Notes: a model not told the origin generated them from the sequence alone. A stretch of 64,000 nt of DNA from an uncultured virus (IMG/VR IMGVR_UViG_3300011646_000014) (IMGVR_UViG_3300011646_000014:1-64000); one strand, 5' to 3'. Shown: positions 1 to 64,000, counted from the stretch's first letter. Translations and numbers: made by a program.

Positions 1-1617
1 ATGGGAACAATTGCAGAACGAACTACAGCAGATGGTAAAACTCGATACAGAGCTCAAATACGAATAACTCGTAAAGGCTTACCACCATTTATTAAAACAA
101 GAACTTTTGCAAAAGAGTCATTAGCCAAAGAATGGATTAAGCGACTTGAAGCAGAGATTCTAGTTAATCCTGCTATTCTAAATCCAGAAGCTAAGGCTGT
201 GTCAAAAACTTTAGAACAATTCATCACTCAATATTTAGATGAAATTAGTGACGAATTTGCTGATACCAAGACTGCAGCACTAAAAAATATCTGTAATTAT
301 GATATTGCACATAAAGATGCTTATACCCTTTCACGTCAAGATTTCTCATCATTTGCTATTGAACGACGAAAAGGCAATCCAATTGAAATGATAGATGGAG
401 TTGCCCCAGCAACTGCATTAAAAGATTTATCCCATATTTCATCAGTCCTAAACCATGCTGAACTTGTATGGGGTGAAGATGTTGCACATGCAAAAAATGA
501 ATTGTCACATTCGCTGATCGGTCTAAAAAAAGCTCGTATTGTTACTAAATCAAAGGAACGTGATCGTTTAATCACATCAGAAGAACTTCATATTCTGACC
601 AATCACTTTTATAAAGGCTGGAAACGAGTTCGCAATGCCATTCCCATGCACCTGGTCATGTGGCTTGCGATCTATACAGGTCGTCGTGAAGGTGAACTAT
701 GTGAAATGCGTTTAGATGATTTTGATAAAAAAAATAGTCAGTGGAAGATCAGAGACGTTAAAAATCCAGATGGTTCTAAAGGAAATCATAAGTTTGCCCA
801 TTTAGAGCCTAATGCCCTCCTCATTATTGAAGAATTACTCGAACCTTCTACTCGAAAAAGAATGCTGGAGCTGGGTTATAGTGATGAGCTTTTATTGCCT
901 GTCAATGTACAGACGGTCAGTGATTATTTTCGTAGAGCATGTCGTTTAAATGGAATTGAAGATTTAAGGTTCCATGATTTACGCCATGAAGCTGCAACAC
1001 GCTATGCAGAGGATGGCTTTACGATACCGCAACTTCAAACAATTACATTACATTCATCATGGAATAGTCTTAAACGGTATGTAAACCTAAGAAAACGTGG
1101 TGAACGTTTAGATTATCAGACAGCTATTCAATTTGCCCGACAACAATATGACGATAATTATTCTAAATTTGCTTTAAAACAAAGGTATGTATCAGCTGCT
1201 GATATTGCGGATGCAGAGGAAGCTTATTCTCAAGTTCAAACACCTGACGTTATAAATACTGAATTTTCTTTTATTAAAGAACAGTTGGAAAGATTTATGA
1301 AATCATTCCGCCCGACTAAAAGTGTTAAAGATATGTATAAAGAAAAATCCAATATACAGAACATATTTGCATGGAATGATGTGCAACAGTCTTTTGTGGT
1401 CCCATACATACAAAATGCTTGGGAAAATTGGTTTAATGATAATGGGGTTATTGATTGGGAACAGCTTCCAAATGATACGACTCACTTTAGCATCAAAGGG
1501 TTAGACGTATTAAAAATTGAAAATGAACGTGTGTATAAATGGGAAAAAGAAATAGAAAAATGGTTTGATATTACTAAATATTTTGATGCCGATATTTCAA
1601 ATCTTATCAAGAAATAA
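1..1617 (+). CDS. int: Tyrosine recombinase/integrase with a ~150-aa C-terminal extension
   Basis: Catalytic motifs TGRREGE (R), VKN (K), FHDLRH (HxxR), LHSSW (H), KRY (Y); N-terminal arm-binding-like segment. Confidence 0.93.
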   Translation: MGTIAERTTADGKTRYRAQIRITRKGLPPFIKTRTFAKESLAKEWIKRLEAEILVNPAILNPEAKAVSKTLEQFITQYLDEISDEFADTKTAALKNICNYDIAHKDAYTLSRQDFSSFAIERRKGNPIEMIDGVAPATALKDLSHISSVLNHAELVWGEDVAHAKNELSHSLIGLKKARIVTKSKERDRLITSEELHILTNHFYKGWKRVRNAIPMHLVMWLAIYTGRREGELCEMRLDDFDKKNSQWKIRDVKNPDGSKGNHKFAHLEPNALLIIEELLEPSTRKRMLELGYSDELLLPVNVQTVSDYFRRACRLNGIEDLRFHDLRHEAATRYAEDGFTIPQLQTITLHSSWNSLKRYVNLRKRGERLDYQTAIQFARQQYDDNYSKFALKQRYVSAADIADAEEAYSQVQTPDVINTEFSFIKEQLERFMKSFRPTKSVKDMYKEKSNIQNIFAWNDVQQSFVVPYIQNAWENWFNDNGVIDWEQLPNDTTHFSIKGLDVLKIENERVYKWEKEIEKWFDITKYFDADISNLIKK

Positions 1618-1640
1618 ACCCTCAATTGAGGGTTTTATTT
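1613..1640. terminator. Bidirectional intrinsic terminator after int
   Basis: Palindrome AAACCCTCAA/TTGAGGGTTT (1616-1635) flanked by A/T tracts. Confidence 0.75.
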
Positions 1641-1684
1641 AGTTCCGGCCAACTTTCATTTAGTCGCCTGACATCAATGACGTG
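1622..1684 (-). pseudogene. Orphaned former 3' end of the Rz-like spanin gene
   Basis: Translates HVIDVRRLNESWPELNKTLN*, which aligns with the current Rz C-terminus HSLDAMRLYDSWPVK* (7 of 13 residues identical). Confidence 0.8.
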
Positions 1685-1739
1685 TTTAATATTCTAGTCT
1701 GTCACGTATAATAGAATTTTGCTGCTTGGGCTGAAAAAT

Positions 1740-2408
1740 ATGTCTTTCATTGATCTAACAAACCAACGATTTGGTCGTTTAGTTGCATTAGAACGACTAG
1801 AACCCCTTAAATCAGGTGATGGATATCGATGGAAATGTATCTGTGACTGTGGAAGTATTTGTATTCGTAAAACTAGACTGTTACGACATGGTGAATCAGT
1901 CAAAAGCTGTGGGTGCTATATTTCAGATTTAAATAAAGCAAAACCCAAAAGCAGATCATCAATGAATATAAAACATGGTGCATTATCAAGAGGTAAAACC
2001 AAAGAATATTCAATATGGTCGTCAATGATTCAAAGATGTACAAATGAAAATCACAAGTCTTATAAGAATTATGGTGCAAAGGGAATTACTGTTTGCAGTG
2101 AATGGTTAAATTCTTTTGAAAGCTTTTTAACAGATATGGGTAAAATCCCAACAAATAATCACACCATTGATCGAATCAATAATACTCAAGGTTATTCCAA
2201 AGATAATTGCCGATGGGCAACATATACTGAGCAAGCCTACAATAGAAAAAATAATGTTTTTATTGAAATTGAGTCAAAAACAATGACCATTCCAGAAGTA
2301 AGTCGAGAATATAATATACCTGAAAGAACATTATATCGTTGGGTGAATGAGAATAATCATGAAACTTTGCTTTATAAAATAAGTGAGAGAATGGCATCTC
2401 TCACTTGA
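1740..2408 (+). CDS. Free-standing HNH homing endonuclease (likely start ATG 1740)
   Basis: DLTNQRFGRL, WKCICDCG, KSCGC and TIDRINNTQGYSKDNCRWAT motifs; C-terminal HTH-like segment; opposite strand to the lysis genes. Confidence 0.9.
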   Translation: MSFIDLTNQRFGRLVALERLEPLKSGDGYRWKCICDCGSICIRKTRLLRHGESVKSCGCYISDLNKAKPKSRSSMNIKHGALSRGKTKEYSIWSSMIQRCTNENHKSYKNYGAKGITVCSEWLNSFESFLTDMGKIPTNNHTIDRINNTQGYSKDNCRWATYTEQAYNRKNNVFIEIESKTMTIPEVSREYNIPERTLYRWVNENNHETLLYKISERMASLT

Positions 2409-2895
2409 CTGGCCAACTATCGTATAACCTCATTGCGTCCAGTGAATGTCCATCAGCTTTTTCTGCCAAGCTTCGATATTCTGCTGTGCAACTTTCGAGT
2501 AGCTCTGAGTTGGCAATGGTGTAGTTAATGATGGTTTGCTTGGGAGCACTGGACAAACGTTTGTTGGCTTCACTGAGTTGCTTTGACAACCCATTAGCAG
2601 CCAAGTCAGCACTACGAGCGGCAGCATTCGCATCTTGTATTTTTTTAATCGCATTTTGTTCTACCTCTATAATTTTAGCTGACCATGTTTGCATAATGGC
2701 GGCTTTTTCCTCTTGAGCCTGATCAATTGCATCTTGATAAGGCTTAATAGCATCAGCTACTGCTTTAGTTTTAACTTTTTCAGCATTTGCCAATTTTCCA
2801 GCAAGAGAATTGGCATAAAAAACATATCCAAAAATAAAGATCATCAAGACTAAAATGATGTATTTTTAAAATTTACCTAGCACGGCATCAATCAT
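2401..2895 (-). pseudogene. Rz: Rz-like i-spanin with an in-frame TAA at codon 10
   Basis: ATG at 2895 overlaps the endolysin TGA (ATGA) and reads MIDAVLGKF*KYIILVLMIFIFGY. TM segment followed by a coiled-coil periplasmic domain; hosts a nested lipoprotein ORF. Confidence 0.75.
2430..2654 (-). CDS. Rz1: Rz1-like o-spanin lipoprotein nested in Rz
   Basis: Basic N-terminus, hydrophobic core, lipobox LLMG-C and Pro-rich mature part; fully embedded in Rz in another frame. Confidence 0.85.
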   Translation of the reverse strand: MRLKKYKMRMLPLVVLTWLLMGCQSNSVKPTNVCPVLPSKPSLTTPLPTQSYSKVAQQNIEAWQKKLMDIHWTQ

Positions 2896-3479
2896 TTAAA
2901 CCACCCTTTAATCATAGAAAGTTTATTTTTACGATCATCAAAGCCATTTAAACCGCCATTAATACGACGAGTAATCGTGGTTACATCATCATAATCTGCA
3001 AATACATTTAAGTTATTTTCAGACCAGTATTTGCAAGCTACAAGCATTCCAACACTGGGTAATGCTACAATTGTCGGATTATTTTCAAAGTCAATTCCTA
3101 GCTCTTGACCATATTTGCGATAATTAGCTCGTCCAGTTAACTGGATTGGTCCTCGACCTTTATAACGCACACCGTCGCCTTTGTTTACATTACCTAAGTC
3201 TTTTCGCCCCTCATAAGCTGCACCAGATGCGATTTCTTCCATATAGCGAAAATTTCCGCTTTCATGAGCAAGTTGAGCAAAGAAATGACAAAAGCGTAAC
3301 TGCGTCTTGATTGAATATGTCTCTAAGTGCACATTTGCTGCTAATGCTAATTCAGTAGCTCGTGCAGGATTAGCACCAAGTTTTTGAAATACAGCTGTTA
3401 AAGTATTACGCCCAAGAATTCCATCATCTTTCACTCCAACGGCTTTTTGAAGTTTTGTAATATCAAGAGTATTCATCAA
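2892..3479 (-). CDS. Endolysin, glycoside hydrolase family 19, with N-terminal PG-binding-like segment
   Basis: FFAQLAHES, YKGRGPIQLTGRANY and ITRRINGGLNG motifs; LQKAVGVKDDGILG. Confidence 0.95.
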   Translation of the reverse strand: MMNTLDITKLQKAVGVKDDGILGRNTLTAVFQKLGANPARATELALAANVHLETYSIKTQLRFCHFFAQLAHESGNFRYMEEIASGAAYEGRKDLGNVNKGDGVRYKGRGPIQLTGRANYRKYGQELGIDFENNPTIVALPSVGMLVACKYWSENNLNVFADYDDVTTITRRINGGLNGFDDRKNKLSMIKGWFK

Positions 3480-3856
3480 TTTTTCCCACCTTTACCATTA
3501 CTAAGTATTGAAATAAATGCAGCTTTGACCTCACTAATAACCTCAGATAAAGGCTTACCATGCATCAATGCAATGGACTGATAAACAATGCCAATCGCTA
3601 ATAATCCAAAAACTGCAAACATAAGCATCACAAAGCCTTGAGCCATGTGAGAATATTTTGATAATTCGTAATATTCAATAAATGCTGAACCGCCATAAAG
3701 GCTGACTGAAACGCTGAATAGAAACTTGCCTATAACACCCAAAGAAACTTGAATTTTTCCGTTTTTATCAATGTCACCACTTAATACCAGGGCAAGAATA
3801 GCCCCCACTACGGCAGGCACAACTTTGATGATCCATGGAATTGTGTTTTCTTGCAT
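3476..3856 (-). CDS. Holin (about 3 TM)
   Basis: Three hydrophobic segments and a charged C-terminus; overlaps the endolysin start. Confidence 0.85.
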   Translation of the reverse strand: MQENTIPWIIKVVPAVVGAILALVLSGDIDKNGKIQVSLGVIGKFLFSVSVSLYGGSAFIEYYELSKYSHMAQGFVMLMFAVFGLLAIGIVYQSIALMHGKPLSEVISEVKAAFISILSNGKGGKN

Positions 3857-3867
3857 AACTTGCCCCG

Positions 3868-3901
3868 AATAAAACTCTACTTTATTTCGTAGAGTTTTAT
3901 T
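3868..3901. repeat. Perfect 13-bp inverted repeat upstream of the holin RBS
   Basis: AATAAAACTCTAC-N8-GTAGAGTTTTATT. Confidence 0.9.
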
Positions 3902-3918
3902 TAAAGGGGGTTATTTAG

Positions 3919-3934
3919 CGAACCTTACAGGGGG
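3919..3934 (-). promoter_or_regulatory. CCCTGTAAGG box upstream of holin
   Basis: Minus strand CCCCCTGTAAGGTTCG; the motif recurs before three other genes. Confidence 0.65.
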
Positions 3935-3963
3935 TTGATACTGCTCTAAAATTAATCTATCGT
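3935..3963 (+). promoter_or_regulatory. Putative sigma70 promoter of the DUF4124 moron
   Basis: TTGATA-17 nt-TATCGT; an additional TATAAT at 3971-3976. Confidence 0.55.
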
Positions 3964-3989
3964 AATTTCATATAATTATTATCTTTGAG

Positions 3990-4616
3990 ATGCGCATGAG
4001 TGTATTAAAAATTACAACATTTATTTTACTGTGTATTCCAGTAAATCTATATGCAGGGGTTTACAAATGGGTTGATGCAAAAGGTAATGTTACCTATTCA
4101 AGTAAGCCACCACCTAAGGGTGCTAAGCAACAGAATATAGAAACTTTACGATCGTTGGGTACAACCAGTACACCAGCACCTAAACAAACTTATCGCTCTA
4201 ATTCATCCATTCCTGACACGTATGTAAATCACTATCAGGGCACTCGTCAAAATACTTATACTGTGCCTCGTCAGCCTACACGCTCTGCTGAAGATGAAGC
4301 ATTGCGTCAAAAAATTATTCAGGAAGCTAGTACGCCATATAAAGGTTCTCAAAATGGTCAGTTAACCGCAAACCAATTAAGAACCCTAGCAGCAATGAAT
4401 GGTGTAAATGTTTCAAGTGGTGATAGTTATTCAAACTCAAATAACTCTTACTCTGCACCTATGCCACAACGTCAACCATCCACAATAACTAACTGTGATG
4501 GTGCAGGATGTTGGGGTTCAGATGGCACACGCTATAATCGTGGTGCAGGTGATACTTATTTCCCTTCTACTGGTGGAATATGTCAGGGTGTTGGTGGGCA
4601 AATGCAGTGTAACTAA
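3990..4616 (+). CDS. Secreted DUF4124-domain moron protein with C-terminal 4-Cys domain
   Basis: Signal peptide ending LYA; GVYKWVDAKGNVTYSSKPP (DUF4124); opposite strand to neighbours, with its own promoter and terminator. Confidence 0.88.
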   Translation: MRMSVLKITTFILLCIPVNLYAGVYKWVDAKGNVTYSSKPPPKGAKQQNIETLRSLGTTSTPAPKQTYRSNSSIPDTYVNHYQGTRQNTYTVPRQPTRSAEDEALRQKIIQEASTPYKGSQNGQLTANQLRTLAAMNGVNVSSGDSYSNSNNSYSAPMPQRQPSTITNCDGAGCWGSDGTRYNRGAGDTYFPSTGGICQGVGGQMQCN

Positions 4617-4638
4617 GTTATAAAACATAGAAGATTAA

Positions 4639-4664
4639 AGAAGCCACCATAAGGTGGCTTTTCT
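4639..4664. terminator. Bidirectional terminator
   Basis: AAGCCACC-ATAA-GGTGGCTT followed by TT, between convergent genes. Confidence 0.8.
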
Positions 4665-4672
4665 ATCACTAA

Positions 4673-7600
4673 TTATTCACCAAAAGCAAAGTAACCAGCT
4701 TCACGTGCATCTTGACGATTCCGTGACAAATATATGCCATCTTCTGCACGATCAATACGACGCTGGCGATTGCGGTAGCTTTGATTAAGGTTCATTCTAG
4801 TTATACGACGTGATGGATTTTTGTCATTGAAACCTTGAATTTCTTCCCAAATTTCATCCATCTCTTGTTGGTCATCCATCATTTTCGCTCGTGACCATAA
4901 TGCCATTAATCGACTACGACGCTCATTGAGCTTTCGGTTAAGCTGATAAACTGCCGATTTGCCTTCATAAGCAGTCCGTATATCAGACGGTGAAAAACCC
5001 ATGCCCTGTATCAACATATCCATTGAATCAACTTCATCAATAATGGAAACACCCGTTTTATCCTGAACACCCTCATCATTGTAGCGGTATGTTTTGGCAA
5101 AGTTTTTAAGAAATACTGGCAACATACTCTCAACACCACGTAGATTATGCCCTTCTGAAATTTCCTGAGCACCTTTTGCGATATTTGCCCCAATGCCGCC
5201 AATAGGACCTAAAGCCGCCGATGCTGCCGAATCCCACCATTTTTTACCTTCTAACCCTTCTTGTACGTCTGGTAATAAAAGATTATTAATACCAACACGA
5301 CTAGAAATATCCACACCAATACCGCGTGGCGCACCTTTCATCAACATATTTGAAATGGTTGGATTAAATGCTTCGGCAAGATAGTTACGCAATGCGACTT
5401 CTGCATCCCAAGGTTCGTCGTCATCCCCGCCCATCCAAGATGCAACCGACAACAACATTCCAACCATCGGTAAACCGAGAACACCAGCAAAAGTTGCGTG
5501 CATTGCCAAAATTGCACCAAGTGATTTACGGGCTTCTTTTCGTTCAGCTTCCGTTTCACCTTTAATGGACTGATAGGTCTGACGAGCCAATGTGTAAAGC
5601 ATGTTTTGACCAAACTGTTTAAACAGTAGAAGAACTTTGGCCACATTACCTTGCATGATGCGTGGGCGGTTTCCAGAACTGTAATCAAAGTGCCCTCTGT
5701 ATGTAGCATCTACAGCTTGATCAAATGCTGAATCATGCTTTTCACCTGATTGACGTGCTAGGCGATACGCTGCAATAAAGGTAACTTCACGGTTAAATCG
5801 TTCAGCACTATGGAACATAATACTTGCAGCACGCATAATAGGGCGTGTCTTCCACATCACACCACTATCTTCCCCCTGTGCAATTCCTGCTAAATCATGT
5901 GCCTGAGTGACATCAATCACGCCACGCGCCACAGCATCTTCATAAGCCTGTTTTTCATCTTTATTTAGAAATTTAGAAATATCGGAGCTAATTGTTTTGT
6001 AAAGGTCAGTTTTTGATCCTTCCCACTTCACCTTGTGAAACTCTACCCCCTTTCTAAAGTCATTCGATGCTTTCAGTAATTCATCTGCCGCTTTATCGAA
6101 GCCCCATTTAGCACCCATCAATGGATAAGCCACCAATGCTGTCTGCGATAAGTTGACCATAGCTGCTGCTGGTGATAGCCCCAGGTAATAAATAAAGCCC
6201 AAGCTGGTTAATGCACTTGATAAAGGATGCCCTTTAGGGTTCATTAAGTTGTCATGACGTTTATTCATTTCAGTGATGACACTTTGAGCAGATCGCTGAT
6301 CGTAATCCTCATCCACTTCAAACTGTTCATCAGCATACTTTTGCATCTCATCAAGCTGCTGTGCTAACTGATCACCATAGCGTAACTTAGCAAGATAATT
6401 AGCACCACTAAACATATTCTGTGCAAATGCCCGACGTGCATCTTGGCTAAACCCTGCTGTACCCTTACGGTGAATCCCATGTTTTGCCCAACTCAAATCA
6501 GGCATAGAAGATAAATAAAGCTGACTTAGAGTATCTTCAAATTCAGTTCGTTCCGCAGTCGATAGGCCTAAATTATCTACCTCTGCAAATAGACTGGTCA
6601 TAAACCCACGACCAACAGCATCTCTGGATTTGTTGTATTCCTTATCTAATTTCACTTTATTAACTTTATAGTGTGGAAATTTCTGTATAAGTTCAGAACG
6701 TAATGCCTGTGCTTCTCCCATGGTTTCGGCACGGCTAACGCTTTCAACTTCACCATTTTGGTTACGCATCACCACTACATATTTACCAAAACGAGCCAAT
6801 GGGAAATATACCCCTTTGATAGATCCGAAGAAGTTATCATCCATCTGTTTAAGTAAATCCGCTTTTTTCTGATTGGATAATTCAGAACGTAAGATGCGCT
6901 CTTTAATTGCTTGATGTACTTCTGCATAGTGCTTTTTATAAGCATCACGCGCTTTTAAATACATTGCCTGAGCTTCTGGTGATAGTGAATTATAGGCATC
7001 CCGTAATTGCTTATATTTTGAAATACTATCTCCACTAACATAGGGTTTGGTTGGGTCAATTTTTGCTAAAGTCGAATCATGCATTACATTTGCTAAAGCT
7101 TCTTCATCGTTTAAATTTCCCCATTCACGCACGATACTATCAGCTTCAGCACCCGCATCATTTTTATCAGCATCCATTTGAGCAGCCAATTCATTATATT
7201 TGTTTAACTGCGGTAAAATTTTGCTGTAAATTTCAGTAAGTTGTCGACGTCCTAAGGCTGATAAGCCAATACCTAACCAATCAGTAAATTTATAACCTGT
7301 TTTATCCTTGATAGATTTTGTTGATAGCTGTTTAATACTTTCACTTAAATTATTGATTGTATTATCAAAAAACTGACGACTATATAATGGTGAAACATTT
7401 TCAGCATTATATGAGGACTTCTCAATCATTCGCTCAGCAAGTGCAACCATATCATTTGGATTAAGGTTGAGATTTATTCCAAAATTATCAAATAGAGTGG
7501 CTTTTACATACGTCACTATATTGTTTATGAGTTTTTGTAATGCATTACGCTGTATTACATTACGTTGTTCCATTGTTGATGAAAGTGTCAATAAATATGG

Positions 7601-10600
7601 TAAATACTCAAGCTGTTGACGCTCAGAACCTTGTTCACGTTCCGCAAGTAGCTTTGCAGCCATAGCAACTGGATTACCTTGTTCAACCAATTTATTAAAT
7701 TGATTCATCAATTCATTATATTGCTTTTGGTTCATCATATTCTGAAAACCAGCATGACCACCTAACTCATGTAGGAATGTTGGTATGACACTTTGATTGG
7801 TTAAATTTGATGCTACAAGTACAGCTTTACCATTGTGATAAAAACCTTCTACACCCTCAATAGAGTAATCTTGAATAATTTCAAGCTTACCTTGTCGTTC
7901 AAGTTCATCAATAGTCTCTTTACCAAAACGATCAATCAATACCTCTCGTACTTGTTGAGTTGTAGAGCCTGAACTACTTTTAGTGCTACGGCTATAAAGT
8001 GGAGTATCAGAATCGTTCTTAGGTGAAAATTCTTGATTTTTATATTTACCAAAATAGCTTCGATCAACTACAGCCTTACGAGCTTCTGATAAAAACATCA
8101 TTAAATCAGCGTCATTGTAACGTGAAAGGAATTTATCAAAGCCACGATCACGGAACCATTGGCGTATATATCCAATAACCTCTTTGATTTTCTGGCTTAT
8201 AAAAGGTTTCTTTTCCTGATTTTGGGCAACAAATGCAAATAATTCCCCAACTAAAGCTTGTTGCACATTAAGAGGATCATAAAGCCCTTTTTCTGCACCT
8301 TGGGTATATGGCTCAATATATGCACTTTCAAACTGTGCCATATCCACACCATTTTTACTGGCGATTTTGCGGATGCCTTCAAGCTCACCTAAAGCATTAT
8401 AGAGTTGTTGTAGCTTGGTTTTATATTCTTGCCCAAATATCTGTTGTACACCAAAGTGCCCAATGATTTCATGGGCCAACATTTCCTCATAAGCATCAAA
8501 TGTAGTAAGCTGTTTTTCATTATCTCCATATACCTGATCAGCAACTACATAGAGTGTACCCTTATGCCAAACAGCACTAACATCATAGTTTTGGGTATTA
8601 CCTTTATCATCTTGGTATGTGGCATCTTTTTGTATTTCCGCAGGAAGTCCATCAAAGCTAGAAATAACTTGAACATCAAAGCCCCCCTTAATTCCAGCAC
8701 TTCCAACAGTAATTCGACCATTAATCGACGAATTTTGTGTAGTGGACAGTTTGAGTTGTTGAAGAACCGAAAGGACTCGTCGAGTAGCACTGACAACCGA
8801 TAAAGCATTAAAAGTTGTATCAAGTGGTGAAGTATCTCTACGCTCGTTATCAGGTTTTAATTTGTCACGGCTAAAATCATTTAATTTACCATTAATACCT
8901 TCAAACTCTTTAAGCGCATCCCCTAAACCCTGCTTTTCAAGTTCTATACGTTGTGAATCAATTGCCTTTTCCAAAATAGGTTTTTGATGTGTAGGAATAT
9001 CTGGACCTTTTGCAATTAGACGACGCTGCACACGTTTATGTGCTTCACGTGCATTAATCAAGTCATGGGCTTGAGCAAATGGTTGTTCAAGTTGCTGCAA
9101 CATAGATTCAATCTGCTTTTTAGCATCTTCAACCTTATGTTTAACATCATTAATATAGTCACTTAATCGACCAATATAGTTTGCAAAACGAGTAAGCATT
9201 CCAGATTCAGATGGCATTTTATCTCTTGTCGTATCGAAAGTAGCCATCTGTTCTGTTGGTGAATTGAGATATACATATCCTGCGATATTTTCCAAACTAA
9301 ATGGAATACCACGATAATTGAATACCACCTCACGCTGACCTGCAAAAGCATTTCTAAGTTGTGATTTGATTGCACCAACGGCATCATCACGGTTGGTATA
9401 TGTTTTTCCACCAACTTTAAGCCCTACAAAATCATCTTTATTGGCTGGTACAGGGTGCTTATTGGCTGTATCAATCAATGACTGGTATTCATCTAAAAGA
9501 TTTGGTGCAGTTTCATTGATATAACGCTGGTTCTGGCGAATACGACCACGCAACATTTGCTTTTCATCAACATTAGCACTTTGTAAAGTTTCCAAACGTC
9601 TAACTTCATTGCGTAATTGTGTTTCTTCCAGAATTAACGGATCACCTGATGCAGCAGCTTTCATATCTGCTGCATTGGCTGCTTCGCCCTCAATGTCATC
9701 AATTTCATTTAATGTGCCATCATAATTACGAAGCTGCTCAATACCACGAGCCTTATGTTCAAGGATTTGCCAACGACGAGTATCGTATGTTTGTTCTGTG
9801 GCATAACGGTAGATGGCAACCTCAAAGTTATCAGGGTCACGCTCATACAATTTATTGCCACGACGAACAATACGCCCCTCACGCTGTTCTAAATCAGATG
9901 GTTTCCATGGGGCATCAATGTGATGTAAAGCAACAAGCCTTTCTTGTACATTGGTACCAGCTCCCATCTTTTGGGTAGAGCCAAGCAAGACACGTACAGT
10001 ACCTTTATTTACTGCCTTAAATAGTTTTTCCTTTGCTGATGGTGTGTTGTAGTCATGGATAAAGGCAATTTCACGTTCTGGAATACCCTGCTCAATCAAC
10101 TTGGATTTTATATCATCATATACAGAAAACTGTGTTGCACCTGACGAACCAGCAATATCATCACGTGTAATTGATTCTGTCGCTTCAGTATCAATTTCAT
10201 GCTCATTGTTATATTCATCAATCGCTTCCTGCTCGATTTCTCCAACTCGTTCAATCGCTTCAACCCATGATTGTCTTGAATTGTCATTATTAATCAAAGT
10301 AGTAGCTTGTTCTAAAGCCATAGTTTTACTTGGCATACCACTTTTGATACGCTGACCAGATAAGGCATCATAAACAGCAAAGGATGTTTTATCCTTGCCA
10401 CTACCCTCTTTAATCACAAAGAATGGTATATCTTCATGCCCCTCAACGGTGTGCATCGTACCTTTTTTATGTACAAGGTTTCCGTCATTTCTGACATAAA
10501 CCCGACGTTCTTTATTGGCAAAACCACTACGAGCAGATAAAGGAATCGACATATCACAAAAAATTAACTGTGTACCCTTGTCTTTATTCCATTTTTGATA

Positions 10601-13600
10601 ATTTTCAATGGTGTGTGCCACTGCTTTATTAATCTTGGAATCTTTAAAATCGGGTGCAGTCGGGTCAATTAAACGATAATCTAATCCTGCTTTATTTGCT
10701 AATCCAGTAAGGGAAAGTGCATTAACTTTACCTTTAGTTTCTTGGGTCAGTTTTTTAAGGTTATTGAACTGCCCTAAAATTGATTTCTCATCAACAAAAA
10801 TCTTAGGTGTTAAAGCATATTCAACCAGTGCAAGACGTGCATCTTGTTCCGTTGCAAAAAGTCCTGAAACCTTAACTAAACCACTCTCATCAAGTATGCC
10901 AAGTGACACACTTCCATTATCCTGTGGTGCAAATGCAAAGGTATCCCCTTGTCGTGGGTCAAACTGGAATACTGGCTGACCATTTACGATTTCCAATTCA
11001 GGTGTACCCATAAACTCGGCAACCTGTTCAGAACGCTTGGCAACAATATTTTGTGGTCGTCCACCTGCAATTCTTGGTACAGGGAAAGTTTTACCCCGTG
11101 CAATTTCCTGTGCTTTCAGGTCATCCAATGTTACCGTATCGGCAAAACTGTTATATAAAGCCATCAATGCAGGCAAATTTTTAAACTTGCTGAAACGGTT
11201 AGATTGTCTAAAACCTGTACCAGATGGTGAAACCTCATATACAGATTCCACACTACCAAACTGTTTCGCCCACGCATCAAATACATGCAAATCATTGGCT
11301 TTTAATGTTGGGTACTGCAACAGACGTTGCATATTAAACATTTCAACCAGTGAATTAGAAACTGGTGTACCTGTTGCCCCAATCGCTGCGGCATTATCAT
11401 CACCAAAAGTATTAAACATCCATTGCAATTTAACAAACAGGTCAAATGCCTTGTCTGAACCTTTTGGATTCCCCATACCAGGAACACGTTGCATCGTTGT
11501 GTTGTAGAACAGGTTTTTAAACTCATGCAACTCATCTACGGCAAAGGCATCTGCACCAAGCTCGTCAAATGTGACGACCTTATCACGTTCCCCAAGATTC
11601 TGAATACGTTGCTTCATACGATTTTCTAAACGAGCCTTGATGTTCTCCATGTCTCTAACAATATGTCGATCACCACGTTCACGTTTAATTTCTTCAATCG
11701 CTGTTGCGATTTCATTGATCTGTTCTTCCAAAACCGCCCGTTCTGTTTCAGGTGGCAAAGCAATCTTTTTCAGCGAAGAATGACCAACAATCACAGCGTC
11801 CCAATCACCCGTGATGATTTTTGAGAAAAACTTTTCCCGATTGCCTTTGGAAAAGTCATCAGGGGTCGCTGCGAGGATATTTGAACCTGGATAAAGGCGG
11901 TTAAATTCACTACGCCATTGCAGTGTTAAGTGATTCGGCACGGCAATAAATGGTTTACGAGCAATGCCTAAACGACGCATTTCCATAAATGCTGTGACAA
12001 TTTCAAAAGTTTTGCCAGCACCGACAACGTGATCAAGTAATACTTGTCTATCCTGAAGAATACGCCATACCGCATTTTTCTGGTGTGGCAATAACGCCAT
12101 GACAGGATTCATACCAGGAAAGGTAAGGTGTGAACCATCAAATTTACGGTTCACAATCCTGTTCATCTTATCGTTATAAATAGCAGCAATATTTTCAGCT
12201 CGGTCTGGGTCAGCCCATAACCAGCGTTGCCACTCCACTTTTAATGCTGCCTGTTTTTCCCGTGCTGCTTCGGTTTCTTTCTCCATCACCTCTGTACGTG
12301 TACTACCATCTGCCATTTTTACAGTACGGGTTACAACTACACCTTGACCAGCCATTGTTCTGGTGAGGATTTCTGTTGCTGGCATCTTTTCAATACCCCA
12401 TTTCCCCACATTTAATGCAGGGTCGGGGGTACCATCAACCATAGCAATCCATTGACCAGTTGCTTTTAGATAGCGAAAAGTAAATTTAACACCCGTAATT
12501 TCTTTGGCAAACTGGTCATAAATTGTAGATGGAATAAAGTTTGCTCCCAAAGTTGCATGGATTTCGCTTGGCAATTTGTCCTTAGGAATAACTTTTTTCA
12601 GTGCATCAACATTACGCTTAAATTCAGGATTATTTTTGGCAATCGCTTGGGCTTCTTCCAGTTTGGTTTTAACATCACCAGACAGGTATTCATCAGCCAT
12701 GACTACACCACGAATCGGGTCGCTATAAACGGCATCTCCCAATTCACTTAAAATTTCATCAACTGGCTTATCATATAGATCAGCCATGTAATCCAGATCA
12801 ACCTTACCCTTGTAGTTTAATGACGCAAGTAACGCATCATTGGCATTATGGACTTTGATATTATTGGCAGGTGGAAAAAGCACACGTCTTGCAAAAATAT
12901 CTGCTTTTGTTGCTGACTCTGGACGCTGCTCAATGCCCTCACGTTCGGCAACTAATTTGCTAACACCACGGTCATAGTCAAATTCTAATGCCTGCACCAG
13001 TGCAGATTCCGTATCATCAAGGAAAATACGTCTATTCGTCTGATTGTTCAAATAGCCATATTCTTTTTGGAACTGATCATAAAGTTGGTTCAATTTCTTA
13101 CGGTTGGCTTCAATCTGCTTTGTATCTGCATCAAGTGATTTTTCCAAACGCATCTGGTCACGCAAAGTATCACGTAAGGCAATCATGCCTTTCATACGTT
13201 CCATTGCCTTATTGTTTGGAGAAATCCAAGATTGAGCCGTTTTCTCCCCCAACTCATCATCACCACGCTGTAACACATCACCTTTATCATTCACAAAGAA
13301 TGAGCCGACTTTGACACCATCGGGTACAGAATAATTGGCACTGGACATTACATCAGTGCGTGAAATTGGCTGATAGATATTTTCAGGAATATTGGTGCCA
13401 ACCCAATTCCGTAACAAGGCATCCAAAGGATAATTGATAGATTCAACGGTGTACTCATTGGCACGGTACATAGAACCGTTGGCAGTAGGTTCACCCAAAA
13501 TATGCTGTGGATTGTCAATAAAATATTGATTGACATTAATACTGGCAGTTTCACCAGTCTTATTGTTGGTTAAATCCTGCAAACCAGTTTCAACCCATTG

Positions 13601-16600
13601 TGTATTATTTGCAGCTTCATCCTTGCTACGTTTACGCAATACGATAATGTCGGTAACAACCTCGGTACCAGCATTTTCTTTAAATGCTGTATTTGGCAAA
13701 CGTACTGCGGCTACAAGGTCAGCACGTTCAGCAATCCATTTACGGGTATTGTTGGTTCTAGCATCCATAAAATTACGGGATACCACCATTGCCAAAATGC
13801 CACCAGGACGAAGTTTATCTACTGACTTGGCAAAGAAATAATTATGAATAGATGAACCTGAATATGGACTACGATCATTATCAACAATCGGCTCGTTACC
13901 AAAAGGTGGATTACCAATAACCAAATCAAAGTATTCAGCAGGAACTTGAAAATCCTGAAAACCTGTTGCCTTGGCAATTTTGGCACTTGGGTATAATGCT
14001 GCCACAATCTGGCTGGTAATTGGGTCAAGCTCAACCCCATGCAATTCGGATTTCTTGCGTAAACTGGCAGGCATCAACCCGAAGAAGTTACCTGTACCAA
14101 CTGATGGTTCGAGTACACGTCCACTTTTAAAGCCAAGACGATCTATAATAGATACAATGCCATTAACTACATCTTTTGATGTAAAGTGAGCATTTAAGAC
14201 TGATGCACGAGCAGCTTTATATTCTGTATCGGTAAGTAATGATTTGAGCTCAGTATATTCTTTAGACCATTGCTTGTTATCTTTATCGAATACGCCTTTT
14301 AATGCCCCCCATCCAACATATTGCGCAATCTGCTTACGTTCTTCAGGTGTTGCAACACGGTTTTCTGATTCCAATGTTTTTAGAATTTTAATCGTAGCAA
14401 TATTATCGTTATATTTCTGACGTAAACCTCCCTTGCCAATTTCCTCATTCTGTAAATCAAAATCTAATACTGGTTTATCAGATGTTTCGGATGTGGCAGG
14501 GTCTAACTCTCGCTCGGATACGGTGGTTCTGCGTCCAGTCCGTACAGTTCCGCTATCTCGTGCCGTGCCAGATGACGATTCTGCTCGTTGCTGTACACTG
14601 TCCGTTCCTGTTCTTCCTGATTTTTCAGGGCTTCCAGATACTCGCCCATTTTGATCAAGGCTTCCACTCGTGGTTGCCAACCCATCATCCAACGATTGGC
14701 TATCTCGATTGCTAAAGGTGGCATCTGTTGAAGTTGGTTGCGTATCGTTACTGGATACGTCCTTGGCTTGTATAGAGTTTGCATTATTTTCTGTTTCCAG
14801 ATTCTCAATATGATTATCATGCGCTAACTGAGGATTTGAACGCAATATTTGATTTCCATTCTTATCTAAAGCAGTTGCAGGTTTGGATGTATCCTCATTT
14901 TTAAGCCAGTCTTTGAACTGTTCCATATCCATATTACGGATAGGACCTACTTTCCAGCCTTTATCAAAGTTGGATTTATATGCGGTGGTAGCTTCTTCCT
15001 GATTGTTAAACCCAAGCATAACCTTGTGTTCATCAAAGTTACCTGATGCTTGGTCAATCTGATCCACTATAAATACCTGATTGGAATCTGGGTTACTCCC
15101 TATATAAGTATCAATGTGCTCATTATCGGCACCAGTAGTCCGTTTGATGTATCCATAGTGGTCACTCATTTCATGCGACCATTCTGTTCCATCAGGTCGC
15201 TTACCTGAACGAGTAGAACCCCGAGGATTTTCAACTGCAATATCTAGACCCTGAACTTTGATGTGTCCCTTTTTATAATTTCCAGCTTCAATCTGCGCCT
15301 GAGTTGGTTCTGGTAAATCATTCTGTGGACTCGTTGCAGCTTCATGTGCATTCGTATCAATTGGAGATGACTTCGGGTCCGAAATTGACTTTAAAGCCTC
15401 AAAAACCTTAATTGCTTTTTGGGGTTGCCAATAAGCCATGCTTTTTAATTCTGATTTAGCATTTGCAGCATTGATTCCAGCCTTATTTGCATAAGTATTA
15501 ATATGTTCTGCTGTTAATGCTTCAAATAAAGGCTTTGCTTGATTTTGAGCTGCCTTATGTTCATTTTTTCTGATTTCACTTTGATCTTTTAATAATTTAC
15601 TTTGCTCTGCCTTGTATTGATCAATTTGTGAATCAATATTGCCGCGTTTAGCTAAAGGCACATTTAAAACACCATGATCTAATACTTCAGAATTGAATGT
15701 ATTATTTCCCTGCTTCAAAGTTTCGATCTGTTTACGCAATTTGGCTTTCTGTGGAACAGATTTAGCTACTGAGAACTGTTGTTCAAGCTGAGAAAGCTGC
15801 TCACTTGGTGGTGCGATCCTTGAAACTTGTTTTGTTTCTGATGGTACTCCTAATCGTTCTGCACCTTGATTTACCGTACCCTCCAAGAAATGATTGAAAC
15901 GTGTTAATTCTTGAGGATATTCACGCTCAACTACCTGACCTGTCTTAGCATTGGTCAACTTAACAATCGATTTATCACCTGCATCAACAACTTCAACATT
16001 GCTAAATGATGGTGAGTTTTTATAGTAAATAAGATCAGTCGCGGCACCATTACCCGTTAAAGATTGATTTTTCTGTGCTAACGAATTGGTATCACCTTGG
16101 TACTGTTGTAAAGCCTGACTAGCAATATCCTTTGACCAAGGAAGTGATCCAACAGAAAGATTAGCATCAGCATTGAATGCGGGCTTTGACTGATTTTCAG
16201 CAACGGAGCTATTAGTTTTGAGTTCATCAATTTGTTTACGAATCTCTGCCTTTTTAGGCACACTTTTAGCATCTGCAAACTGTTGTTCAAGATAATCAAT
16301 TTGTGATTGGTTTGTTTTGCTATCAAGCAATGATTGATAACTAGATGGTACGACATCACTTAATGGCGTATTACCTTCCTGTTGTTCCGATGAAAAAGTT
16401 AACTGTGCAACTGGCGAAGCGCCACTATCCACGGCCAAAGCTGCTGCTGATGACATTGGCCCATCATTTGGATTAATACCTAAGCGTTCTGACGGTAACT
16501 GTGGCTGTGTTGGAGTATCATCAAAATAGTTTCCACCACCTGGAGATAGTGGACTATCTGGGTTATTTGATGGGCCAAAATTACCAGATGTATTAAAATC

Positions 16601-17770
16601 AGTATCACCACTGTAATTGTTGCCCAATAAATTATCAGCTTCCATTGACGGCTGATCGTATACAAATGCAGTTCGGCTTTGATTTGTACTGCCTTGTGAT
16701 GGATCTACACGAGGAATATATTCGCCAGCGAGTGAACCATCTTGGCTTGTATTTAATTGTGGTACTGAAGGCAAATTAGTTGTAGCGAGTTCAGACTGAT
16801 TGACCTGAGGCTCATTTTCAGCATTATGGCCAGACAAGATATTGGCACCACCACCCATTGCCATACCAGCCAAAGTACCCATGACAGCGGCATCTTCAAT
16901 ACCATCGTGCCAAGGCTTATCTAATGCTAAGTTCTGTAAAATTTGTTCAGAAACGGATTGAGGTAACTCTTCTAAAAACCCTTCTGAAATAGCACCTTCT
17001 ACCACGCGACGAGGTAAAGACTTCGCAGGCATTGAAGCAATCTCACCTGCGATTTCTGCTGGACCTGCTCGCCCTGTTACAAGCATTGTATCTACATCAC
17101 CAATACCCATTTTCTGGGCAAGACGACCACCAGCAAAACCAAGCAAACCACCAAGTACACCAGTTGTTGCACCAGCCAATGACTGATCTGCTGTTAAGCG
17201 TCCATCTACAGTTTCTTGGCGAATCTGTTCAGCTTGGCTACCTGCCATAACTGTACCCTCACCAACAGCACCAGCCACAACAGGATTAGCTATACCTGAA
17301 GCACGACCTAATAGGCCACCAGCTAACATTGAAGGTACAGATTCAACGACAGTATTAGTAATTAATGAGGGATTTGTTAAAGCAACTTTTGTTTTATCAA
17401 CAACTTTATCTACCCAATTTCCATCTTTACCAGCATCAGCAAATTCTTGTTGTTGGGCTTTATATTGGTCTGTATGTAAATCACCTAGAGCTTGTTTAGC
17501 TTCTTTAGGTCGAAAGCCAATAGCACCATCTTTATTTTCAAGTGTTTTACCGGTAGCACCATCAGACATGACATCCATGATACCAACAGCCAATTCAGGC
17601 ACAGCAACCGCACCTTTTAAAGCAGATAAGCCAGTATCTTTTAAGTGTCCCATTACACCTTTTTTTTCACCATCAAGTGCACCAGTAAATGGTTTTAATG
17701 CTGGCTGTTGATTTGTATCAATATTTTCGTCAAGTTTACCTGTAAATGGTTTTAGGGTAGATTCTGACAT
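4673..17770 (-). CDS. 4365-aa polyvalent virion protein: InPase, DarB-like N6-adenine MTase, SNF2 helicase, 2x metallopeptidase, PLxRFG
   Basis: GNYKKGH...HYGYI...FDEHKVMLGF (InPase); VLEPSVGTG and NPPF (MTase); HVVGAGKT, DELH, TGTP, MGAGTNVQ, QREGR (SF2 helicase); HEIIGH and HELGGH; YFPLARFG. AGGAG RBS. Confidence 0.92.
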   Translation of the reverse strand: MSESTLKPFTGKLDENIDTNQQPALKPFTGALDGEKKGVMGHLKDTGLSALKGAVAVPELAVGIMDVMSDGATGKTLENKDGAIGFRPKEAKQALGDLHTDQYKAQQQEFADAGKDGNWVDKVVDKTKVALTNPSLITNTVVESVPSMLAGGLLGRASGIANPVVAGAVGEGTVMAGSQAEQIRQETVDGRLTADQSLAGATTGVLGGLLGFAGGRLAQKMGIGDVDTMLVTGRAGPAEIAGEIASMPAKSLPRRVVEGAISEGFLEELPQSVSEQILQNLALDKPWHDGIEDAAVMGTLAGMAMGGGANILSGHNAENEPQVNQSELATTNLPSVPQLNTSQDGSLAGEYIPRVDPSQGSTNQSRTAFVYDQPSMEADNLLGNNYSGDTDFNTSGNFGPSNNPDSPLSPGGGNYFDDTPTQPQLPSERLGINPNDGPMSSAAALAVDSGASPVAQLTFSSEQQEGNTPLSDVVPSSYQSLLDSKTNQSQIDYLEQQFADAKSVPKKAEIRKQIDELKTNSSVAENQSKPAFNADANLSVGSLPWSKDIASQALQQYQGDTNSLAQKNQSLTGNGAATDLIYYKNSPSFSNVEVVDAGDKSIVKLTNAKTGQVVEREYPQELTRFNHFLEGTVNQGAERLGVPSETKQVSRIAPPSEQLSQLEQQFSVAKSVPQKAKLRKQIETLKQGNNTFNSEVLDHGVLNVPLAKRGNIDSQIDQYKAEQSKLLKDQSEIRKNEHKAAQNQAKPLFEALTAEHINTYANKAGINAANAKSELKSMAYWQPQKAIKVFEALKSISDPKSSPIDTNAHEAATSPQNDLPEPTQAQIEAGNYKKGHIKVQGLDIAVENPRGSTRSGKRPDGTEWSHEMSDHYGYIKRTTGADNEHIDTYIGSNPDSNQVFIVDQIDQASGNFDEHKVMLGFNNQEEATTAYKSNFDKGWKVGPIRNMDMEQFKDWLKNEDTSKPATALDKNGNQILRSNPQLAHDNHIENLETENNANSIQAKDVSSNDTQPTSTDATFSNRDSQSLDDGLATTSGSLDQNGRVSGSPEKSGRTGTDSVQQRAESSSGTARDSGTVRTGRRTTVSERELDPATSETSDKPVLDFDLQNEEIGKGGLRQKYNDNIATIKILKTLESENRVATPEERKQIAQYVGWGALKGVFDKDNKQWSKEYTELKSLLTDTEYKAARASVLNAHFTSKDVVNGIVSIIDRLGFKSGRVLEPSVGTGNFFGLMPASLRKKSELHGVELDPITSQIVAALYPSAKIAKATGFQDFQVPAEYFDLVIGNPPFGNEPIVDNDRSPYSGSSIHNYFFAKSVDKLRPGGILAMVVSRNFMDARTNNTRKWIAERADLVAAVRLPNTAFKENAGTEVVTDIIVLRKRSKDEAANNTQWVETGLQDLTNNKTGETASINVNQYFIDNPQHILGEPTANGSMYRANEYTVESINYPLDALLRNWVGTNIPENIYQPISRTDVMSSANYSVPDGVKVGSFFVNDKGDVLQRGDDELGEKTAQSWISPNNKAMERMKGMIALRDTLRDQMRLEKSLDADTKQIEANRKKLNQLYDQFQKEYGYLNNQTNRRIFLDDTESALVQALEFDYDRGVSKLVAEREGIEQRPESATKADIFARRVLFPPANNIKVHNANDALLASLNYKGKVDLDYMADLYDKPVDEILSELGDAVYSDPIRGVVMADEYLSGDVKTKLEEAQAIAKNNPEFKRNVDALKKVIPKDKLPSEIHATLGANFIPSTIYDQFAKEITGVKFTFRYLKATGQWIAMVDGTPDPALNVGKWGIEKMPATEILTRTMAGQGVVVTRTVKMADGSTRTEVMEKETEAAREKQAALKVEWQRWLWADPDRAENIAAIYNDKMNRIVNRKFDGSHLTFPGMNPVMALLPHQKNAVWRILQDRQVLLDHVVGAGKTFEIVTAFMEMRRLGIARKPFIAVPNHLTLQWRSEFNRLYPGSNILAATPDDFSKGNREKFFSKIITGDWDAVIVGHSSLKKIALPPETERAVLEEQINEIATAIEEIKRERGDRHIVRDMENIKARLENRMKQRIQNLGERDKVVTFDELGADAFAVDELHEFKNLFYNTTMQRVPGMGNPKGSDKAFDLFVKLQWMFNTFGDDNAAAIGATGTPVSNSLVEMFNMQRLLQYPTLKANDLHVFDAWAKQFGSVESVYEVSPSGTGFRQSNRFSKFKNLPALMALYNSFADTVTLDDLKAQEIARGKTFPVPRIAGGRPQNIVAKRSEQVAEFMGTPELEIVNGQPVFQFDPRQGDTFAFAPQDNGSVSLGILDESGLVKVSGLFATEQDARLALVEYALTPKIFVDEKSILGQFNNLKKLTQETKGKVNALSLTGLANKAGLDYRLIDPTAPDFKDSKINKAVAHTIENYQKWNKDKGTQLIFCDMSIPLSARSGFANKERRVYVRNDGNLVHKKGTMHTVEGHEDIPFFVIKEGSGKDKTSFAVYDALSGQRIKSGMPSKTMALEQATTLINNDNSRQSWVEAIERVGEIEQEAIDEYNNEHEIDTEATESITRDDIAGSSGATQFSVYDDIKSKLIEQGIPEREIAFIHDYNTPSAKEKLFKAVNKGTVRVLLGSTQKMGAGTNVQERLVALHHIDAPWKPSDLEQREGRIVRRGNKLYERDPDNFEVAIYRYATEQTYDTRRWQILEHKARGIEQLRNYDGTLNEIDDIEGEAANAADMKAAASGDPLILEETQLRNEVRRLETLQSANVDEKQMLRGRIRQNQRYINETAPNLLDEYQSLIDTANKHPVPANKDDFVGLKVGGKTYTNRDDAVGAIKSQLRNAFAGQREVVFNYRGIPFSLENIAGYVYLNSPTEQMATFDTTRDKMPSESGMLTRFANYIGRLSDYINDVKHKVEDAKKQIESMLQQLEQPFAQAHDLINAREAHKRVQRRLIAKGPDIPTHQKPILEKAIDSQRIELEKQGLGDALKEFEGINGKLNDFSRDKLKPDNERRDTSPLDTTFNALSVVSATRRVLSVLQQLKLSTTQNSSINGRITVGSAGIKGGFDVQVISSFDGLPAEIQKDATYQDDKGNTQNYDVSAVWHKGTLYVVADQVYGDNEKQLTTFDAYEEMLAHEIIGHFGVQQIFGQEYKTKLQQLYNALGELEGIRKIASKNGVDMAQFESAYIEPYTQGAEKGLYDPLNVQQALVGELFAFVAQNQEKKPFISQKIKEVIGYIRQWFRDRGFDKFLSRYNDADLMMFLSEARKAVVDRSYFGKYKNQEFSPKNDSDTPLYSRSTKSSSGSTTQQVREVLIDRFGKETIDELERQGKLEIIQDYSIEGVEGFYHNGKAVLVASNLTNQSVIPTFLHELGGHAGFQNMMNQKQYNELMNQFNKLVEQGNPVAMAAKLLAEREQGSERQQLEYLPYLLTLSSTMEQRNVIQRNALQKLINNIVTYVKATLFDNFGINLNLNPNDMVALAERMIEKSSYNAENVSPLYSRQFFDNTINNLSESIKQLSTKSIKDKTGYKFTDWLGIGLSALGRRQLTEIYSKILPQLNKYNELAAQMDADKNDAGAEADSIVREWGNLNDEEALANVMHDSTLAKIDPTKPYVSGDSISKYKQLRDAYNSLSPEAQAMYLKARDAYKKHYAEVHQAIKERILRSELSNQKKADLLKQMDDNFFGSIKGVYFPLARFGKYVVVMRNQNGEVESVSRAETMGEAQALRSELIQKFPHYKVNKVKLDKEYNKSRDAVGRGFMTSLFAEVDNLGLSTAERTEFEDTLSQLYLSSMPDLSWAKHGIHRKGTAGFSQDARRAFAQNMFSGANYLAKLRYGDQLAQQLDEMQKYADEQFEVDEDYDQRSAQSVITEMNKRHDNLMNPKGHPLSSALTSLGFIYYLGLSPAAAMVNLSQTALVAYPLMGAKWGFDKAADELLKASNDFRKGVEFHKVKWEGSKTDLYKTISSDISKFLNKDEKQAYEDAVARGVIDVTQAHDLAGIAQGEDSGVMWKTRPIMRAASIMFHSAERFNREVTFIAAYRLARQSGEKHDSAFDQAVDATYRGHFDYSSGNRPRIMQGNVAKVLLLFKQFGQNMLYTLARQTYQSIKGETEAERKEARKSLGAILAMHATFAGVLGLPMVGMLLSVASWMGGDDDEPWDAEVALRNYLAEAFNPTISNMLMKGAPRGIGVDISSRVGINNLLLPDVQEGLEGKKWWDSAASAALGPIGGIGANIAKGAQEISEGHNLRGVESMLPVFLKNFAKTYRYNDEGVQDKTGVSIIDEVDSMDMLIQGMGFSPSDIRTAYEGKSAVYQLNRKLNERRSRLMALWSRAKMMDDQQEMDEIWEEIQGFNDKNPSRRITRMNLNQSYRNRQRRIDRAEDGIYLSRNRQDAREAGYFAFGE
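14503..14784 (-). CDS. Probable 93-aa gene overprinted (same strand, different frame) inside the giant gene
   Basis: Globular-looking sequence (IEIANRWMMGWQPRVEALI...HLARHEIAELYGL) coincides with a low-complexity S/T/G/R linker in the main frame. Confidence 0.65.
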   Translation of the reverse strand: MQTLYKPRTYPVTIRNQLQQMPPLAIEIANRWMMGWQPRVEALIKMGEYLEALKNQEEQERTVYSNEQNRHLARHEIAELYGLDAEPPYPSES

Positions 17771-17821
17771 GATGCACTCCTATTGGTATGTGCATAGCAT
17801 GTATAAAGGGTTAAAAAAGGT

Positions 17822-17837
17822 CTAACCTTAGAGGGGG
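17822..17837 (-). promoter_or_regulatory. CCCTCTAAGG box upstream of the giant gene
   Basis: CCCCCTCTAAGGTTAG, with CATGCT 24 nt downstream. Confidence 0.6.
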
Positions 17838-17886
17838 ATGGACTTTTCACCAAAGAATATCTTGCATCGGTAATATGCGTCGGCAT

Positions 17887-17910
17887 AAAAATAGCCACCC
17901 TAAAGTGGCC
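17887..17910 (-). terminator. Intrinsic terminator after the 648-aa gene
   Basis: GCCAC stem followed by TATTTTT on the minus strand. Confidence 0.6.
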
Positions 17911-17917
17911 ATCCCAA

Positions 17918-19840
17918 TCAATTGCCTATAAATCGATTACCTTGAGCATCCTCATAAACAGGCTTGCCATTGCTTGTACCTACTTGACGTGTCATGCCAT
18001 TTGGTAGATTAGTCGATGATGCAGCTGGTGTATTAACGAACTGCTGTGTCTGAGTATCAAACAATTGTTGTGGCTGATTAATCAAACCGCCTTCTTTATC
18101 ATAAACTTGACCACCACCCACAGTCATATAACGGTCTTTACCAGTATCTGCTTTATTACCTGCATAACGATTAATTTTTTCTTGAATGGATTTACGATCT
18201 TCATCCGATTTCGCAGAATCATATTGCTCGTACAATTTCTCTAATCGTGCTGAGTTACGAATGCCAAAACCTTTTTCAGTGGCATTAAGATTAAATTCTC
18301 GATTCGCTAAATCATTGGTCGCTTGGAATTTTTGTGCATCAAAACCTAAATTTGCATTAAAGCGGTTATTGGTACCTTGCTCACTTAGTTCTGTACGATA
18401 GTTCTGTCCAGCTTGCCCCATGGCTTCACGCTGTAAAGCAGCAACATTGTTTGCATCAGTGGTATAACGTTGATTTGCACGATTATCCTCACCTTGCTGT
18501 AAATCAGATAAAGTACGGACTTGATTAGCAGTTAATCCTCTTGCCCCTGCAATTGGTGTGCTTGCTGCACGAATTACAGCTTGACGTTCAGCTTCCTGTG
18601 AATCATTACGTTGAGGTGCTTGTACAGGATTATTACCATAACCTCGCATACTCAAGCCTAAATTCATTTCACGTTGAGCGATTGCATTTTGAATCTGTTG
18701 TTCAGTCGGTCCCATTTCTTGAGTATTGGCAAATAAATTTGCTACCCCACGAGGGTCATTCACTGGTCTTACTTTGAATCCTAGCCCTTCACCTTCTCGA
18801 ACTCCATCTGCTCGTGCTTGGGCTGCTGCACCAGGATTAGCATAGCTAAAGCTGTTTCCTTTTTGCTGAATAGCATAAGGATCAGAGTTTTGTACAGAGT
18901 TTGATGTAGTCTGGGTTTCAGGCTGTGTTTGTGTAGTAGATGGTATTTTATTATTACCAAATGGATTGTTTACAACAGCATTTGGATTATTCTGTTTAGC
19001 ATTAAATTCGGGTTGAGCTGCTTTTGCTTCACTTGCAATACGTTGTTTATCCGCATAAAAGCGTCCAGCTTGTCCAAAAGTTAAAGCATTACCTAAGTCT
19101 GAAGCATAACCTAATGCACGAACACCAAAATCTTTAGCAAATCCTTTTGCTGTACCTAAATCTTCTGGTGACTGATCACCTAAACCAAAACGTTCTCGAT
19201 AATCTTCACTTGGTGTGGCAGCGTTTGCAAATAGAGAAGATGCTGCACCTAAATAACCAACACCTTTTACAAGCTTGCTATTGTTGACAAAATTTCTTAT
19301 ACCTCCGCCAAAACCCCCACCTTTTGTTGGTGCTGGATTACTTGGACTTGCTGATGGTGAGCTGGTTGCTGAAGGTGTAGTTGATGTTGCTGGAAGTTGA
19401 CGATTAATTGGTGTTACATCACGCATTTGTGGCCCACCAACTCTATTTTGTTGTGCACGACGAATATCATCTGCACTTGGGTAGGCACTTGGTACCAGTC
19501 CACCATTTGCAAAAAATAACTCAGGTTTATTTTGACCAGGCTTAAAACCCAATTGAGGTTGATTAACAGGCATATGTGTCTGATTTTTCATGGCATCAAG
19601 TGTTTGCACACCCACCGAATGAACTTGGTCAGGCGAGAGTTGGAACTCACCGTTACTGAGATTAACCGGCGTGGGACTCCCCATATTTTTTAAATTATTG
19701 GTACCAATCTGCTGAGTCGAATCAGCAGGCATAATATAGCTACCTGCTGGAACATTTTTTTTAACATCGTCAGAAGTGCCTGTACCTGCACCTTGAATCA
19801 GTCCACTTTCATCTTTTTGGCGTTTTTTTAAACCGTACAT
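17918..19840 (-). CDS. Putative DNA-ejection/internal virion protein (likely start MYGLKK at 19840)
   Basis: GGGAG RBS before 19840; Q/N/A/G-rich; tape-measure-like GTGTSD...LSNGEF...FANGGLV motifs; adjacent to the polyvalent protein. Confidence 0.6.
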   Translation of the reverse strand: MYGLKKRQKDESGLIQGAGTGTSDDVKKNVPAGSYIMPADSTQQIGTNNLKNMGSPTPVNLSNGEFQLSPDQVHSVGVQTLDAMKNQTHMPVNQPQLGFKPGQNKPELFFANGGLVPSAYPSADDIRRAQQNRVGGPQMRDVTPINRQLPATSTTPSATSSPSASPSNPAPTKGGGFGGGIRNFVNNSKLVKGVGYLGAASSLFANAATPSEDYRERFGLGDQSPEDLGTAKGFAKDFGVRALGYASDLGNALTFGQAGRFYADKQRIASEAKAAQPEFNAKQNNPNAVVNNPFGNNKIPSTTQTQPETQTTSNSVQNSDPYAIQQKGNSFSYANPGAAAQARADGVREGEGLGFKVRPVNDPRGVANLFANTQEMGPTEQQIQNAIAQREMNLGLSMRGYGNNPVQAPQRNDSQEAERQAVIRAASTPIAGARGLTANQVRTLSDLQQGEDNRANQRYTTDANNVAALQREAMGQAGQNYRTELSEQGTNNRFNANLGFDAQKFQATNDLANREFNLNATEKGFGIRNSARLEKLYEQYDSAKSDEDRKSIQEKINRYAGNKADTGKDRYMTVGGGQVYDKEGGLINQPQQLFDTQTQQFVNTPAASSTNLPNGMTRQVGTSNGKPVYEDAQGNRFIGN

Positions 19841-19893
19841 GACAAACTCCCATATATATGCCATGTATGGTTAATCAATCTAAGTTATAGGCG

Positions 19894-19907
19894 TTAGCCT
19901 TACAGGG
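19894..19907 (-). promoter_or_regulatory. CCCTGTAAGG box upstream of the 648-aa gene
   Basis: CCCTGTAAGGCTAA immediately after the upstream stop codon. Confidence 0.6.
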
Positions 19908-22451
19908 TTAGTACGAGTAATTATGACTCGTACTTGTGCTAGAACTTTCCGATACGCTCCCACCGATAGATGCATTTGCACTAATACCAGCAGAAACATG
20001 CATCGCTGACATCGCACCTGCAGCCAATTGAGATGAAAACTGCCCCACTGCTTTGGCTGCTTCTAATGCAAGTTGTGCTTTTTGTATCGCATTTTGCATC
20101 TTGGCTTCATACTCTTTTAATTGCATTTCAGAAAATGCAATATTGGTACGAACATTCATATCTGCATATCTTGCTTTTGTTTCAGCATTTGCAATCTGGG
20201 TACGAAGTAGCATGTCATTATATCGTGACTGAGTTTCTGCAAATGCAATATTGGTTCGGCTATTCATGTCAGCATAACGTGCTTGCATCTCAGCATTTGA
20301 AATAGAAACGCGTGACTTCGATTCAATATAACGGTTATAAACATCTGCATTCGCAATCGTCGTTCTTAAACTTAGGTCTGCATAACGTGAATGTGCTTCT
20401 GATACCGCAATCGCTGTACGTGATTTCATGTCAGCAAATCGAGCCAATGATTCACTATTTGCAATGCCAACACGCATTCTCATTTCAGCAAATTTGGCTT
20501 GTGCATCTGCAAAAGAAATTTTAGTACGTGATATTGAGTCAATAACGCTTGCCTGAGTATTTACTCTGGATGTTTCAACGTCAGCTTGTGCTTTAAACAA
20601 TTCTACTTGTGAATTAAATGCTGATGTATTGCTTTGAACAACACCCATTTTTGCATCAATTTCCGCCTTGTACGCTTCAATATTTGCTTGATATTCAGAT
20701 ATTTTTACACGTGCAGCTTCAAGGTTGAGTTCAATCTGCTTAGATTTAACATTGGCTTTAGCAGATACACCATCTACAGTTGCTGCATACATACGAGCAA
20801 GAGATTCATACATGGATGCTTTGGACGTTTCAGCCTTGATTTGAGAATCATATGCTTCGACTTTAAGCTTTTCAGCTCCAATTTGTTCAGAATACGCTTG
20901 AACCTCAGATTTATATGCATCAAATTTAGTCGCAATCAATCCAGCTCGTGCAGTTGCACCTTGCACCAATGCCTTATATACCTCAACATTGGTCATAACC
21001 GCTTCAATTTTAGCTTTAAAAACATCAACTTTTTGTTGGTTGAGTTGCCCAATAACTGCCTGTGCATCAAGCATTGCTTTGTAGGCACTGATACGTGAAA
21101 TAGTTGCATCAATTTTAGTTTTATAAACTGTGATCAAACTCTCAAATGCAGAATTTTGAGCATTAAAAATACTAATCTGAGCATTTAGCACACTGATTTT
21201 ACTGTCAATTTGAAACTTAACCAGTTCCATGGTGTTAGAAACATAAGCAAGCCACATATCTTGCTTCATTTTTTCCAAAGCCATACCTTGCTCAGTCAGG
21301 AAACGGATATGCTCAAGCTGTTTATCAAAAGACTGAATTAAAATATCACGATTTAAATCCGCAATAGCAAGTTTACCTTGATCACGAATGTCGCTGACCT
21401 GCTTTGCCAACATCCCTTGTGGCATTGAAAAACCACGACTTGCCCACTCTGTAACAGCTTCTTGTACTGCTCGTTCAGTTTCTCGACTGGTACGTTCTCT
21501 TGCTCGATTAAATAATGATTGCTCAACCGCTGCTGGTAAACCCAGTCCTGTATGGCTTCCATCCAACCATGAACGGATTTCCAATACCAATGGCTTAATT
21601 GCACTCTCAGTATTAAAAGCATAATAGTCTTGCTTAACAACTGTGCTTGCTTCAGAAATCAAAGCATCAATATTGTCTGGGATTGTAATATTGAATTCAG
21701 GTGGTTGACCTTCAAATACAGGAATTTCTTCATATTTGAAATCGGGCAATTGAATTTTTTCCATTACATCCATTTCTGGAATGACAATTGTTGGTGCACT
21801 AGGCATTTCAACATCGTCATTAATTTCAGGTCTTAATGGAACCGAAATTACATCCATACTAGGTGCTGTGGGTAAATTTAAAATTGGTGCTTCAGGAGTT
21901 GCTGGTAATTCCAGATCGCTTAAATCTAAATCTTTTATTAAATCACTTAAATTAATCTTATCTGGTAAGTTGCCTGCATCAAAATTTTGCACATTAAAAG
22001 TAGGTGCTGTTGGTAGATTAATTGCTGTGTCAAATTCAGGGATCAATGATGCATCAATAAAATCAGGTGTAGATAAATCCTCTGAAAAAATTGGAGCATC
22101 AGGAATATCTATATTTAAACCAGTAAATTCAGGATTCACTATCTCTTTAGGTTGTTCAATATCAAGATCAATGACAGGCGGTACTGGACGCTCAACATTT
22201 AATTCAGGTACCTTTAAACCTTCTAGTGGTTCAAAACCTGTTTCATTAGGTTTAGCCAAATTGGATGGTGGGGTAATTTCCGCAACAGAAATTTCAGTAA
22301 GATTACCCAAAGCTTCTGATACATCATTTGCATAAGTATTTACTTTTCGCTCAAAATAATCGAGTTTTTCAGTGACTTCTTTCGTCACAATATCAATCTG
22401 AGGAACTGTAACTGTCATTTTAAACTCTCCGTTTGGTAGCAGATATATCAA
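19908..22451 (-). CDS. Virion protein with Pro-rich N-half, long coiled coil and 7x18-aa repeats (putative ejection protein)
   Basis: 847-aa ORF; PxAP repeats; ARYADMNSRTNIAFAETQ-type repeats; likely start MTVTVP. Confidence 0.55.
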   Translation of the reverse strand: MIYLLPNGEFKMTVTVPQIDIVTKEVTEKLDYFERKVNTYANDVSEALGNLTEISVAEITPPSNLAKPNETGFEPLEGLKVPELNVERPVPPVIDLDIEQPKEIVNPEFTGLNIDIPDAPIFSEDLSTPDFIDASLIPEFDTAINLPTAPTFNVQNFDAGNLPDKINLSDLIKDLDLSDLELPATPEAPILNLPTAPSMDVISVPLRPEINDDVEMPSAPTIVIPEMDVMEKIQLPDFKYEEIPVFEGQPPEFNITIPDNIDALISEASTVVKQDYYAFNTESAIKPLVLEIRSWLDGSHTGLGLPAAVEQSLFNRARERTSRETERAVQEAVTEWASRGFSMPQGMLAKQVSDIRDQGKLAIADLNRDILIQSFDKQLEHIRFLTEQGMALEKMKQDMWLAYVSNTMELVKFQIDSKISVLNAQISIFNAQNSAFESLITVYKTKIDATISRISAYKAMLDAQAVIGQLNQQKVDVFKAKIEAVMTNVEVYKALVQGATARAGLIATKFDAYKSEVQAYSEQIGAEKLKVEAYDSQIKAETSKASMYESLARMYAATVDGVSAKANVKSKQIELNLEAARVKISEYQANIEAYKAEIDAKMGVVQSNTSAFNSQVELFKAQADVETSRVNTQASVIDSISRTKISFADAQAKFAEMRMRVGIANSESLARFADMKSRTAIAVSEAHSRYADLSLRTTIANADVYNRYIESKSRVSISNAEMQARYADMNSRTNIAFAETQSRYNDMLLRTQIANAETKARYADMNVRTNIAFSEMQLKEYEAKMQNAIQKAQLALEAAKAVGQFSSQLAAGAMSAMHVSAGISANASIGGSVSESSSTSTSHNYSY

Positions 22452-23760
22452 TATTTAAATCATTGATATAACCATGTTCACCAGATATTTTGATTTCAAA
22501 TGCAAAATGACGACCACGTAAACCACGCCCAAATAAAACACGTCCATTGGTCAAGTAGTCGGCTTTTTCTGTGGGTAATAAATAATAGAAGGTCTGCGTT
22601 GTGCCACTTTGCGTAGTGCTTACACCAACTTCCAACTTTTTGGAATTTCCAGATAATTCATATTCAAGATAAGCACCCAATGGATGAACTAACTGTCCTT
22701 GGCCTAAATCTAATTGTCCTGTTACCAATTTTGCTTCGATTAGTTCATTGGCATCCAGTTGATGCACACCATCTTCAGCAACACCATAGAGCACGCCATT
22801 AATTACAGCCAATTCACTAAAACCATAATCTTGGTAACGGCTCATTGCCCATGTATCAACATTTGCTGTCCATGCATAGCCATATTGTTTTTCTTTTGCA
22901 TGATCATCTTCAACAAAAATAAGGTCGTTAATTAATTGCTTGGCAAAATTTTTCCCTTGATTGAAATCAAATGCCGTTACTGTTTCATTAATTTTTTCTT
23001 GTGATTTGCGCTGTTGCTTTGACAATTCATTAATATTGATCGTATCAATGACACGTTGTTTTGCTTTTATACGCTGACGATATTGTTCTGAGTAAGTCAC
23101 ATGATCCACAATAAAATCAGAATATCGAGTGATACAACTGTCTTGTGCCCTCAATACATCCGTAACCATTGATCGTGCTATTTTTTTAAGCCTGTAATTT
23201 TCTTGATAAATAATGCGCTCGTTAGTAAAAGCTCGTAATTTAGACTTTAAAGAAACATCTAAAATATCAAGTACATCAGTCATTGAATCTTTAAAACGAA
23301 CAGTTGCCTTAAAGTCCTCTTTGACTTTTAAAGCTTCATTTAATTTAGACAGACTATATTTTTTAGTGTTGAGGTTTTCAGCAATTAACAATCGCTCAAT
23401 ACTTATATTTCGTTGCTTATCTTTTTGTACTGTTGTAGAGCTGATATTATCTTGAATCAATGATTTTGCACGGAGGCGGTTTTTAAAATCATCAGAAACG
23501 ATAATTTGATCATGGATAAAATCTACATGACGTTTACGACCAGTGAAATGATCAATTACCTTGATTTCATCTTTGACTGGAAAAATGGCAGAATCAACTA
23601 ATTCATCTGTAATTGAAACAACATCACCAGAAAACACAGCAAGCCGATATAGAGAATCCTCTTTAATTCTAATGAGTTCTTCTGTGACTGCTTTGGACTT
23701 ACCTATCGTATTATTGGAATATGCAATTGTTTCCTGAATATCATCACGATACAAGGTCAT
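22420..23760 (-). CDS. Hypothetical virion structural protein (446 aa)
   Basis: Long ORF overlapping its neighbours in the late operon. Confidence 0.6.
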   Translation of the reverse strand: MTLYRDDIQETIAYSNNTIGKSKAVTEELIRIKEDSLYRLAVFSGDVVSITDELVDSAIFPVKDEIKVIDHFTGRKRHVDFIHDQIIVSDDFKNRLRAKSLIQDNISSTTVQKDKQRNISIERLLIAENLNTKKYSLSKLNEALKVKEDFKATVRFKDSMTDVLDILDVSLKSKLRAFTNERIIYQENYRLKKIARSMVTDVLRAQDSCITRYSDFIVDHVTYSEQYRQRIKAKQRVIDTININELSKQQRKSQEKINETVTAFDFNQGKNFAKQLINDLIFVEDDHAKEKQYGYAWTANVDTWAMSRYQDYGFSELAVINGVLYGVAEDGVHQLDANELIEAKLVTGQLDLGQGQLVHPLGAYLEYELSGNSKKLEVGVSTTQSGTTQTFYYLLPTEKADYLTNGRVLFGRGLRGRHFAFEIKISGEHGYINDLNIDISATKRRV

Positions 23761-26333
23761 TCGTTAATTACTCCAATAAAATGATATGCGGACTTATCTT
23801 CAACCAAACTGCAATAGCCCCATTTAAATCGACGATTGTTTTGATCAGATTCAGATATATTGGCATATTCACTATCTCCAAATACAACCTTACAGGCATC
23901 TCTATAAAAGACACCAACATATAAATCGGGTGATGGTAAAAAATAGGTGGTTGCAGGAATTACATCTATTTTCCTAGGCACATCATCAATTGTTATATAG
24001 ATATTCCCTGTGGTTTTACCATCTTCTCGCCAACTTTTTGAATAGGTTTGCACCTTTGGGGCACCGCCACCACCAGAATGTTGCCAAGTATGCTTATCTG
24101 GATGTACAAGCCAAGTGATGTCATATGGCAACCCACCCAGCCAATCTCCTTGATCAGCAAAATCAGAACAACCACCTGGATAATAGTTGTAACCCATTAC
24201 CCATACAGGATTACCATTTTTAGGATATGGTTCTGCTTTAGAAGCTGTATACATATTGCCTTCAACTGAGCCACCAACCCATGCCCAGACAAAATCATAA
24301 GTAAAATATCGGTACGAATTTGGATCACGCACAGAATGTAGACTTAGCCCTTCAGTTTTATAAATACCTGATACATATTCAGAAACGGCATACAAAGATG
24401 CATTTCTACATAGAAAGGGAATACATACTGCAATATTTATTGAATGATCTTCAGTTTTCGTTGACTCACTTTTGTGAGTGAAATAACGGTTTCTCCAAAT
24501 TGAACCTACTTGAGAAAAGAAATCATCAAAAGAAAATACAGGCTTGGAGTCAAAACCACGATCTTCACCTTTGATTTTTGTCACTGTTTGAGTTGGTGCA
24601 AATTCATTACGACGATCAAAGTCAGTGGTGTAGAAATTTCCCCATACTGATATTTGCCCTTCATACACTGTTTCAGTCCATGATCCTACAGTCATACATT
24701 CTTCAAAGTCATTTTCTACATCTAAGGTATATTTTCTTTGATCAAGGAAATATTTGACTACTTTAAGGCTATCCCCAATATAATATCCATACATAATCGT
24801 GTCACAACGAACGATGTATCCTGATGGAATTTTAGATTTATCCAAAACAGAAAAATCAAATGAGATACAGCCCTGTAATTCTACTGAAGGAAATTTAATC
24901 TCTGCACCAGATGGAAATAAATAACCTTGCCCGACCCGACTAACATTGCCAGATAAAACAGCAATTGGATCAAGTTCTAAGTTATCCCAATAATCAACAT
25001 CTACTGATGTAACGCTTGTAGTTAAAGCTTGTTTATATAAATCTTCTTGTGAAATACGACGTAATTTGTACAAAATTGCATTAGATTTTTCATCCTTGCC
25101 TAGTAGTGCGAATAATTTACTAAGATAGTTAGAAATTGTTGTGCGATATTCTTCTTTAACTTCAATCGCTTTTAACCATCCGTTATCTTTTGCATTACTA
25201 AAACTAAGTTTCAACTTGTAGGCTTTACCGACAGCTACTCCATCTTCATCATAGTTATAACAAGTATTAAAACCTTCGGTTCCACTAAGATTAAAACTCC
25301 ACCCACATGCCATGCTGTATGCAATATTTGAATAAAAATCATTGGTGTCAGATACTTTAATGATTACTCCTGCTCTACGCCAAGATTCAAACCCACTGCC
25401 TTTAGGAAATGATTCACCACTTGGCATACCACCAAACCGATCAAGTATGTTTAGAATTTCTTGATCCCCAACTTTTTCAATATATTCTCTAAAAGCACTT
25501 GTTGTTGTTGTTGGAATTAATGGCAAAGGCATTGCATAAATTCCACTTGAGCCAATACGAGTCAACCAAGGTTTATTTGAGTTATCAAAGGTTATCCCGT
25601 GTGTTTGATTAAACTTATAATTATACTGAAACTCACCATCTATTGATGGAATGCCAATGTATCCTGGTAAACGAACACCATAAAGTTCTTCTGAGATTCG
25701 ATCTATGTATTCGGGTGGTATATTAAACTGTTTCCGATCATAAGTTTTATCAGGTAAATCCTGAAAATTGAGTTTCCCATATCCACCTACAATTTGCATA
25801 ACTTCAGCCATAGCACCGCTATACCATGTTGGACGTTGCTGACTGTATTGCGTTGTGACAATATCGCTGATCAATGCAGATTTTGGATAAAATTCAGGAA
25901 CAACAGACATGTTCGGTTCAATAGTAAAGCGTTGTAACTTTAAATCTTTATTAGGTATATCATTATTTTTATAATCACTTAAACGCTGACGACATTGTTC
26001 AGTCAGTTTTATACCTACACCTTCATTTTGCAAGACTCTAGCTTTAGTGATTACACCACTAAAAAGCATAGGGACATACAATTTTGCTAATCCATCATTT
26101 TCAAATGCATATGGATCAAGTTCTTTATGGGCTATGGCTTTAAGAATACCAGCCATGTCTTGCAAAATAACATAACCACCATCAGGCAAATCTCTAACTT
26201 GTCTGATGCTATCTAAATTTGATAAGGCTTTTTGATTACTTAACTTTTTAAGCTGGTGGTCAATGAATAAACGATCTTGTTCAGATAGCTTTCCATTGAC
26301 CACCAAAAGCCCATAAGGACGTGGACTATGCAT
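23757..26333 (-). CDS. Hypothetical virion structural protein (858 aa)
   Basis: Long ORF in the late operon; aromatic, beta-rich composition. Confidence 0.6.
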   Translation of the reverse strand: MHSPRPYGLLVVNGKLSEQDRLFIDHQLKKLSNQKALSNLDSIRQVRDLPDGGYVILQDMAGILKAIAHKELDPYAFENDGLAKLYVPMLFSGVITKARVLQNEGVGIKLTEQCRQRLSDYKNNDIPNKDLKLQRFTIEPNMSVVPEFYPKSALISDIVTTQYSQQRPTWYSGAMAEVMQIVGGYGKLNFQDLPDKTYDRKQFNIPPEYIDRISEELYGVRLPGYIGIPSIDGEFQYNYKFNQTHGITFDNSNKPWLTRIGSSGIYAMPLPLIPTTTTSAFREYIEKVGDQEILNILDRFGGMPSGESFPKGSGFESWRRAGVIIKVSDTNDFYSNIAYSMACGWSFNLSGTEGFNTCYNYDEDGVAVGKAYKLKLSFSNAKDNGWLKAIEVKEEYRTTISNYLSKLFALLGKDEKSNAILYKLRRISQEDLYKQALTTSVTSVDVDYWDNLELDPIAVLSGNVSRVGQGYLFPSGAEIKFPSVELQGCISFDFSVLDKSKIPSGYIVRCDTIMYGYYIGDSLKVVKYFLDQRKYTLDVENDFEECMTVGSWTETVYEGQISVWGNFYTTDFDRRNEFAPTQTVTKIKGEDRGFDSKPVFSFDDFFSQVGSIWRNRYFTHKSESTKTEDHSINIAVCIPFLCRNASLYAVSEYVSGIYKTEGLSLHSVRDPNSYRYFTYDFVWAWVGGSVEGNMYTASKAEPYPKNGNPVWVMGYNYYPGGCSDFADQGDWLGGLPYDITWLVHPDKHTWQHSGGGGAPKVQTYSKSWREDGKTTGNIYITIDDVPRKIDVIPATTYFLPSPDLYVGVFYRDACKVVFGDSEYANISESDQNNRRFKWGYCSLVEDKSAYHFIGVINE

Positions 26334-26335
26334 CT

Positions 26336-26914
26336 TTACGCTGCTGTAAAGCTCAAACGATAACCAATTTCATATTCATCACCAACTTGGAATACACGTG
26401 CTGCTGTGTATTTTGATGCTGAAATTAAGGTACCAGTTGTGCCACCTTTTGTACTATTTGTCAGCATTGCAGCACCAGTTACAGTAAGCTGTGATGTTGT
26501 AGCAATAGTCACTTTAGCGACAGCATTAAAGTTATCAATTGAATTGGTTGATGTATTTTGCGGTGTCCATTGTGGACGTGTTGCAGATGTATAACCTTCA
26601 GTCATACTTACAATTTCAGCTGCAACAGATGCAAAGTTTGCTGCCGTCCAATTGGCTGCTGGTGCTGTTGCACCACTGAATAATGCAAGATAATAACCTG
26701 CTGGTTTCGCAGTTGTCCCCATTGCCACATTAAGTAAATGCGCAAGACCTTCATTGACCACTAGGTTGTGAGTTGTTTGCCACTCACCACCATTAATACG
26801 GTCAAAATATTCACCTTGCGCCAGAATACCCTGCTTTGGGAAATAGATGCCTTGCTCAGTCATCTGGTAATTTTCAGCTTTTAAATCATTTTCCAAGTCT
26901 TTCGTGTTCATCAT
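26336..26914 (-). CDS. Putative tail structural protein (192 aa)
   Basis: HNLVVNEGLAHLL...YYLALF motif typical of small tail or fibre-associated proteins; T/A-rich. Confidence 0.6.
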   Translation of the reverse strand: MMNTKDLENDLKAENYQMTEQGIYFPKQGILAQGEYFDRINGGEWQTTHNLVVNEGLAHLLNVAMGTTAKPAGYYLALFSGATAPAANWTAANFASVAAEIVSMTEGYTSATRPQWTPQNTSTNSIDNFNAVAKVTIATTSQLTVTGAAMLTNSTKGGTTGTLISASKYTAARVFQVGDEYEIGYRLSFTAA

Positions 26915-26941
26915 CAGGTACCATGTAAGTAAACAATGACA

Positions 26942-28165
26942 TCACGTTACAATGGTTGTCACCCTTCTCCCTAGCCTTACAGACCTCCCAGACTTTGCAG
27001 TGATTCCTTTTAATATGCCAGCTTGAAGCTCGATAATCTGACCACTAGATGTACCAAGAATATAACCATTCTCTGCCAGCCATAACGCAGTCGTATTGCC
27101 ACCCTGAGATATATCAGAGCCAATATCATTATTGTCAATTTCAATCGCACTGTCGGGTACTGGTGCATGAGAGGTCTTAGACTGAAATGTCATTTCTGCT
27201 GGATTAGTCCCTGTTAGAAAAACAACATGAGTAACTTGACCAACCCAAATACCACCATCAACTGGCAGAATAAAAGTAATACGTTGTGGCATAACGACAA
27301 AGCCAAACTTTTCATCATGAAGATGATATGCCAGTGGCTCTGAAAATCTGAGTATGTTTTTATCAGCAGTTAGCAAACGACCTTGCCAATATTTCATATA
27401 TCGACCAGTCGGCATAGGCGATAAACCTTTAAAACGAGCTGTCATACCCAAATCTAAACTATTAATTGTGACTGAACTTGTACTAATTGGATGATCAGAA
27501 TGATGCAATAGCTCGCCACCATTACGATCAGATATATAAATCCTTACGTGCGTAATGGATTGATCAAAACAGTAAGGTAAATTTACTTGGATACTATAAA
27601 ATGATGGATCATCAAGATTACTATTTGATGTAAGACTTACTTGATCAGATGTAACTTGTGATAAAGCAGACTCTTGCTGATCACGCAACCATGAAATTGC
27701 CAAACTGTAAGTTCCACTTTTCAATGATCCTCCATGATCTAGCATAGTCAAAATTGGTGTAGCAGGCGTATCAATTGTTAATGAGCGAACGTATTTCCCA
27801 TCATAAGTCCACAGACCTAATTCACTTGCAATATAAACAAGATTATTGATGACCTCATAACAGAGTTGAATATGACCAATTTTTGCTAATATTTCAGGTT
27901 GCCATGTTTGTGCATTTAATTTAACAAACTCAGTGTCTAATGTTGCAAACACATCATTATGCAAGGGACTTTGCCAAATGTTCTTAAAACTAAAAGGCGA
28001 TATACGCTCTGCACCATTTCGTAATTTAATCCGACCAGTATCTGTAATATCAAGATTCACTGCATCACGTAAATATAACTTAGGTGAATCTCCACCTTGC
28101 TGTAATCCGTCATCTGCAACAACATTATTAATGCCTGCAAGTGGGAATAATTTTAAAGTTGCCAC
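26942..28165 (-). CDS. Putative tail hub/stabilisation-like protein (407 aa, GTG start)
   Basis: GINNV...LRDAVNLD...GRIKLRNG N-terminus and propeller-like beta repeats, reminiscent of podovirus tail tubular/stabilisation proteins. Confidence 0.45.
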   Translation of the reverse strand: MATLKLFPLAGINNVVADDGLQQGGDSPKLYLRDAVNLDITDTGRIKLRNGAERISPFSFKNIWQSPLHNDVFATLDTEFVKLNAQTWQPEILAKIGHIQLCYEVINNLVYIASELGLWTYDGKYVRSLTIDTPATPILTMLDHGGSLKSGTYSLAISWLRDQQESALSQVTSDQVSLTSNSNLDDPSFYSIQVNLPYCFDQSITHVRIYISDRNGGELLHHSDHPISTSSVTINSLDLGMTARFKGLSPMPTGRYMKYWQGRLLTADKNILRFSEPLAYHLHDEKFGFVVMPQRITFILPVDGGIWVGQVTHVVFLTGTNPAEMTFQSKTSHAPVPDSAIEIDNNDIGSDISQGGNTTALWLAENGYILGTSSGQIIELQAGILKGITAKSGRSVRLGRRVTTIVT

Positions 28166-31100
28166 TAGAATGCCCCTTTTCTGTACTGATCTGCATTTCC
28201 ATCAGGTCGAATATAATGTACTGCTGGTTTTATATTAGGCACTCCATAGTTCGATGATACAAACCCTACAGCTTTCAATTGAACAGGAACACTAGGTTTC
28301 GGTACCAATTTAACAGTAAGTTTTTGATTAAACCCACCCATAGCAAAACTATCATCATAAGAATTGAATCCAGTGACTCTTAACTCTCTTACTCTTAATG
28401 AAATGCTTTGTTTACCAAAAATCAGAGCTTCAAAACCAGCATAGTTACCTTTAATTAATTCTCCGATACGCAATGATTGCCACATATAAGGTGTATCGGG
28501 ATAACGAGAATATCCTAATGCTTGTGAATCAAACGCAACTGGACGAATAAGTCGGTTTCTAAAATCGATTACAGGTTTGTTTATTGTTTTGCTATCCATC
28601 CCGATAGGACGAATATATTGTTTAGTATTTCCATCAAATGGGAATTTAACGGCTGGATTGCCAAATAATTCAGTGAAAGGACTTTCAAAAACTTTTAGTT
28701 CTAAGTTATATGGTCCAAACACATGAACACCATGACGTTGTGCTAAAAATCCTTTCGGTTGGATAAAATGACGTTTTAATGCAATATTCACAGCACCAAA
28801 GGAAGTCATATATCTATTGCCATAACTATCGTTACGATCAACATATATTTTCCGATGCTTATTCTCTACGGTTGTTTCTCCAAAGACTTCCATGCTGTAC
28901 ACATAATGCAAATTTCTAGGCTCATGGTTTTCTATGGCTTGTTGTGGTGCTTCAGCTACAGCATAAATTGTCCATGGTGATAATCTAGGTTTGCCAACAA
29001 CAGAATTACTTTTAATTGATTCAGGAAAAATCACACGTTTGGATAAGCTAACTGTTGGTTCAGAAACCGTGAGTTCCTGTAGACCTGGTCGAACTAAAAT
29101 ACCATTTGACTGTGCGAACAATCGCCCAAACATGGTGCCAACAAAACTTTCAGTAAAAATAACATTACTTTTCAATGAAGGATTTGAGACCTGTGGATCA
29201 GGTGGCTTGATACCATCACCCTTATCTGGATCAAATTCATCATAAGAATTCAGTTGGCCATTTAAATAAATATACTGTTTTGAATATGGTGGTGCTCCAG
29301 TTTTAGTTACAACATGTATGCCTGAGCCATATTGTGTAAAACCTGTGACACTGAAAGAACGGTCTCTAAAAGCTATATCCGTTTTACCAAATAAGGATGC
29401 AACATAACCATCTATGTTATATCGCTCCCATTGCAGCCTAAATTTTGCTACACCAAATTCACTTGAATCTCGTCCACGCTGTTTTAATTCAGGGGTTAAA
29501 TTCCATATATTTGTTTCTAATCCAAAAATATCCTTATGAGTCCATCTTGGTGTGATTATGTTTCGATGAATGACTAATTCAGGTACACCATAGCTCGACA
29601 TATCAACATCAAGAGGATCAATATAATTCGTATGTAGCTCAATTTTTGGTAACGGTAAATAAATTGGGCCAATCGTGTAACGGTGTTCAAATGAAAGATG
29701 CCTGATTTTAAATGACACCATTCCTTTACCAAACTGTGATGACTCAAATCCTCCAATATATGGGTAATATCGTCTTGTGTTTTCCAGTTTAGACTTTCCA
29801 AAAGTCGAATGATTGCTACCAGATGGTTTTATGACACTTGCATTAATCCATACCACCGCCCATTTTGAAAATACAGGTGCATCAATTGATTGCGACTTAA
29901 TTTTTCTAATTCGATCACTAATCATTGGTTTAGAAGGCTCAATAGGTACGATACCTATTGGTAGAATCTGTGTTGCCTTGTTATCAATTTTGGTATACCC
30001 ATATCGAGTATGGGTATTGCCACTGGTATGCATTATCCTATTTTTATTTTCAATCAGTAACCAGCCACCTTGTTTTGGTGGTACAAGCCCACTGTCAGCA
30101 ATAAAATATTGATTAACATGTTGACGCTTATTCCAAATCAATAAACGACCTATTGCATCACCTGATAGTCCAACCATTGCCCCAAAAGAAGTAGGTTTTA
30201 AGAATCTTTTTGATAATTCAATGTTCTGAATACCAAATAAAGTCGCAGAATGTGCATTGATTTGATAAACCGTCTTAGATTCAGGAATGATTCGTGAACC
30301 AAATTTACTTGCATCAAAACCATCAATCCATATTTTTTGATGTCGTCCTACCTGATGATTAGATGCATAGTTTGCTTTTTGAATTGAAGGTACATCTATA
30401 TGTCTTAATTTATATGATACCCATGCATAAGATGAATATTCAGATGAAACAAAACTATTGATATTTAAAGTTCGATTGCTATGTTCAAGTTTTGGTAACC
30501 CAGATGATAGCGATTCAAAGCCGACAAATTTTAACGTTCTATATCTAAACCATATTGTAGGTTGACCAGATTTAAAACTTGATGAACTTTCTTGATAAAG
30601 ATAACGTACCGCATCACTGATAGTAGGTTTTGGTATTTCAGGTGCATCGATACCTATTGGTGCAAATGAAGGTGTTTTTGTAAATAATGCATTACCAAAA
30701 CGATTGAGACTAAACCCAGACACCATCAATTTACGAATTGCATAAGCAATGTATTGTTGCCCAAACAACATGTGATCCACTGATAGTGGTGTAAATGATG
30801 GTGTCTTATTCCATATTCTTTGCTCACCAAATAGTGAATGTTTACTACCTGATAGAACTAACTCTCTACGATTACTAAAAATATTTGACCAGTTACCAGC
30901 TTCATACGCATTAAAGCCAATGCTGTTAATGAATCTACGAGCATTTCGTACACGAATATCACCAAATACACCACCAGCAATAACTGTGTTTACACCAGTA
31001 ACTCCAATTTTTTGTGTTGGATCAAATACTTTGCCATAGCCTGAAATAAAAGATTCAAAGCCCAAAGCATTGTATAGACGTGGGCTACGTGAAACCCAAG

Positions 31101-31785
31101 GTGTTCCATAAGTCGATGCTTCAAAACCCTTGGGACGTGGTGGAAATTGAACATTTCCCATACCAATGGCGGTGCCAAAAATACCATGAGGAAATACAGT
31201 ACGTGGCGATACTGTTAAAGCCCCGATTCGGGTAAACAATTCACCCAAAGTTTTGATAGTTTGGTTGGCTGTGGTGTTGATAACCACTGGGCTTGGAACA
31301 ACCGACTGAGCAATTCCGTTTAAATTAACAAACTTCACCCCACCCCACAGGAATGGCTTATCAAATGAAGTGCTGTAAAAACCGTTTAAATTAAGTATTT
31401 GTTTTAAGTTATAAATTTTTGACGACGGAAAAGCAGTAGCCACAAAACCTGCAGGTTTTATATTTTGATTTTTATTTTTTAAAACTACATTATTACTAAC
31501 ACTTGAAGCATTAAATCCAATAGAAACTATGAATCTAGATTTTAATAATTTTGGATTACCATAAGAAGTAGAAACAAAGCCCTGCAGATAGATACTTGAT
31601 TTTTCAGCAACAAATTTTACATTACCAAAAAGTGATGAATCAAATCCAGTTGAGGTTACATATTGGGTTTTACTGGAATCTTCACCAAAATTTAATACAA
31701 CATTGTTTGATTCAGGCGGTGTGTAACTCCCCCCTGAAAAATTTAATACGATATTATTTGATTCAGGCGGTGTATAGCTTGACAC
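28165..31785 (-). CDS. Large repetitive beta-rich tail protein (1206 aa, GTG start)
   Basis: Many GF.SS.FG.P repeats; duplicated N-terminal SYTPPESNN.VLNF; GAGGG RBS. Confidence 0.65.
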   Translation of the reverse strand: MSSYTPPESNNIVLNFSGGSYTPPESNNVVLNFGEDSSKTQYVTSTGFDSSLFGNVKFVAEKSSIYLQGFVSTSYGNPKLLKSRFIVSIGFNASSVSNNVVLKNKNQNIKPAGFVATAFPSSKIYNLKQILNLNGFYSTSFDKPFLWGGVKFVNLNGIAQSVVPSPVVINTTANQTIKTLGELFTRIGALTVSPRTVFPHGIFGTAIGMGNVQFPPRPKGFEASTYGTPWVSRSPRLYNALGFESFISGYGKVFDPTQKIGVTGVNTVIAGGVFGDIRVRNARRFINSIGFNAYEAGNWSNIFSNRRELVLSGSKHSLFGEQRIWNKTPSFTPLSVDHMLFGQQYIAYAIRKLMVSGFSLNRFGNALFTKTPSFAPIGIDAPEIPKPTISDAVRYLYQESSSSFKSGQPTIWFRYRTLKFVGFESLSSGLPKLEHSNRTLNINSFVSSEYSSYAWVSYKLRHIDVPSIQKANYASNHQVGRHQKIWIDGFDASKFGSRIIPESKTVYQINAHSATLFGIQNIELSKRFLKPTSFGAMVGLSGDAIGRLLIWNKRQHVNQYFIADSGLVPPKQGGWLLIENKNRIMHTSGNTHTRYGYTKIDNKATQILPIGIVPIEPSKPMISDRIRKIKSQSIDAPVFSKWAVVWINASVIKPSGSNHSTFGKSKLENTRRYYPYIGGFESSQFGKGMVSFKIRHLSFEHRYTIGPIYLPLPKIELHTNYIDPLDVDMSSYGVPELVIHRNIITPRWTHKDIFGLETNIWNLTPELKQRGRDSSEFGVAKFRLQWERYNIDGYVASLFGKTDIAFRDRSFSVTGFTQYGSGIHVVTKTGAPPYSKQYIYLNGQLNSYDEFDPDKGDGIKPPDPQVSNPSLKSNVIFTESFVGTMFGRLFAQSNGILVRPGLQELTVSEPTVSLSKRVIFPESIKSNSVVGKPRLSPWTIYAVAEAPQQAIENHEPRNLHYVYSMEVFGETTVENKHRKIYVDRNDSYGNRYMTSFGAVNIALKRHFIQPKGFLAQRHGVHVFGPYNLELKVFESPFTELFGNPAVKFPFDGNTKQYIRPIGMDSKTINKPVIDFRNRLIRPVAFDSQALGYSRYPDTPYMWQSLRIGELIKGNYAGFEALIFGKQSISLRVRELRVTGFNSYDDSFAMGGFNQKLTVKLVPKPSVPVQLKAVGFVSSNYGVPNIKPAVHYIRPDGNADQYRKGAF

Positions 31786-31815
31786 ACAAACCCCTCACTT
31801 AAAGTAAAGATACAA

Positions 31816-32079
31816 TCATTTCGGTACAACATTATCTTGAATGACGGCATTGAATTTTTTGTTTGGGTCGATTGACACCATGGTGTATGCAACATCATGC
31901 GGCAAATAAATCTTATATTCACCGTTTTCATTGCTTTGTGTGGTTTTTATTAGCGCCCCATTCAATCGACTATAGACCCTGACTGGCCGAGATACTGGTT
32001 TACCCAATTCAAGTGTATGACCACTTATTAAAGCTGATTTAAGTGTTGCCAATAAAAACCCGGATACTTTTATGGACAT
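31816..32079 (-). CDS. Small tail-fibre-associated protein (likely start MSIKV)
   Basis: RPVRVYSRLNG...SNENGEY...FNAVIQD beta-sandwich-type motif. Confidence 0.6.
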   Translation of the reverse strand: MSIKVSGFLLATLKSALISGHTLELGKPVSRPVRVYSRLNGALIKTTQSNENGEYKIYLPHDVAYTMVSIDPNKKFNAVIQDNVVPK

Positions 32080-33332
32080 TATCGTGACTCCAAGCATAAG
32101 CCAAACCAGTGCTGTCCACGGTCCGCATAGAATCTCACAATTGTTTTCCCTTCTTCTGTTATCACAGTTTCATTACTTTTTTTTGTGGGTTTTCTTAAAA
32201 ATGGCAGCACCCCTCTGAAGTTGTTTGAGCTATCGACAATTAACTCTTGTAAAAAAATATGCTGATTTGATGATTCTGCGCCCCAAATCTGCCCCCAATT
32301 ACTGTCTCCTTGAAAAACAGGTATATAGTAACGACCCAAAACAACAGGATTGTGGATGCCATGCGTATCAAACCACATCAAACCACGCTGATTGAAGGAG
32401 TTGTCTGACAAGTAGTACTCATCATTAAGTGTTTGAGCATACCCCTGCCTGCCTCCACCATAAGTTGCTATAGATTGTCGTAAAGCAGATGTATTAGCCC
32501 CATTGGCCAAAAGACATAGATTTTTACCCTGATAAGTTGGATCAAAAAATTCAACACAACCGAATAACGGGCTGCACATATTTTCTGAGATATTTAAAAT
32601 AAAACTACTCTTATCCCCAACCAAGCTATAGCCACGATTTCCATCGTCTGGACTGTCAGCGTCAGTCCGTTGATCCCATGAATTCCAGTACGCGGGGTTA
32701 GCATAATACCATTTAGCCCATCCATGATTCGTACCATCCCATCCCCAATTGGCATTTGGTTTTTTTGGATCAAAAGGCATTTGCGTACCCGTGATCGTAT
32801 CGATATCACTCATACTCGAGACAACACCAATCTTTGCAAATTTTGCCCCCGTTGCAGCCGCACCACTTACACAAAAATCATGAACAAGTAAGATGAGTCT
32901 AAGTGATTCTGGGCTTTTAGATCGATATGCCCTTTTGGGCTTCTTGCTTCCCGCGGGTGTACGGAAAACAATCTCAAAATCAAGCGGTGCGGTAGAGCAT
33001 GAAGCAGCACCATTGATTGCGATAGGGTTTGTCGCCGCACATTCAACTACTACAGAATCCGTATTCGCTGATAAGACCTTATAATCCCCATCCCATCCGT
33101 TTGTTGAGCCTGCAATTCTCACCACTTGTCGATCAATAAAGCCATGACCAGAACCCAAGTTGATTGTTGCGGTAATAGCATCTGAACTAGATTTCACAAC
33201 AGAGATGATGGGAACAAAATTAAAACCTTCTACCAAAACCTTATCAAGTAAATTAATCATGCTTCCCCAGTTATTGCTTAATTGGGGGATATTTTTCATA
33301 TCATTTTGAAAGTGCTTAACTAAACCAGACAT
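32079..33332 (-). CDS. Putative tail fibre/receptor-binding protein (417 aa)
   Basis: PQLSNNWGSMINLLDKVLVEGF N-terminus typical of gammaproteobacterial phage fibres; follows the tail-tip gene. Confidence 0.6.
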   Translation of the reverse strand: MSGLVKHFQNDMKNIPQLSNNWGSMINLLDKVLVEGFNFVPIISVVKSSSDAITATINLGSGHGFIDRQVVRIAGSTNGWDGDYKVLSANTDSVVVECAATNPIAINGAASCSTAPLDFEIVFRTPAGSKKPKRAYRSKSPESLRLILLVHDFCVSGAAATGAKFAKIGVVSSMSDIDTITGTQMPFDPKKPNANWGWDGTNHGWAKWYYANPAYWNSWDQRTDADSPDDGNRGYSLVGDKSSFILNISENMCSPLFGCVEFFDPTYQGKNLCLLANGANTSALRQSIATYGGGRQGYAQTLNDEYYLSDNSFNQRGLMWFDTHGIHNPVVLGRYYIPVFQGDSNWGQIWGAESSNQHIFLQELIVDSSNNFRGVLPFLRKPTKKSNETVITEEGKTIVRFYADRGQHWFGLCLESR

Positions 33333-33346
33333 ATTTTTCTGCTCAC

Positions 33347-33372
33347 AAAAAAAAGACCGCTTTCGCAGTCTT
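33347..33372 (-). terminator. Intrinsic terminator between tail-tip and fibre genes
   Basis: AAGACTGC-GAAA-GCGGTCTT followed by a T tract on the minus strand. Confidence 0.65.
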
Positions 33373-33380
33373 GGTTGATC

Positions 33381-36300
33381 TTAAATTGCTCGGTCAATAT
33401 CTCCGCGAAGCATGATTTGAAATTGATCTGATAAAACGGTTGGTTCAGATTGCTTCACACAGCGAATACACCAAATTGGAAACATGCATGCAATGGTATT
33501 GAATCGAAGTACATTGCCACTGGCCCAACCGCTTCCCCAACCCTCTTTTTTGATCGTGAAATACGGCAGACCTGTAGTTGGGTTGATCGGCGCAAAGTCT
33601 GTATTAATAGCGCCTGTAGCAATTTGACCTGATACTTCACCAATGCAGCGAAATGTTGTTGTATCAGTAAAGACGATGGCCCATCGTTCTTGAATCGCCC
33701 CTTTGTTAGTGATCTTAATTGGATACAAGGCATCGTTATAGTTAGCAGAGATAGCCCCACCGCTTGGCACGTCATCCCAGATATTATTCCAAGTACCCTG
33801 TACAAATTTGGACGTATAACGGCTTTGCATATCACCAATAACCAATGCAGATCCAACAACTGAGGTTTCGGCATCGTAATTGTGCGTTACGGGTTTAGTG
33901 AAAGTAATTCGCCCATCAATTTGAACATCATTGATCAACCCCATATCTTGATAGCGATATTTTGCAATCAGTGGAGTGACAAGTGAACCTATCGCAAAAT
34001 CACCACCCAAAGTTACTTTTCCATAATCATAGTCAACGACATACTGATCATATGGCACTTTGATACCGTTCTGATCTTCTAGTTCGCAATATGAGATACG
34101 CACATCATCAAGTTGATGAATCGAGCCCGCAACCGCACTATTAAGCGTTTGTGATTTGCTGCTTGAGATAATGCCGATGTCGCCGACTCGAAAAATCGGT
34201 ACACGACCATCAAGCGGCAAACGTGTCGCAGACAAGCCTAAGATTTCAGCATCAAGTGGGATATAGCTAAAACCCACGGCGTTATAACGAATGTCATCAG
34301 CAGAATACCAATACGGCATATTTACGATGTATGTACCCGAACCATCAGTATTCAACGTATAGAAATCTTCATTGAGCCAAGGCCGCAAAGCTTTCATTGC
34401 ATTCAGTTCAGAAATAGTGACATTCTGATTGATTGTATAAAAACTTAATCGAACCACGCCTGTTTGATAGTCCACTGTGCCTTTGACACGTTCATGATTG
34501 ATATTTCCAGACTCGTCAGCAGTGACATTAATCGTAACTGGCGTACCCACAAGCAATTGAAATGAAAGCGGTCGCACTGGCGCAATTGGAATTTTAAACA
34601 CCGCACTGGCTACAGGCATATTGTCAGCGACTTGAATAATTGATTGCCAAGCAATCGTATTATTACCCGTGTCACTAAAAGTTGATAAATCTAATCGCCC
34701 AGAACTTGGGTTGTAATTTCCAACCGTAGTACCTGTGCCAGTATTTGAATTAAAACCAGTGTAAATGCTTGTACCAGAAAGATAGTAATTCTTGCCTGCG
34801 ATTTGAAAAAACACACTTTCTGGCGCTACAACCATCCCAGCATTTTTGACTACATCGATATAAAAACCTGTGCTTCGCACAGGTTGTTCGCTCGTTGAAA
34901 TCGAGGTCGCCTCTTTACCCAGTGTACATTGTACTGATTGTGCTGCATCAGTAATTGTAAACGGCATGGAAACACGCTCAACACTCGTGGTTTGGATGTT
35001 GTAATAACCACCACTGGTTTTGACAACGCGCTGATATGCATCACGAACAGCGTAAGCGGTAAACACAACTTCACCTGTCGTGAAATTAATTGAACCCACT
35101 TTGCGAACTTGTTTGTTTTCAATCATTAGGTAAATATCGCTACCGTACGACTGAAAATTGAAAACATTGTTGGTAAGGATCGCTTCGCTTGTGCTGTAAC
35201 TATATTCTAGCCCTGCTTTGGTCGATGACATCACAAGTGTAAATTTCAAGGTATTCACACCAGAATTAGCACCAATCCCAAAGCCGTAGTGCTTAAAGCT
35301 TTCTCCGTTGATTGTTTCTGTTTCGCCCAAATCACTTAAAGTGTATGGCCCTGTTTGACTATTTCCACCTGTGAATTGGTTGTATGTAACGGTTAATGCG
35401 TTACTTAATGGAAATAAGACACCTGGCTTAAATGTGATTTTATTGCCGTTTACTGTACCTGAAGCATCACCAGAGATTGAACCATCAGTCGCTACAGTTG
35501 CAGATTTATCGACATTATCAGCTTTCCATGTGATGGTTGCAGGCTGCGTCAAATCCAATGTTTTAGACAGTGTGTAATCAATCGCAAGTCGAGTGGGTTG
35601 TTTTGAGGTAATGTCTTCAGATGCAACACTATCAGCCCAATACCAAACAATTGCAGACCCAACATCTGGCAAGGCTGAGAAAGTTACCAGTACTGTACCA
35701 GTCACATAATCAACTGTACCTGTCGCAATTCCAGTCACAGCACCCGAAATCACGCCCGAACCATTGTCAGTCACTGTGTAAGTTTTACCTTGAGCTGTAA
35801 AATTCAGAACAAAGCTTCCACGTGCAGGAACAGGTAAAATTGTGCGAACAAAGTTCAAGCTTTGGCTGTTTTGAGTGACTTCAACTGAGTCACTATTTGA
35901 AACACGGTCACGTTTTGCAATGGGGGTAAAAGTAACATTTATCGTTTTGCTGCCAGATCCTGAACCTGCGCCCCATCGAATCAAACCAGTATCATAGTTG
36001 ATGGTACCCACAGAGTTGCCAGAAACTGTTTTTAGTTCACCTGCGTTATCTGTCACTTGATTGTTATCAAGCGTAAAGCTCACAGAACTTGGCAAAATTG
36101 ATGAGCCGATATATGTGCTGATGTTCGCCCCAACTGTCGTTGTAATCTGTCGCGTGATTGTTCCAGATGCACCGATCATGGCAGTTGCGGTACCCGTGAT
36201 ACTCAAATCGAGTAGCGGCGTTTCAACCTGTGATGCTGGTACCAACTGGGTAAAAATGCTTTTGGCTTGGATTGTTGTACTTGCAACAGCAACATTATTG

Positions 36301-37010
36301 CGAATACCAACACTTGCATAATATTCACCAGTGTCAGCAACCAATGTTTCACGTATAATTGATGTTGATACCGATCCGTTGTACCACTGACGCGCTGTGA
36401 GTCCAACAAAATCAGACTTCAAAGCATCATTTAGGCTATAAGTGGCAATCTTATATTCAACGTCTTTGCCGTCAATAACCATAATTGCAATACGTGTTTC
36501 AACTTTCGTAATGCGTAGATATTGTTCGATTTGATTGGCTTTACCTTCATTTGAAATCAAAACGAGCGTGTCGCCTACCGCGCTTTCAGTTTCTTTGGGA
36601 AACATCACCACTTGCAAAAGCTTCATGCCTTGCCAGTGAGTATCCAGTGGCGTTCCAGTGGCCACACCGCCTTTCGCAAGATAGTTTTCTAGTCGATTCT
36701 GCGCTGCATCACGTGTATCAGTATGACTGCCTGTGCTGAAAAGTAATGCTGACACATTCGGATCTACAGGATTTTCAGAGATAAACACCGTCGCACCCAT
36801 AAGCGCATCTGTATCCGCACTGGTGACACCAGGGAAAACCTTACGCATGGATACATCGCCCATGGTGCGGTCAAGCTCAGATACATCGTTGAATAGGTTG
36901 TTAGAAATACCATCTTCAACCACTTGACCTGAATATTTACCACCACCATCAGATGTGTCAGTCAATCGTTCAGACTTATAAATAACAAGGTTATTGGTTT
37001 CAATCGTCAT
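33381..37010 (-). CDS. Tail tip/baseplate hub protein (1209 aa)
   Basis: KSERLTD..DGGG...NNLFNDVSELDRT.GDVSMRK N-terminus and repeated GTVDY.TG; follows TMP and Dit. Confidence 0.75.
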   Translation of the reverse strand: MTIETNNLVIYKSERLTDTSDGGGKYSGQVVEDGISNNLFNDVSELDRTMGDVSMRKVFPGVTSADTDALMGATVFISENPVDPNVSALLFSTGSHTDTRDAAQNRLENYLAKGGVATGTPLDTHWQGMKLLQVVMFPKETESAVGDTLVLISNEGKANQIEQYLRITKVETRIAIMVIDGKDVEYKIATYSLNDALKSDFVGLTARQWYNGSVSTSIIRETLVADTGEYYASVGIRNNVAVASTTIQAKSIFTQLVPASQVETPLLDLSITGTATAMIGASGTITRQITTTVGANISTYIGSSILPSSVSFTLDNNQVTDNAGELKTVSGNSVGTINYDTGLIRWGAGSGSGSKTINVTFTPIAKRDRVSNSDSVEVTQNSQSLNFVRTILPVPARGSFVLNFTAQGKTYTVTDNGSGVISGAVTGIATGTVDYVTGTVLVTFSALPDVGSAIVWYWADSVASEDITSKQPTRLAIDYTLSKTLDLTQPATITWKADNVDKSATVATDGSISGDASGTVNGNKITFKPGVLFPLSNALTVTYNQFTGGNSQTGPYTLSDLGETETINGESFKHYGFGIGANSGVNTLKFTLVMSSTKAGLEYSYSTSEAILTNNVFNFQSYGSDIYLMIENKQVRKVGSINFTTGEVVFTAYAVRDAYQRVVKTSGGYYNIQTTSVERVSMPFTITDAAQSVQCTLGKEATSISTSEQPVRSTGFYIDVVKNAGMVVAPESVFFQIAGKNYYLSGTSIYTGFNSNTGTGTTVGNYNPSSGRLDLSTFSDTGNNTIAWQSIIQVADNMPVASAVFKIPIAPVRPLSFQLLVGTPVTINVTADESGNINHERVKGTVDYQTGVVRLSFYTINQNVTISELNAMKALRPWLNEDFYTLNTDGSGTYIVNMPYWYSADDIRYNAVGFSYIPLDAEILGLSATRLPLDGRVPIFRVGDIGIISSSKSQTLNSAVAGSIHQLDDVRISYCELEDQNGIKVPYDQYVVDYDYGKVTLGGDFAIGSLVTPLIAKYRYQDMGLINDVQIDGRITFTKPVTHNYDAETSVVGSALVIGDMQSRYTSKFVQGTWNNIWDDVPSGGAISANYNDALYPIKITNKGAIQERWAIVFTDTTTFRCIGEVSGQIATGAINTDFAPINPTTGLPYFTIKKEGWGSGWASGNVLRFNTIACMFPIWCIRCVKQSEPTVLSDQFQIMLRGDIDRAI

Positions 37011-37416
37011 CGTTGACCTCTGTAAATCTTAAAGTGACGTTGTAGTAATCTTCGTCAGAAATGGTTGGAATATCTTTAACAGGCTTGGCTTCAATCGCAT
37101 TTTCACTATGATTAAAAATCACATTAAATTGTCGATAGTCATGCGGATACTCAAGTTGAAGTGTGAATTGCTCACTCTGCAATACAGACCATGTTTTTAA
37201 CTTGCTCACGACATGACGTTTAAGCCATGCCATGTTTTGATCTGCTATCAGAGTGATTGGTCGGCCTGAGAGCTTCTTTCCTTCTTGGACAATCAAAGCA
37301 CCATTGACGGCGTAGTCTTGTGACTGCTCTATCGCTTTCCATTCAAATTCATCAGACCATAAAAAACCGTCATCTAATGTGACGGTTTCATTGGTTAATT
37401 TTCGGATTAGTTTCAT
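37000..37416 (-). CDS. Distal tail (Dit-like) protein
   Basis: WSDEFEW...GALIVQ...GRPITL; directly after the TMP gene. Confidence 0.7.
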   Translation of the reverse strand: MKLIRKLTNETVTLDDGFLWSDEFEWKAIEQSQDYAVNGALIVQEGKKLSGRPITLIADQNMAWLKRHVVSKLKTWSVLQSEQFTLQLEYPHDYRQFNVIFNHSENAIEAKPVKDIPTISDEDYYNVTLRFTEVNDDD

Positions 37417-37419
37417 GTT

Positions 37420-40400
37420 TTACATGCCCTTTTTAAGCATTTCCATTTCACGAAGCATTTTTTCAACGGATGATGCATTATCTTCAGAAGTGTAAACCTC
37501 AGCCGTCTGGCCATTCATATTAAATTCCAGTTTTACTGTTTTACTAGTTGGCTGCTCGATGTTGGTTGTAGGTGTGGAAACATCAACATTCGGTGCAAGC
37601 TTATTCACATCAACCGATTTGTTTTTGACACTTGCGGTTAATGTGTCAGTCATTGCTTTGGCAAGCAAAGCCTCAATTTTTTGTGTACCAAAGATTGAAG
37701 TCTGACCTTTGTTGATTAAGTCCTCATATGCTTTTGCATAATAATCACCGTAAACCCCCCCGCTTTGTCGCGCCTCCATAGCTTTTGACTTATCTACCGA
37801 TGTTGCTTGTGCAAAAATGGATTTAGCGAGTTTGGCCGCCTCAGCTTCGTCATACCCCATGCTTGTCAGTTTGGATTGAACATCTGACAAGTTATACGTA
37901 GTGAACTCTTTGCCAATGCGCTGAGTTTTATTTTCAGCATCGGCTTTTGACTTCGCTGCCATTGCGTCATTCCATGCGGTAATCGTGTCTTTGGCCTCCT
38001 CGCGTGCAACTTGACCCATTTCACGATAAGCATTTGTCACGTCGTTAGAAACTTTGTTGGCATGTTCATCAGCAGCGCGATTCATTTCATCGTAGGTTTG
38101 AACTGTTGCTTTGCCCGTATCATCTATAGTGACGTTTAAGCCAAGGGATGCTGCTTTTGCTTTGGCAGCAGCAATTGTAGCCTGATCACCCGATGCAACA
38201 GCAGCCTGCATAGTACGTTCATAAGCGGCCTTTAATTGATCAGCAGTCGCTTTTCCACTTGCTTGAATTGTTGAAAAGTCCGCTAATGCGGATTGCGCTG
38301 CCAATTGAAGCTGCTCTTTGGTTTTGATACCAAGACGCTCAAATGCTTGTTCAACTGGATCAATATCATCAGGCAGTTTTTGCATTGCTCGACTAATAGC
38401 AGCGGTACCTAGTTCAACTTGTTTTGTAGAAAAAACTCCCTGCTTTTCAAACTCAACCATCTTGGCTTTAGCTGCATCGATTTCAGCCTGACTTTGCGCT
38501 TTGGCTAGCCACTGCTCCCATGCTTGGTAGAGAACATCACCTGCCTGCTTACCTGTGATACCAGCCTGAGTTAATTTATTGCTTAGGTCATTTAGATTAT
38601 TGCCACCCTCAGTAAAGCTTTTTGAAACCTTGTTCAACGATGCATCTAAGTCAACACCAAATAGTTTTGCGGCAGCAGATGCTCTCGAATATGCATTCTC
38701 CGCAACCTGACCCGATCCAGTATTGATTTTGTCATATTCTGCTGCACGCAAGTTTCGAGCTTTAGTAAGTTCAGCCTCTCTTAGATCAATGGCGTTTAAT
38801 TTATCTTGTGCCGATTTAAGTTCGGTTAGATCGCCCGTTTGCTTTGCTCTGGCAATTTGTATCTCAAGGGCAGCGCGATCAACAGCAGCTTTCTTTTGAA
38901 ATTCCAGTAAGGTTTCATCTGCCTTTTGGACGTTCTCCTTGGCGACCTTTAAGGCTTCCTCTTTTTTTGCAGCTTTGTCGGCTGCTTGTTCTGCCGACAA
39001 CCCTGCTTGAACAGCGACTTTTCCAGAATTATCCAAGGTGACAATGTAACCTTTGGCAATTAAGTCAGCCTGCATGGTGCCATCCATGACACCGCCATTT
39101 GCTTTAATTGCAGCCTCAGCATAGGCCTGCACGGCGTCTAATTTGTCGGCTTCCAGTTTTTTTGCATTAGTCGCTTCAGTTTGCTTGGCTGCAAATATTT
39201 GCTCCATTGCAGCCTTTGTGGATGCAACAGAGTCGGCATTTCTCTCGCTTTCAGACTGTGAAGCCTCTTTAAGCCGTTGCATACCTTTGGACTGAAAGTC
39301 TTGAGCGCTTTTATCAGCCTCAGCGTAGTATTGTTTCGCTTTCTCCTTCATTAAGTCAGCGTTTGCAGCGAATTGCTTACTAACATCTCCCCAGGTAACA
39401 GCCGCCAATACTTTGTTTGCAGCACCTGCCATATCGAAAAATGCAGCAGTTGATAATTTTAGAGCAATATTCAAGGCTGTTAAGCCATCGGCAACAAAAC
39501 CAAAAGTTATCGATAACCCTTGACCGATTCGAGTTAGAAAGCTGACTTGTTCACCAGCTTCAGTAACACCGCCTGTAAACGAGGAAAATATTGATAGCGT
39601 TGCTGTTATTGAGGTTCCAATTTCATCGACAATGGTTTTACCGAGTTGGTATCCTGTGGCAACAAGCTCTTTTACAGCGTCATAAGCAGAAGAAATTGCA
39701 TCTTTAAATGCTGTAATAGTCGTTGAATCAATTCCACCTTCAACATCAGAAACAAAAGCCATCCAACCATCAGATATATCATCAAAGAATACTTTGATAA
39801 TTCCGAGATTATCAGCAATAACCATTAATGCTTGAGCGGCTGTTTCAGATGCACCACTGGACTGATTCATCTCACCAATAAGAATTTCCCATTGAGTTGA
39901 AATGCGTTGTAAGGCATTTCCAATGGTTGCTGGAAATTGATCATAGGTTTTTTGGATGCTTGCAGCTTGGCTTTGGATCGCTTTAATGACTCGCTCGGAA
40001 GTCAGTTCTCCATTTTCTGCCATTTTCCGCAATTCGCCAGTGGTAACACCTAAACCTTTGGCCATGGAACTTGATAAACCCGGTGCCTGCTCCATGATTG
40101 AGTTAAATTCATCACCACGCAAAACACCAGACTGTAATGCTTGTGATAACTGAGTAATAGCAGCTTCACTGGCTTGAGCCGAACCACCACCGATTTGAAT
40201 TGCTTGGTTAATGGTTTTGGTTAGATCAAGCGATTGTTGCTGAGTAAGCCCTATTTGCTTACCCACATCGTTAATCTTGGTGAATAATGTTCCTGTTGCC
40301 TCTAAACTTGAATTTGTAGCTAATGCAACTTGGTGAACGCCAGCCATGGCTTGTTGGAAATTACCACCATCTTTAGTGGCAATTTGAACGCGGGTAGAGA

Positions 40401-41052
40401 GATTGGTATAAGCATCGGCAGTATCAGCGAGTTCTTTCAAACCCAAACCCACACCGATTGTGGCCATCGCTCCCACAAGTGCGGTATAGCTTGTTTTTAA
40501 TCCATTTATTCCTGATTTGGCCTCGTCCACTGCACCTGATGTTTTTTCAGTTGCGGCGTTTGCTTTATCTACAGAGTTTTTAAACCCTACAAAAGCCTGA
40601 TTCGCCTGCTCAACCTCTTTTTCCAATGCATCAACTTTGGCTTGTGCGTTGGCTATATCTTCAGGCGTGGCTTTTGTTTTAGAGAATTGTTCAAGTTTCT
40701 GTTTTGCTTGAACTAGATCAGCATTTAACTGATCGATGGCTTTTGAGCTTTTATTACCAAAATCTTTAAAGTTATTGGCTGCTTCACCCGCTTTATCACC
40801 CGCACCATCAATGATTTGAGTGGCTTTGGTTAGGGATAAGGTTAAGCTGTCGGCTAATTCCTTGGTGCCTTTTGGAATTAGATTTTCTATAACTTTTGCA
40901 GTTTCAGCACTTGATGCCTTTAATTGGTCGGACTGTTGTTTGATTTGGTCGAAGAATGATTTGACTGCATCTTCTGATTGCTTCGTATTGTTGACAAGGT
41001 TCTTTACATCAGCATCCATCACCAATTTAAAAACGAGTTCTTTATTTGCCAT
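37420..41052 (-). CDS. Tail tape measure protein (1210 aa)
   Basis: QLSQALQSGVLRGDEFNSIMEQAP tape-measure motif; Ala-rich coiled coil. Confidence 0.93.
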   Translation of the reverse strand: MANKELVFKLVMDADVKNLVNNTKQSEDAVKSFFDQIKQQSDQLKASSAETAKVIENLIPKGTKELADSLTLSLTKATQIIDGAGDKAGEAANNFKDFGNKSSKAIDQLNADLVQAKQKLEQFSKTKATPEDIANAQAKVDALEKEVEQANQAFVGFKNSVDKANAATEKTSGAVDEAKSGINGLKTSYTALVGAMATIGVGLGLKELADTADAYTNLSTRVQIATKDGGNFQQAMAGVHQVALATNSSLEATGTLFTKINDVGKQIGLTQQQSLDLTKTINQAIQIGGGSAQASEAAITQLSQALQSGVLRGDEFNSIMEQAPGLSSSMAKGLGVTTGELRKMAENGELTSERVIKAIQSQAASIQKTYDQFPATIGNALQRISTQWEILIGEMNQSSGASETAAQALMVIADNLGIIKVFFDDISDGWMAFVSDVEGGIDSTTITAFKDAISSAYDAVKELVATGYQLGKTIVDEIGTSITATLSIFSSFTGGVTEAGEQVSFLTRIGQGLSITFGFVADGLTALNIALKLSTAAFFDMAGAANKVLAAVTWGDVSKQFAANADLMKEKAKQYYAEADKSAQDFQSKGMQRLKEASQSESERNADSVASTKAAMEQIFAAKQTEATNAKKLEADKLDAVQAYAEAAIKANGGVMDGTMQADLIAKGYIVTLDNSGKVAVQAGLSAEQAADKAAKKEEALKVAKENVQKADETLLEFQKKAAVDRAALEIQIARAKQTGDLTELKSAQDKLNAIDLREAELTKARNLRAAEYDKINTGSGQVAENAYSRASAAAKLFGVDLDASLNKVSKSFTEGGNNLNDLSNKLTQAGITGKQAGDVLYQAWEQWLAKAQSQAEIDAAKAKMVEFEKQGVFSTKQVELGTAAISRAMQKLPDDIDPVEQAFERLGIKTKEQLQLAAQSALADFSTIQASGKATADQLKAAYERTMQAAVASGDQATIAAAKAKAASLGLNVTIDDTGKATVQTYDEMNRAADEHANKVSNDVTNAYREMGQVAREEAKDTITAWNDAMAAKSKADAENKTQRIGKEFTTYNLSDVQSKLTSMGYDEAEAAKLAKSIFAQATSVDKSKAMEARQSGGVYGDYYAKAYEDLINKGQTSIFGTQKIEALLAKAMTDTLTASVKNKSVDVNKLAPNVDVSTPTTNIEQPTSKTVKLEFNMNGQTAEVYTSEDNASSVEKMLREMEMLKKGM

Positions 41053-41129
41053 GGCTTTCTCTTATTTTGGGTAATAAAAAAGGGCAACAATTAAAATGTC
41101 ACCCTTTAGGATTTATTGATTCGCATGGT

Positions 41130-41657
41130 TTAGTTCAGGTTTTCAAATAGGCATGGCTGAATCTGGCGATCCACATTGGCAATAGCGGTTTCAAGTACAT
41201 CTCGTTGTTTTTTCCATTGAGATAAGCCCCGACCACATGCACTGGCTATATCTTTCTCACATTCCAGTTTTGCATTTAATGCTTCACGCTTCTGGATTAA
41301 AGAAAAATAATCAGTCTGCAAGAGAGTGCGTGCCTCAAAGAATGCTCGAACCAATGCTTTCTTGAAAGAAATAACTCGCGGACTATTTCTTAATAATGTC
41401 ATTAGAAAGGTGGCTTGCTGCTCATCTAATATTGCGTATTCTGTGGCTTTGGCATATCCACCGTGTTGTAAAGGCTCACCCTTTCGGATTTCAAATCTGA
41501 TAGGGCCAAGATCTGCAAAGTCAGGACGATAAGTTCTAACCAACTTGATGACGCTGGCATGCTGTAATCCAAGTCCAATCGCAATTTGTAATGTTGTTGT
41601 ATAAGGTTTTGAATCCTTAACATCAACAAGTTTTACAGGGTTAAATTTCGCATTCAT
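41130..41657 (-). CDS. rha: Rha-family phage regulatory protein
   Basis: TTLQIA.GLG.QHASVIKLVR...LDEQQATFLMT...FKKALVRAF; AAGGAG RBS. Confidence 0.85.
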   Translation of the reverse strand: MNAKFNPVKLVDVKDSKPYTTTLQIAIGLGLQHASVIKLVRTYRPDFADLGPIRFEIRKGEPLQHGGYAKATEYAILDEQQATFLMTLLRNSPRVISFKKALVRAFFEARTLLQTDYFSLIQKREALNAKLECEKDIASACGRGLSQWKKQRDVLETAIANVDRQIQPCLFENLN

Positions 41658-41737
41658 TTAAATCGCTCCTTACATTAAAACAAATACCTGAATGCAAATT
41701 CGATGGCATTTGTCATGGTTTGCCATATTTCAGGCAT

Positions 41738-41767
41738 TAAAAAAGCCGACTTGTTAGATCGGCTTCG
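41738..41767 (-). terminator. Terminator/attenuator in the rha leader
   Basis: AAGCCGA-TCTAACAAG-TCGGCTT followed by TTTT. Confidence 0.65.
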
Positions 41768-41802
41768 CTTGGTTAAATCTTAAATCTTGTCAATAGGGTT
41801 TG

Positions 41803-41817
41803 GAATCCTTACAGGGG
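41803..41817 (-). promoter_or_regulatory. CCCTGTAAGG box upstream of rha
   Basis: CCCCTGTAAGG, with TAAGAT 24 nt downstream. Confidence 0.55.
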
Positions 41818-41868
41818 TAATGCTGTCAACAGACAAATACTCCCTGTAGGTGTTGACATTTGGGCATT

Positions 41869-41891
41869 AAAAAACCACCCTAAGGTGGTTT
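41869..41891 (-). terminator. Terminator after the antirepressor
   Basis: AAACCACC-TTAG-GGTGGTTT followed by a T tract. Confidence 0.75.
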
Positions 41892-41906
41892 ATGTTTAGT
41901 TGCGTC

Positions 41907-42728
41907 TTATTTAGCTAAGTACCATTCCATTGTGTGCAATGGCTGACCGCCTAACTTATCATAATGCGTTAATCCAGAACCCCATGCAAAGCGATTTAGA
42001 GCATTTGCAGATGTCGCCATTTCTTGAGCCATGCCAACAACTTGAGCAGCAAATTCACTCCGCAAAAGACTTAATGCGGGATATAAATCATCACGAACAA
42101 ATTTACCGAATTTAGGTGCATAGTACATCAGTGCTTGAACATCAGAATTTTTCCAGTATTCGTTTCGAGTTTGCTTATCAACATTACTATAAAGCGCGAT
42201 CAAATGATGAACATACTCCACGGCGACGGGTATCGCATCGTAAGGAATTTCTTCAATGTGATCTACACCAAAACGCTGATGAATCAACTTCCATGCTTCA
42301 TTTACATTCAGATGCTTTGTTTTGGTTACCAACAAAGCATGGGCTTCATGCAGTGCTGTACGTTCTGATTTGTGGGTTTTAGCAACTGGTGCGCCAACCT
42401 CTTTGTCCAGAACATCAAGTACCCATTTTCGGAACAATTTTGCAATTGCTGTTTTTGCAAAAAAACCAATTGCATGACAACCACGAGTATTAAAAACTCG
42501 AACCTCTTTTACAGAGTTTCCATTGCCAAAACCCTTGACACTCAAATTGAGGGTCAAGGTCATATTGCTATTAAACTCGTCTTTATTACGCTCATAGATT
42601 TGAGTGATAGCATCTGACTTTGCATAACCAAGTGCTTTAGCTAATTCGCTTGCTGTTAACCAAATTTGACCATCACGCTCTATTGGCGAAAAATTTACAT
42701 CATTAAAACTTAGTGCTAGACTACCCAT
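41907..42728 (-). CDS. ant: Antirepressor (Bro-N domain plus P22 Ant-like C-terminal region)
   Basis: IWLTASELAKALGY...VRVFNTRGCH...AKLFRKWVLD; HQRFGVDHIEEIP. Confidence 0.85.
   Translation of the reverse strand: MGSLALSFNDVNFSPIERDGQIWLTASELAKALGYAKSDAITQIYERNKDEFNSNMTLTLNLSVKGFGNGNSVKEVRVFNTRGCHAIGFFAKTAIAKLFRKWVLDVLDKEVGAPVAKTHKSERTALHEAHALLVTKTKHLNVNEAWKLIHQRFGVDHIEEIPYDAIPVAVEYVHHLIALYSNVDKQTRNEYWKNSDVQALMYYAPKFGKFVRDDLYPALSLLRSEFAAQVVGMAQEMATSANALNRFAWGSGLTHYDKLGGQPLHTMEWYLAK
42694..42722 (+). promoter_or_regulatory. Antisense promoter inside the 5' end of ant (Psar-like)
   Basis: TTTACA-17 nt-TAGACT. Confidence 0.65.
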
Positions 42729-42793
42729 GGTTCATATCTCACAGTTATGACTTCAATCAAGCTCCGCATCCGCCAAGATTCAGGGGCTTTTTT
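42729..42793 (+). ncRNA. Putative sar-like antisense RNA (~65 nt) covering the ant RBS
   Basis: Lies between the promoter above and an AAGCTCC...GGGGCTTTTTT terminator; same layout as P22 sar. Confidence 0.6.
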
Positions 42794-42807
42794 GTTGTCT
42801 ATTGATT

Positions 42808-42957
42808 TCATGCTTTCGCGTTTTTTCTATTTTCTATTAATAATTTAACTGCTTCATTCAAGAGAAACACAATTGAGCGCTTTTCTAGATCAGCAATACT
42901 CTTAAGTTCTTTATGCAAATCGCTTTCTAAACGACCTTTCACATATACAACTTCCAT
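42808..42957 (-). CDS. Arc-like ribbon-helix-helix repressor (49 aa, absent from the ORF track)
   Basis: MEVVYVKGRLESDLHKELKSIADLEKRSIVFLLNEAVK; GGAGA RBS; upstream of ant. Confidence 0.8.
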   Translation of the reverse strand: MEVVYVKGRLESDLHKELKSIADLEKRSIVFLLNEAVKLLIENRKNAKA

Positions 42958-42972
42958 AATTTTCTCCATATC

Positions 42973-43034
42973 CCCACATTGGGTACAAATAAATAGTACC
43001 CATTTTGGGTCTATTGGTCAATACCCATAGTGGG
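42973..43034. promoter_or_regulatory. Pant-like promoter and three CCCA-N3-TGGG operators
   Basis: Minus strand TTGACC (43021-43016), 17 nt, TACTAT (42998-42993); palindromes start at 42973, 42999 and 43024. Confidence 0.75.
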
Positions 43035-43066
43035 GTTATTATTTGTTTTATTTCGGTCAATTTTTT

Positions 43067-43336
43067 ATGAGTGATGATCAGTTAGAAGTTGTAACCCTTA
43101 AGGTTCGTGTTTCGCCTGAATTCAGGGAGCAAATAGTAGCTACAGCAAAAGAGAATAATCGCTCAATGAATCAGGAAATTGTTTCCCGACTCGAAGATAG
43201 TTTTAACCCCAATTCGGAAATGGATGAATTTATTATATTCTTAGAAGAATCACTCAAAGAAAAAACCGATAATGAATCAAACAAGATACTCGTTAGTCTT
43301 TTGAAAAATTGGCTAAAATTTAAAAAAGCACCCTAG
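43067..43336 (+). CDS. Arc/Mnt-family repressor, divergent from arc-ant
   Basis: LKVRVSPEFREQI...AKENNRSMNQEIVSRLE Arc signature; likely start ATG 43067. Confidence 0.88.
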   Translation: MSDDQLEVVTLKVRVSPEFREQIVATAKENNRSMNQEIVSRLEDSFNPNSEMDEFIIFLEESLKEKTDNESNKILVSLLKNWLKFKKAP

Positions 43337-43344
43337 GGTGCTTT
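43322..43344. terminator. Bidirectional terminator
   Basis: AAAGCACC-CTAG-GGTGCTTT between convergent genes. Confidence 0.65.
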
Positions 43345-43347
43345 AGT

Positions 43348-43812
43348 TTATAAACTGATTTTTCTTTCTTGATCATCCAGCTCATCAAGATAATTATTAA
43401 CCTGCTGTCTGAACTCCAATGGCCTTGCAATATATGGAATTGGGGCATGGGAACCACCAACACCCTTGACCACAATAGAACCAAAGTTAAAGATCCGACC
43501 AAGTATACCTTGATGCACACCAAGACTTTCAACACGATTAACTTTTAATTCAATTGTATTACGGCGAATTAAGCCAGACTTCGCAATTATTCGTCTATTT
43601 GTAAGAGCCAATTCAGTTGTGATTACATGTATTGCAGCAATAGCAATCAAAACACCACCCACCACCACACCAACCAAGCTTTTAGAACCAAAAGATGAGA
43701 TGATGAATAGAACACCAAACAGCAAATACCAAAATTGCGATAACCAAGTTACTTGCGCTTTTACGATTACTTTCTCATCTCTGGCAAGGTTTTCTTCAAT
43801 ATAACTACCCAT
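43348..43812 (-). CDS. Membrane protein with bacterial PH domain (bPH_2-like)
   Basis: 2 TM, then ELALTNRRIIAKSGLI...VESLGVHQGILGRIFNFGSI. Confidence 0.85.
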   Translation of the reverse strand: MGSYIEENLARDEKVIVKAQVTWLSQFWYLLFGVLFIISSFGSKSLVGVVVGGVLIAIAAIHVITTELALTNRRIIAKSGLIRRNTIELKVNRVESLGVHQGILGRIFNFGSIVVKGVGGSHAPIPYIARPLEFRQQVNNYLDELDDQERKISL

Positions 43813-43910
43813 GAAATACTCTTATTTGTTTTAAGATAAATTTAATATTTATCCAGTTTAACCAAAACAGCATATTTATCAAAGCAATAATTTATTTTGA
43901 TGTTTTTACA

Positions 43911-44402
43911 TTAACTACACTTGGTTTTCCAAAGGCTGTTCATAATATTGGCTGTATAAATGGAATCATTCGCATCACTTTCTATCGCGACAGTTCCATC
44001 ATCAGGAAAGTAAATATAACGACTGAATCCAACATAACCACCCATGCGGTTTTTAGAATTAACCTCACCACAATAGCCATTTTGATTTCTAAATTTAGCT
44101 GAATCAGGATCCAGTAATTTTTCTCTAACCTTTGTTTCAGCCAATGTGATTTGCGCCTTCTGACTCTCACTTTGTTTTTGTGCAACAAGTTGGTTTTCCT
44201 TGATGCGACTTAATTCAGCTTGAGCTTTTTGCTCCGCAATATCTTTTTTTGCCTGAACTTCAGCAGCTTTTTCTTGGCTAATCTTCTGCTTATAGGCAAT
44301 TTCAGCTTGTTTTAAGCGCTCTGAATCTGCTTTATTGTTCTGATGTATAAAATAAAATATGCCAACTACTAAAGCCACAACACCAATAATCCAATATTTC
44401 AT
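43911..44402 (-). CDS. Single-pass membrane protein (moron)
   Basis: N-terminal TM, coiled coil, and LLDPDSAKF...CGEVNSKN.MGGYVG domain. Confidence 0.75.
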   Translation of the reverse strand: MKYWIIGVVALVVGIFYFIHQNNKADSERLKQAEIAYKQKISQEKAAEVQAKKDIAEQKAQAELSRIKENQLVAQKQSESQKAQITLAETKVREKLLDPDSAKFRNQNGYCGEVNSKNRMGGYVGFSRYIYFPDDGTVAIESDANDSIYTANIMNSLWKTKCS

Positions 44403-45082
44403 TCTTCTAACATGCTCCCACAAAAACGACACTTAATAGCCGTTATTTTTATTTTCTCAGAACAAAAAGGACAGTCTTTTAATGCCGTCTCATTCTCGTT
44501 CGATTTGTTTTCGGCGTAATAACTAAAAGCGTCCTGAGCTATTACAGGTTTGTTTGGGCTGTTTTCACGGCTTATCACTGGCGTAGGTTCAACAAAAGTC
44601 TTTTGTTCTACAATTTCAGAATCCTTAAATGGCTCAAAATTTTTCTTATCTTCTCGTAAAATTTCATCTTCTGCATAAAAAGCAGTGAATATCAATATCA
44701 GACTAGCAACAACCAATACAGCCCAACCTGATTGAAGCTGAACAGAATCCACAATAGTGTGTGCCAAGCCTGCAAAGGGATTATCTTTTAAAGTGGTTGC
44801 CATTTCTTTCTTTGTGCTATGAAAGATGCTCACAAAGCGATACAGCATAAATAGCAGTATCGCCAAAGATATACCGCCAGTTAAGGCCAAGGCACGAAAT
44901 TGACGCATGAAAACAACAACAATAGAAACAATGGATAGCCCAATAATCACATACCCATTGGCACTTGCTAACATATTAATTGTTCCCATGATTGGAATGT
45001 TAGCAACTGGCATAAACACACCAATAAATAGCAATAAAGCTCCAACCACCCCAATTGTTTGCTGCCTATCGAGAGTCATCAC
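44399..45082 (-). CDS. Multi-pass membrane protein with C-terminal zinc ribbon
   Basis: About 4 TM; CPFC...AIKCRFCG. Confidence 0.8.
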   Translation of the reverse strand: MMTLDRQQTIGVVGALLLFIGVFMPVANIPIMGTINMLASANGYVIIGLSIVSIVVVFMRQFRALALTGGISLAILLFMLYRFVSIFHSTKKEMATTLKDNPFAGLAHTIVDSVQLQSGWAVLVVASLILIFTAFYAEDEILREDKKNFEPFKDSEIVEQKTFVEPTPVISRENSPNKPVIAQDAFSYYAENKSNENETALKDCPFCSEKIKITAIKCRFCGSMLEE

Positions 45083-45363
45083 TTATTCTCCCATAGAATC
45101 TTAACAACCCTTCCTTGGCATAAAATCACCGTATATTGCTGCAAATCAATGTCATATTTATATTCAGTTGCAGCGCAGTAGAGTCGACCATCATTTAAAA
45201 CGTAGAATCGCGGCTTTGGTCGTCCCATTTTATCAATAAGTGATGACTCACTATCACCCAATGAAACCAATTGGCCTGATGGTGTTCGCATTGCATTGGT
45301 TGTTCGGTCTGCAAATGCTAAAGTTGAAAATAATGCTAAAGCTAAAATAAGAAATTTGTTCAT
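45079..45363 (-). CDS. Secreted DUF2845-like protein
   Basis: Signal peptide ending AFA; LVSLGDS...KMGRP; GGGGA RBS. Confidence 0.7.
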   Translation of the reverse strand: MNKFLILALALFSTLAFADRTTNAMRTPSGQLVSLGDSESSLIDKMGRPKPRFYVLNDGRLYCAATEYKYDIDLQQYTVILCQGRVVKILWENK

Positions 45364-45438
45364 GTTATCCCCCTGTTTTTGAGGAGAATAACACATAAAC
45401 AAAGATTTTAATTTACACTAATCCGTGAATTTTCAAGA

Positions 45439-45789
45439 TTATTCACAACTGATATTTAGCTTCTGTTTATAGTAATCGATAGCCGATTTTAACTCTTTAT
45501 CCAGTTTTCCTTTGGAATATTCATTTGGCTGTAATTGAATAAGTGCGGGTGCGTATTCATCATTGTAGGTTGTTGGCCAATCAACACAGATAATTTTCTT
45601 TTGCTCAATTGGATCTGTTTTGGGGTTGTCCAGTTTATCTAAGTACCCAGAAATCTTCTTGTCAGATTGTTCAAACTGAGCCTTGTAATCAATAGACTCG
45701 GGTTTAGTTTCATGCTTTTGTCCTGAATCTTTATCGCATCCAGTCAGACTTAATATTGAAACTGCTATGAGCAAAATTTTAATTTTCAT
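45439..45789 (-). CDS. Lipoprotein (moron)
   Basis: Lipobox LTG-C. Confidence 0.8.
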   Translation of the reverse strand: MKIKILLIAVSILSLTGCDKDSGQKHETKPESIDYKAQFEQSDKKISGYLDKLDNPKTDPIEQKKIICVDWPTTYNDEYAPALIQLQPNEYSKGKLDKELKSAIDYYKQKLNISCE

Positions 45790-45798
45790 ATTATTAAA

Positions 45799-46341
45799 TC
45801 AAATTAGTTTCTTAGAATGATCTTCTAAAGTATTAATTATATCAAGACCATTTACCACAATCATATCTATTCTTTCTGCATCAATATGATCAATATCATT
45901 TTTGATATTAAGGTCTACATTTTTTAGCAAAAGCGTCTCTTTTAAAAGAGAGTCTTGATAATCAAGCAAGCACTTCTCAACATCAATTTTAACCTTTTCC
46001 CACAAATATCTGCCTGTTACAGAGTAGTAGAAAAAATTAATTGGATTTCCATATGGGAAAGCTTCAATCTGCGCATTTAGGTAGTCTAAATGGTTGTTGA
46101 CTTTTGCTCTTAAAATTAACAAATCAGCAAGATTTTTAATTTCTGCATTTTCGTTATCACTTAAAAATAATTTTTCTTTGATACCAAATTCAATCGAAAA
46201 ATCATTAATTTTTATGATTTCGTCAGAAATGTTTTTCAAAAACCTCATCTGCAAGCGCATATGTATTTTTTGCAAAATAAGGTATAGACCACCAAGAGCG
46301 CCTACTATTTTGAATATCCATATGAGATGTTCTATTACCAC
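45799..46341 (-). CDS. Hypothetical protein with N-terminal TM (third gene of the GHKL-STAS operon)
   Basis: 180-aa AT-rich ORF starting 12 nt after the STAS gene. Confidence 0.65.
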   Translation of the reverse strand: MVIEHLIWIFKIVGALGGLYLILQKIHMRLQMRFLKNISDEIIKINDFSIEFGIKEKLFLSDNENAEIKNLADLLILRAKVNNHLDYLNAQIEAFPYGNPINFFYYSVTGRYLWEKVKIDVEKCLLDYQDSLLKETLLLKNVDLNIKNDIDHIDAERIDMIVVNGLDIINTLEDHSKKLI

Positions 46342-46353
46342 TATTAATCCAGA

Positions 46354-46689
46354 TTAATTCTTTAGTTTAATATTTTCTGCATCTTTAATATATTTCCAAA
46401 CCATGTCAACCAATGCAGGTCTTCTTGGAAAATCTAAAACCAATATATCTCTCAATTCCGAATAACTGAATCCATGATCTCGGACAAGACCTCCAAATGC
46501 CTCTTCCAAGAAAGATGATCCATTCATAGAGACACCTGTGAAATCTATATAGATTTTTTCGCCATCATTAAGCTTGTTTAATCTTGGCAAAAGAACATCC
46601 TCACGAAAAGCTTCGCCAGTATATGTTCCGTGTATTCTATAGCGACCTGATGGTCTTCTGTAAAATTCCTTAGCTACACTTAAGTTCAT
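46354..46689 (-). CDS. STAS-like (DUF4325) protein
   Basis: GEAFRE...IDFTGV...SSFLEEAFGGLV. Confidence 0.85.
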   Translation of the reverse strand: MNLSVAKEFYRRPSGRYRIHGTYTGEAFREDVLLPRLNKLNDGEKIYIDFTGVSMNGSSFLEEAFGGLVRDHGFSYSELRDILVLDFPRRPALVDMVWKYIKDAENIKLKN

Positions 46690-46707
46690 TTCAATCTCTT
46701 CTAAACC

Positions 46708-47721
46708 TTAACAGTGCTTACTAACATCAATACTAGAATTGTTTAATGGTATTAACCATGACACAATTGTACCATCTACAACTGTTTTGTAATTTTGTTT
46801 TTTATACCTATTTTCATCTTGCACACCTTTCGCCCAATAACCTTTTCTGCTATGAACCATCATTACCGAGCCTTTAATTTGATCACATACAGCTTTCATG
46901 TCCTGAAAACCTTTTCCTCTGTTGGGCATTTCAGTTGCAGTTTTCTGATATTCAGTCGCAATCTCGATCTTTGAGTCATCTTTAAGCCGCCCCCAAGATT
47001 CAACATTAAAAAACCGCTCTAAAGTTCCATCTGTAATTTTGGTTGGAATAGTTTTGGGAATCGTCCGACCTAAATCAGAGATAATAACGCTACATCTATC
47101 AGGTGTAATTGATAAAAATAAATACCATTTTTTATATGTATCACTTAACTCGTATGCATGATTAACGACATTTATCACAGCCTCACCTATAGCTGTATTG
47201 ATTACGTCAAATGTTTCTGAATCCTCCCCAAATTTATCTTTTAATACATTTTCGATTTCATCATAATCATCGCCAAAATCTGCATTTTCACCTGAGAAAG
47301 TATACCAGCGCTCAACTAGATTGTGAGAAGACTGTAGCTCATCAATATTCATACGTTTATAGATTTTTAGCTTGCTCAACATACCTGACACAACAGTATT
47401 GGAAGATGACCTTCCACGACAGATTACTGTAGGGTGTTTATCTAAAATCTGATGAAAATGAATAGTAGCCATTGGAGTCAAAGATTTGACATTAGTAAAA
47501 TCGAAGTACGGTCTTAAATTGGCGTTATCATGGTACTTTACAGCATTTATCGCCCTCATAGTTTCGTGCCTATAAGAACTGTTGCCCAAATCAAAACATT
47601 CAGGCATAGGAACGTGAACATATTTATGTTTGGGGGTAGCTCTGGTTTTTGAGCCCATTTTCCGTAATTTAATATTTTTTCTAATCTGTATTTCAATTTG
47701 ATGATAAATTTGTTTTTTCAT
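46708..47721 (-). CDS. GHKL/HATPase (anti-sigma kinase-like) protein
   Basis: N box EAVINVVNHA, G1 SDLGRTI, G2 NRGKGF, G3 GT.V; STAS-like N-terminal DFTNVK. Confidence 0.82.
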   Translation of the reverse strand: MKKQIYHQIEIQIRKNIKLRKMGSKTRATPKHKYVHVPMPECFDLGNSSYRHETMRAINAVKYHDNANLRPYFDFTNVKSLTPMATIHFHQILDKHPTVICRGRSSSNTVVSGMLSKLKIYKRMNIDELQSSHNLVERWYTFSGENADFGDDYDEIENVLKDKFGEDSETFDVINTAIGEAVINVVNHAYELSDTYKKWYLFLSITPDRCSVIISDLGRTIPKTIPTKITDGTLERFFNVESWGRLKDDSKIEIATEYQKTATEMPNRGKGFQDMKAVCDQIKGSVMMVHSRKGYWAKGVQDENRYKKQNYKTVVDGTIVSWLIPLNNSSIDVSKHC

Positions 47722-47752
47722 AAACTTTTTTGAAGAACTTCTTAAGCAAAAG

Positions 47753-47781
47753 AATATACATATTTAATTTTAGGCATTCAA
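47753..47781 (-). promoter_or_regulatory. Sigma70 promoter of the GHKL-STAS moron
   Basis: TTGAAT-17 nt-TATATT, 31 nt upstream of the ATG. Confidence 0.6.
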
Positions 47782-47795
47782 TCACTTATCTTCAT

Positions 47796-48389
47796 TTATT
47801 TATCAGACAAATCATCCAGATACTTTTTAAACTCTCTCGCTGCTGCATGTTGGGCTACACGCACAATTCCTGCTTGAGTCGAAATGTTTCGCTTATGAGC
47901 TTTAACAACAGCATCAAGATAGTGCTTATATGTACCGTAAGACATATACATAATGCTTTCATGTGAATGTCCTGCTGATACCAGTAGTTGTAAAGAATCA
48001 AACCAAGAATCAGTATTTTCAACTTGCTTAGCTGATCTGCCACGGCGTTTCACGGGCTTCTCATAAAAATAAGCCTTATTTGCTTCTAAGGTTTTTCTTA
48101 GCAATTCAATATAAATATCAGGATTGCTGATTTTTGTTTTGATGACTGAATCAATATCTAAATCAGTAACCAAGTTAATCATTGAATAACATTGAACTTC
48201 AAATTGAGAAATTATGGTTTCCAAAATCTCATCTGAATAGACTTCTATATTGTTTAAATTGGTTTTTATTTCTGATGAAGCGACAAGCCACAAATCAAAA
48301 TCTTTCATAGTGATTTGTCGAACATCAAGATCAAAATCAGCCACATTCAATTTTAATGGCCTATTAGATGCAATAAAAAAATCATTCAT
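47796..48389 (-). CDS. Tail assembly chaperone
   Basis: Position after the tail tube gene; C-terminal WFDSLQLLVSAGH resembles the gpT part. Confidence 0.65.
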   Translation of the reverse strand: MNDFFIASNRPLKLNVADFDLDVRQITMKDFDLWLVASSEIKTNLNNIEVYSDEILETIISQFEVQCYSMINLVTDLDIDSVIKTKISNPDIYIELLRKTLEANKAYFYEKPVKRRGRSAKQVENTDSWFDSLQLLVSAGHSHESIMYMSYGTYKHYLDAVVKAHKRNISTQAGIVRVAQHAAAREFKKYLDDLSDK

Positions 48390-48441
48390 GATGAAATCCT
48401 ATTTAGGCACAGGCATTAACTGCCTGCACCAATTAAACAGC

Positions 48442-49197
48442 TTAAGGAGTTGCTGGAATCGTCACAATATGACCGTAAAGCCCCAACATATCATCAGATG
48501 CTTTCGATACATCTGCCAATGCCTGACCTTCAATCTGATACTGCCCCAATTCTTCATGAATCAAAGCGAATGTGGTTTTTGGAGATTTCTTGGTGCGCCA
48601 TAGACGTACCGCAATATTGTCGCCATTGGCTGTATTGATGCCTTTAAAGAACAACTCGTATTCTTTATTAAAATCATTGGCAAGAGTCGTTTGAGTCACC
48701 GCCCCCGTGGTATAGGTCGCTAAAATCGGCATAGTCAAACCGGCAATATCTTTAAAGATTACAGTGCCGAATTTTGCATCAACTGTGTATTTGCTTTCCG
48801 CAATGGTTACTGGTGTACCCGAAGTCGAATCGGTAAATGAAACTTGAGAAAGATTGTAGCCATCAAGTTTAATTTCATCACCAACCACTACAGTCCCAAG
48901 TGATACTGCTGATTTGGTAGTGCTTACAATTGAATGGTTTTCACCAGACACAACGTATTCCAAGTTTTTTTCATTCAACTCTTCAATTTGCCCAGAAAAG
49001 TTGACGGACGTGGTTTTAACCATGGTGAAATCGGTGCTGCGCTGACCTGACATGCTTTCCTGATGCTCAACAACATCTGCATCAATTTCAAGCTCAAACT
49101 CAGGCACGTTACCAATCTGACGCATAGCACCAGCTACCCCATTGGCAATTGCAGACAGATAAAATTTGCCTTGCAATGACATATATTTTTTAGCCAT
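48442..49197 (-). CDS. Major tail tube protein
   Basis: GQ/GK-type N-terminus, IGNVPEFEL...EHQESMSG; position in the tail operon. Confidence 0.85.
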   Translation of the reverse strand: MAKKYMSLQGKFYLSAIANGVAGAMRQIGNVPEFELEIDADVVEHQESMSGQRSTDFTMVKTTSVNFSGQIEELNEKNLEYVVSGENHSIVSTTKSAVSLGTVVVGDEIKLDGYNLSQVSFTDSTSGTPVTIAESKYTVDAKFGTVIFKDIAGLTMPILATYTTGAVTQTTLANDFNKEYELFFKGINTANGDNIAVRLWRTKKSPKTTFALIHEELGQYQIEGQALADVSKASDDMLGLYGHIVTIPATP

Positions 49198-49378
49198 CTA
49201 CCTTTACCTCTTTAGTTGTTTTGGTTGGGGTGGTTTGTTTCGTTTCTGAAGGTTTTTTGAACTCCTCAATCACACCACGCCCCAAAAGTTCTTGAATCTG
49301 TGCATCGCTTAAACCACCTACAATGTCACCAGAATGAAAACGCCCGACTGTTTGCCGGGCGATGTATTTTTTAGCCAT
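49190..49378 (-). CDS. Small virion protein, paralog of 50740-51087
   Basis: Shares the KYIA.Q..G.F..G....GL...Q.Q.LL..G.IEEFK pattern. Confidence 0.65.
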   Translation of the reverse strand: MAKKYIARQTVGRFHSGDIVGGLSDAQIQELLGRGVIEEFKKPSETKQTTPTKTTKEVKVDG

Positions 49379-49386
49379 GTTTTTAC

Positions 49387-49824
49387 CTATATGAATTTTT
49401 TAGATTCGAAAATTGCTGTTAAGTACGCAAACCCAGTTGAAAAGCCCTCTCTCACATCAATCAAATCGAGTGGTCGCACACTTGATGGCGACTGCCAACC
49501 TGACAACAACTCAATTACCTCTTCTAGCAATTCACCCGCCTCATCAGTCACAACATTTCCGTTGGTCATTTGGGATTGAGCATTTCGACAAGCAACCGTA
49601 ACTGCCCAACGGATGCCCAACATATTGACCTTGGAATTTCCCGAGCTATCAACTTTAGTGATTCGCTGAAAGTTGACATGTGCTGCTGGGGTGACCTGTG
49701 ACATTTCTGTGACTTTGACCGAATTCAACGGCGTATAGATCTGCTTAAATGCTGAAATTTCTTTTAGCTTTTCCGCAATCTCGTCACGCACAGCAAAGAA
49801 ATTAGACAAGTATAAATCTCCCAA
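49387..49824 (-). CDS. Tail terminator (Mu gp37-like)
   Basis: WAVTVACRNA...LLSGWQ; position. Confidence 0.65.
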   Translation of the reverse strand: MGDLYLSNFFAVRDEIAEKLKEISAFKQIYTPLNSVKVTEMSQVTPAAHVNFQRITKVDSSGNSKVNMLGIRWAVTVACRNAQSQMTNGNVVTDEAGELLEEVIELLSGWQSPSSVRPLDLIDVREGFSTGFAYLTAIFESKKFI

Positions 49825-50290
49825 TAATGTCTAAGATATTTTCCTCATCCTCAGAATTAATGCCAAGATAAGTGCGGGGTGGCACTTCAACAGACTTCAC
49901 TTTGCGCCAGTTTCCTGCCACATTAAAAGTTAGATAATCAGCAGTTTTAGGAAGAATCGTGCCGCCAAAATGCATCATAGCTGCATACTCCTCGCCAGAA
50001 CCCCATTCCACACCGTTTGACAATGTTTGGAAATTTAGGCCATTCATTAAACGGCCTGTATCTCGAAGCGTTTGACCACCTTGCAGTTGCGCCCTCCAAG
50101 ATTGTTTCCATGGATTACCGTCAACATCGTTTTGATTTACAAACCGCATCTGGCTAGAGGAAACGCCATATCCACCAATTTCGGTAAACATCTCATCTTT
50201 ACGCTTGTCAAAATCAGCGAGTTGTTGAAGAACCTGCATCGCTACAGATTCACCATCAGCTTTGATTGAGATAAAAGCAGCCATCCCCAC
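49802..50290 (-). CDS. Phage virion morphogenesis protein
   Basis: DGNPW...LRDTGRL...YAAMMHFGG...PPRTYLG. Confidence 0.88.
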   Translation of the reverse strand: MGMAAFISIKADGESVAMQVLQQLADFDKRKDEMFTEIGGYGVSSSQMRFVNQNDVDGNPWKQSWRAQLQGGQTLRDTGRLMNGLNFQTLSNGVEWGSGEEYAAMMHFGGTILPKTADYLTFNVAGNWRKVKSVEVPPRTYLGINSEDEENILDIIGRFILV

Positions 50291-50291
50291 C

Positions 50292-50732
50292 TCACTTGAC
50301 GCTAGGCATCATGTCCAAAGTCGCATCTCCAAACACACCACCCTTATAAGTAGTGCCGATTGGCATGGTTGATGGCGCATTGACTGGCTTTTCTTCAGTA
50401 ACTTGATTGCTTTCATTGAGGATATTTAAAACTGCTTTTCCGTCGGCAATGCGCTTTAGAAAGTCGATCTCCGCTTTGTAGCGGTTTTCGACCTCTTCAG
50501 TAGGTTGCTGAAAGTAGAGTCGATAACGGGCTATATTGCATGCCACTCGTTTTAATGTGCTTGGCACACTCGGTAGTGGTAATTGGTACTTCACAGCAAT
50601 ATAGCTATCGATTTCTTCAGCAGCATCTTGCAACGCATCAGCAATAGAACTTACCGATGTCTGCATGGCTTCCAGATTGGCAATTTCACTAAACCCAAAT
50701 CGTGCTTCAAGATCTTGTCGAGTTGCATACAT
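50292..50732 (-). CDS. Head-tail adaptor, DUF1320/Mu gp36-like (start MYAT)
   Basis: YAT..DL..RFG...EIDSY...Y.LPL...CNIARYRLY. Confidence 0.88.
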   Translation of the reverse strand: MYATRQDLEARFGFSEIANLEAMQTSVSSIADALQDAAEEIDSYIAVKYQLPLPSVPSTLKRVACNIARYRLYFQQPTEEVENRYKAEIDFLKRIADGKAVLNILNESNQVTEEKPVNAPSTMPIGTTYKGGVFGDATLDMMPSVK

Positions 50733-50739
50733 ATGACAC

Positions 50740-51087
50740 CTACTTGGCATCATCTGCCGCTTTTGATGTTGGCTTCTTCGCTGTAGTGGCTTTTAACTGC
50801 TCATCAAGTTTTAACAACTGAGCCTTCAAATCCGCGATTTCGGCTGCATCTTTGGTTTTTTCATCAACCAATTTCTGATTATCGGCCTTCAAATCCGCGA
50901 TTTCGGCTGCAAGTTGAGCTAATTGAGCTACTGTGCCATCAGCTTTGGATTGCGATTCCTCTGGCGGCTTAAATTCTTCAATAGCACCAGAATCCAAAAG
51001 GGCTTGAAGTTGTTTAGACTCAAGCCCTTCAATTTCCTGTCCTGGTCGAAAATGACCAATAGACTGTTTTGCAATGTACTTTGGCAT
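50740..51087 (-). CDS. Small head-associated protein with coiled coil
   Basis: Follows the major capsid gene; contains a 27-bp exact direct repeat (50822-50848 / 50885-50911) encoding AAEIADLKA twice. Confidence 0.7.
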   Translation of the reverse strand: MPKYIAKQSIGHFRPGQEIEGLESKQLQALLDSGAIEEFKPPEESQSKADGTVAQLAQLAAEIADLKADNQKLVDEKTKDAAEIADLKAQLLKLDEQLKATTAKKPTSKAADDAK

Positions 51088-51097
51088 TTAAGCCTCC

Positions 51098-52171
51098 TTA
51101 AACAAAGCCACGACCACCAACCAGACCATTCTTGTTGTTTGGTACGGCAAGCGGTGAAGATTCACCCAACATCTGAATGCTAGAAGGATTTTTTTCCTGC
51201 CACTGGCTTAAGAAAAACTCTAAAGGCTGGCCAAATGCTTCAATGTTTTGAATTGCGCAGTGAGCAATCCAACCGTTTGCATCAGAAACCAGACCAAAGA
51301 AGTCTTCAGGAATAAAACGCTCTGACACCCCATTTAGGTTGTGCGTTGCGTCATAAGTCCAAATCTGAATGTTATCAATATTGCCACGGAACTGCGGTTT
51401 TGATGGATCATCAAAAGTTGGGGTGATTGGCACACTGATCGAAGCATAAGGTTTAATGAATTTTTCTTTAAACTCTTCGTTCTGCATCAATGAGTTAAAA
51501 ACCTTTGACGATGTGAGCGCCAAGTTTGGCGCGACACCAGCATGCTCAACTGAAATATTGATCATCGATTGAATATCTTGCACAGGTGTTGCATTGGCCT
51601 GATTCCATTTTACCAATGGAGCAAAATTACATGCGGCATTACGCTCGTAATCGACCGTATATGAAGGGAAATCAGATGATGCAAACGTGGTCTTTCCATA
51701 CAACAAGACATCGCGAGAGATTAAGAGTTTTCGGTTCTCGATCGACTGGCGTAGGTGAATTGCCTTTTGAGCCTGATCAATTAATAGTAGTTCAGCGTCA
51801 CTTAAGCGATTTGACCCTGTCGCCACAATACCGTAACGACGCAATTGAGTGACCAAGGCGGTATCTTGGACATCACTTGGCATGACGGTTACCATTGGCT
51901 TTAAATAAGCTGGCTTTACAAAACCAACTTTGCCTGATTCTGCCACATTGATTTGTCGACCAGCGACATTAGGCATCACGAACGGTGCTAGTGGAGTTGC
52001 AGTATTAAGCTCACCCACAGGAACTTCTTTTTTGTTATACGAAACACGTTGAGGGAAGAACTTATCCATCAACCAAGTATCCACCTTTTTAGTGGTGTCT
52101 GTTAAAAGCACGAGTTGTGGAATATCCAATAACTCAACTGGTGCATTTTGAAATGTAAAGCTAGTGCTCAT
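51098..52171 (-). CDS. Major capsid protein (lambda gpE-like family)
   Basis: FFP...LAPFV.P...KPAYLKP...SSPLAVP. Confidence 0.9.
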   Translation of the reverse strand: MSTSFTFQNAPVELLDIPQLVLLTDTTKKVDTWLMDKFFPQRVSYNKKEVPVGELNTATPLAPFVMPNVAGRQINVAESGKVGFVKPAYLKPMVTVMPSDVQDTALVTQLRRYGIVATGSNRLSDAELLLIDQAQKAIHLRQSIENRKLLISRDVLLYGKTTFASSDFPSYTVDYERNAACNFAPLVKWNQANATPVQDIQSMINISVEHAGVAPNLALTSSKVFNSLMQNEEFKEKFIKPYASISVPITPTFDDPSKPQFRGNIDNIQIWTYDATHNLNGVSERFIPEDFFGLVSDANGWIAHCAIQNIEAFGQPLEFFLSQWQEKNPSSIQMLGESSPLAVPNNKNGLVGGRGFV

Positions 52172-52173
52172 AT

Positions 52174-52557
52174 TTACCCCACGACTTTGCGTAATTCAAT
52201 TTTGTTGTTAAGGCCTTGCGCACGCACTGCATCGTATTGAGCTTCAGTCAGTTTTGTGCCATTTACTGTAACTACGGCTAAGTCGTAAGCACCTTGCACG
52301 TAGATGGGCATTTCAAGTCCATTGTTGGCGTGATATGTCGATTGTTCTGCTGTCATGTCTCCCACCACAATCGCTTGCCAATCTCCAACCACACCTGATG
52401 TGATGGCTGGATGCGTTGCGACGTTCGCAGCACTGACTGCCACAAGATCACCGCGCTTGTAAGCAACCCCTGCGGTCGGCTTCGCATTTTCAGTACGAAC
52501 ACCATCACCAACCACCAGTTGGCGACTTTCGATTGTTTCTGTAATTGTTTTACCCAT
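52174..52557 (-). CDS. Head decoration protein
   Basis: YKRGDLV...IYVQGAY; lies between protease and major capsid genes. Confidence 0.75.
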   Translation of the reverse strand: MGKTITETIESRQLVVGDGVRTENAKPTAGVAYKRGDLVAVSAANVATHPAITSGVVGDWQAIVVGDMTAEQSTYHANNGLEMPIYVQGAYDLAVVTVNGTKLTEAQYDAVRAQGLNNKIELRKVVG

Positions 52558-52559
52558 AA

Positions 52560-53519
52560 TTAATTACCTTTCTGTTGGGCTGCTGCAAATTGATTAAATG
52601 CATTGTCTAATGCTGAACCTTGATGCTGTTGGCCAGTGCCACCCTGACCACCTGTAGCTTGATGGCTAAACAAGTGCTGTAGGTGGGCTGGAACGATGTT
52701 AGTTTGCTGTTGTCCCAGCGCAGCGGGCTGTTCTGGTGTCTTGCTTGAAAACTGACGCAGTTGCTTTGCAGTAAATGCAAAAGTTGCATCATCCATATTT
52801 GTATATGCGGTTTTATCTTCAGCACTGAATTGAACTTTTAATTCAGTTTCCAAAGCCTGAATATCGCTTGTACGTTTTTCAGCTTGAAACTTTTTAAGTT
52901 CTGCCTGAGCTGCATCACGCTCTTGTTCAGCTTGTTTTTGAGCAGCCTGTGCTTTTTCTAATTCGGTCACGTTGGTGTCCTCTTGGTTTGGTTGATTTGA
53001 TTTACTTGTAAACGCTTCGATAGACGTATTCTCATCTGCTCCGAGTGAACAGATGGTGAATTCACGAATACGATTCTTACGAAAAACCACAATTGGCCCA
53101 TTAAAGTCTTGGCCATTCACAGTGACGGTTTGTCCTTGGGATACTTCCTCCACTGATCCCGGCTTTATGTACAACGACATCTGAAATGGAAACTTGTCAT
53201 CAGCATCTTTCACAATTTTCTGAGCATCATCGTTTGTCAAAAAATAACCAGATACTTGGATTCCTTGTGTTGTGTTGAATTGATCAACAACTCCAATACG
53301 ATTAGCGCCATGCTCTTCTAGTAACGGAGTTACTTTGGGGATTGAGATGCCATCTAAATCAAAAACAACCCCATCACTACCCCAATACCAATGATCCGTT
53401 ACACGTCCACCAGAATAGGCTGTACCTTGAAATGTACGTTTTTGACCTTCAGCACCCTTAGGAACTTCTATGCCAGATACTGAAAACAGTAACGTCTTTG
53501 GATCTAAATCCTTTTTCAT
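52560..53519 (-). CDS. Prohead protease/scaffold
   Basis: FQGTAYSG...LLEEH...FPFQMS...REFT...GAD; coiled-coil C-terminus. Confidence 0.8.
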   Translation of the reverse strand: MKKDLDPKTLLFSVSGIEVPKGAEGQKRTFQGTAYSGGRVTDHWYWGSDGVVFDLDGISIPKVTPLLEEHGANRIGVVDQFNTTQGIQVSGYFLTNDDAQKIVKDADDKFPFQMSLYIKPGSVEEVSQGQTVTVNGQDFNGPIVVFRKNRIREFTICSLGADENTSIEAFTSKSNQPNQEDTNVTELEKAQAAQKQAEQERDAAQAELKKFQAEKRTSDIQALETELKVQFSAEDKTAYTNMDDATFAFTAKQLRQFSSKTPEQPAALGQQQTNIVPAHLQHLFSHQATGGQGGTGQQHQGSALDNAFNQFAAAQQKGN

Positions 53520-53531
53520 ATTTCACCCATT

Positions 53532-53553
53532 AAAAAAGCAGCCATATGGCTGC
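53532..53553 (-). terminator. Intrinsic terminator
   Basis: GCAGCC-ATAT-GGCTGC followed by T6. Confidence 0.75.
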
Positions 53554-53570
53554 CTCTTGATAAGAATTAA

Positions 53571-54776
53571 TTAATTAACTAAAGCCCGTAGCGTAAAAAT
53601 CAACTGTCCTTTGATGGTTTCAATTTTCACAACTTCAAATGACAATCCAATAGGAAACAACACGCCCTGACCAGCATTCAGAACATTTAAATCAATACCC
53701 AAACCTGTTGCATTTTCTACCTTAAGAATAATTTCTCCACCATTTTCAGCAAAAAGCATTGGATGATCTAATGTAACTGTCTTACCCACTTCAAGCTTGG
53801 ATACATAAGCAATCGTGCTAGATCCTGATACTGTTGCGGTTATATTTGCTGCGACTGCATGAATAGCCCCCATATCAGCAACAAGCCAACGTCTAAGAAC
53901 ATCATCAGCCAAACTGATTGGTTTCAGAGATAAGTAAGCTGTTAAAGCTGAATCATTCCCTTGAACGTAATCAATCAGAGTTTTAATTGCGCTTGGCCTG
54001 ATTGTTGGATCAAGCGGGACCACTGTATTGGCAATCGTATCGAATAGCTCACGGCTGCCTTTATTCATGGGTGCTAGCAGGCTAGTTAATTGCTTACTAG
54101 CAGTCCATTCGGCTTGAATTGACTTCTTTTGATTCAGTAATTCATTTTTATCCAAAATTGAATCAGCAATCTTTTGATCAACTACCGCCTGCATTTCACC
54201 AAAAGTTAAAGGACTGGTAGACCAGCCCAAATCCTTAGCAACCTCTGGTAAATCCTCATCAGAAGTAATACCAATTTTTTTCGCTTGTTTCTCTGTAAGT
54301 GCAATTACAGTGCATCTGCACATGAACCCCCACGGCGGGTAGTACATGAGCCAAAATGGATCGTCGATATGGCGAATAATACGATTAAGCGCAATATGTG
54401 TTGGTCTCACACGAGTATCGTCAATCGCTGAATACATTAAATAAGGGCGTTTAGCCTTATTTTTCTGCTGCTGAGTCCAACGACCGTAGCCATACGCTGT
54501 TTGAATGTTGGTCCTAAAAACATTCTTTAAATATGGTTCGCTTAAAATGATTTCATTTTCTTCAACCAACTTTTTAAAGTCGTTGAATGTTGAACCGTCA
54601 GCAATCGCCTTATTGACCGCTTTCATCACCGTTTCAATCTGCTCAATGCTAGACAAGAAACTCACTGTTGTCGCCATTTGACGAGTTTTCAAATCCATTG
54701 AATAGAACTCATCTGGCAAGACAATTTTACGTGACTCAGCAAACTTTAATGCTTCAAGAAAAGTGACAGGAGTCAT
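53571..54776 (-). CDS. MuF/SPP1 gp7-like head morphogenesis protein with C-terminal extension
   Basis: FRTNIQTAY..GR...YSAIDD.RVRPTH...PPWGFMCRC. Confidence 0.9.
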   Translation of the reverse strand: MTPVTFLEALKFAESRKIVLPDEFYSMDLKTRQMATTVSFLSSIEQIETVMKAVNKAIADGSTFNDFKKLVEENEIILSEPYLKNVFRTNIQTAYGYGRWTQQQKNKAKRPYLMYSAIDDTRVRPTHIALNRIIRHIDDPFWLMYYPPWGFMCRCTVIALTEKQAKKIGITSDEDLPEVAKDLGWSTSPLTFGEMQAVVDQKIADSILDKNELLNQKKSIQAEWTASKQLTSLLAPMNKGSRELFDTIANTVVPLDPTIRPSAIKTLIDYVQGNDSALTAYLSLKPISLADDVLRRWLVADMGAIHAVAANITATVSGSSTIAYVSKLEVGKTVTLDHPMLFAENGGEIILKVENATGLGIDLNVLNAGQGVLFPIGLSFEVVKIETIKGQLIFTLRALVN

Positions 54777-56269
54777 TTATCCTCACTTGCTGTGGTATAT
54801 CCCAGCACGTCAGCCGCATACAAAGCTCGATCAAGGTTGGTACTAAACTGCGTCTGACTTGCACCCGGCATAAGTTGCATCAAGTTAAAAGCCAAAACTT
54901 CAGGCGTTTCACTTGATTGAATCAACTCATTGATCTGCTTTTGACTCAGTAGTTGTATGTTGCCCTGTTCAGTTGTTAATTCTTCAACCTCTTGCTGTTC
55001 AACACTCAACTTCTTCACATCAGCAGCGAAAGAAAATGCACGGTTGGGTAATGCATTAAAGTGCTGTGCAGGTAGGCTTTGCTGCAATTCAGAAACATCA
55101 CCGTCCTGTAGTCCATATTCACGTTTGAAATACTGAGAACTAAGGTTAGCACCCGCGTTCTTTAATTTCACATCACGATCAGCTTTATCAGCATTAAGCG
55201 ACTGTTCATCGCCTATGGTGATGATATGCCGCTCCCATCCATTCAATGCACATAACGCATCAATGATTGCTTGAATGGTTGATGTAATCATTCGGATATC
55301 AGCATTCACCTTGTTATTCTGCACTTCAAGATGAACCTCTCCCAATGCACGACTACCAGAATTATCCGTACCACTGGTAAGCGTTTGCCCTAAAATAACC
55401 TTTTGGATGCTTCTCTCGATCTTCTTGTCAAAAGATTCAAATGCTGCCGATCCGCCATTTCCATTAGATGAGGCTGTAAGAAGTGACACTTCATCGTTTT
55501 TATCCACTGAAAGTACCGACGCTGCATGTGCCGACAACAAAGCATCTTTTAAACCTTTTGTGTTGGTTTGTGACTTTCCAACCAATAGTGGATTCCCAAA
55601 ACGCTCAACAAATTTAGCCCAAAATTTTGTTGTTCCATTTTTAAAGAACCATAACCAATACAAACGACTAAATAATGCTTCCCCATATGGATTTTCATAA
55701 CTTGGCTTACATTGAGTTAAGAAATGTTTAAACTGCTGGTCACACTCCACATCACGATGCTGATTGTTGTACATTTGAAGCAACATCAATCGACCGTCAT
55801 TTTTTGGCTCAAACCACTGCATTGGCTTCTTACCAATCCATTTCCAGCCTACAAACGTGGTAATGTTAGGACCTTCAATAAATAATGATGGTTGCTCAGG
55901 TTTTGTATAAACTGCTTCTAATACAGAATATCCATACCAACGCGCATCCTGAGTTCCAAGACTTAATTCGGACCACCATTTTTTTAACTCACTCGTTAAA
56001 ATCTGCGCTGGCAACCCCTCACTCGGCTCAAGCTTAAAAGGAGCTGATTCAAGTTTGTCTTGACGTTTTTCAATACATTGATAAATCTCATCGTCATACA
56101 TCAAAACACTTAAGCGATGCCGAGTTACGCCTGCCTTTCTTAAAACCTCATCCAGATCAGGCATTTTGGTTAAAAAATTTAGGAATGCGATTTCAGCTTG
56201 TTGTGAATACAAATAACCCCCAGCTTGTTGGGGGTTGTCTTTATCCTTTGATTTATCTTTCTTAGCCAT
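54773..56269 (-). CDS. Portal protein (DUF935/Mu gp29-like)
   Basis: YGYSVLE, NPYGEALF, ERFG.P, ILGQTLTS, GSRALGEVH. Confidence 0.92.
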   Translation of the reverse strand: MAKKDKSKDKDNPQQAGGYLYSQQAEIAFLNFLTKMPDLDEVLRKAGVTRHRLSVLMYDDEIYQCIEKRQDKLESAPFKLEPSEGLPAQILTSELKKWWSELSLGTQDARWYGYSVLEAVYTKPEQPSLFIEGPNITTFVGWKWIGKKPMQWFEPKNDGRLMLLQMYNNQHRDVECDQQFKHFLTQCKPSYENPYGEALFSRLYWLWFFKNGTTKFWAKFVERFGNPLLVGKSQTNTKGLKDALLSAHAASVLSVDKNDEVSLLTASSNGNGGSAAFESFDKKIERSIQKVILGQTLTSGTDNSGSRALGEVHLEVQNNKVNADIRMITSTIQAIIDALCALNGWERHIITIGDEQSLNADKADRDVKLKNAGANLSSQYFKREYGLQDGDVSELQQSLPAQHFNALPNRAFSFAADVKKLSVEQQEVEELTTEQGNIQLLSQKQINELIQSSETPEVLAFNLMQLMPGASQTQFSTNLDRALYAADVLGYTTASEDK

Positions 56270-56272
56270 AAT

Positions 56273-57811
56273 CTAACCTGTCATTGGTTCCTGATAGTTC
56301 TGCATAACCGTCGCTTCCTCTATCGCATCAATCAAAGTATCCACTTGGTCATCATGGTCATGTGTCATTGCTGCGGTAAATTCCTCGCACTCTTCTGTGA
56401 ACTTAGAAACCCACGGCGCATTTATTGGCAGCATCACAAAACGATCTTGAGGCTTGTTTTCATAGTTATTTTCAAGCGGAACCTGTACATCCATAAACCT
56501 TGTCAATTTATCGGTGCCACGTTGAACAGGAATAACTGGAACGCCTGCATATGTGCCAAGATTTTGAATCAATTGAGTGCCGTGCGCCTTATCTTCCACC
56601 TTCATCCAACGGATCGGACGAGTTTCGTAAGTGTAGTCTTTATGTTTATCGATAAACTCTTTAGCTTGACGATTCATTTCAGGCGCTTCCCATTTACCGC
56701 GCAATAAATCGATCAAATAAAGCTTCCCATCAACACCAAGGCCAACTAACAAAAACACTGTAAAGTCATTATGCTCTTTGATTTTCTGAGCAGTATCGAC
56801 ATAAATTGCCCGCCATTGCAGTGCTGGAAGTTCATCGTAGTAGCCGAACCATTCAGCTTTGATCAAATCACCGCCTAATTTCTTAGGTTTCTGCTGATAC
56901 TGACTACTGAATGTATAACGAGATACCACCGCACCACTTTTATCCTTACCACCCTTCTCTAATTGAAGTAACGAAGTAAGAGATTCTTTTAACGGCCAAT
57001 AGCTTTGACGACCTTTGTCATCACGCTCCACACTCAATGGCACAAGTTTTTGAATATGCTCAGGCAATGTTGCAATGTAGTCATCGTCAATTAAAGCGGG
57101 AATTGAAACTTGCTCCCACTCTCCTGGCACATTGCCTGACATCACAAAATTGGTCGGATCTTCGGAGTGAAGCCGCTGCATAATCATGATGATTGGCGTA
57201 TCAGATTTCGCTTTACGTGAATTGACTGTGTTCAAAATCTTGCGATTAGCTTTATCTCTCGCTGGCTTACTAAAAGCATCCTCAGGCTTAAGCGGATCAT
57301 CCAAGATAATACAACCAGTAAAACCGTTATCTGCTAATGTACCTGCACGGCGACCTGTAACCTGTCCACCCATCGATGCGGCATAGATATGCCCCGCCTC
57401 GTATCCGTCAACCGTGGTTTTCCAACTTGCCTTGGCATCAGTGCTGGTTGAAATGGATGTGGACCACATATGCTGAAATTCATCTGATTTGACGATGTTT
57501 CGAGCTGTTGCCGATACATCTTCTACCAGCGATTGAGAATAAGACAAGTACAAAAATCTTGAGCGTGGATTTAAACCAATTCCCCGCGCAATCAGATTTG
57601 TAGTTAATTCAGTTTTACCAGCACCAGGTGGGACATTAACCACTAAATTGGCAATATTACCCTTTACCACCTCATCAATCAGCCATGCCACATAAACATG
57701 ATGCCAATTGACCATGAATTTAAAGCCCATACGTGGCTTGAAAAAACGGCGAGTAAAAAATAAATGGTCATCCTCGCACATCTTTTTTTCTACGTGCGTT
57801 TGAACATCCAT
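56273..57811 (-). CDS. terL: Terminase large subunit
   Basis: NVPPGAGKT (Walker A), IILDDP, MQRLH, VDTA, HDDQVD. Confidence 0.95.
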   Translation of the reverse strand: MDVQTHVEKKMCEDDHLFFTRRFFKPRMGFKFMVNWHHVYVAWLIDEVVKGNIANLVVNVPPGAGKTELTTNLIARGIGLNPRSRFLYLSYSQSLVEDVSATARNIVKSDEFQHMWSTSISTSTDAKASWKTTVDGYEAGHIYAASMGGQVTGRRAGTLADNGFTGCIILDDPLKPEDAFSKPARDKANRKILNTVNSRKAKSDTPIIMIMQRLHSEDPTNFVMSGNVPGEWEQVSIPALIDDDYIATLPEHIQKLVPLSVERDDKGRQSYWPLKESLTSLLQLEKGGKDKSGAVVSRYTFSSQYQQKPKKLGGDLIKAEWFGYYDELPALQWRAIYVDTAQKIKEHNDFTVFLLVGLGVDGKLYLIDLLRGKWEAPEMNRQAKEFIDKHKDYTYETRPIRWMKVEDKAHGTQLIQNLGTYAGVPVIPVQRGTDKLTRFMDVQVPLENNYENKPQDRFVMLPINAPWVSKFTEECEEFTAAMTHDHDDQVDTLIDAIEEATVMQNYQEPMTG

Positions 57812-58278
57812 TAGTATTCCTCTTGAGCTTTCCTCACTGCGGCATCAACCTGTTCTGGTGTAGCTTGTACTACAGTGGTTTGTAGAGGTGAGCCATCTTT
57901 GCCAGTGACTTCAGTTTTATTAGTATACTTCCCACCTACATCCTCTGCCGCTTGACGCAAAATATTTAAAGCCGCAACACGATTTTTACTGTGCCTCTGG
58001 TACTGATTTTCTAAGCGCTGCAATCGTACTGCCAAATTAGCAATTGGGATTGCCTCGGGCTTACCCAGAAACATCTCACGAGTTTTTTCAAAATCATTTT
58101 TTAATTCTTCACTTAGATTCTCACCAGCCCGTTTTGTAGGGTCGTATTTTTCACACTGCTGCTTGGTAACTTTTATGCCGTATTCTTGGTTGACGAGTTC
58201 AGCAGTTTCAGTGGGTGTATTAAATACGGCAAGTGAGCGAACTATAAAGAGTTTTACCTCTTTTTTTAGAGCCGCCAT
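57811..58278 (-). CDS. terS: Terminase small subunit (DUF2280-like)
   Basis: MAALK..VK.FIV.SLA.F.TP...YDPTK; TGKDG.P C-terminus; directly before terL. Confidence 0.85.
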   Translation of the reverse strand: MAALKKEVKLFIVRSLAVFNTPTETAELVNQEYGIKVTKQQCEKYDPTKRAGENLSEELKNDFEKTREMFLGKPEAIPIANLAVRLQRLENQYQRHSKNRVAALNILRQAAEDVGGKYTNKTEVTGKDGSPLQTTVVQATPEQVDAAVRKAQEEY

Positions 58279-58316
58279 ATCCTTAGTCCTGTCAACCTAC
58301 GTCAACCTAAATAGTC

Positions 58317-58339
58317 AAAAAAAAGAGCCCGAAGGCTCT
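58317..58339 (-). terminator. Intrinsic terminator
   Basis: AGAGCC-TTCG-GGCTCT followed by a T tract. Confidence 0.75.
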
Positions 58340-58979
58340 ACTTAATCAGACACGTCCCACAACACGCAGCTATATTCTTTTCTGATACAAACGGCGCTTG
58401 CTTCGCGACTTCGACCAGACGCTTAATGTCATCACTCGCACCCCATCGTTTGACTACGCCCACAAATTCCTCAACATCGTGCCCAGCCAAGTAATGCTTA
58501 GGTAGGCCTGTATGATCACTATAAACAATCTCTCCGTCTCCATCACGCTCAACACCGATGTGATAAAGCTCATGTTCAATCAGAGCACAAAACTCTCGAT
58601 CACTCGCTTGCTCGCAAAAGCCAGCATCAATGGTAATGAGATAAACAGGTACAAAGCCAAACCAGTCACGCATCTGCTGTTCTTGGCGTGCTTTCTTCCA
58701 ACCGCCTTGATTAAACATCACCTTTTCACATTGCCCCAACACCATGCGCTTTGCACGAGTAAATGCAGATGATGCCCATGCAAAGGCTAGAAACGTTTCG
58801 TCATCATGAAGTAGCTCGGCTATATGATCATGATCCGGGTTGTGCAGCTCTCCGCCCAATGTCAAAAAGTTTGCAATCACCCATTCTTTTAATTCTGGCG
58901 CAGCAATGATGCGAATTGCTTCCTCTTCTTCAGCTTGGTCGATAAAGTCAGTCTGGGGAAATGGTCTGTATTGGTCCAT
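58338..58979 (-). CDS. Phage putative metallopeptidase
   Basis: HELYH; HDVEEFVGVV.RWG. Confidence 0.85.
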   Translation of the reverse strand: MDQYRPFPQTDFIDQAEEEEAIRIIAAPELKEWVIANFLTLGGELHNPDHDHIAELLHDDETFLAFAWASSAFTRAKRMVLGQCEKVMFNQGGWKKARQEQQMRDWFGFVPVYLITIDAGFCEQASDREFCALIEHELYHIGVERDGDGEIVYSDHTGLPKHYLAGHDVEEFVGVVKRWGASDDIKRLVEVAKQAPFVSEKNIAACCGTCLIK

Positions 58980-59424
58980 TGAATGTTTGCCCCTTTAACC
59001 TTTTAAGCCATGAAACGGCGAAGTTTGATTCGATCTGTAATGGCCCGGAATCATCAATCTTGTATTTATTGGCTGATTCTATACGAACAACTGTATAACC
59101 CAATTCATAAGCGCGATCGTAACGCTCCATGCTCCAAGCTTTTGTTGCAAGTTTTCCACCACGTCCACCTGACCATGGACCGCCAGATATTTCCACTAAA
59201 ATCCTGTGTTCAATCAGATGAAAATCAAACCGCCAATGCTTTGTAGACAAGAACTGAAATTTCTTCTCGTACTTGATGCCGAGTATGTTCAAGGATTTTT
59301 CAAAGTCTTCTTCAGCCTCTAAATAATTTTGTTTTGCTTTTGGAAGTGGTCTAGCTCTTGGTTTTATCTTTAGCGGTGATTTTTTGGTTTTGGATTTATA
59401 GGTTTCTATTTCCATAAAATGCAC
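58948..59424 (-). CDS. DUF559/Vsr-like nuclease-fold protein
   Basis: WRFDF...LVEISGG.W...LGYTVVR. Confidence 0.65.
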   Translation of the reverse strand: MHFMEIETYKSKTKKSPLKIKPRARPLPKAKQNYLEAEEDFEKSLNILGIKYEKKFQFLSTKHWRFDFHLIEHRILVEISGGPWSGGRGGKLATKAWSMERYDRAYELGYTVVRIESANKYKIDDSGPLQIESNFAVSWLKRLKGQTFNGPIQTISPD

Positions 59425-59429
59425 CCATC

Positions 59430-59449
59430 AAAAAACCGCCTTTCGGCGG
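59430..59449 (-). terminator. Intrinsic terminator
   Basis: CCGCC-GAAA-GGCGG followed by T6. Confidence 0.75.
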
Positions 59450-59455
59450 CTCATG

Positions 59456-59638
59456 TTATTCATCAATTTGCTCATGCAGCTTTTTAATGAGTTCAACAAG
59501 TTTTTCTTTGTTCTGATCATTAATCCCAATTAATCCACTACTTGCAGCATTGTTTAAAACCGCAACTGTAATATCACCTTTAGCTTTAATTTTTGCACAC
59601 TCGATTACCGCTTCAACTTCAATTGAATTCATTGTCAT
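59456..59638 (-). CDS. Hypothetical protein (60 aa)
   Basis: ORF with a GAGAA RBS, ending before a terminator. Confidence 0.55.
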   Translation of the reverse strand: MTMNSIEVEAVIECAKIKAKGDITVAVLNNAASSGLIGINDQNKEKLVELIKKLHEQIDE

Positions 59639-59692
59639 TTGATTGTTTCTCTTTTTTTAAAGTGAGAAACATTAATAATATGAAATTGACAA

Positions 59693-60199
59693 CTATTCAA
59701 GCGTGTACATCAAATCCTCTGGCGTATCCAGCCAACACCCATGCTTATTACAAAACACATGAATGTCATTCAGGTACTCAGTGAATTGCCGAACACTTGC
59801 GTCCGCTGTGCTGATCAACTCAATTAATCCTGATGCCACTTGCTCATAAGCAGGATGCTTTTCATCTTTTAATGTGCGCACTGCTTGAAACGTTGCTCTG
59901 TATTGACCAACATCATCACGATCATATATTCGAGCCAAGAAGTTCTTTTTGAAAAATAAATGCTCACTGTCTTTATCAGAGCCTTGATGCTTTGCCCACT
60001 GTGTAAGCCATTTCCAGTACAAGCGGTTTTGCGCCTTACTGCGGTCATCTTCCTTCTGATCCACCCGAACAACAAGTGGCTTATTCTCGAAATTGGCTTT
60101 GGTGTAGTTTGTATGCAGATAAGACATTGTTTTAGTAATGTCCGAGTGATCTTTGATTGTGAACACTGCTGTTTTCATGCTCACCTCAAAATATTTCAT
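59693..60199 (-). CDS. ninB: NinB-like recombination protein
   Basis: RSKAQNRLYW motif; STA..SV.QF.EYL. Confidence 0.7.
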   Translation of the reverse strand: MKYFEVSMKTAVFTIKDHSDITKTMSYLHTNYTKANFENKPLVVRVDQKEDDRSKAQNRLYWKWLTQWAKHQGSDKDSEHLFFKKNFLARIYDRDDVGQYRATFQAVRTLKDEKHPAYEQVASGLIELISTADASVRQFTEYLNDIHVFCNKHGCWLDTPEDLMYTLE

Positions 60200-60476
60200 T
60201 ATTTTCTAAATTCAACATCCTTTCAGTCTTTTCCAACCACTGCTCAAACATTGCTTCCGATTCTTGTCTATCACCTAATTTGAATTGATCGAATGCAGAA
60301 TGACATTTGTAGCAAAGCGGGACTGTAAACTCATCGCTTGCTTTGATTCCTCTACCCTTACCATGCTTTGAACTATTTGAATGAGCGGCTTGACTAGGAC
60401 TCTGACCACACTTAATGCATGGCAGCTTTCTTATTTCGTTTAGCCTCTTTGTCGAACGCATTTTCCAACACCTCAA
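60186..60476 (-). CDS. Zn-binding HNH-like nin-region protein (DUF968/DUF1364-like)
   Basis: PCIKCG...AAH...KASD..TVPLC..CH..FD. Confidence 0.7.
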   Translation of the reverse strand: MRCWKMRSTKRLNEIRKLPCIKCGQSPSQAAHSNSSKHGKGRGIKASDEFTVPLCYKCHSAFDQFKLGDRQESEAMFEQWLEKTERMLNLENNEIF

Positions 60477-60615
60477 TACGCTCTTTTAATAATCTTTCTT
60501 CTCGCTCACAGTCAGAACGAAATGAATAACTACTAAATAAATGATTGTAAGATTGCAGTTTGTTTAAATTGGCTTTGTATATTGCTAGATTCTTCTTTGC
60601 TTCGATCATATCCAT
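60412..60615 (-). CDS. Hypothetical protein (67 aa)
   Basis: Coiled-coil ORF in the operon. Confidence 0.6.
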   Translation of the reverse strand: MDMIEAKKNLAIYKANLNKLQSYNHLFSSYSFRSDCEREERLLKERIEVLENAFDKEAKRNKKAAMH

Positions 60616-60617
60616 GT

Positions 60618-60761
60618 CTAACCCATTATTAATCTATATGCACCATAGAAAGCCAAGCCCAAAACAGTAATGATTGAGCACATACAAACCCATGCAAACA
60701 TATTTTCAGCGCGATCATGCTCTCTTATTCTTTTTTGCATTCTTCTTGAGTATTCATCCAT
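60618..60761 (-). CDS. Small C-terminally anchored membrane protein (47 aa)
   Basis: MDEYSRRMQKRIREHDRAENMFAWVCMCSIITVLGLAFYGAYRLIMG; tightly packed between neighbours. Confidence 0.55.
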   Translation of the reverse strand: MDEYSRRMQKRIREHDRAENMFAWVCMCSIITVLGLAFYGAYRLIMG

Positions 60762-60765
60762 ACAA

Positions 60766-60888
60766 TCACCAATTACACCAAACTAAATAAGCTGCAAATA
60801 ACATCACAGCCAAATAAAACACCGTTTTGATTACGTTCTTAAACTGCTGACAATCTTCTTCAATTTGCTTGAGTTCTTCTTCGTCCAT
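60766..60888 (-). CDS. Small C-terminally anchored membrane protein (40 aa)
   Basis: MDEEELKQIEEDCQQFKNVIKTVFYLAVMLFAAYLVWCNW; AAGGG RBS. Confidence 0.55.
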   Translation of the reverse strand: MDEEELKQIEEDCQQFKNVIKTVFYLAVMLFAAYLVWCNW

Positions 60889-60916
60889 AGCGGCCCTTTA
60901 TTTTTCTATAGACAAC

Positions 60917-60943
60917 AAAAAAGCCCATCGAATGATGAGCTTT
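60917..60943 (-). terminator. tR'-like terminator after the late promoter
   Basis: AAAGCTCATC-ATTC-GATGGGCTTT followed by TTT. Confidence 0.75.
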
Positions 60944-60977
60944 CCAGAATTTTTAGTAAATTACTTAAACTTCGTCT

Positions 60978-61016
60978 ACTATAGCACAGATTAATGAAAA
61001 TCCACTTAAGTGTCAA
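60978..61016 (-). promoter_or_regulatory. Putative late (pR'-like) promoter
   Basis: TTGACA-17 nt-TAATCT and an extended TGcTATAGT just downstream of the Q-like gene. Confidence 0.55.
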
Positions 61017-61476
61017 GCACTAAACGCTTATCATGTCCCGCCAAATAATAACGACCTGCGAATACCATATTTCTAATGCTTGATTCAGAATAAACAAACA
61101 TATTACCCATTTGTTTTTCAGTTAAACCCTCAATCATTTTCTTAAGATACAATTGCACACATACTTGTGCTGACTTACAAATACTGGAATCATTTACAAC
61201 CGAGTTGATCAATTTGTCTATTTGGTCGTACTCATACTCATCGATCTGCAAGTAGACAAATTTGCCATTACTACTTCTACCTGACTTATCATTTTCTCTT
61301 ACAAGCCAATATATCGTATTCACTTCTAGCGAATCTGGCTCATGCCCCCCTTTCATTCGACTAACTGACAAGAATGCAGCATATTGCTTCAACCACTCAT
61401 CAATAGTGAATCTAGACCAGTCCATTTTCTTTATTGCTGCTACCGCATTCATGCCTTTCCCCTTATGCCGCTTCAA
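61006..61476 (-). CDS. Antiterminator Q-like protein
   Basis: Position before a promoter-terminator pair; DWSRFTIDEWL.QY; C-terminal HTH-like segment. Confidence 0.65.
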   Translation of the reverse strand: MKRHKGKGMNAVAAIKKMDWSRFTIDEWLKQYAAFLSVSRMKGGHEPDSLEVNTIYWLVRENDKSGRSSNGKFVYLQIDEYEYDQIDKLINSVVNDSSICKSAQVCVQLYLKKMIEGLTEKQMGNMFVYSESSIRNMVFAGRYYLAGHDKRLVLDT

Positions 61477-61900
61477 GCATCAAATACTTCTTAATTTCAT
61501 TAATCGCTTCATCTGCACCAAAACAAACTTTGCACATATAGCCTTGAGCCTCTAATCGCTGAATCATGATTTGCTGGCTTGGCTGCAACTTCCCTTTTTG
61601 TGCTTTCAATTCAATCCATAACCCATGAGCTTGACCATTAGGAACAATGAGCTGTAAATCTGGTACACCTGCCTTTACTCCCATCTTTTTAAGCTTCGTC
61701 GCTTCAATGATATTTCTTGACCCACCATTGGGAATGTGAAATAAATAATCACTCAACCGTCCGTCTTTGAACTTCACTCGATGCGCCCATGACATGACTG
61801 TAATTTGTTCCTGGTCTTCTGTTGGCACACGATTGAACTTCTTAGAACGCGCAATCTTTTTTGATTGAATGCGTTGAGCGTCTTTGAATGTTGTGTTCAT
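61463..61900 (-). CDS. VRR-NUC nuclease
   Basis: FHIPNGG...GVKAGVPDL...IELK...Q. Confidence 0.9.
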   Translation of the reverse strand: MNTTFKDAQRIQSKKIARSKKFNRVPTEDQEQITVMSWAHRVKFKDGRLSDYLFHIPNGGSRNIIEATKLKKMGVKAGVPDLQLIVPNGQAHGLWIELKAQKGKLQPSQQIMIQRLEAQGYMCKVCFGADEAINEIKKYLMLEAA

Positions 61901-62121
61901 GCTTCACCCACTCTTTCAATAACTGTCTTGATGGCTTTCAAAGTCATATCCTGATCAACTGGATTAATCAAAAGATTTTCGATTGCTTCGCATTTGCGTT
62001 TATATTTTTCAGCTCTTGCCGCATGATGCTTATATTTCTTATCAAGACCCTCATTAAATTGAAGCAATTCAGCGTGCTCTTTTTGAAGCTGCTCAAGTGT
62101 CATCTGCATGTATTCGCTCAT
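61897..62121 (-). CDS. Hypothetical phage protein
   Basis: Coiled-coil ORF overlapping both neighbours. Confidence 0.65.
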   Translation of the reverse strand: MSEYMQMTLEQLQKEHAELLQFNEGLDKKYKHHAARAEKYKRKCEAIENLLINPVDQDMTLKAIKTVIERVGEA

Positions 62122-62582
62122 ACTTCACCGCCTTTGAGTGCTTGCGCTAAAGACTTAAATGTTCGAATCATGGCCATTTGTAGAAACTCATGATTACCAC
62201 GCATATCCTCCTCCACATACCGTGAAGCATGTTGAGTCTCTTTTAATGCTGCATCCACCCGCGCCTGCAACTCATCAACTTTCGCATTAGCTAAAACGAA
62301 AGATCGTTCCATTGCTGCAATAGTGAAATTCCTTCCTTCTATTTGTTTTAGTTTTTCCTGAATAATATTTTTCACTCCCTTCTTGTAAGCAGCATGATCA
62401 AGTCTCAATTTCTCATTATTTTGATTAAGTTCATCAATCTGCTTTTGCTGTTCTTGCCACCCAACAACAAAAAACGAGTAGCACATTCTTGTTGGTTGAG
62501 ATGAATATTCACCTGTTTCATCTTTACTGAGATCAACACATGAATTACTGAATACTCTCTCAAACGCTTCACGACTATTCAT
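62118..62582 (-). CDS. Hypothetical phage protein
   Basis: ORF in the early operon; WQEQQ..IDEL mosaic motif. Confidence 0.7.
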   Translation of the reverse strand: MNSREAFERVFSNSCVDLSKDETGEYSSQPTRMCYSFFVVGWQEQQKQIDELNQNNEKLRLDHAAYKKGVKNIIQEKLKQIEGRNFTIAAMERSFVLANAKVDELQARVDAALKETQHASRYVEEDMRGNHEFLQMAMIRTFKSLAQALKGGEV

Positions 62583-62585
62583 TTC

Positions 62586-62726
62586 TTAATTCCTTTTAAA
62601 GCTCATAACAGAGCAATGATATTGATCTCTACTTATCCAAAAATTAGCCCACTCTGGCGCACCATCTAATACCTCTCTCGCTCTATCAATCCCTTTCTCT
62701 GCTACAAATTTATGTACGTTAGTCAT
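62586..62726 (-). CDS. Small hypothetical phage protein (46 aa, possibly truncated)
   Basis: MTNVHKFVAEKGIDRAREVLDGAPEWANF...; GAGGGG RBS; fills the gap between ORFs. Confidence 0.55.
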   Translation of the reverse strand: MTNVHKFVAEKGIDRAREVLDGAPEWANFWISRDQYHCSVMSFKRN

Positions 62727-63063
62727 GACTTACCCCCTCAATCGCTCTCATCCCCTTTTTCATCATTTCAAATTGGGTTTTAGAGCATGGTGTTTTTCGA
62801 TTTTTGATTAACCCTATCTTTGTGCTCGAACAATTCATGTAATTCGCCAAATCCAAAGTTCGACCTAATTTCGCATCTAGCCAGTCACTTAGTTCTTTTG
62901 CTTGTTCTTCGGTTAATCTCGGCATCTGAGTTTGAGTTTTTGCCCTGCCACGCAACTTGACTTCCCGATTATTAAACTTTTGCTTCGGTGCAATACCAGT
63001 GAATCCCTGAATCACTGTAATTTTGTTGCCCTGTGCCAACCATTCTTCTACTGACATGCTCAT
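62719..63063 (-). CDS. Hypothetical protein with HTH-like C-terminus
   Basis: VEEWLAQGNKI; LANYMNCS...I..IKN. Confidence 0.65.
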   Translation of the reverse strand: MSMSVEEWLAQGNKITVIQGFTGIAPKQKFNNREVKLRGRAKTQTQMPRLTEEQAKELSDWLDAKLGRTLDLANYMNCSSTKIGLIKNRKTPCSKTQFEMMKKGMRAIEGVSHD

Positions 63064-63308
63064 GCGGCTTTACCTCGCTCGTGAAAGGATTTCTTTTGAT
63101 AACTGCCCTTAGCTCTGGTTTTGCGATACACATTGTCATAACAACCCTTGCAAGCTGAATCAGGGCGATGAACCACAGTTCCGTCCTTGAGCTTGTCTTT
63201 AATCATGTACCAGAACTCAGAATCGGCAGGCCAATACTCTTGACAGTGCTTGCAGAACTTTTCTTTGCCCAATTCGGTTTCGATGAAAGTTGGATTGTTG
63301 TTTTTCAT
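63060..63308 (-). CDS. Small Zn-finger protein
   Basis: CKHC...CKGC. Confidence 0.7.
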   Translation of the reverse strand: MKNNNPTFIETELGKEKFCKHCQEYWPADSEFWYMIKDKLKDGTVVHRPDSACKGCYDNVYRKTRAKGSYQKKSFHERGKAA

Positions 63309-64000
63309 GCCGCACCGCCTTGCGCTTCATTCACACTCATAAAGCGACAAATGTCCAAACGATCAATCACACGCACCACACCGCGCTTACCATGGCGGTT
63401 TTTAACAACACACAGCTCCGTAACACCTGTTGGAAGGTCTTCATTGTCTGAAATTGGATTAGCCAAAACAATCTGATCTGCATCTTGCTCAATCTGCCCA
63501 GATTCTTTGATGTCAGATGCCTTAGGTCTTTTGCTTTTTTCTGCATCACGGTTTAATTGCACAAGCGCAATTACTGGGCATTTAAACTCCTTGGCCATCG
63601 ATTTGAGTTCACGGCTAATTGAGCTAACTTCCTGATAGCGGTCTTTTTTGCTTGGGTCGCGTACTAACTGCAAGTAGTCGACAACAATGCAGCCCAGACG
63701 CTTATATTTGCGTTTAGCTTTACGTGCGTATGAGTGAATCTCAGCAATTGTTGGCTTTTGCTTGTCTTCAATGTGAATTGGCAATCGCTTGAATTGATCA
63801 TTAGCGCGAGCAAAGTCTTGAAGCATTCCGTCGTATAGCTCGGCGTTGTGAATGTTGTCGTATGGAATATCGGTCAATGCTGAGATACATCGATTTGTCA
63901 GTGTTTCAACGTCCATTTCTGCCGAGATGAACAAAACGGCTTCTTCATGCCTGAATGCGGTTTGCAAAGCCAGCATTTGAGCGAGTGTAGACTTACCTGA
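63305..64000 (-). CDS. dnaB: DnaB-like replicative helicase (5' part outside the window)
   Basis: GKST at the window edge, ISAEM, VVDYLQL, QLNR, KESGQIEQDAD, KNRHG. Confidence 0.95.
   Translation of the reverse strand, partial: SGKSTLAQMLALQTAFRHEEAVLFISAEMDVETLTNRCISALTDIPYDNIHNAELYDGMLQDFARANDQFKRLPIHIEDKQKPTIAEIHSYARKAKRKYKRLGCIVVDYLQLVRDPSKKDRYQEVSSISRELKSMAKEFKCPVIALVQLNRDAEKSKRPKASDIKESGQIEQDADQIVLANPISDNEDLPTGVTELCVVKNRHGKRGVVRVIDRLDICRFMSVNEAQGGAA

What the first reader, a model, noticed from the sequence alone, without database searches (positions are those of the whole stretch)
3990..4616. Secreted moron copies a motif of the phage's own putative ejection protein: candidate decoy/mimic superinfection exclusion
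Seen: moron segment PTRSAEDEALRQKIIQEASTPYKGSQNGQLTANQLRTL (4275-4388, +) aligns with PQRNDSQEAERQAVIRAASTPIAGAR--GLTANQVRTL (18616-18509, -) in the 648-aa virion gene. That is 20 identities in 38 columns, while the flanks look unrelated and the DNA is diverged. The moron has a signal peptide, a DUF4124 domain, a 4-Cys C-terminal domain, its own sigma70 promoter and terminator, and runs antisense to the late genes, so it is likely expressed in the lysogen. Inference: a periplasmic protein displaying the ejection protein's interaction motif could poison the DNA-injection conduit or occupy its host partner, blocking related phages.
Basis: partly seen in the sequence, partly recalled or inferred. 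Interest (0 to 1): 0.88.

Follow-up and report, generated by a model that had tools for sequence, protein, structure and literature searches.

The report
Secreted prophage protein copies late-gene motif
An Acinetobacter prophage carries a small, self-contained gene for an exported protein that holds a true copy of a 40-residue helix-loop-helix piece of one of the phage's own large late proteins, which makes it a testable candidate for a new way of blocking infection by rival phages.

Summary
The 208-aa ORF (3990-4616, +) and the 648-aa ORF (17918-19864, -) share about 40 residues: 20/41 identities, E 2e-7 pairwise and 3e-6 across the whole provirus.

It is not chance. A profile of the segment finds 120 proteins among 1.84 billion representatives. 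By my domain profiles, 79 are 648-type and 27 are "moron"-type, meaning motif once or twice plus the C-terminal 4-Cys domain.

119 of 120 listed moron homologues keep the motif, 4 carry it twice, and 1 has lost it, as has phage F116.

The gene is a 738-bp insertion/deletion cassette lying antisense to the late genes. Relatives export the same motif + Cys unit through a signal peptide, a lipobox or a membrane anchor.

In the 648-aa protein the motif caps a roughly 105-residue helix. It is also a local replacement hot-spot: 0.62 identity against 0.88 and 0.91 in the flanks.

The decoy/exclusion reading stays unproven:
- The motifs do not co-vary within phages.
- The 648-aa homologue is not among the proteins that the H66 record marks as mass-spectrometry-verified virion parts.
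- Close relatives carry the Cys domain without the motif.
- Expression in lysogens is not shown.

Verdict: a genuine, unusual shared module. Exclusion at DNA entry is the best but unproven explanation (about 0.4).

The parts
3934..4672 (.). Moron cassette: a 738-bp insertion/deletion unit between the giant gene's stop codon and the older hairpin upstream of the holin gene
   Evidence: Contigs of three public runs join 3933/3934 to 4672/4673, skipping 738 bases; whether other letters lie between is not known. In the A. tianfuensis relative, homology upstream of the gene begins at 3935.
3935..3963 (+). Promoter-like site: TTGATA, 17-base spacer, TATCGT. A perfect TATAAT lies further on at 3971-3976.
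   Evidence: 9 of 12 matches; the number of such sites is not above chance in this region; conserved in 5 of 8 aligned relatives.
3990..4616 (+). ORF of 208 aa: exported DUF4124 / helix-loop-helix / 4-Cys protein
3990..4055 (+). Residues 1-22: predicted Sec signal peptide
   Evidence: Hydropathy and residue pattern only; homologues have comparable N-termini
4026..4184 (+). Residues 13-65: DUF4124 (PF13511) match; beta hairpin 25-37 in the model
   Evidence: (low-confidence model)
4275..4400 (+). Residues 96-137: shared helix-loop-helix module (helix 100-114, loop, helix 127-136)
4476..4613 (+). Residues 163-208: C-terminal 4-Cys beta-rich domain, the constant module of the family
4641..4660 (.). 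G+C-rich hairpin (8 pairs) between the convergent small gene and the giant gene; probable two-way terminator
3868..3901 (.). 13-bp perfect inverted repeat upstream of the holin gene, probably the older terminator between the giant gene and the lysis genes. H66 has an annotated terminator in the same place.
   Evidence: Read; H66 annotation
17918..19864 (-). 648-aa late protein, member of phrog_11341
   Evidence: E 1.1e-131
18494..18625 (-). Residues 414-457 of the 648-aa protein: the shared module, which caps a helix of about 105 residues (446-550)
   Evidence: replacement hot-spot
4673..17770 (-). 4365-aa polyvalent protein (InPase, Eco57I-type methylase, helicase, LPD39; DarB-like)
   Evidence: The homologue H66 gp60 is marked as a mass-spectrometry-verified virion protein in its record and is related to T7 IVP-D in PMC4819975 (passages).
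19908..22451 (-). 847-aa late protein (phrog_10969), the first gene of the 847/648/giant module

Best explanation
The gene is a self-contained moron cassette in an Acinetobacter provirus. It encodes a protein that is exported to the periplasm and is built of three small modules joined by low-complexity linkers:
1. a DUF4124 beta hairpin, probably a localising or anchoring part, because relatives replace it with a lipid anchor or a membrane helix;
2. a helix-loop-helix module;
3. a disulphide-type 4-Cys domain.

The helix-loop-helix is a true homologue of the cap of the long helix in the C-terminal core of the phage's own 648-aa late protein. That protein sits next to the injected polyvalent giant protein.

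Most likely the protein acts in the envelope of the lysogen, or of the infected cell, against DNA delivery by related incoming phages. It would present a copy of that cap. The copy would either take the cap's partner or join the incoming protein's assembly as a dead-end subunit, and the Cys domain would hold it at the right envelope site.

Shown: homology of the module, its restriction to these two families, cassette nature, export signals, duplication and loss of the module, and local hyper-variability of the module in the 648-aa family.

Inferred: periplasmic location, expression from the prophage, that the 648-aa protein leaves the virion and meets the periplasm, and the blocking effect itself.
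For: - Real homology: (hit H34).
- Exclusivity: of 120 profile hits (E <= 1e-3) in 1.84e9 representatives, 79 are 648-type, 27 are motif(1-2x)+Cys-domain type, 10 carry the motif only and 4 are unassigned.
- Purifying selection in the small protein: motif identity 0.53 against 0.34 and 0.40 in the linkers; 119 of 120 homologues keep it; the DNA is diverged.
- Tandem duplication of the module: 4 of 120 homologues and 7 of 27 representative clusters.
- Three different export routes for the same motif+Cys unit: signal peptide+DUF4124, lipobox (P0163), membrane-anchored (P0157, P0216).
- Cassette indel and antisense insertion at two different places inside the late operon.
- All 14 records with a motif-bearing small gene that I checked also hold a 648-family gene. 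Three proviruses without a 648 gene carry a motif-less homologue.
- The motif segment of the 648 family is replaced in 3 of the 9 closest relatives while the flanks stay 88-91% identical. This is the pattern expected of a specificity or escape determinant.
- The 648 C-terminal half models confidently (pLDDT 85) as a cap plus a helix of about 105 residues, roughly 150 angstroms long by my estimate at 1.5 angstroms per residue.
- Precedents: exported Ltp binds a tape measure protein through a repeat domain (PMC3952083, passages). P22 SieA blocks the ejection-protein conduit, and escape mutations lie in the ejection proteins (PMC10883804, abstract).
Against: - No own-pair co-variation: 16 phages, own-pair score 66.9 against 64.2 +/- 2.8 when shuffled; 16.8% of 10,000 shuffles reach the observed value.
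- In G001 the small protein's motif is identical to the window's, yet its own 648 motif is replaced. In G020 the 648 homologue shows no motif.
- The Cys domain, not the motif, is the constant part. Relatives with 92-93% identical 648 proteins have zinc-ribbon/membrane-anchored Cys-domain proteins without the motif. F116, the other listed phages of its 26.7%-identity group (only F116 was read through) and P0117 have DUF4124+Cys without it.
- The 648 homologue is not marked as a virion protein in H66, Epa33 or 8P, although neighbouring genes are.
- In the Pseudomonas relatives the small gene is co-directional with the late and lysis genes, so prophage expression is not a general property.
- The promoter scan is not above chance.
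- There are no matches to known defence families.
Confidence: 0.4

Rival explanations
1. The module binds a host envelope structure, and the protein is not a decoy. The helix-loop-helix would bind the same host envelope component in both proteins. The small exported protein would use it, together with the Cys domain and DUF4124, to remodel or mask a surface structure, for example the type IV pilus machinery that F116-type phages use as receptor. This would be lysogenic conversion or receptor masking, not interference with the conduit itself.
For: The only characterised DUF4124 protein I found, TfpC of N. gonorrhoeae, is a periplasmic type IV pilus factor (PMC7593972, passages). F116 is listed among pilus-specific phages (PMC6024842, passage). 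Prophage proteins that imitate a pilus component and give defence are described (PMC12952977, abstract start from the search listing). The export signals and the constant Cys domain fit an envelope-binding protein.
Against: DUF4124 is replaceable by a lipid or membrane anchor, so it is unlikely to be the specific effector. The TfpC paper itself says that orthology of distant DUF4124 proteins cannot be assumed. No host protein carries the module: among the 120 profile hits I saw no third family. The receptor of the Acinetobacter phages is unknown.
Confidence: 0.2
2. The protein has a late, lysis-linked function. It would be made during lytic growth and act in the periplasm at or after lysis, for example in lysis timing, or in protecting progeny from wasteful adsorption to or ejection into debris. 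It would share the module because both proteins dock to the same phage-encoded partner.
For: In the three Hollowayvirus genomes whose gene maps I read (F116, PA8, Epa33; 34 phage records match the small protein), the gene lies directly after holin, endolysin, spanin and a virion protein, on the same strand. In the window it shares a 133-bp divergent region with the holin gene.
Against: In 2 Acinetobacter relatives whose maps I read, the gene lies between the 648 gene and the giant gene, far from the lysis genes, and in all Acinetobacter cases seen it is antisense. It is an optional cassette, which is unusual for a core lysis function.
Confidence: 0.15
3. The module is a relic of domain shuffling with no functional link. 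A fragment of the late gene was once captured by a DUF4124/Cys-domain gene and persists as a structural spacer. The two copies would no longer share a partner.
For: No co-variation. The module is dispensable in several lineages. The DNA is old and diverged.
Against: The module is better conserved than the linkers around it. It is kept in 119 of 120 homologues and duplicated in tandem several times. It keeps the same two invariant residues (T and Q after the loop) as the 648 family across genera.
Confidence: 0.15

Closest known systems
Ltp of Streptococcus phage TP-J34 (superinfection-exclusion lipoprotein)
   Same: Prophage-encoded and exported. Built as anchor + low-complexity spacer + small helical repeat domain. 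Blocks DNA injection by binding a virion protein that enters the envelope, the tape measure protein (PMC3952083, passages). Here too there is an anchor, spacers and a small helical module that is sometimes doubled, and some relatives are lipoproteins.
   Different: No sequence match to any Pfam family other than DUF4124. Gram-negative periplasm. Has an extra 4-Cys domain. The helical module here is a homologue of part of a phage late protein, which is not reported for Ltp in what I read.
P22 SieA
   Same: A prophage function that blocks DNA delivery of related phages at the envelope. Escape maps to the ejection proteins, and natural variation in those proteins matters (PMC10883804, abstract).
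   Different: SieA is an integral inner-membrane protein. The window's protein has only an N-terminal signal sequence and no similarity was found. SieA is not described as a copy of its target.
Prophage-encoded FimU-like pilus protein (anti-phage defence by imitation)
   Same: A prophage protein that resembles another protein's part and protects through the envelope (PMC12952977; start of the abstract in the search listing, and methods passages).
   Different: That protein imitates a host pilus component. Here the copied part comes from a phage protein. No sequence relation was tested.
TfpC (DUF4124) of Neisseria gonorrhoeae
   Same: Carries PF13511 and is predicted to be periplasmic (PMC7593972, passages); PF13511 is met here.
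   Different: TfpC is a chromosomal pilus-stability factor. The paper warns that distant DUF4124 proteins need not be orthologues. In this family DUF4124 is interchangeable with other anchors.
T7 internal virion protein C / P22 gp20 class (for the 648-aa protein)
   Same: Lies directly upstream of a protein related to T7 IVP-D (PMC4819975, passages). Strongly helical, with a helix of about 105 residues. Diverges fast.
   Different: No sequence or fold match to any solved structure. Virion presence is not documented. The paper names no candidate for this slot in the F116 group in the passages I read.
T4 Imm/Sp, HK97 gp15, T5 Llp, phi80 Cor (recalled, not looked up here)
   Same: Phage-encoded envelope proteins that stop entry of related phages.
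   Different: None is known to me to carry a copy of a segment of the phage's own late protein. This comparison rests on recall.

Membership tests
DUF4124 (PF13511) | Match to the Pfam model above its gathering score | tested here: met
   E 1.9e-13, 50.8 bits against a cut-off of 22, residues 13-65
Moron (autonomous gene cassette inside a phage operon) | Present or absent between the same two flanking genes in related genomes | tested here: met
   Joints 3933/3934 to 4672/4673 in contigs of 3 runs; whether another insert replaces it is not known. The gene sits at other sites in relatives.
Moron (autonomous gene cassette inside a phage operon) | Own promoter | tested here: inconclusive
   A TTGATA-17-TATCGT site lies at the cassette edge, and the homology boundary falls there. 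But 4 sites were found against 3.8 expected by chance, and there is no transcript-start data.
Moron (autonomous gene cassette inside a phage operon) | Own terminator | tested here: inconclusive
   The hairpin 4641-4660 lies inside the cassette. The scan scored it for the minus strand only, and on the plus strand the T tail is weaker.
Moron (autonomous gene cassette inside a phage operon) | Expressed from the repressed prophage | not testable with these tools
   Only assembled contigs of RNA-type libraries were on hand, and these cannot show level, strand or ends.
Ltp-type exclusion lipoproteins | Lipobox and match to the family's model | tested here: not met
   Pfam scan at E <= 0.01 gives DUF4124 only. 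The window protein has no lipobox by eye, although one distant relative, P0163, has one.
P22 SieA-type exclusion proteins | Integral inner-membrane protein | tested here: not met
   The only hydrophobic stretch is the N-terminal one. There is no family match.
Known anti-phage defence families (PADLOC) | Match to any model | tested here: not met
   0 families at E <= 0.01 for the small protein, the 648-aa protein and the 847-aa protein
phrog_11341 (648-aa protein) | Match to the PHROG profile | tested here: met
   E 1.1e-131, residues 9-618 on profile positions 1-651 of 678; function unknown
Ejection / internal virion protein (648-aa protein) | Presence in the virion | not testable with these tools
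   The H66 record marks gp54, gp60 and gp64 as mass-spectrometry-verified virion parts, while the homologue gp59 is 'hypothetical'. The same pattern of labels holds in Epa33 and 8P.
Ejection / internal virion protein (648-aa protein) | Synteny next to an IVP-D-type protein, and helical build | tested here: met
   The gene lies directly upstream of the giant gene. The giant's relation to T7 IVP-D is taken from PMC4819975 (passages) and was not retested. Helix 446-550, pLDDT 85.
Ejection / internal virion protein (648-aa protein) | Sequence or fold likeness to a solved ejection protein | tested here: not met
   The only match is a weak one of residues 20-57 to a repeat in a tape measure protein (8zdo_S, E 0.02). 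Foldseek against the PDB gives nothing at E <= 0.001.

The most novel reading that the evidence does not exclude
A widespread family of prophage-encoded periplasmic proteins has captured the cap of the long helix of the phage's own DNA-delivery (or co-injected) protein. It uses that copy, single or doubled, as a decoy or dead-end subunit to stop DNA entry by competing relatives. The target's cap is in turn being swapped among close relatives to escape. This would be a phage-against-phage arms race written as cassette replacement in both genes.
Probability: 0.25. Interest if true: 0.8.

Novelty: new variant of a known kind. Interest (0 to 1): 0.6.

Why it matters
Prophage proteins that block entry of other phages are common, but few mechanisms are understood, and targets are usually found only through escape mutants. 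Here the sequence itself points to a candidate target: the exported protein carries a homologous copy of a defined, structurally confident element of a late protein. That element is a local variability hot-spot.

If the link is functional, it would be a self-derived mimic used for exclusion. It would also assign a role to three elements that now have none or almost none: the 4-Cys domain, phrog_11341, and a DUF4124 domain with a single characterised member. And it would give a simple rule, a shared module between an exported moron and a virion gene, for finding other such pairs in genome data.

I found no paper on DUF4124 in phages. The full-text search for 'DUF4124' returned 11 papers, 9 of them listed, and none of the 9 is about phages.

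Tried and rejected
- Complex prediction of the mature small protein with residues 400-625 of the 648-aa protein: no verdict (score 0.10, mark 0.32). This is no evidence either way.
- Structure of the small protein: low confidence (pLDDT 52.8), so it was not used for fold search.
- Fold searches with the 648 C-terminal half. PDB: nothing at E <= 0.001. Viral library: one unnamed homologue only.
- ESM Atlas look-up of the Cys domain: no usable hit.
- Profile searches against solved structures: none for the small protein.
- PADLOC and NCBIfam: no match for the small, 648-aa and 847-aa proteins.
- RNA evidence: 24 runs were listed and all are kept as assembled contigs. I laid 4 of the 24. Contigs of one metatranscriptome cover the gene, but contigs cannot show expression, strand or ends, and the runs were found with this very stretch. 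Nothing is concluded about expression.
- Promoter scan: not above chance.
- G+C content: cassette 0.384 against 0.393 for the window, so no anomaly.
- Own-pair co-variation: absent.
- Search for a paper on phage 8P: none in the library.
- Only 120 of the 166 homologues were listed and analysed.
- The motif profile (A5) was built from both families, so it matches both by construction. The meaningful result is the absence of a third family.

Full report
**What the window is.** The window is almost all of a 64,946-bp IMG/VR provirus.

Homologues of the small protein that carry names come from Acinetobacter species: bereziniae, guillouiae, piscicola, defluvii and others.

The gene order from the left end is:
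- integrase, 1-1617, +
- an HNH-type endonuclease gene, 1719-2408, +
- spanin-like, GH19 endolysin and holin-like genes, 2401-3856, -
- the 208-aa ORF, 3990-4616, +
- a 4365-aa gene, 4673-17770, -
- the 648-aa gene, 17918-19864, -
- an 847-aa gene, 19908-22451, -
- large tail genes, a tape measure gene, a major tail protein, head genes and terminase, all on the minus strand.

The 847/648/giant block and the small gene have their nearest named relatives in the Pseudomonas Hollowayviruses such as F116, H66, PA8 and Epa33. The giant protein is a polyvalent, DarB-like protein with InPase, Eco57I-type methylase, helicase and LPD39 domains.

BLASTP of the two proteins gives 20/41 identities with one two-residue gap (E 2e-7). 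Nothing else scores below E 0.25. A six-frame search of the whole record finds only this second place (E 3e-6). At the DNA level 65 of 123 columns agree, so this is old, protein-level conservation and not a recent copy.

**It is a module shared by exactly two families.**

- *In the 648-aa family.* The segment is present in the homologues of F116, PA8, Epa33 and 8P. It is also present in most Acinetobacter and Psychrobacter relatives.
- *In the small-protein family.* I tested the 120 listed homologues, out of 166 found, with a motif profile. 119 have the motif, 4 have two tandem copies and 1 (167 aa) has none. All 120 keep the DUF4124 part and the Cys domain.
- *In F116.* The real homologue is an unannotated 167-aa frame that lacks the segment. 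PA8 and Epa33 have a diverged copy.
- *In the whole library.* I aligned 24 motif segments from both families (A5) and searched 1.84 billion representative proteins. 120 scored E <= 1e-3.

I sorted these 120 with my own domain profiles:

| Class | Count |
|---|---|
| 648-type (the motif, where found, always followed by the 648 C-terminal region) | 79 |
| Motif once (20) or twice (7), followed by the Cys domain | 27 |
| Motif only | 10 |
| Unassigned | 4 |

- Of the 10 motif-only proteins, the six I read look like diverged or rearranged 648-type proteins or fragments. Two more carry DUF4124. Two short ones were not examined.
- I saw no third family and no host protein with the module.

**Anatomy.**

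- *Small protein.* The model is poor (pLDDT 52.8). It gives a beta hairpin (25-37), two helices (100-114 and 127-136, the motif) and a small beta-rich Cys domain.
- *648-aa protein.* I modelled the C-terminal half with a 90-row alignment, and the model is confident (pLDDT 85). It has a helix at 421-435, a loop, one continuous helix from 446 to 550, a short helix, and a small beta domain.
- *What is copied.* The small protein therefore copies the first helix, the loop and the first dozen residues of the long helix. That is the cap of a rod roughly 150 angstroms long, by my estimate at 1.5 angstroms per residue.

**Export.** The window protein has a typical N-terminal hydrophobic signal (no predictor was run). 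Distant members attach the same motif + Cys unit to a lipobox (P0163) or to membrane helices (P0157, P0216).

21 moron-type representatives had missed my narrow DUF4124 profile, and I scanned them against Pfam. 16 of the 21 still hit DUF4124. Three different export routes for one unit argue that the unit works outside the cytoplasm. They also argue that DUF4124 is an anchoring or localising part and not the effector.

**Cassette.** Contigs of three public runs join 3933/3934 to 4672/4673, skipping exactly the small gene with its upstream 56 bases and its downstream hairpin. In the A. tianfuensis relative, upstream homology starts at 3935, the first base of a TTGATA-17-TATCGT match.

In two relatives the gene sits, again antisense, between the 648 gene and the giant gene. 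In Pseudomonas phages it follows the lysis genes on the same strand. So it is a mobile unit that stays close to the late end of this module.

Whether it is transcribed in lysogens is not shown. The promoter scan is not above chance, and the RNA-type data on hand are contigs.

**Association and variation.** I searched 30 records holding a relative of the small gene or of its Cys domain. 26 hold a 648-family gene. The four that do not are a 28%-complete fragment and three proviruses of 35-44 kb whose homologue lacks the motif.

All 14 records with a motif-bearing small gene that I compared have a 648 gene. In 12 of those the 648 motif is recognisable. In G001 it is replaced, and in G020 it is not found.

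Among the nine closest 648 proteins the motif segment is 62% identical on average, against 88% and 91% for its flanks. Three genomes carry replaced versions that still keep the invariant T and Q after the loop.

The motifs of the small protein do not track those of the phage's own 648 protein. The own-pair score is 66.9 against 64.2 +/- 2.8 for shuffled pairs, and 16.8% of shuffles reach it (16 phages, which are related, so the test is weak).

**What speaks against the decoy idea.** The constant part of the family is the Cys domain. Proviruses whose 648 protein is 92-93% identical to the window's carry zinc-ribbon or membrane-anchored Cys-domain proteins without the motif.

The 648 homologue is only 'hypothetical' in the H66 record, which marks gp54, gp60 (the giant) and gp64 as mass-spectrometry-verified virion parts. 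Epa33 and 8P show the same pattern of labels.

The evidence that it is an ejection-type protein is indirect:
- its place directly upstream of the giant protein, which Hardies et al. relate to T7 internal virion protein D (PMC4819975, passages read);
- a weak likeness of residues 20-57 to a repeat in a tape measure protein (E 0.02);
- the long helix.

**Reading.** The best explanation is an exported prophage protein that interferes in the envelope with DNA delivery by related phages, through the copied cap (confidence 0.4). This resembles Ltp, which has an anchor, a spacer and a helical repeat domain that binds a tape measure protein (PMC3952083, passages). It also resembles P22 SieA in outcome, where escape maps to the ejection proteins (PMC10883804, abstract). 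It is a member of neither family.

The rivals are:
- a shared host-binding module used for surface remodelling, with a type IV pilus link through TfpC and F116's receptor (PMC7593972 and PMC6024842, passages);
- a late, lysis-linked role;
- a relic of domain shuffling.

**Limits.**
- No signal-peptide predictor was run.
- There are no raw RNA reads.
- The library of representatives carries no names or context.
- The co-variation test has few, related genomes.
- Supplements of the papers were not opened.

Noticed in passing
window 1644-2447 (ORF 1719-2408, +): The HNH-type endonuclease gene next to the integrase is also an insertion/deletion unit. Contigs of three runs join 1644 to 2409 or 1682 to 2447, skipping 764 bases. 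Its G+C content is the lowest of the genes measured (0.33).
   Followed up: partly
window 37420-49197 versus 4673-22451: The provirus combines siphovirus-type tail genes (major tail protein with Ig-like domain; 1210-aa tape measure protein with a TMP_3 domain) with the 847/648/giant module. The nearest named relatives of that module are in Hollowayvirus (F116-group) phages, which PMC4819975 treats as podoviruses.
   Followed up: no
window 3868-3901: A perfect 13-bp inverted repeat lies between the cassette and the holin gene. It is probably the older terminator between the giant gene and the lysis genes, since H66 has an annotated terminator at the same place. The length of an A run varies at 3866/3867, and several contigs break at 3869 and 3902.
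   Followed up: partly
window 41130-43812: Two Rha/Ant-type anti-repressor-like genes and a 'membrane-flanked domain' gene (phrog_3707, moron category) sit between the tape measure region and the head-tail genes.
   Followed up: no
window 19908-22451 (847-aa protein): The C-terminal third holds a run of similar short units (recurring R-Y-A-D-M/L ... R-T ... I-A type segments), visible in the translation. I did not analyse it.
   Followed up: no
P0222 (590 aa): In this distant relative the domain that opens the 648-aa protein (the tape-measure-like G-T-G-T-S-D ... G-E-F part) lies at the C-terminal end, after the motif. The arrangement is permuted.
   Followed up: no
L001 2959-3462 (phage F116, NC_006552): The annotated F116p65 (locus positions 2909-3328) is in a different frame from the 167-aa ORF that is the true homologue of the small protein. 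The record's annotation seems to miss the real gene.
   Followed up: partly
L039 and L049 (both in IMGVR_UViG_2700989279_000001): This provirus holds two separate genes ending in the 4-Cys domain, one of 193 aa and one membrane-anchored of 206 aa. Neither carries the helix-loop-helix.
   Followed up: no
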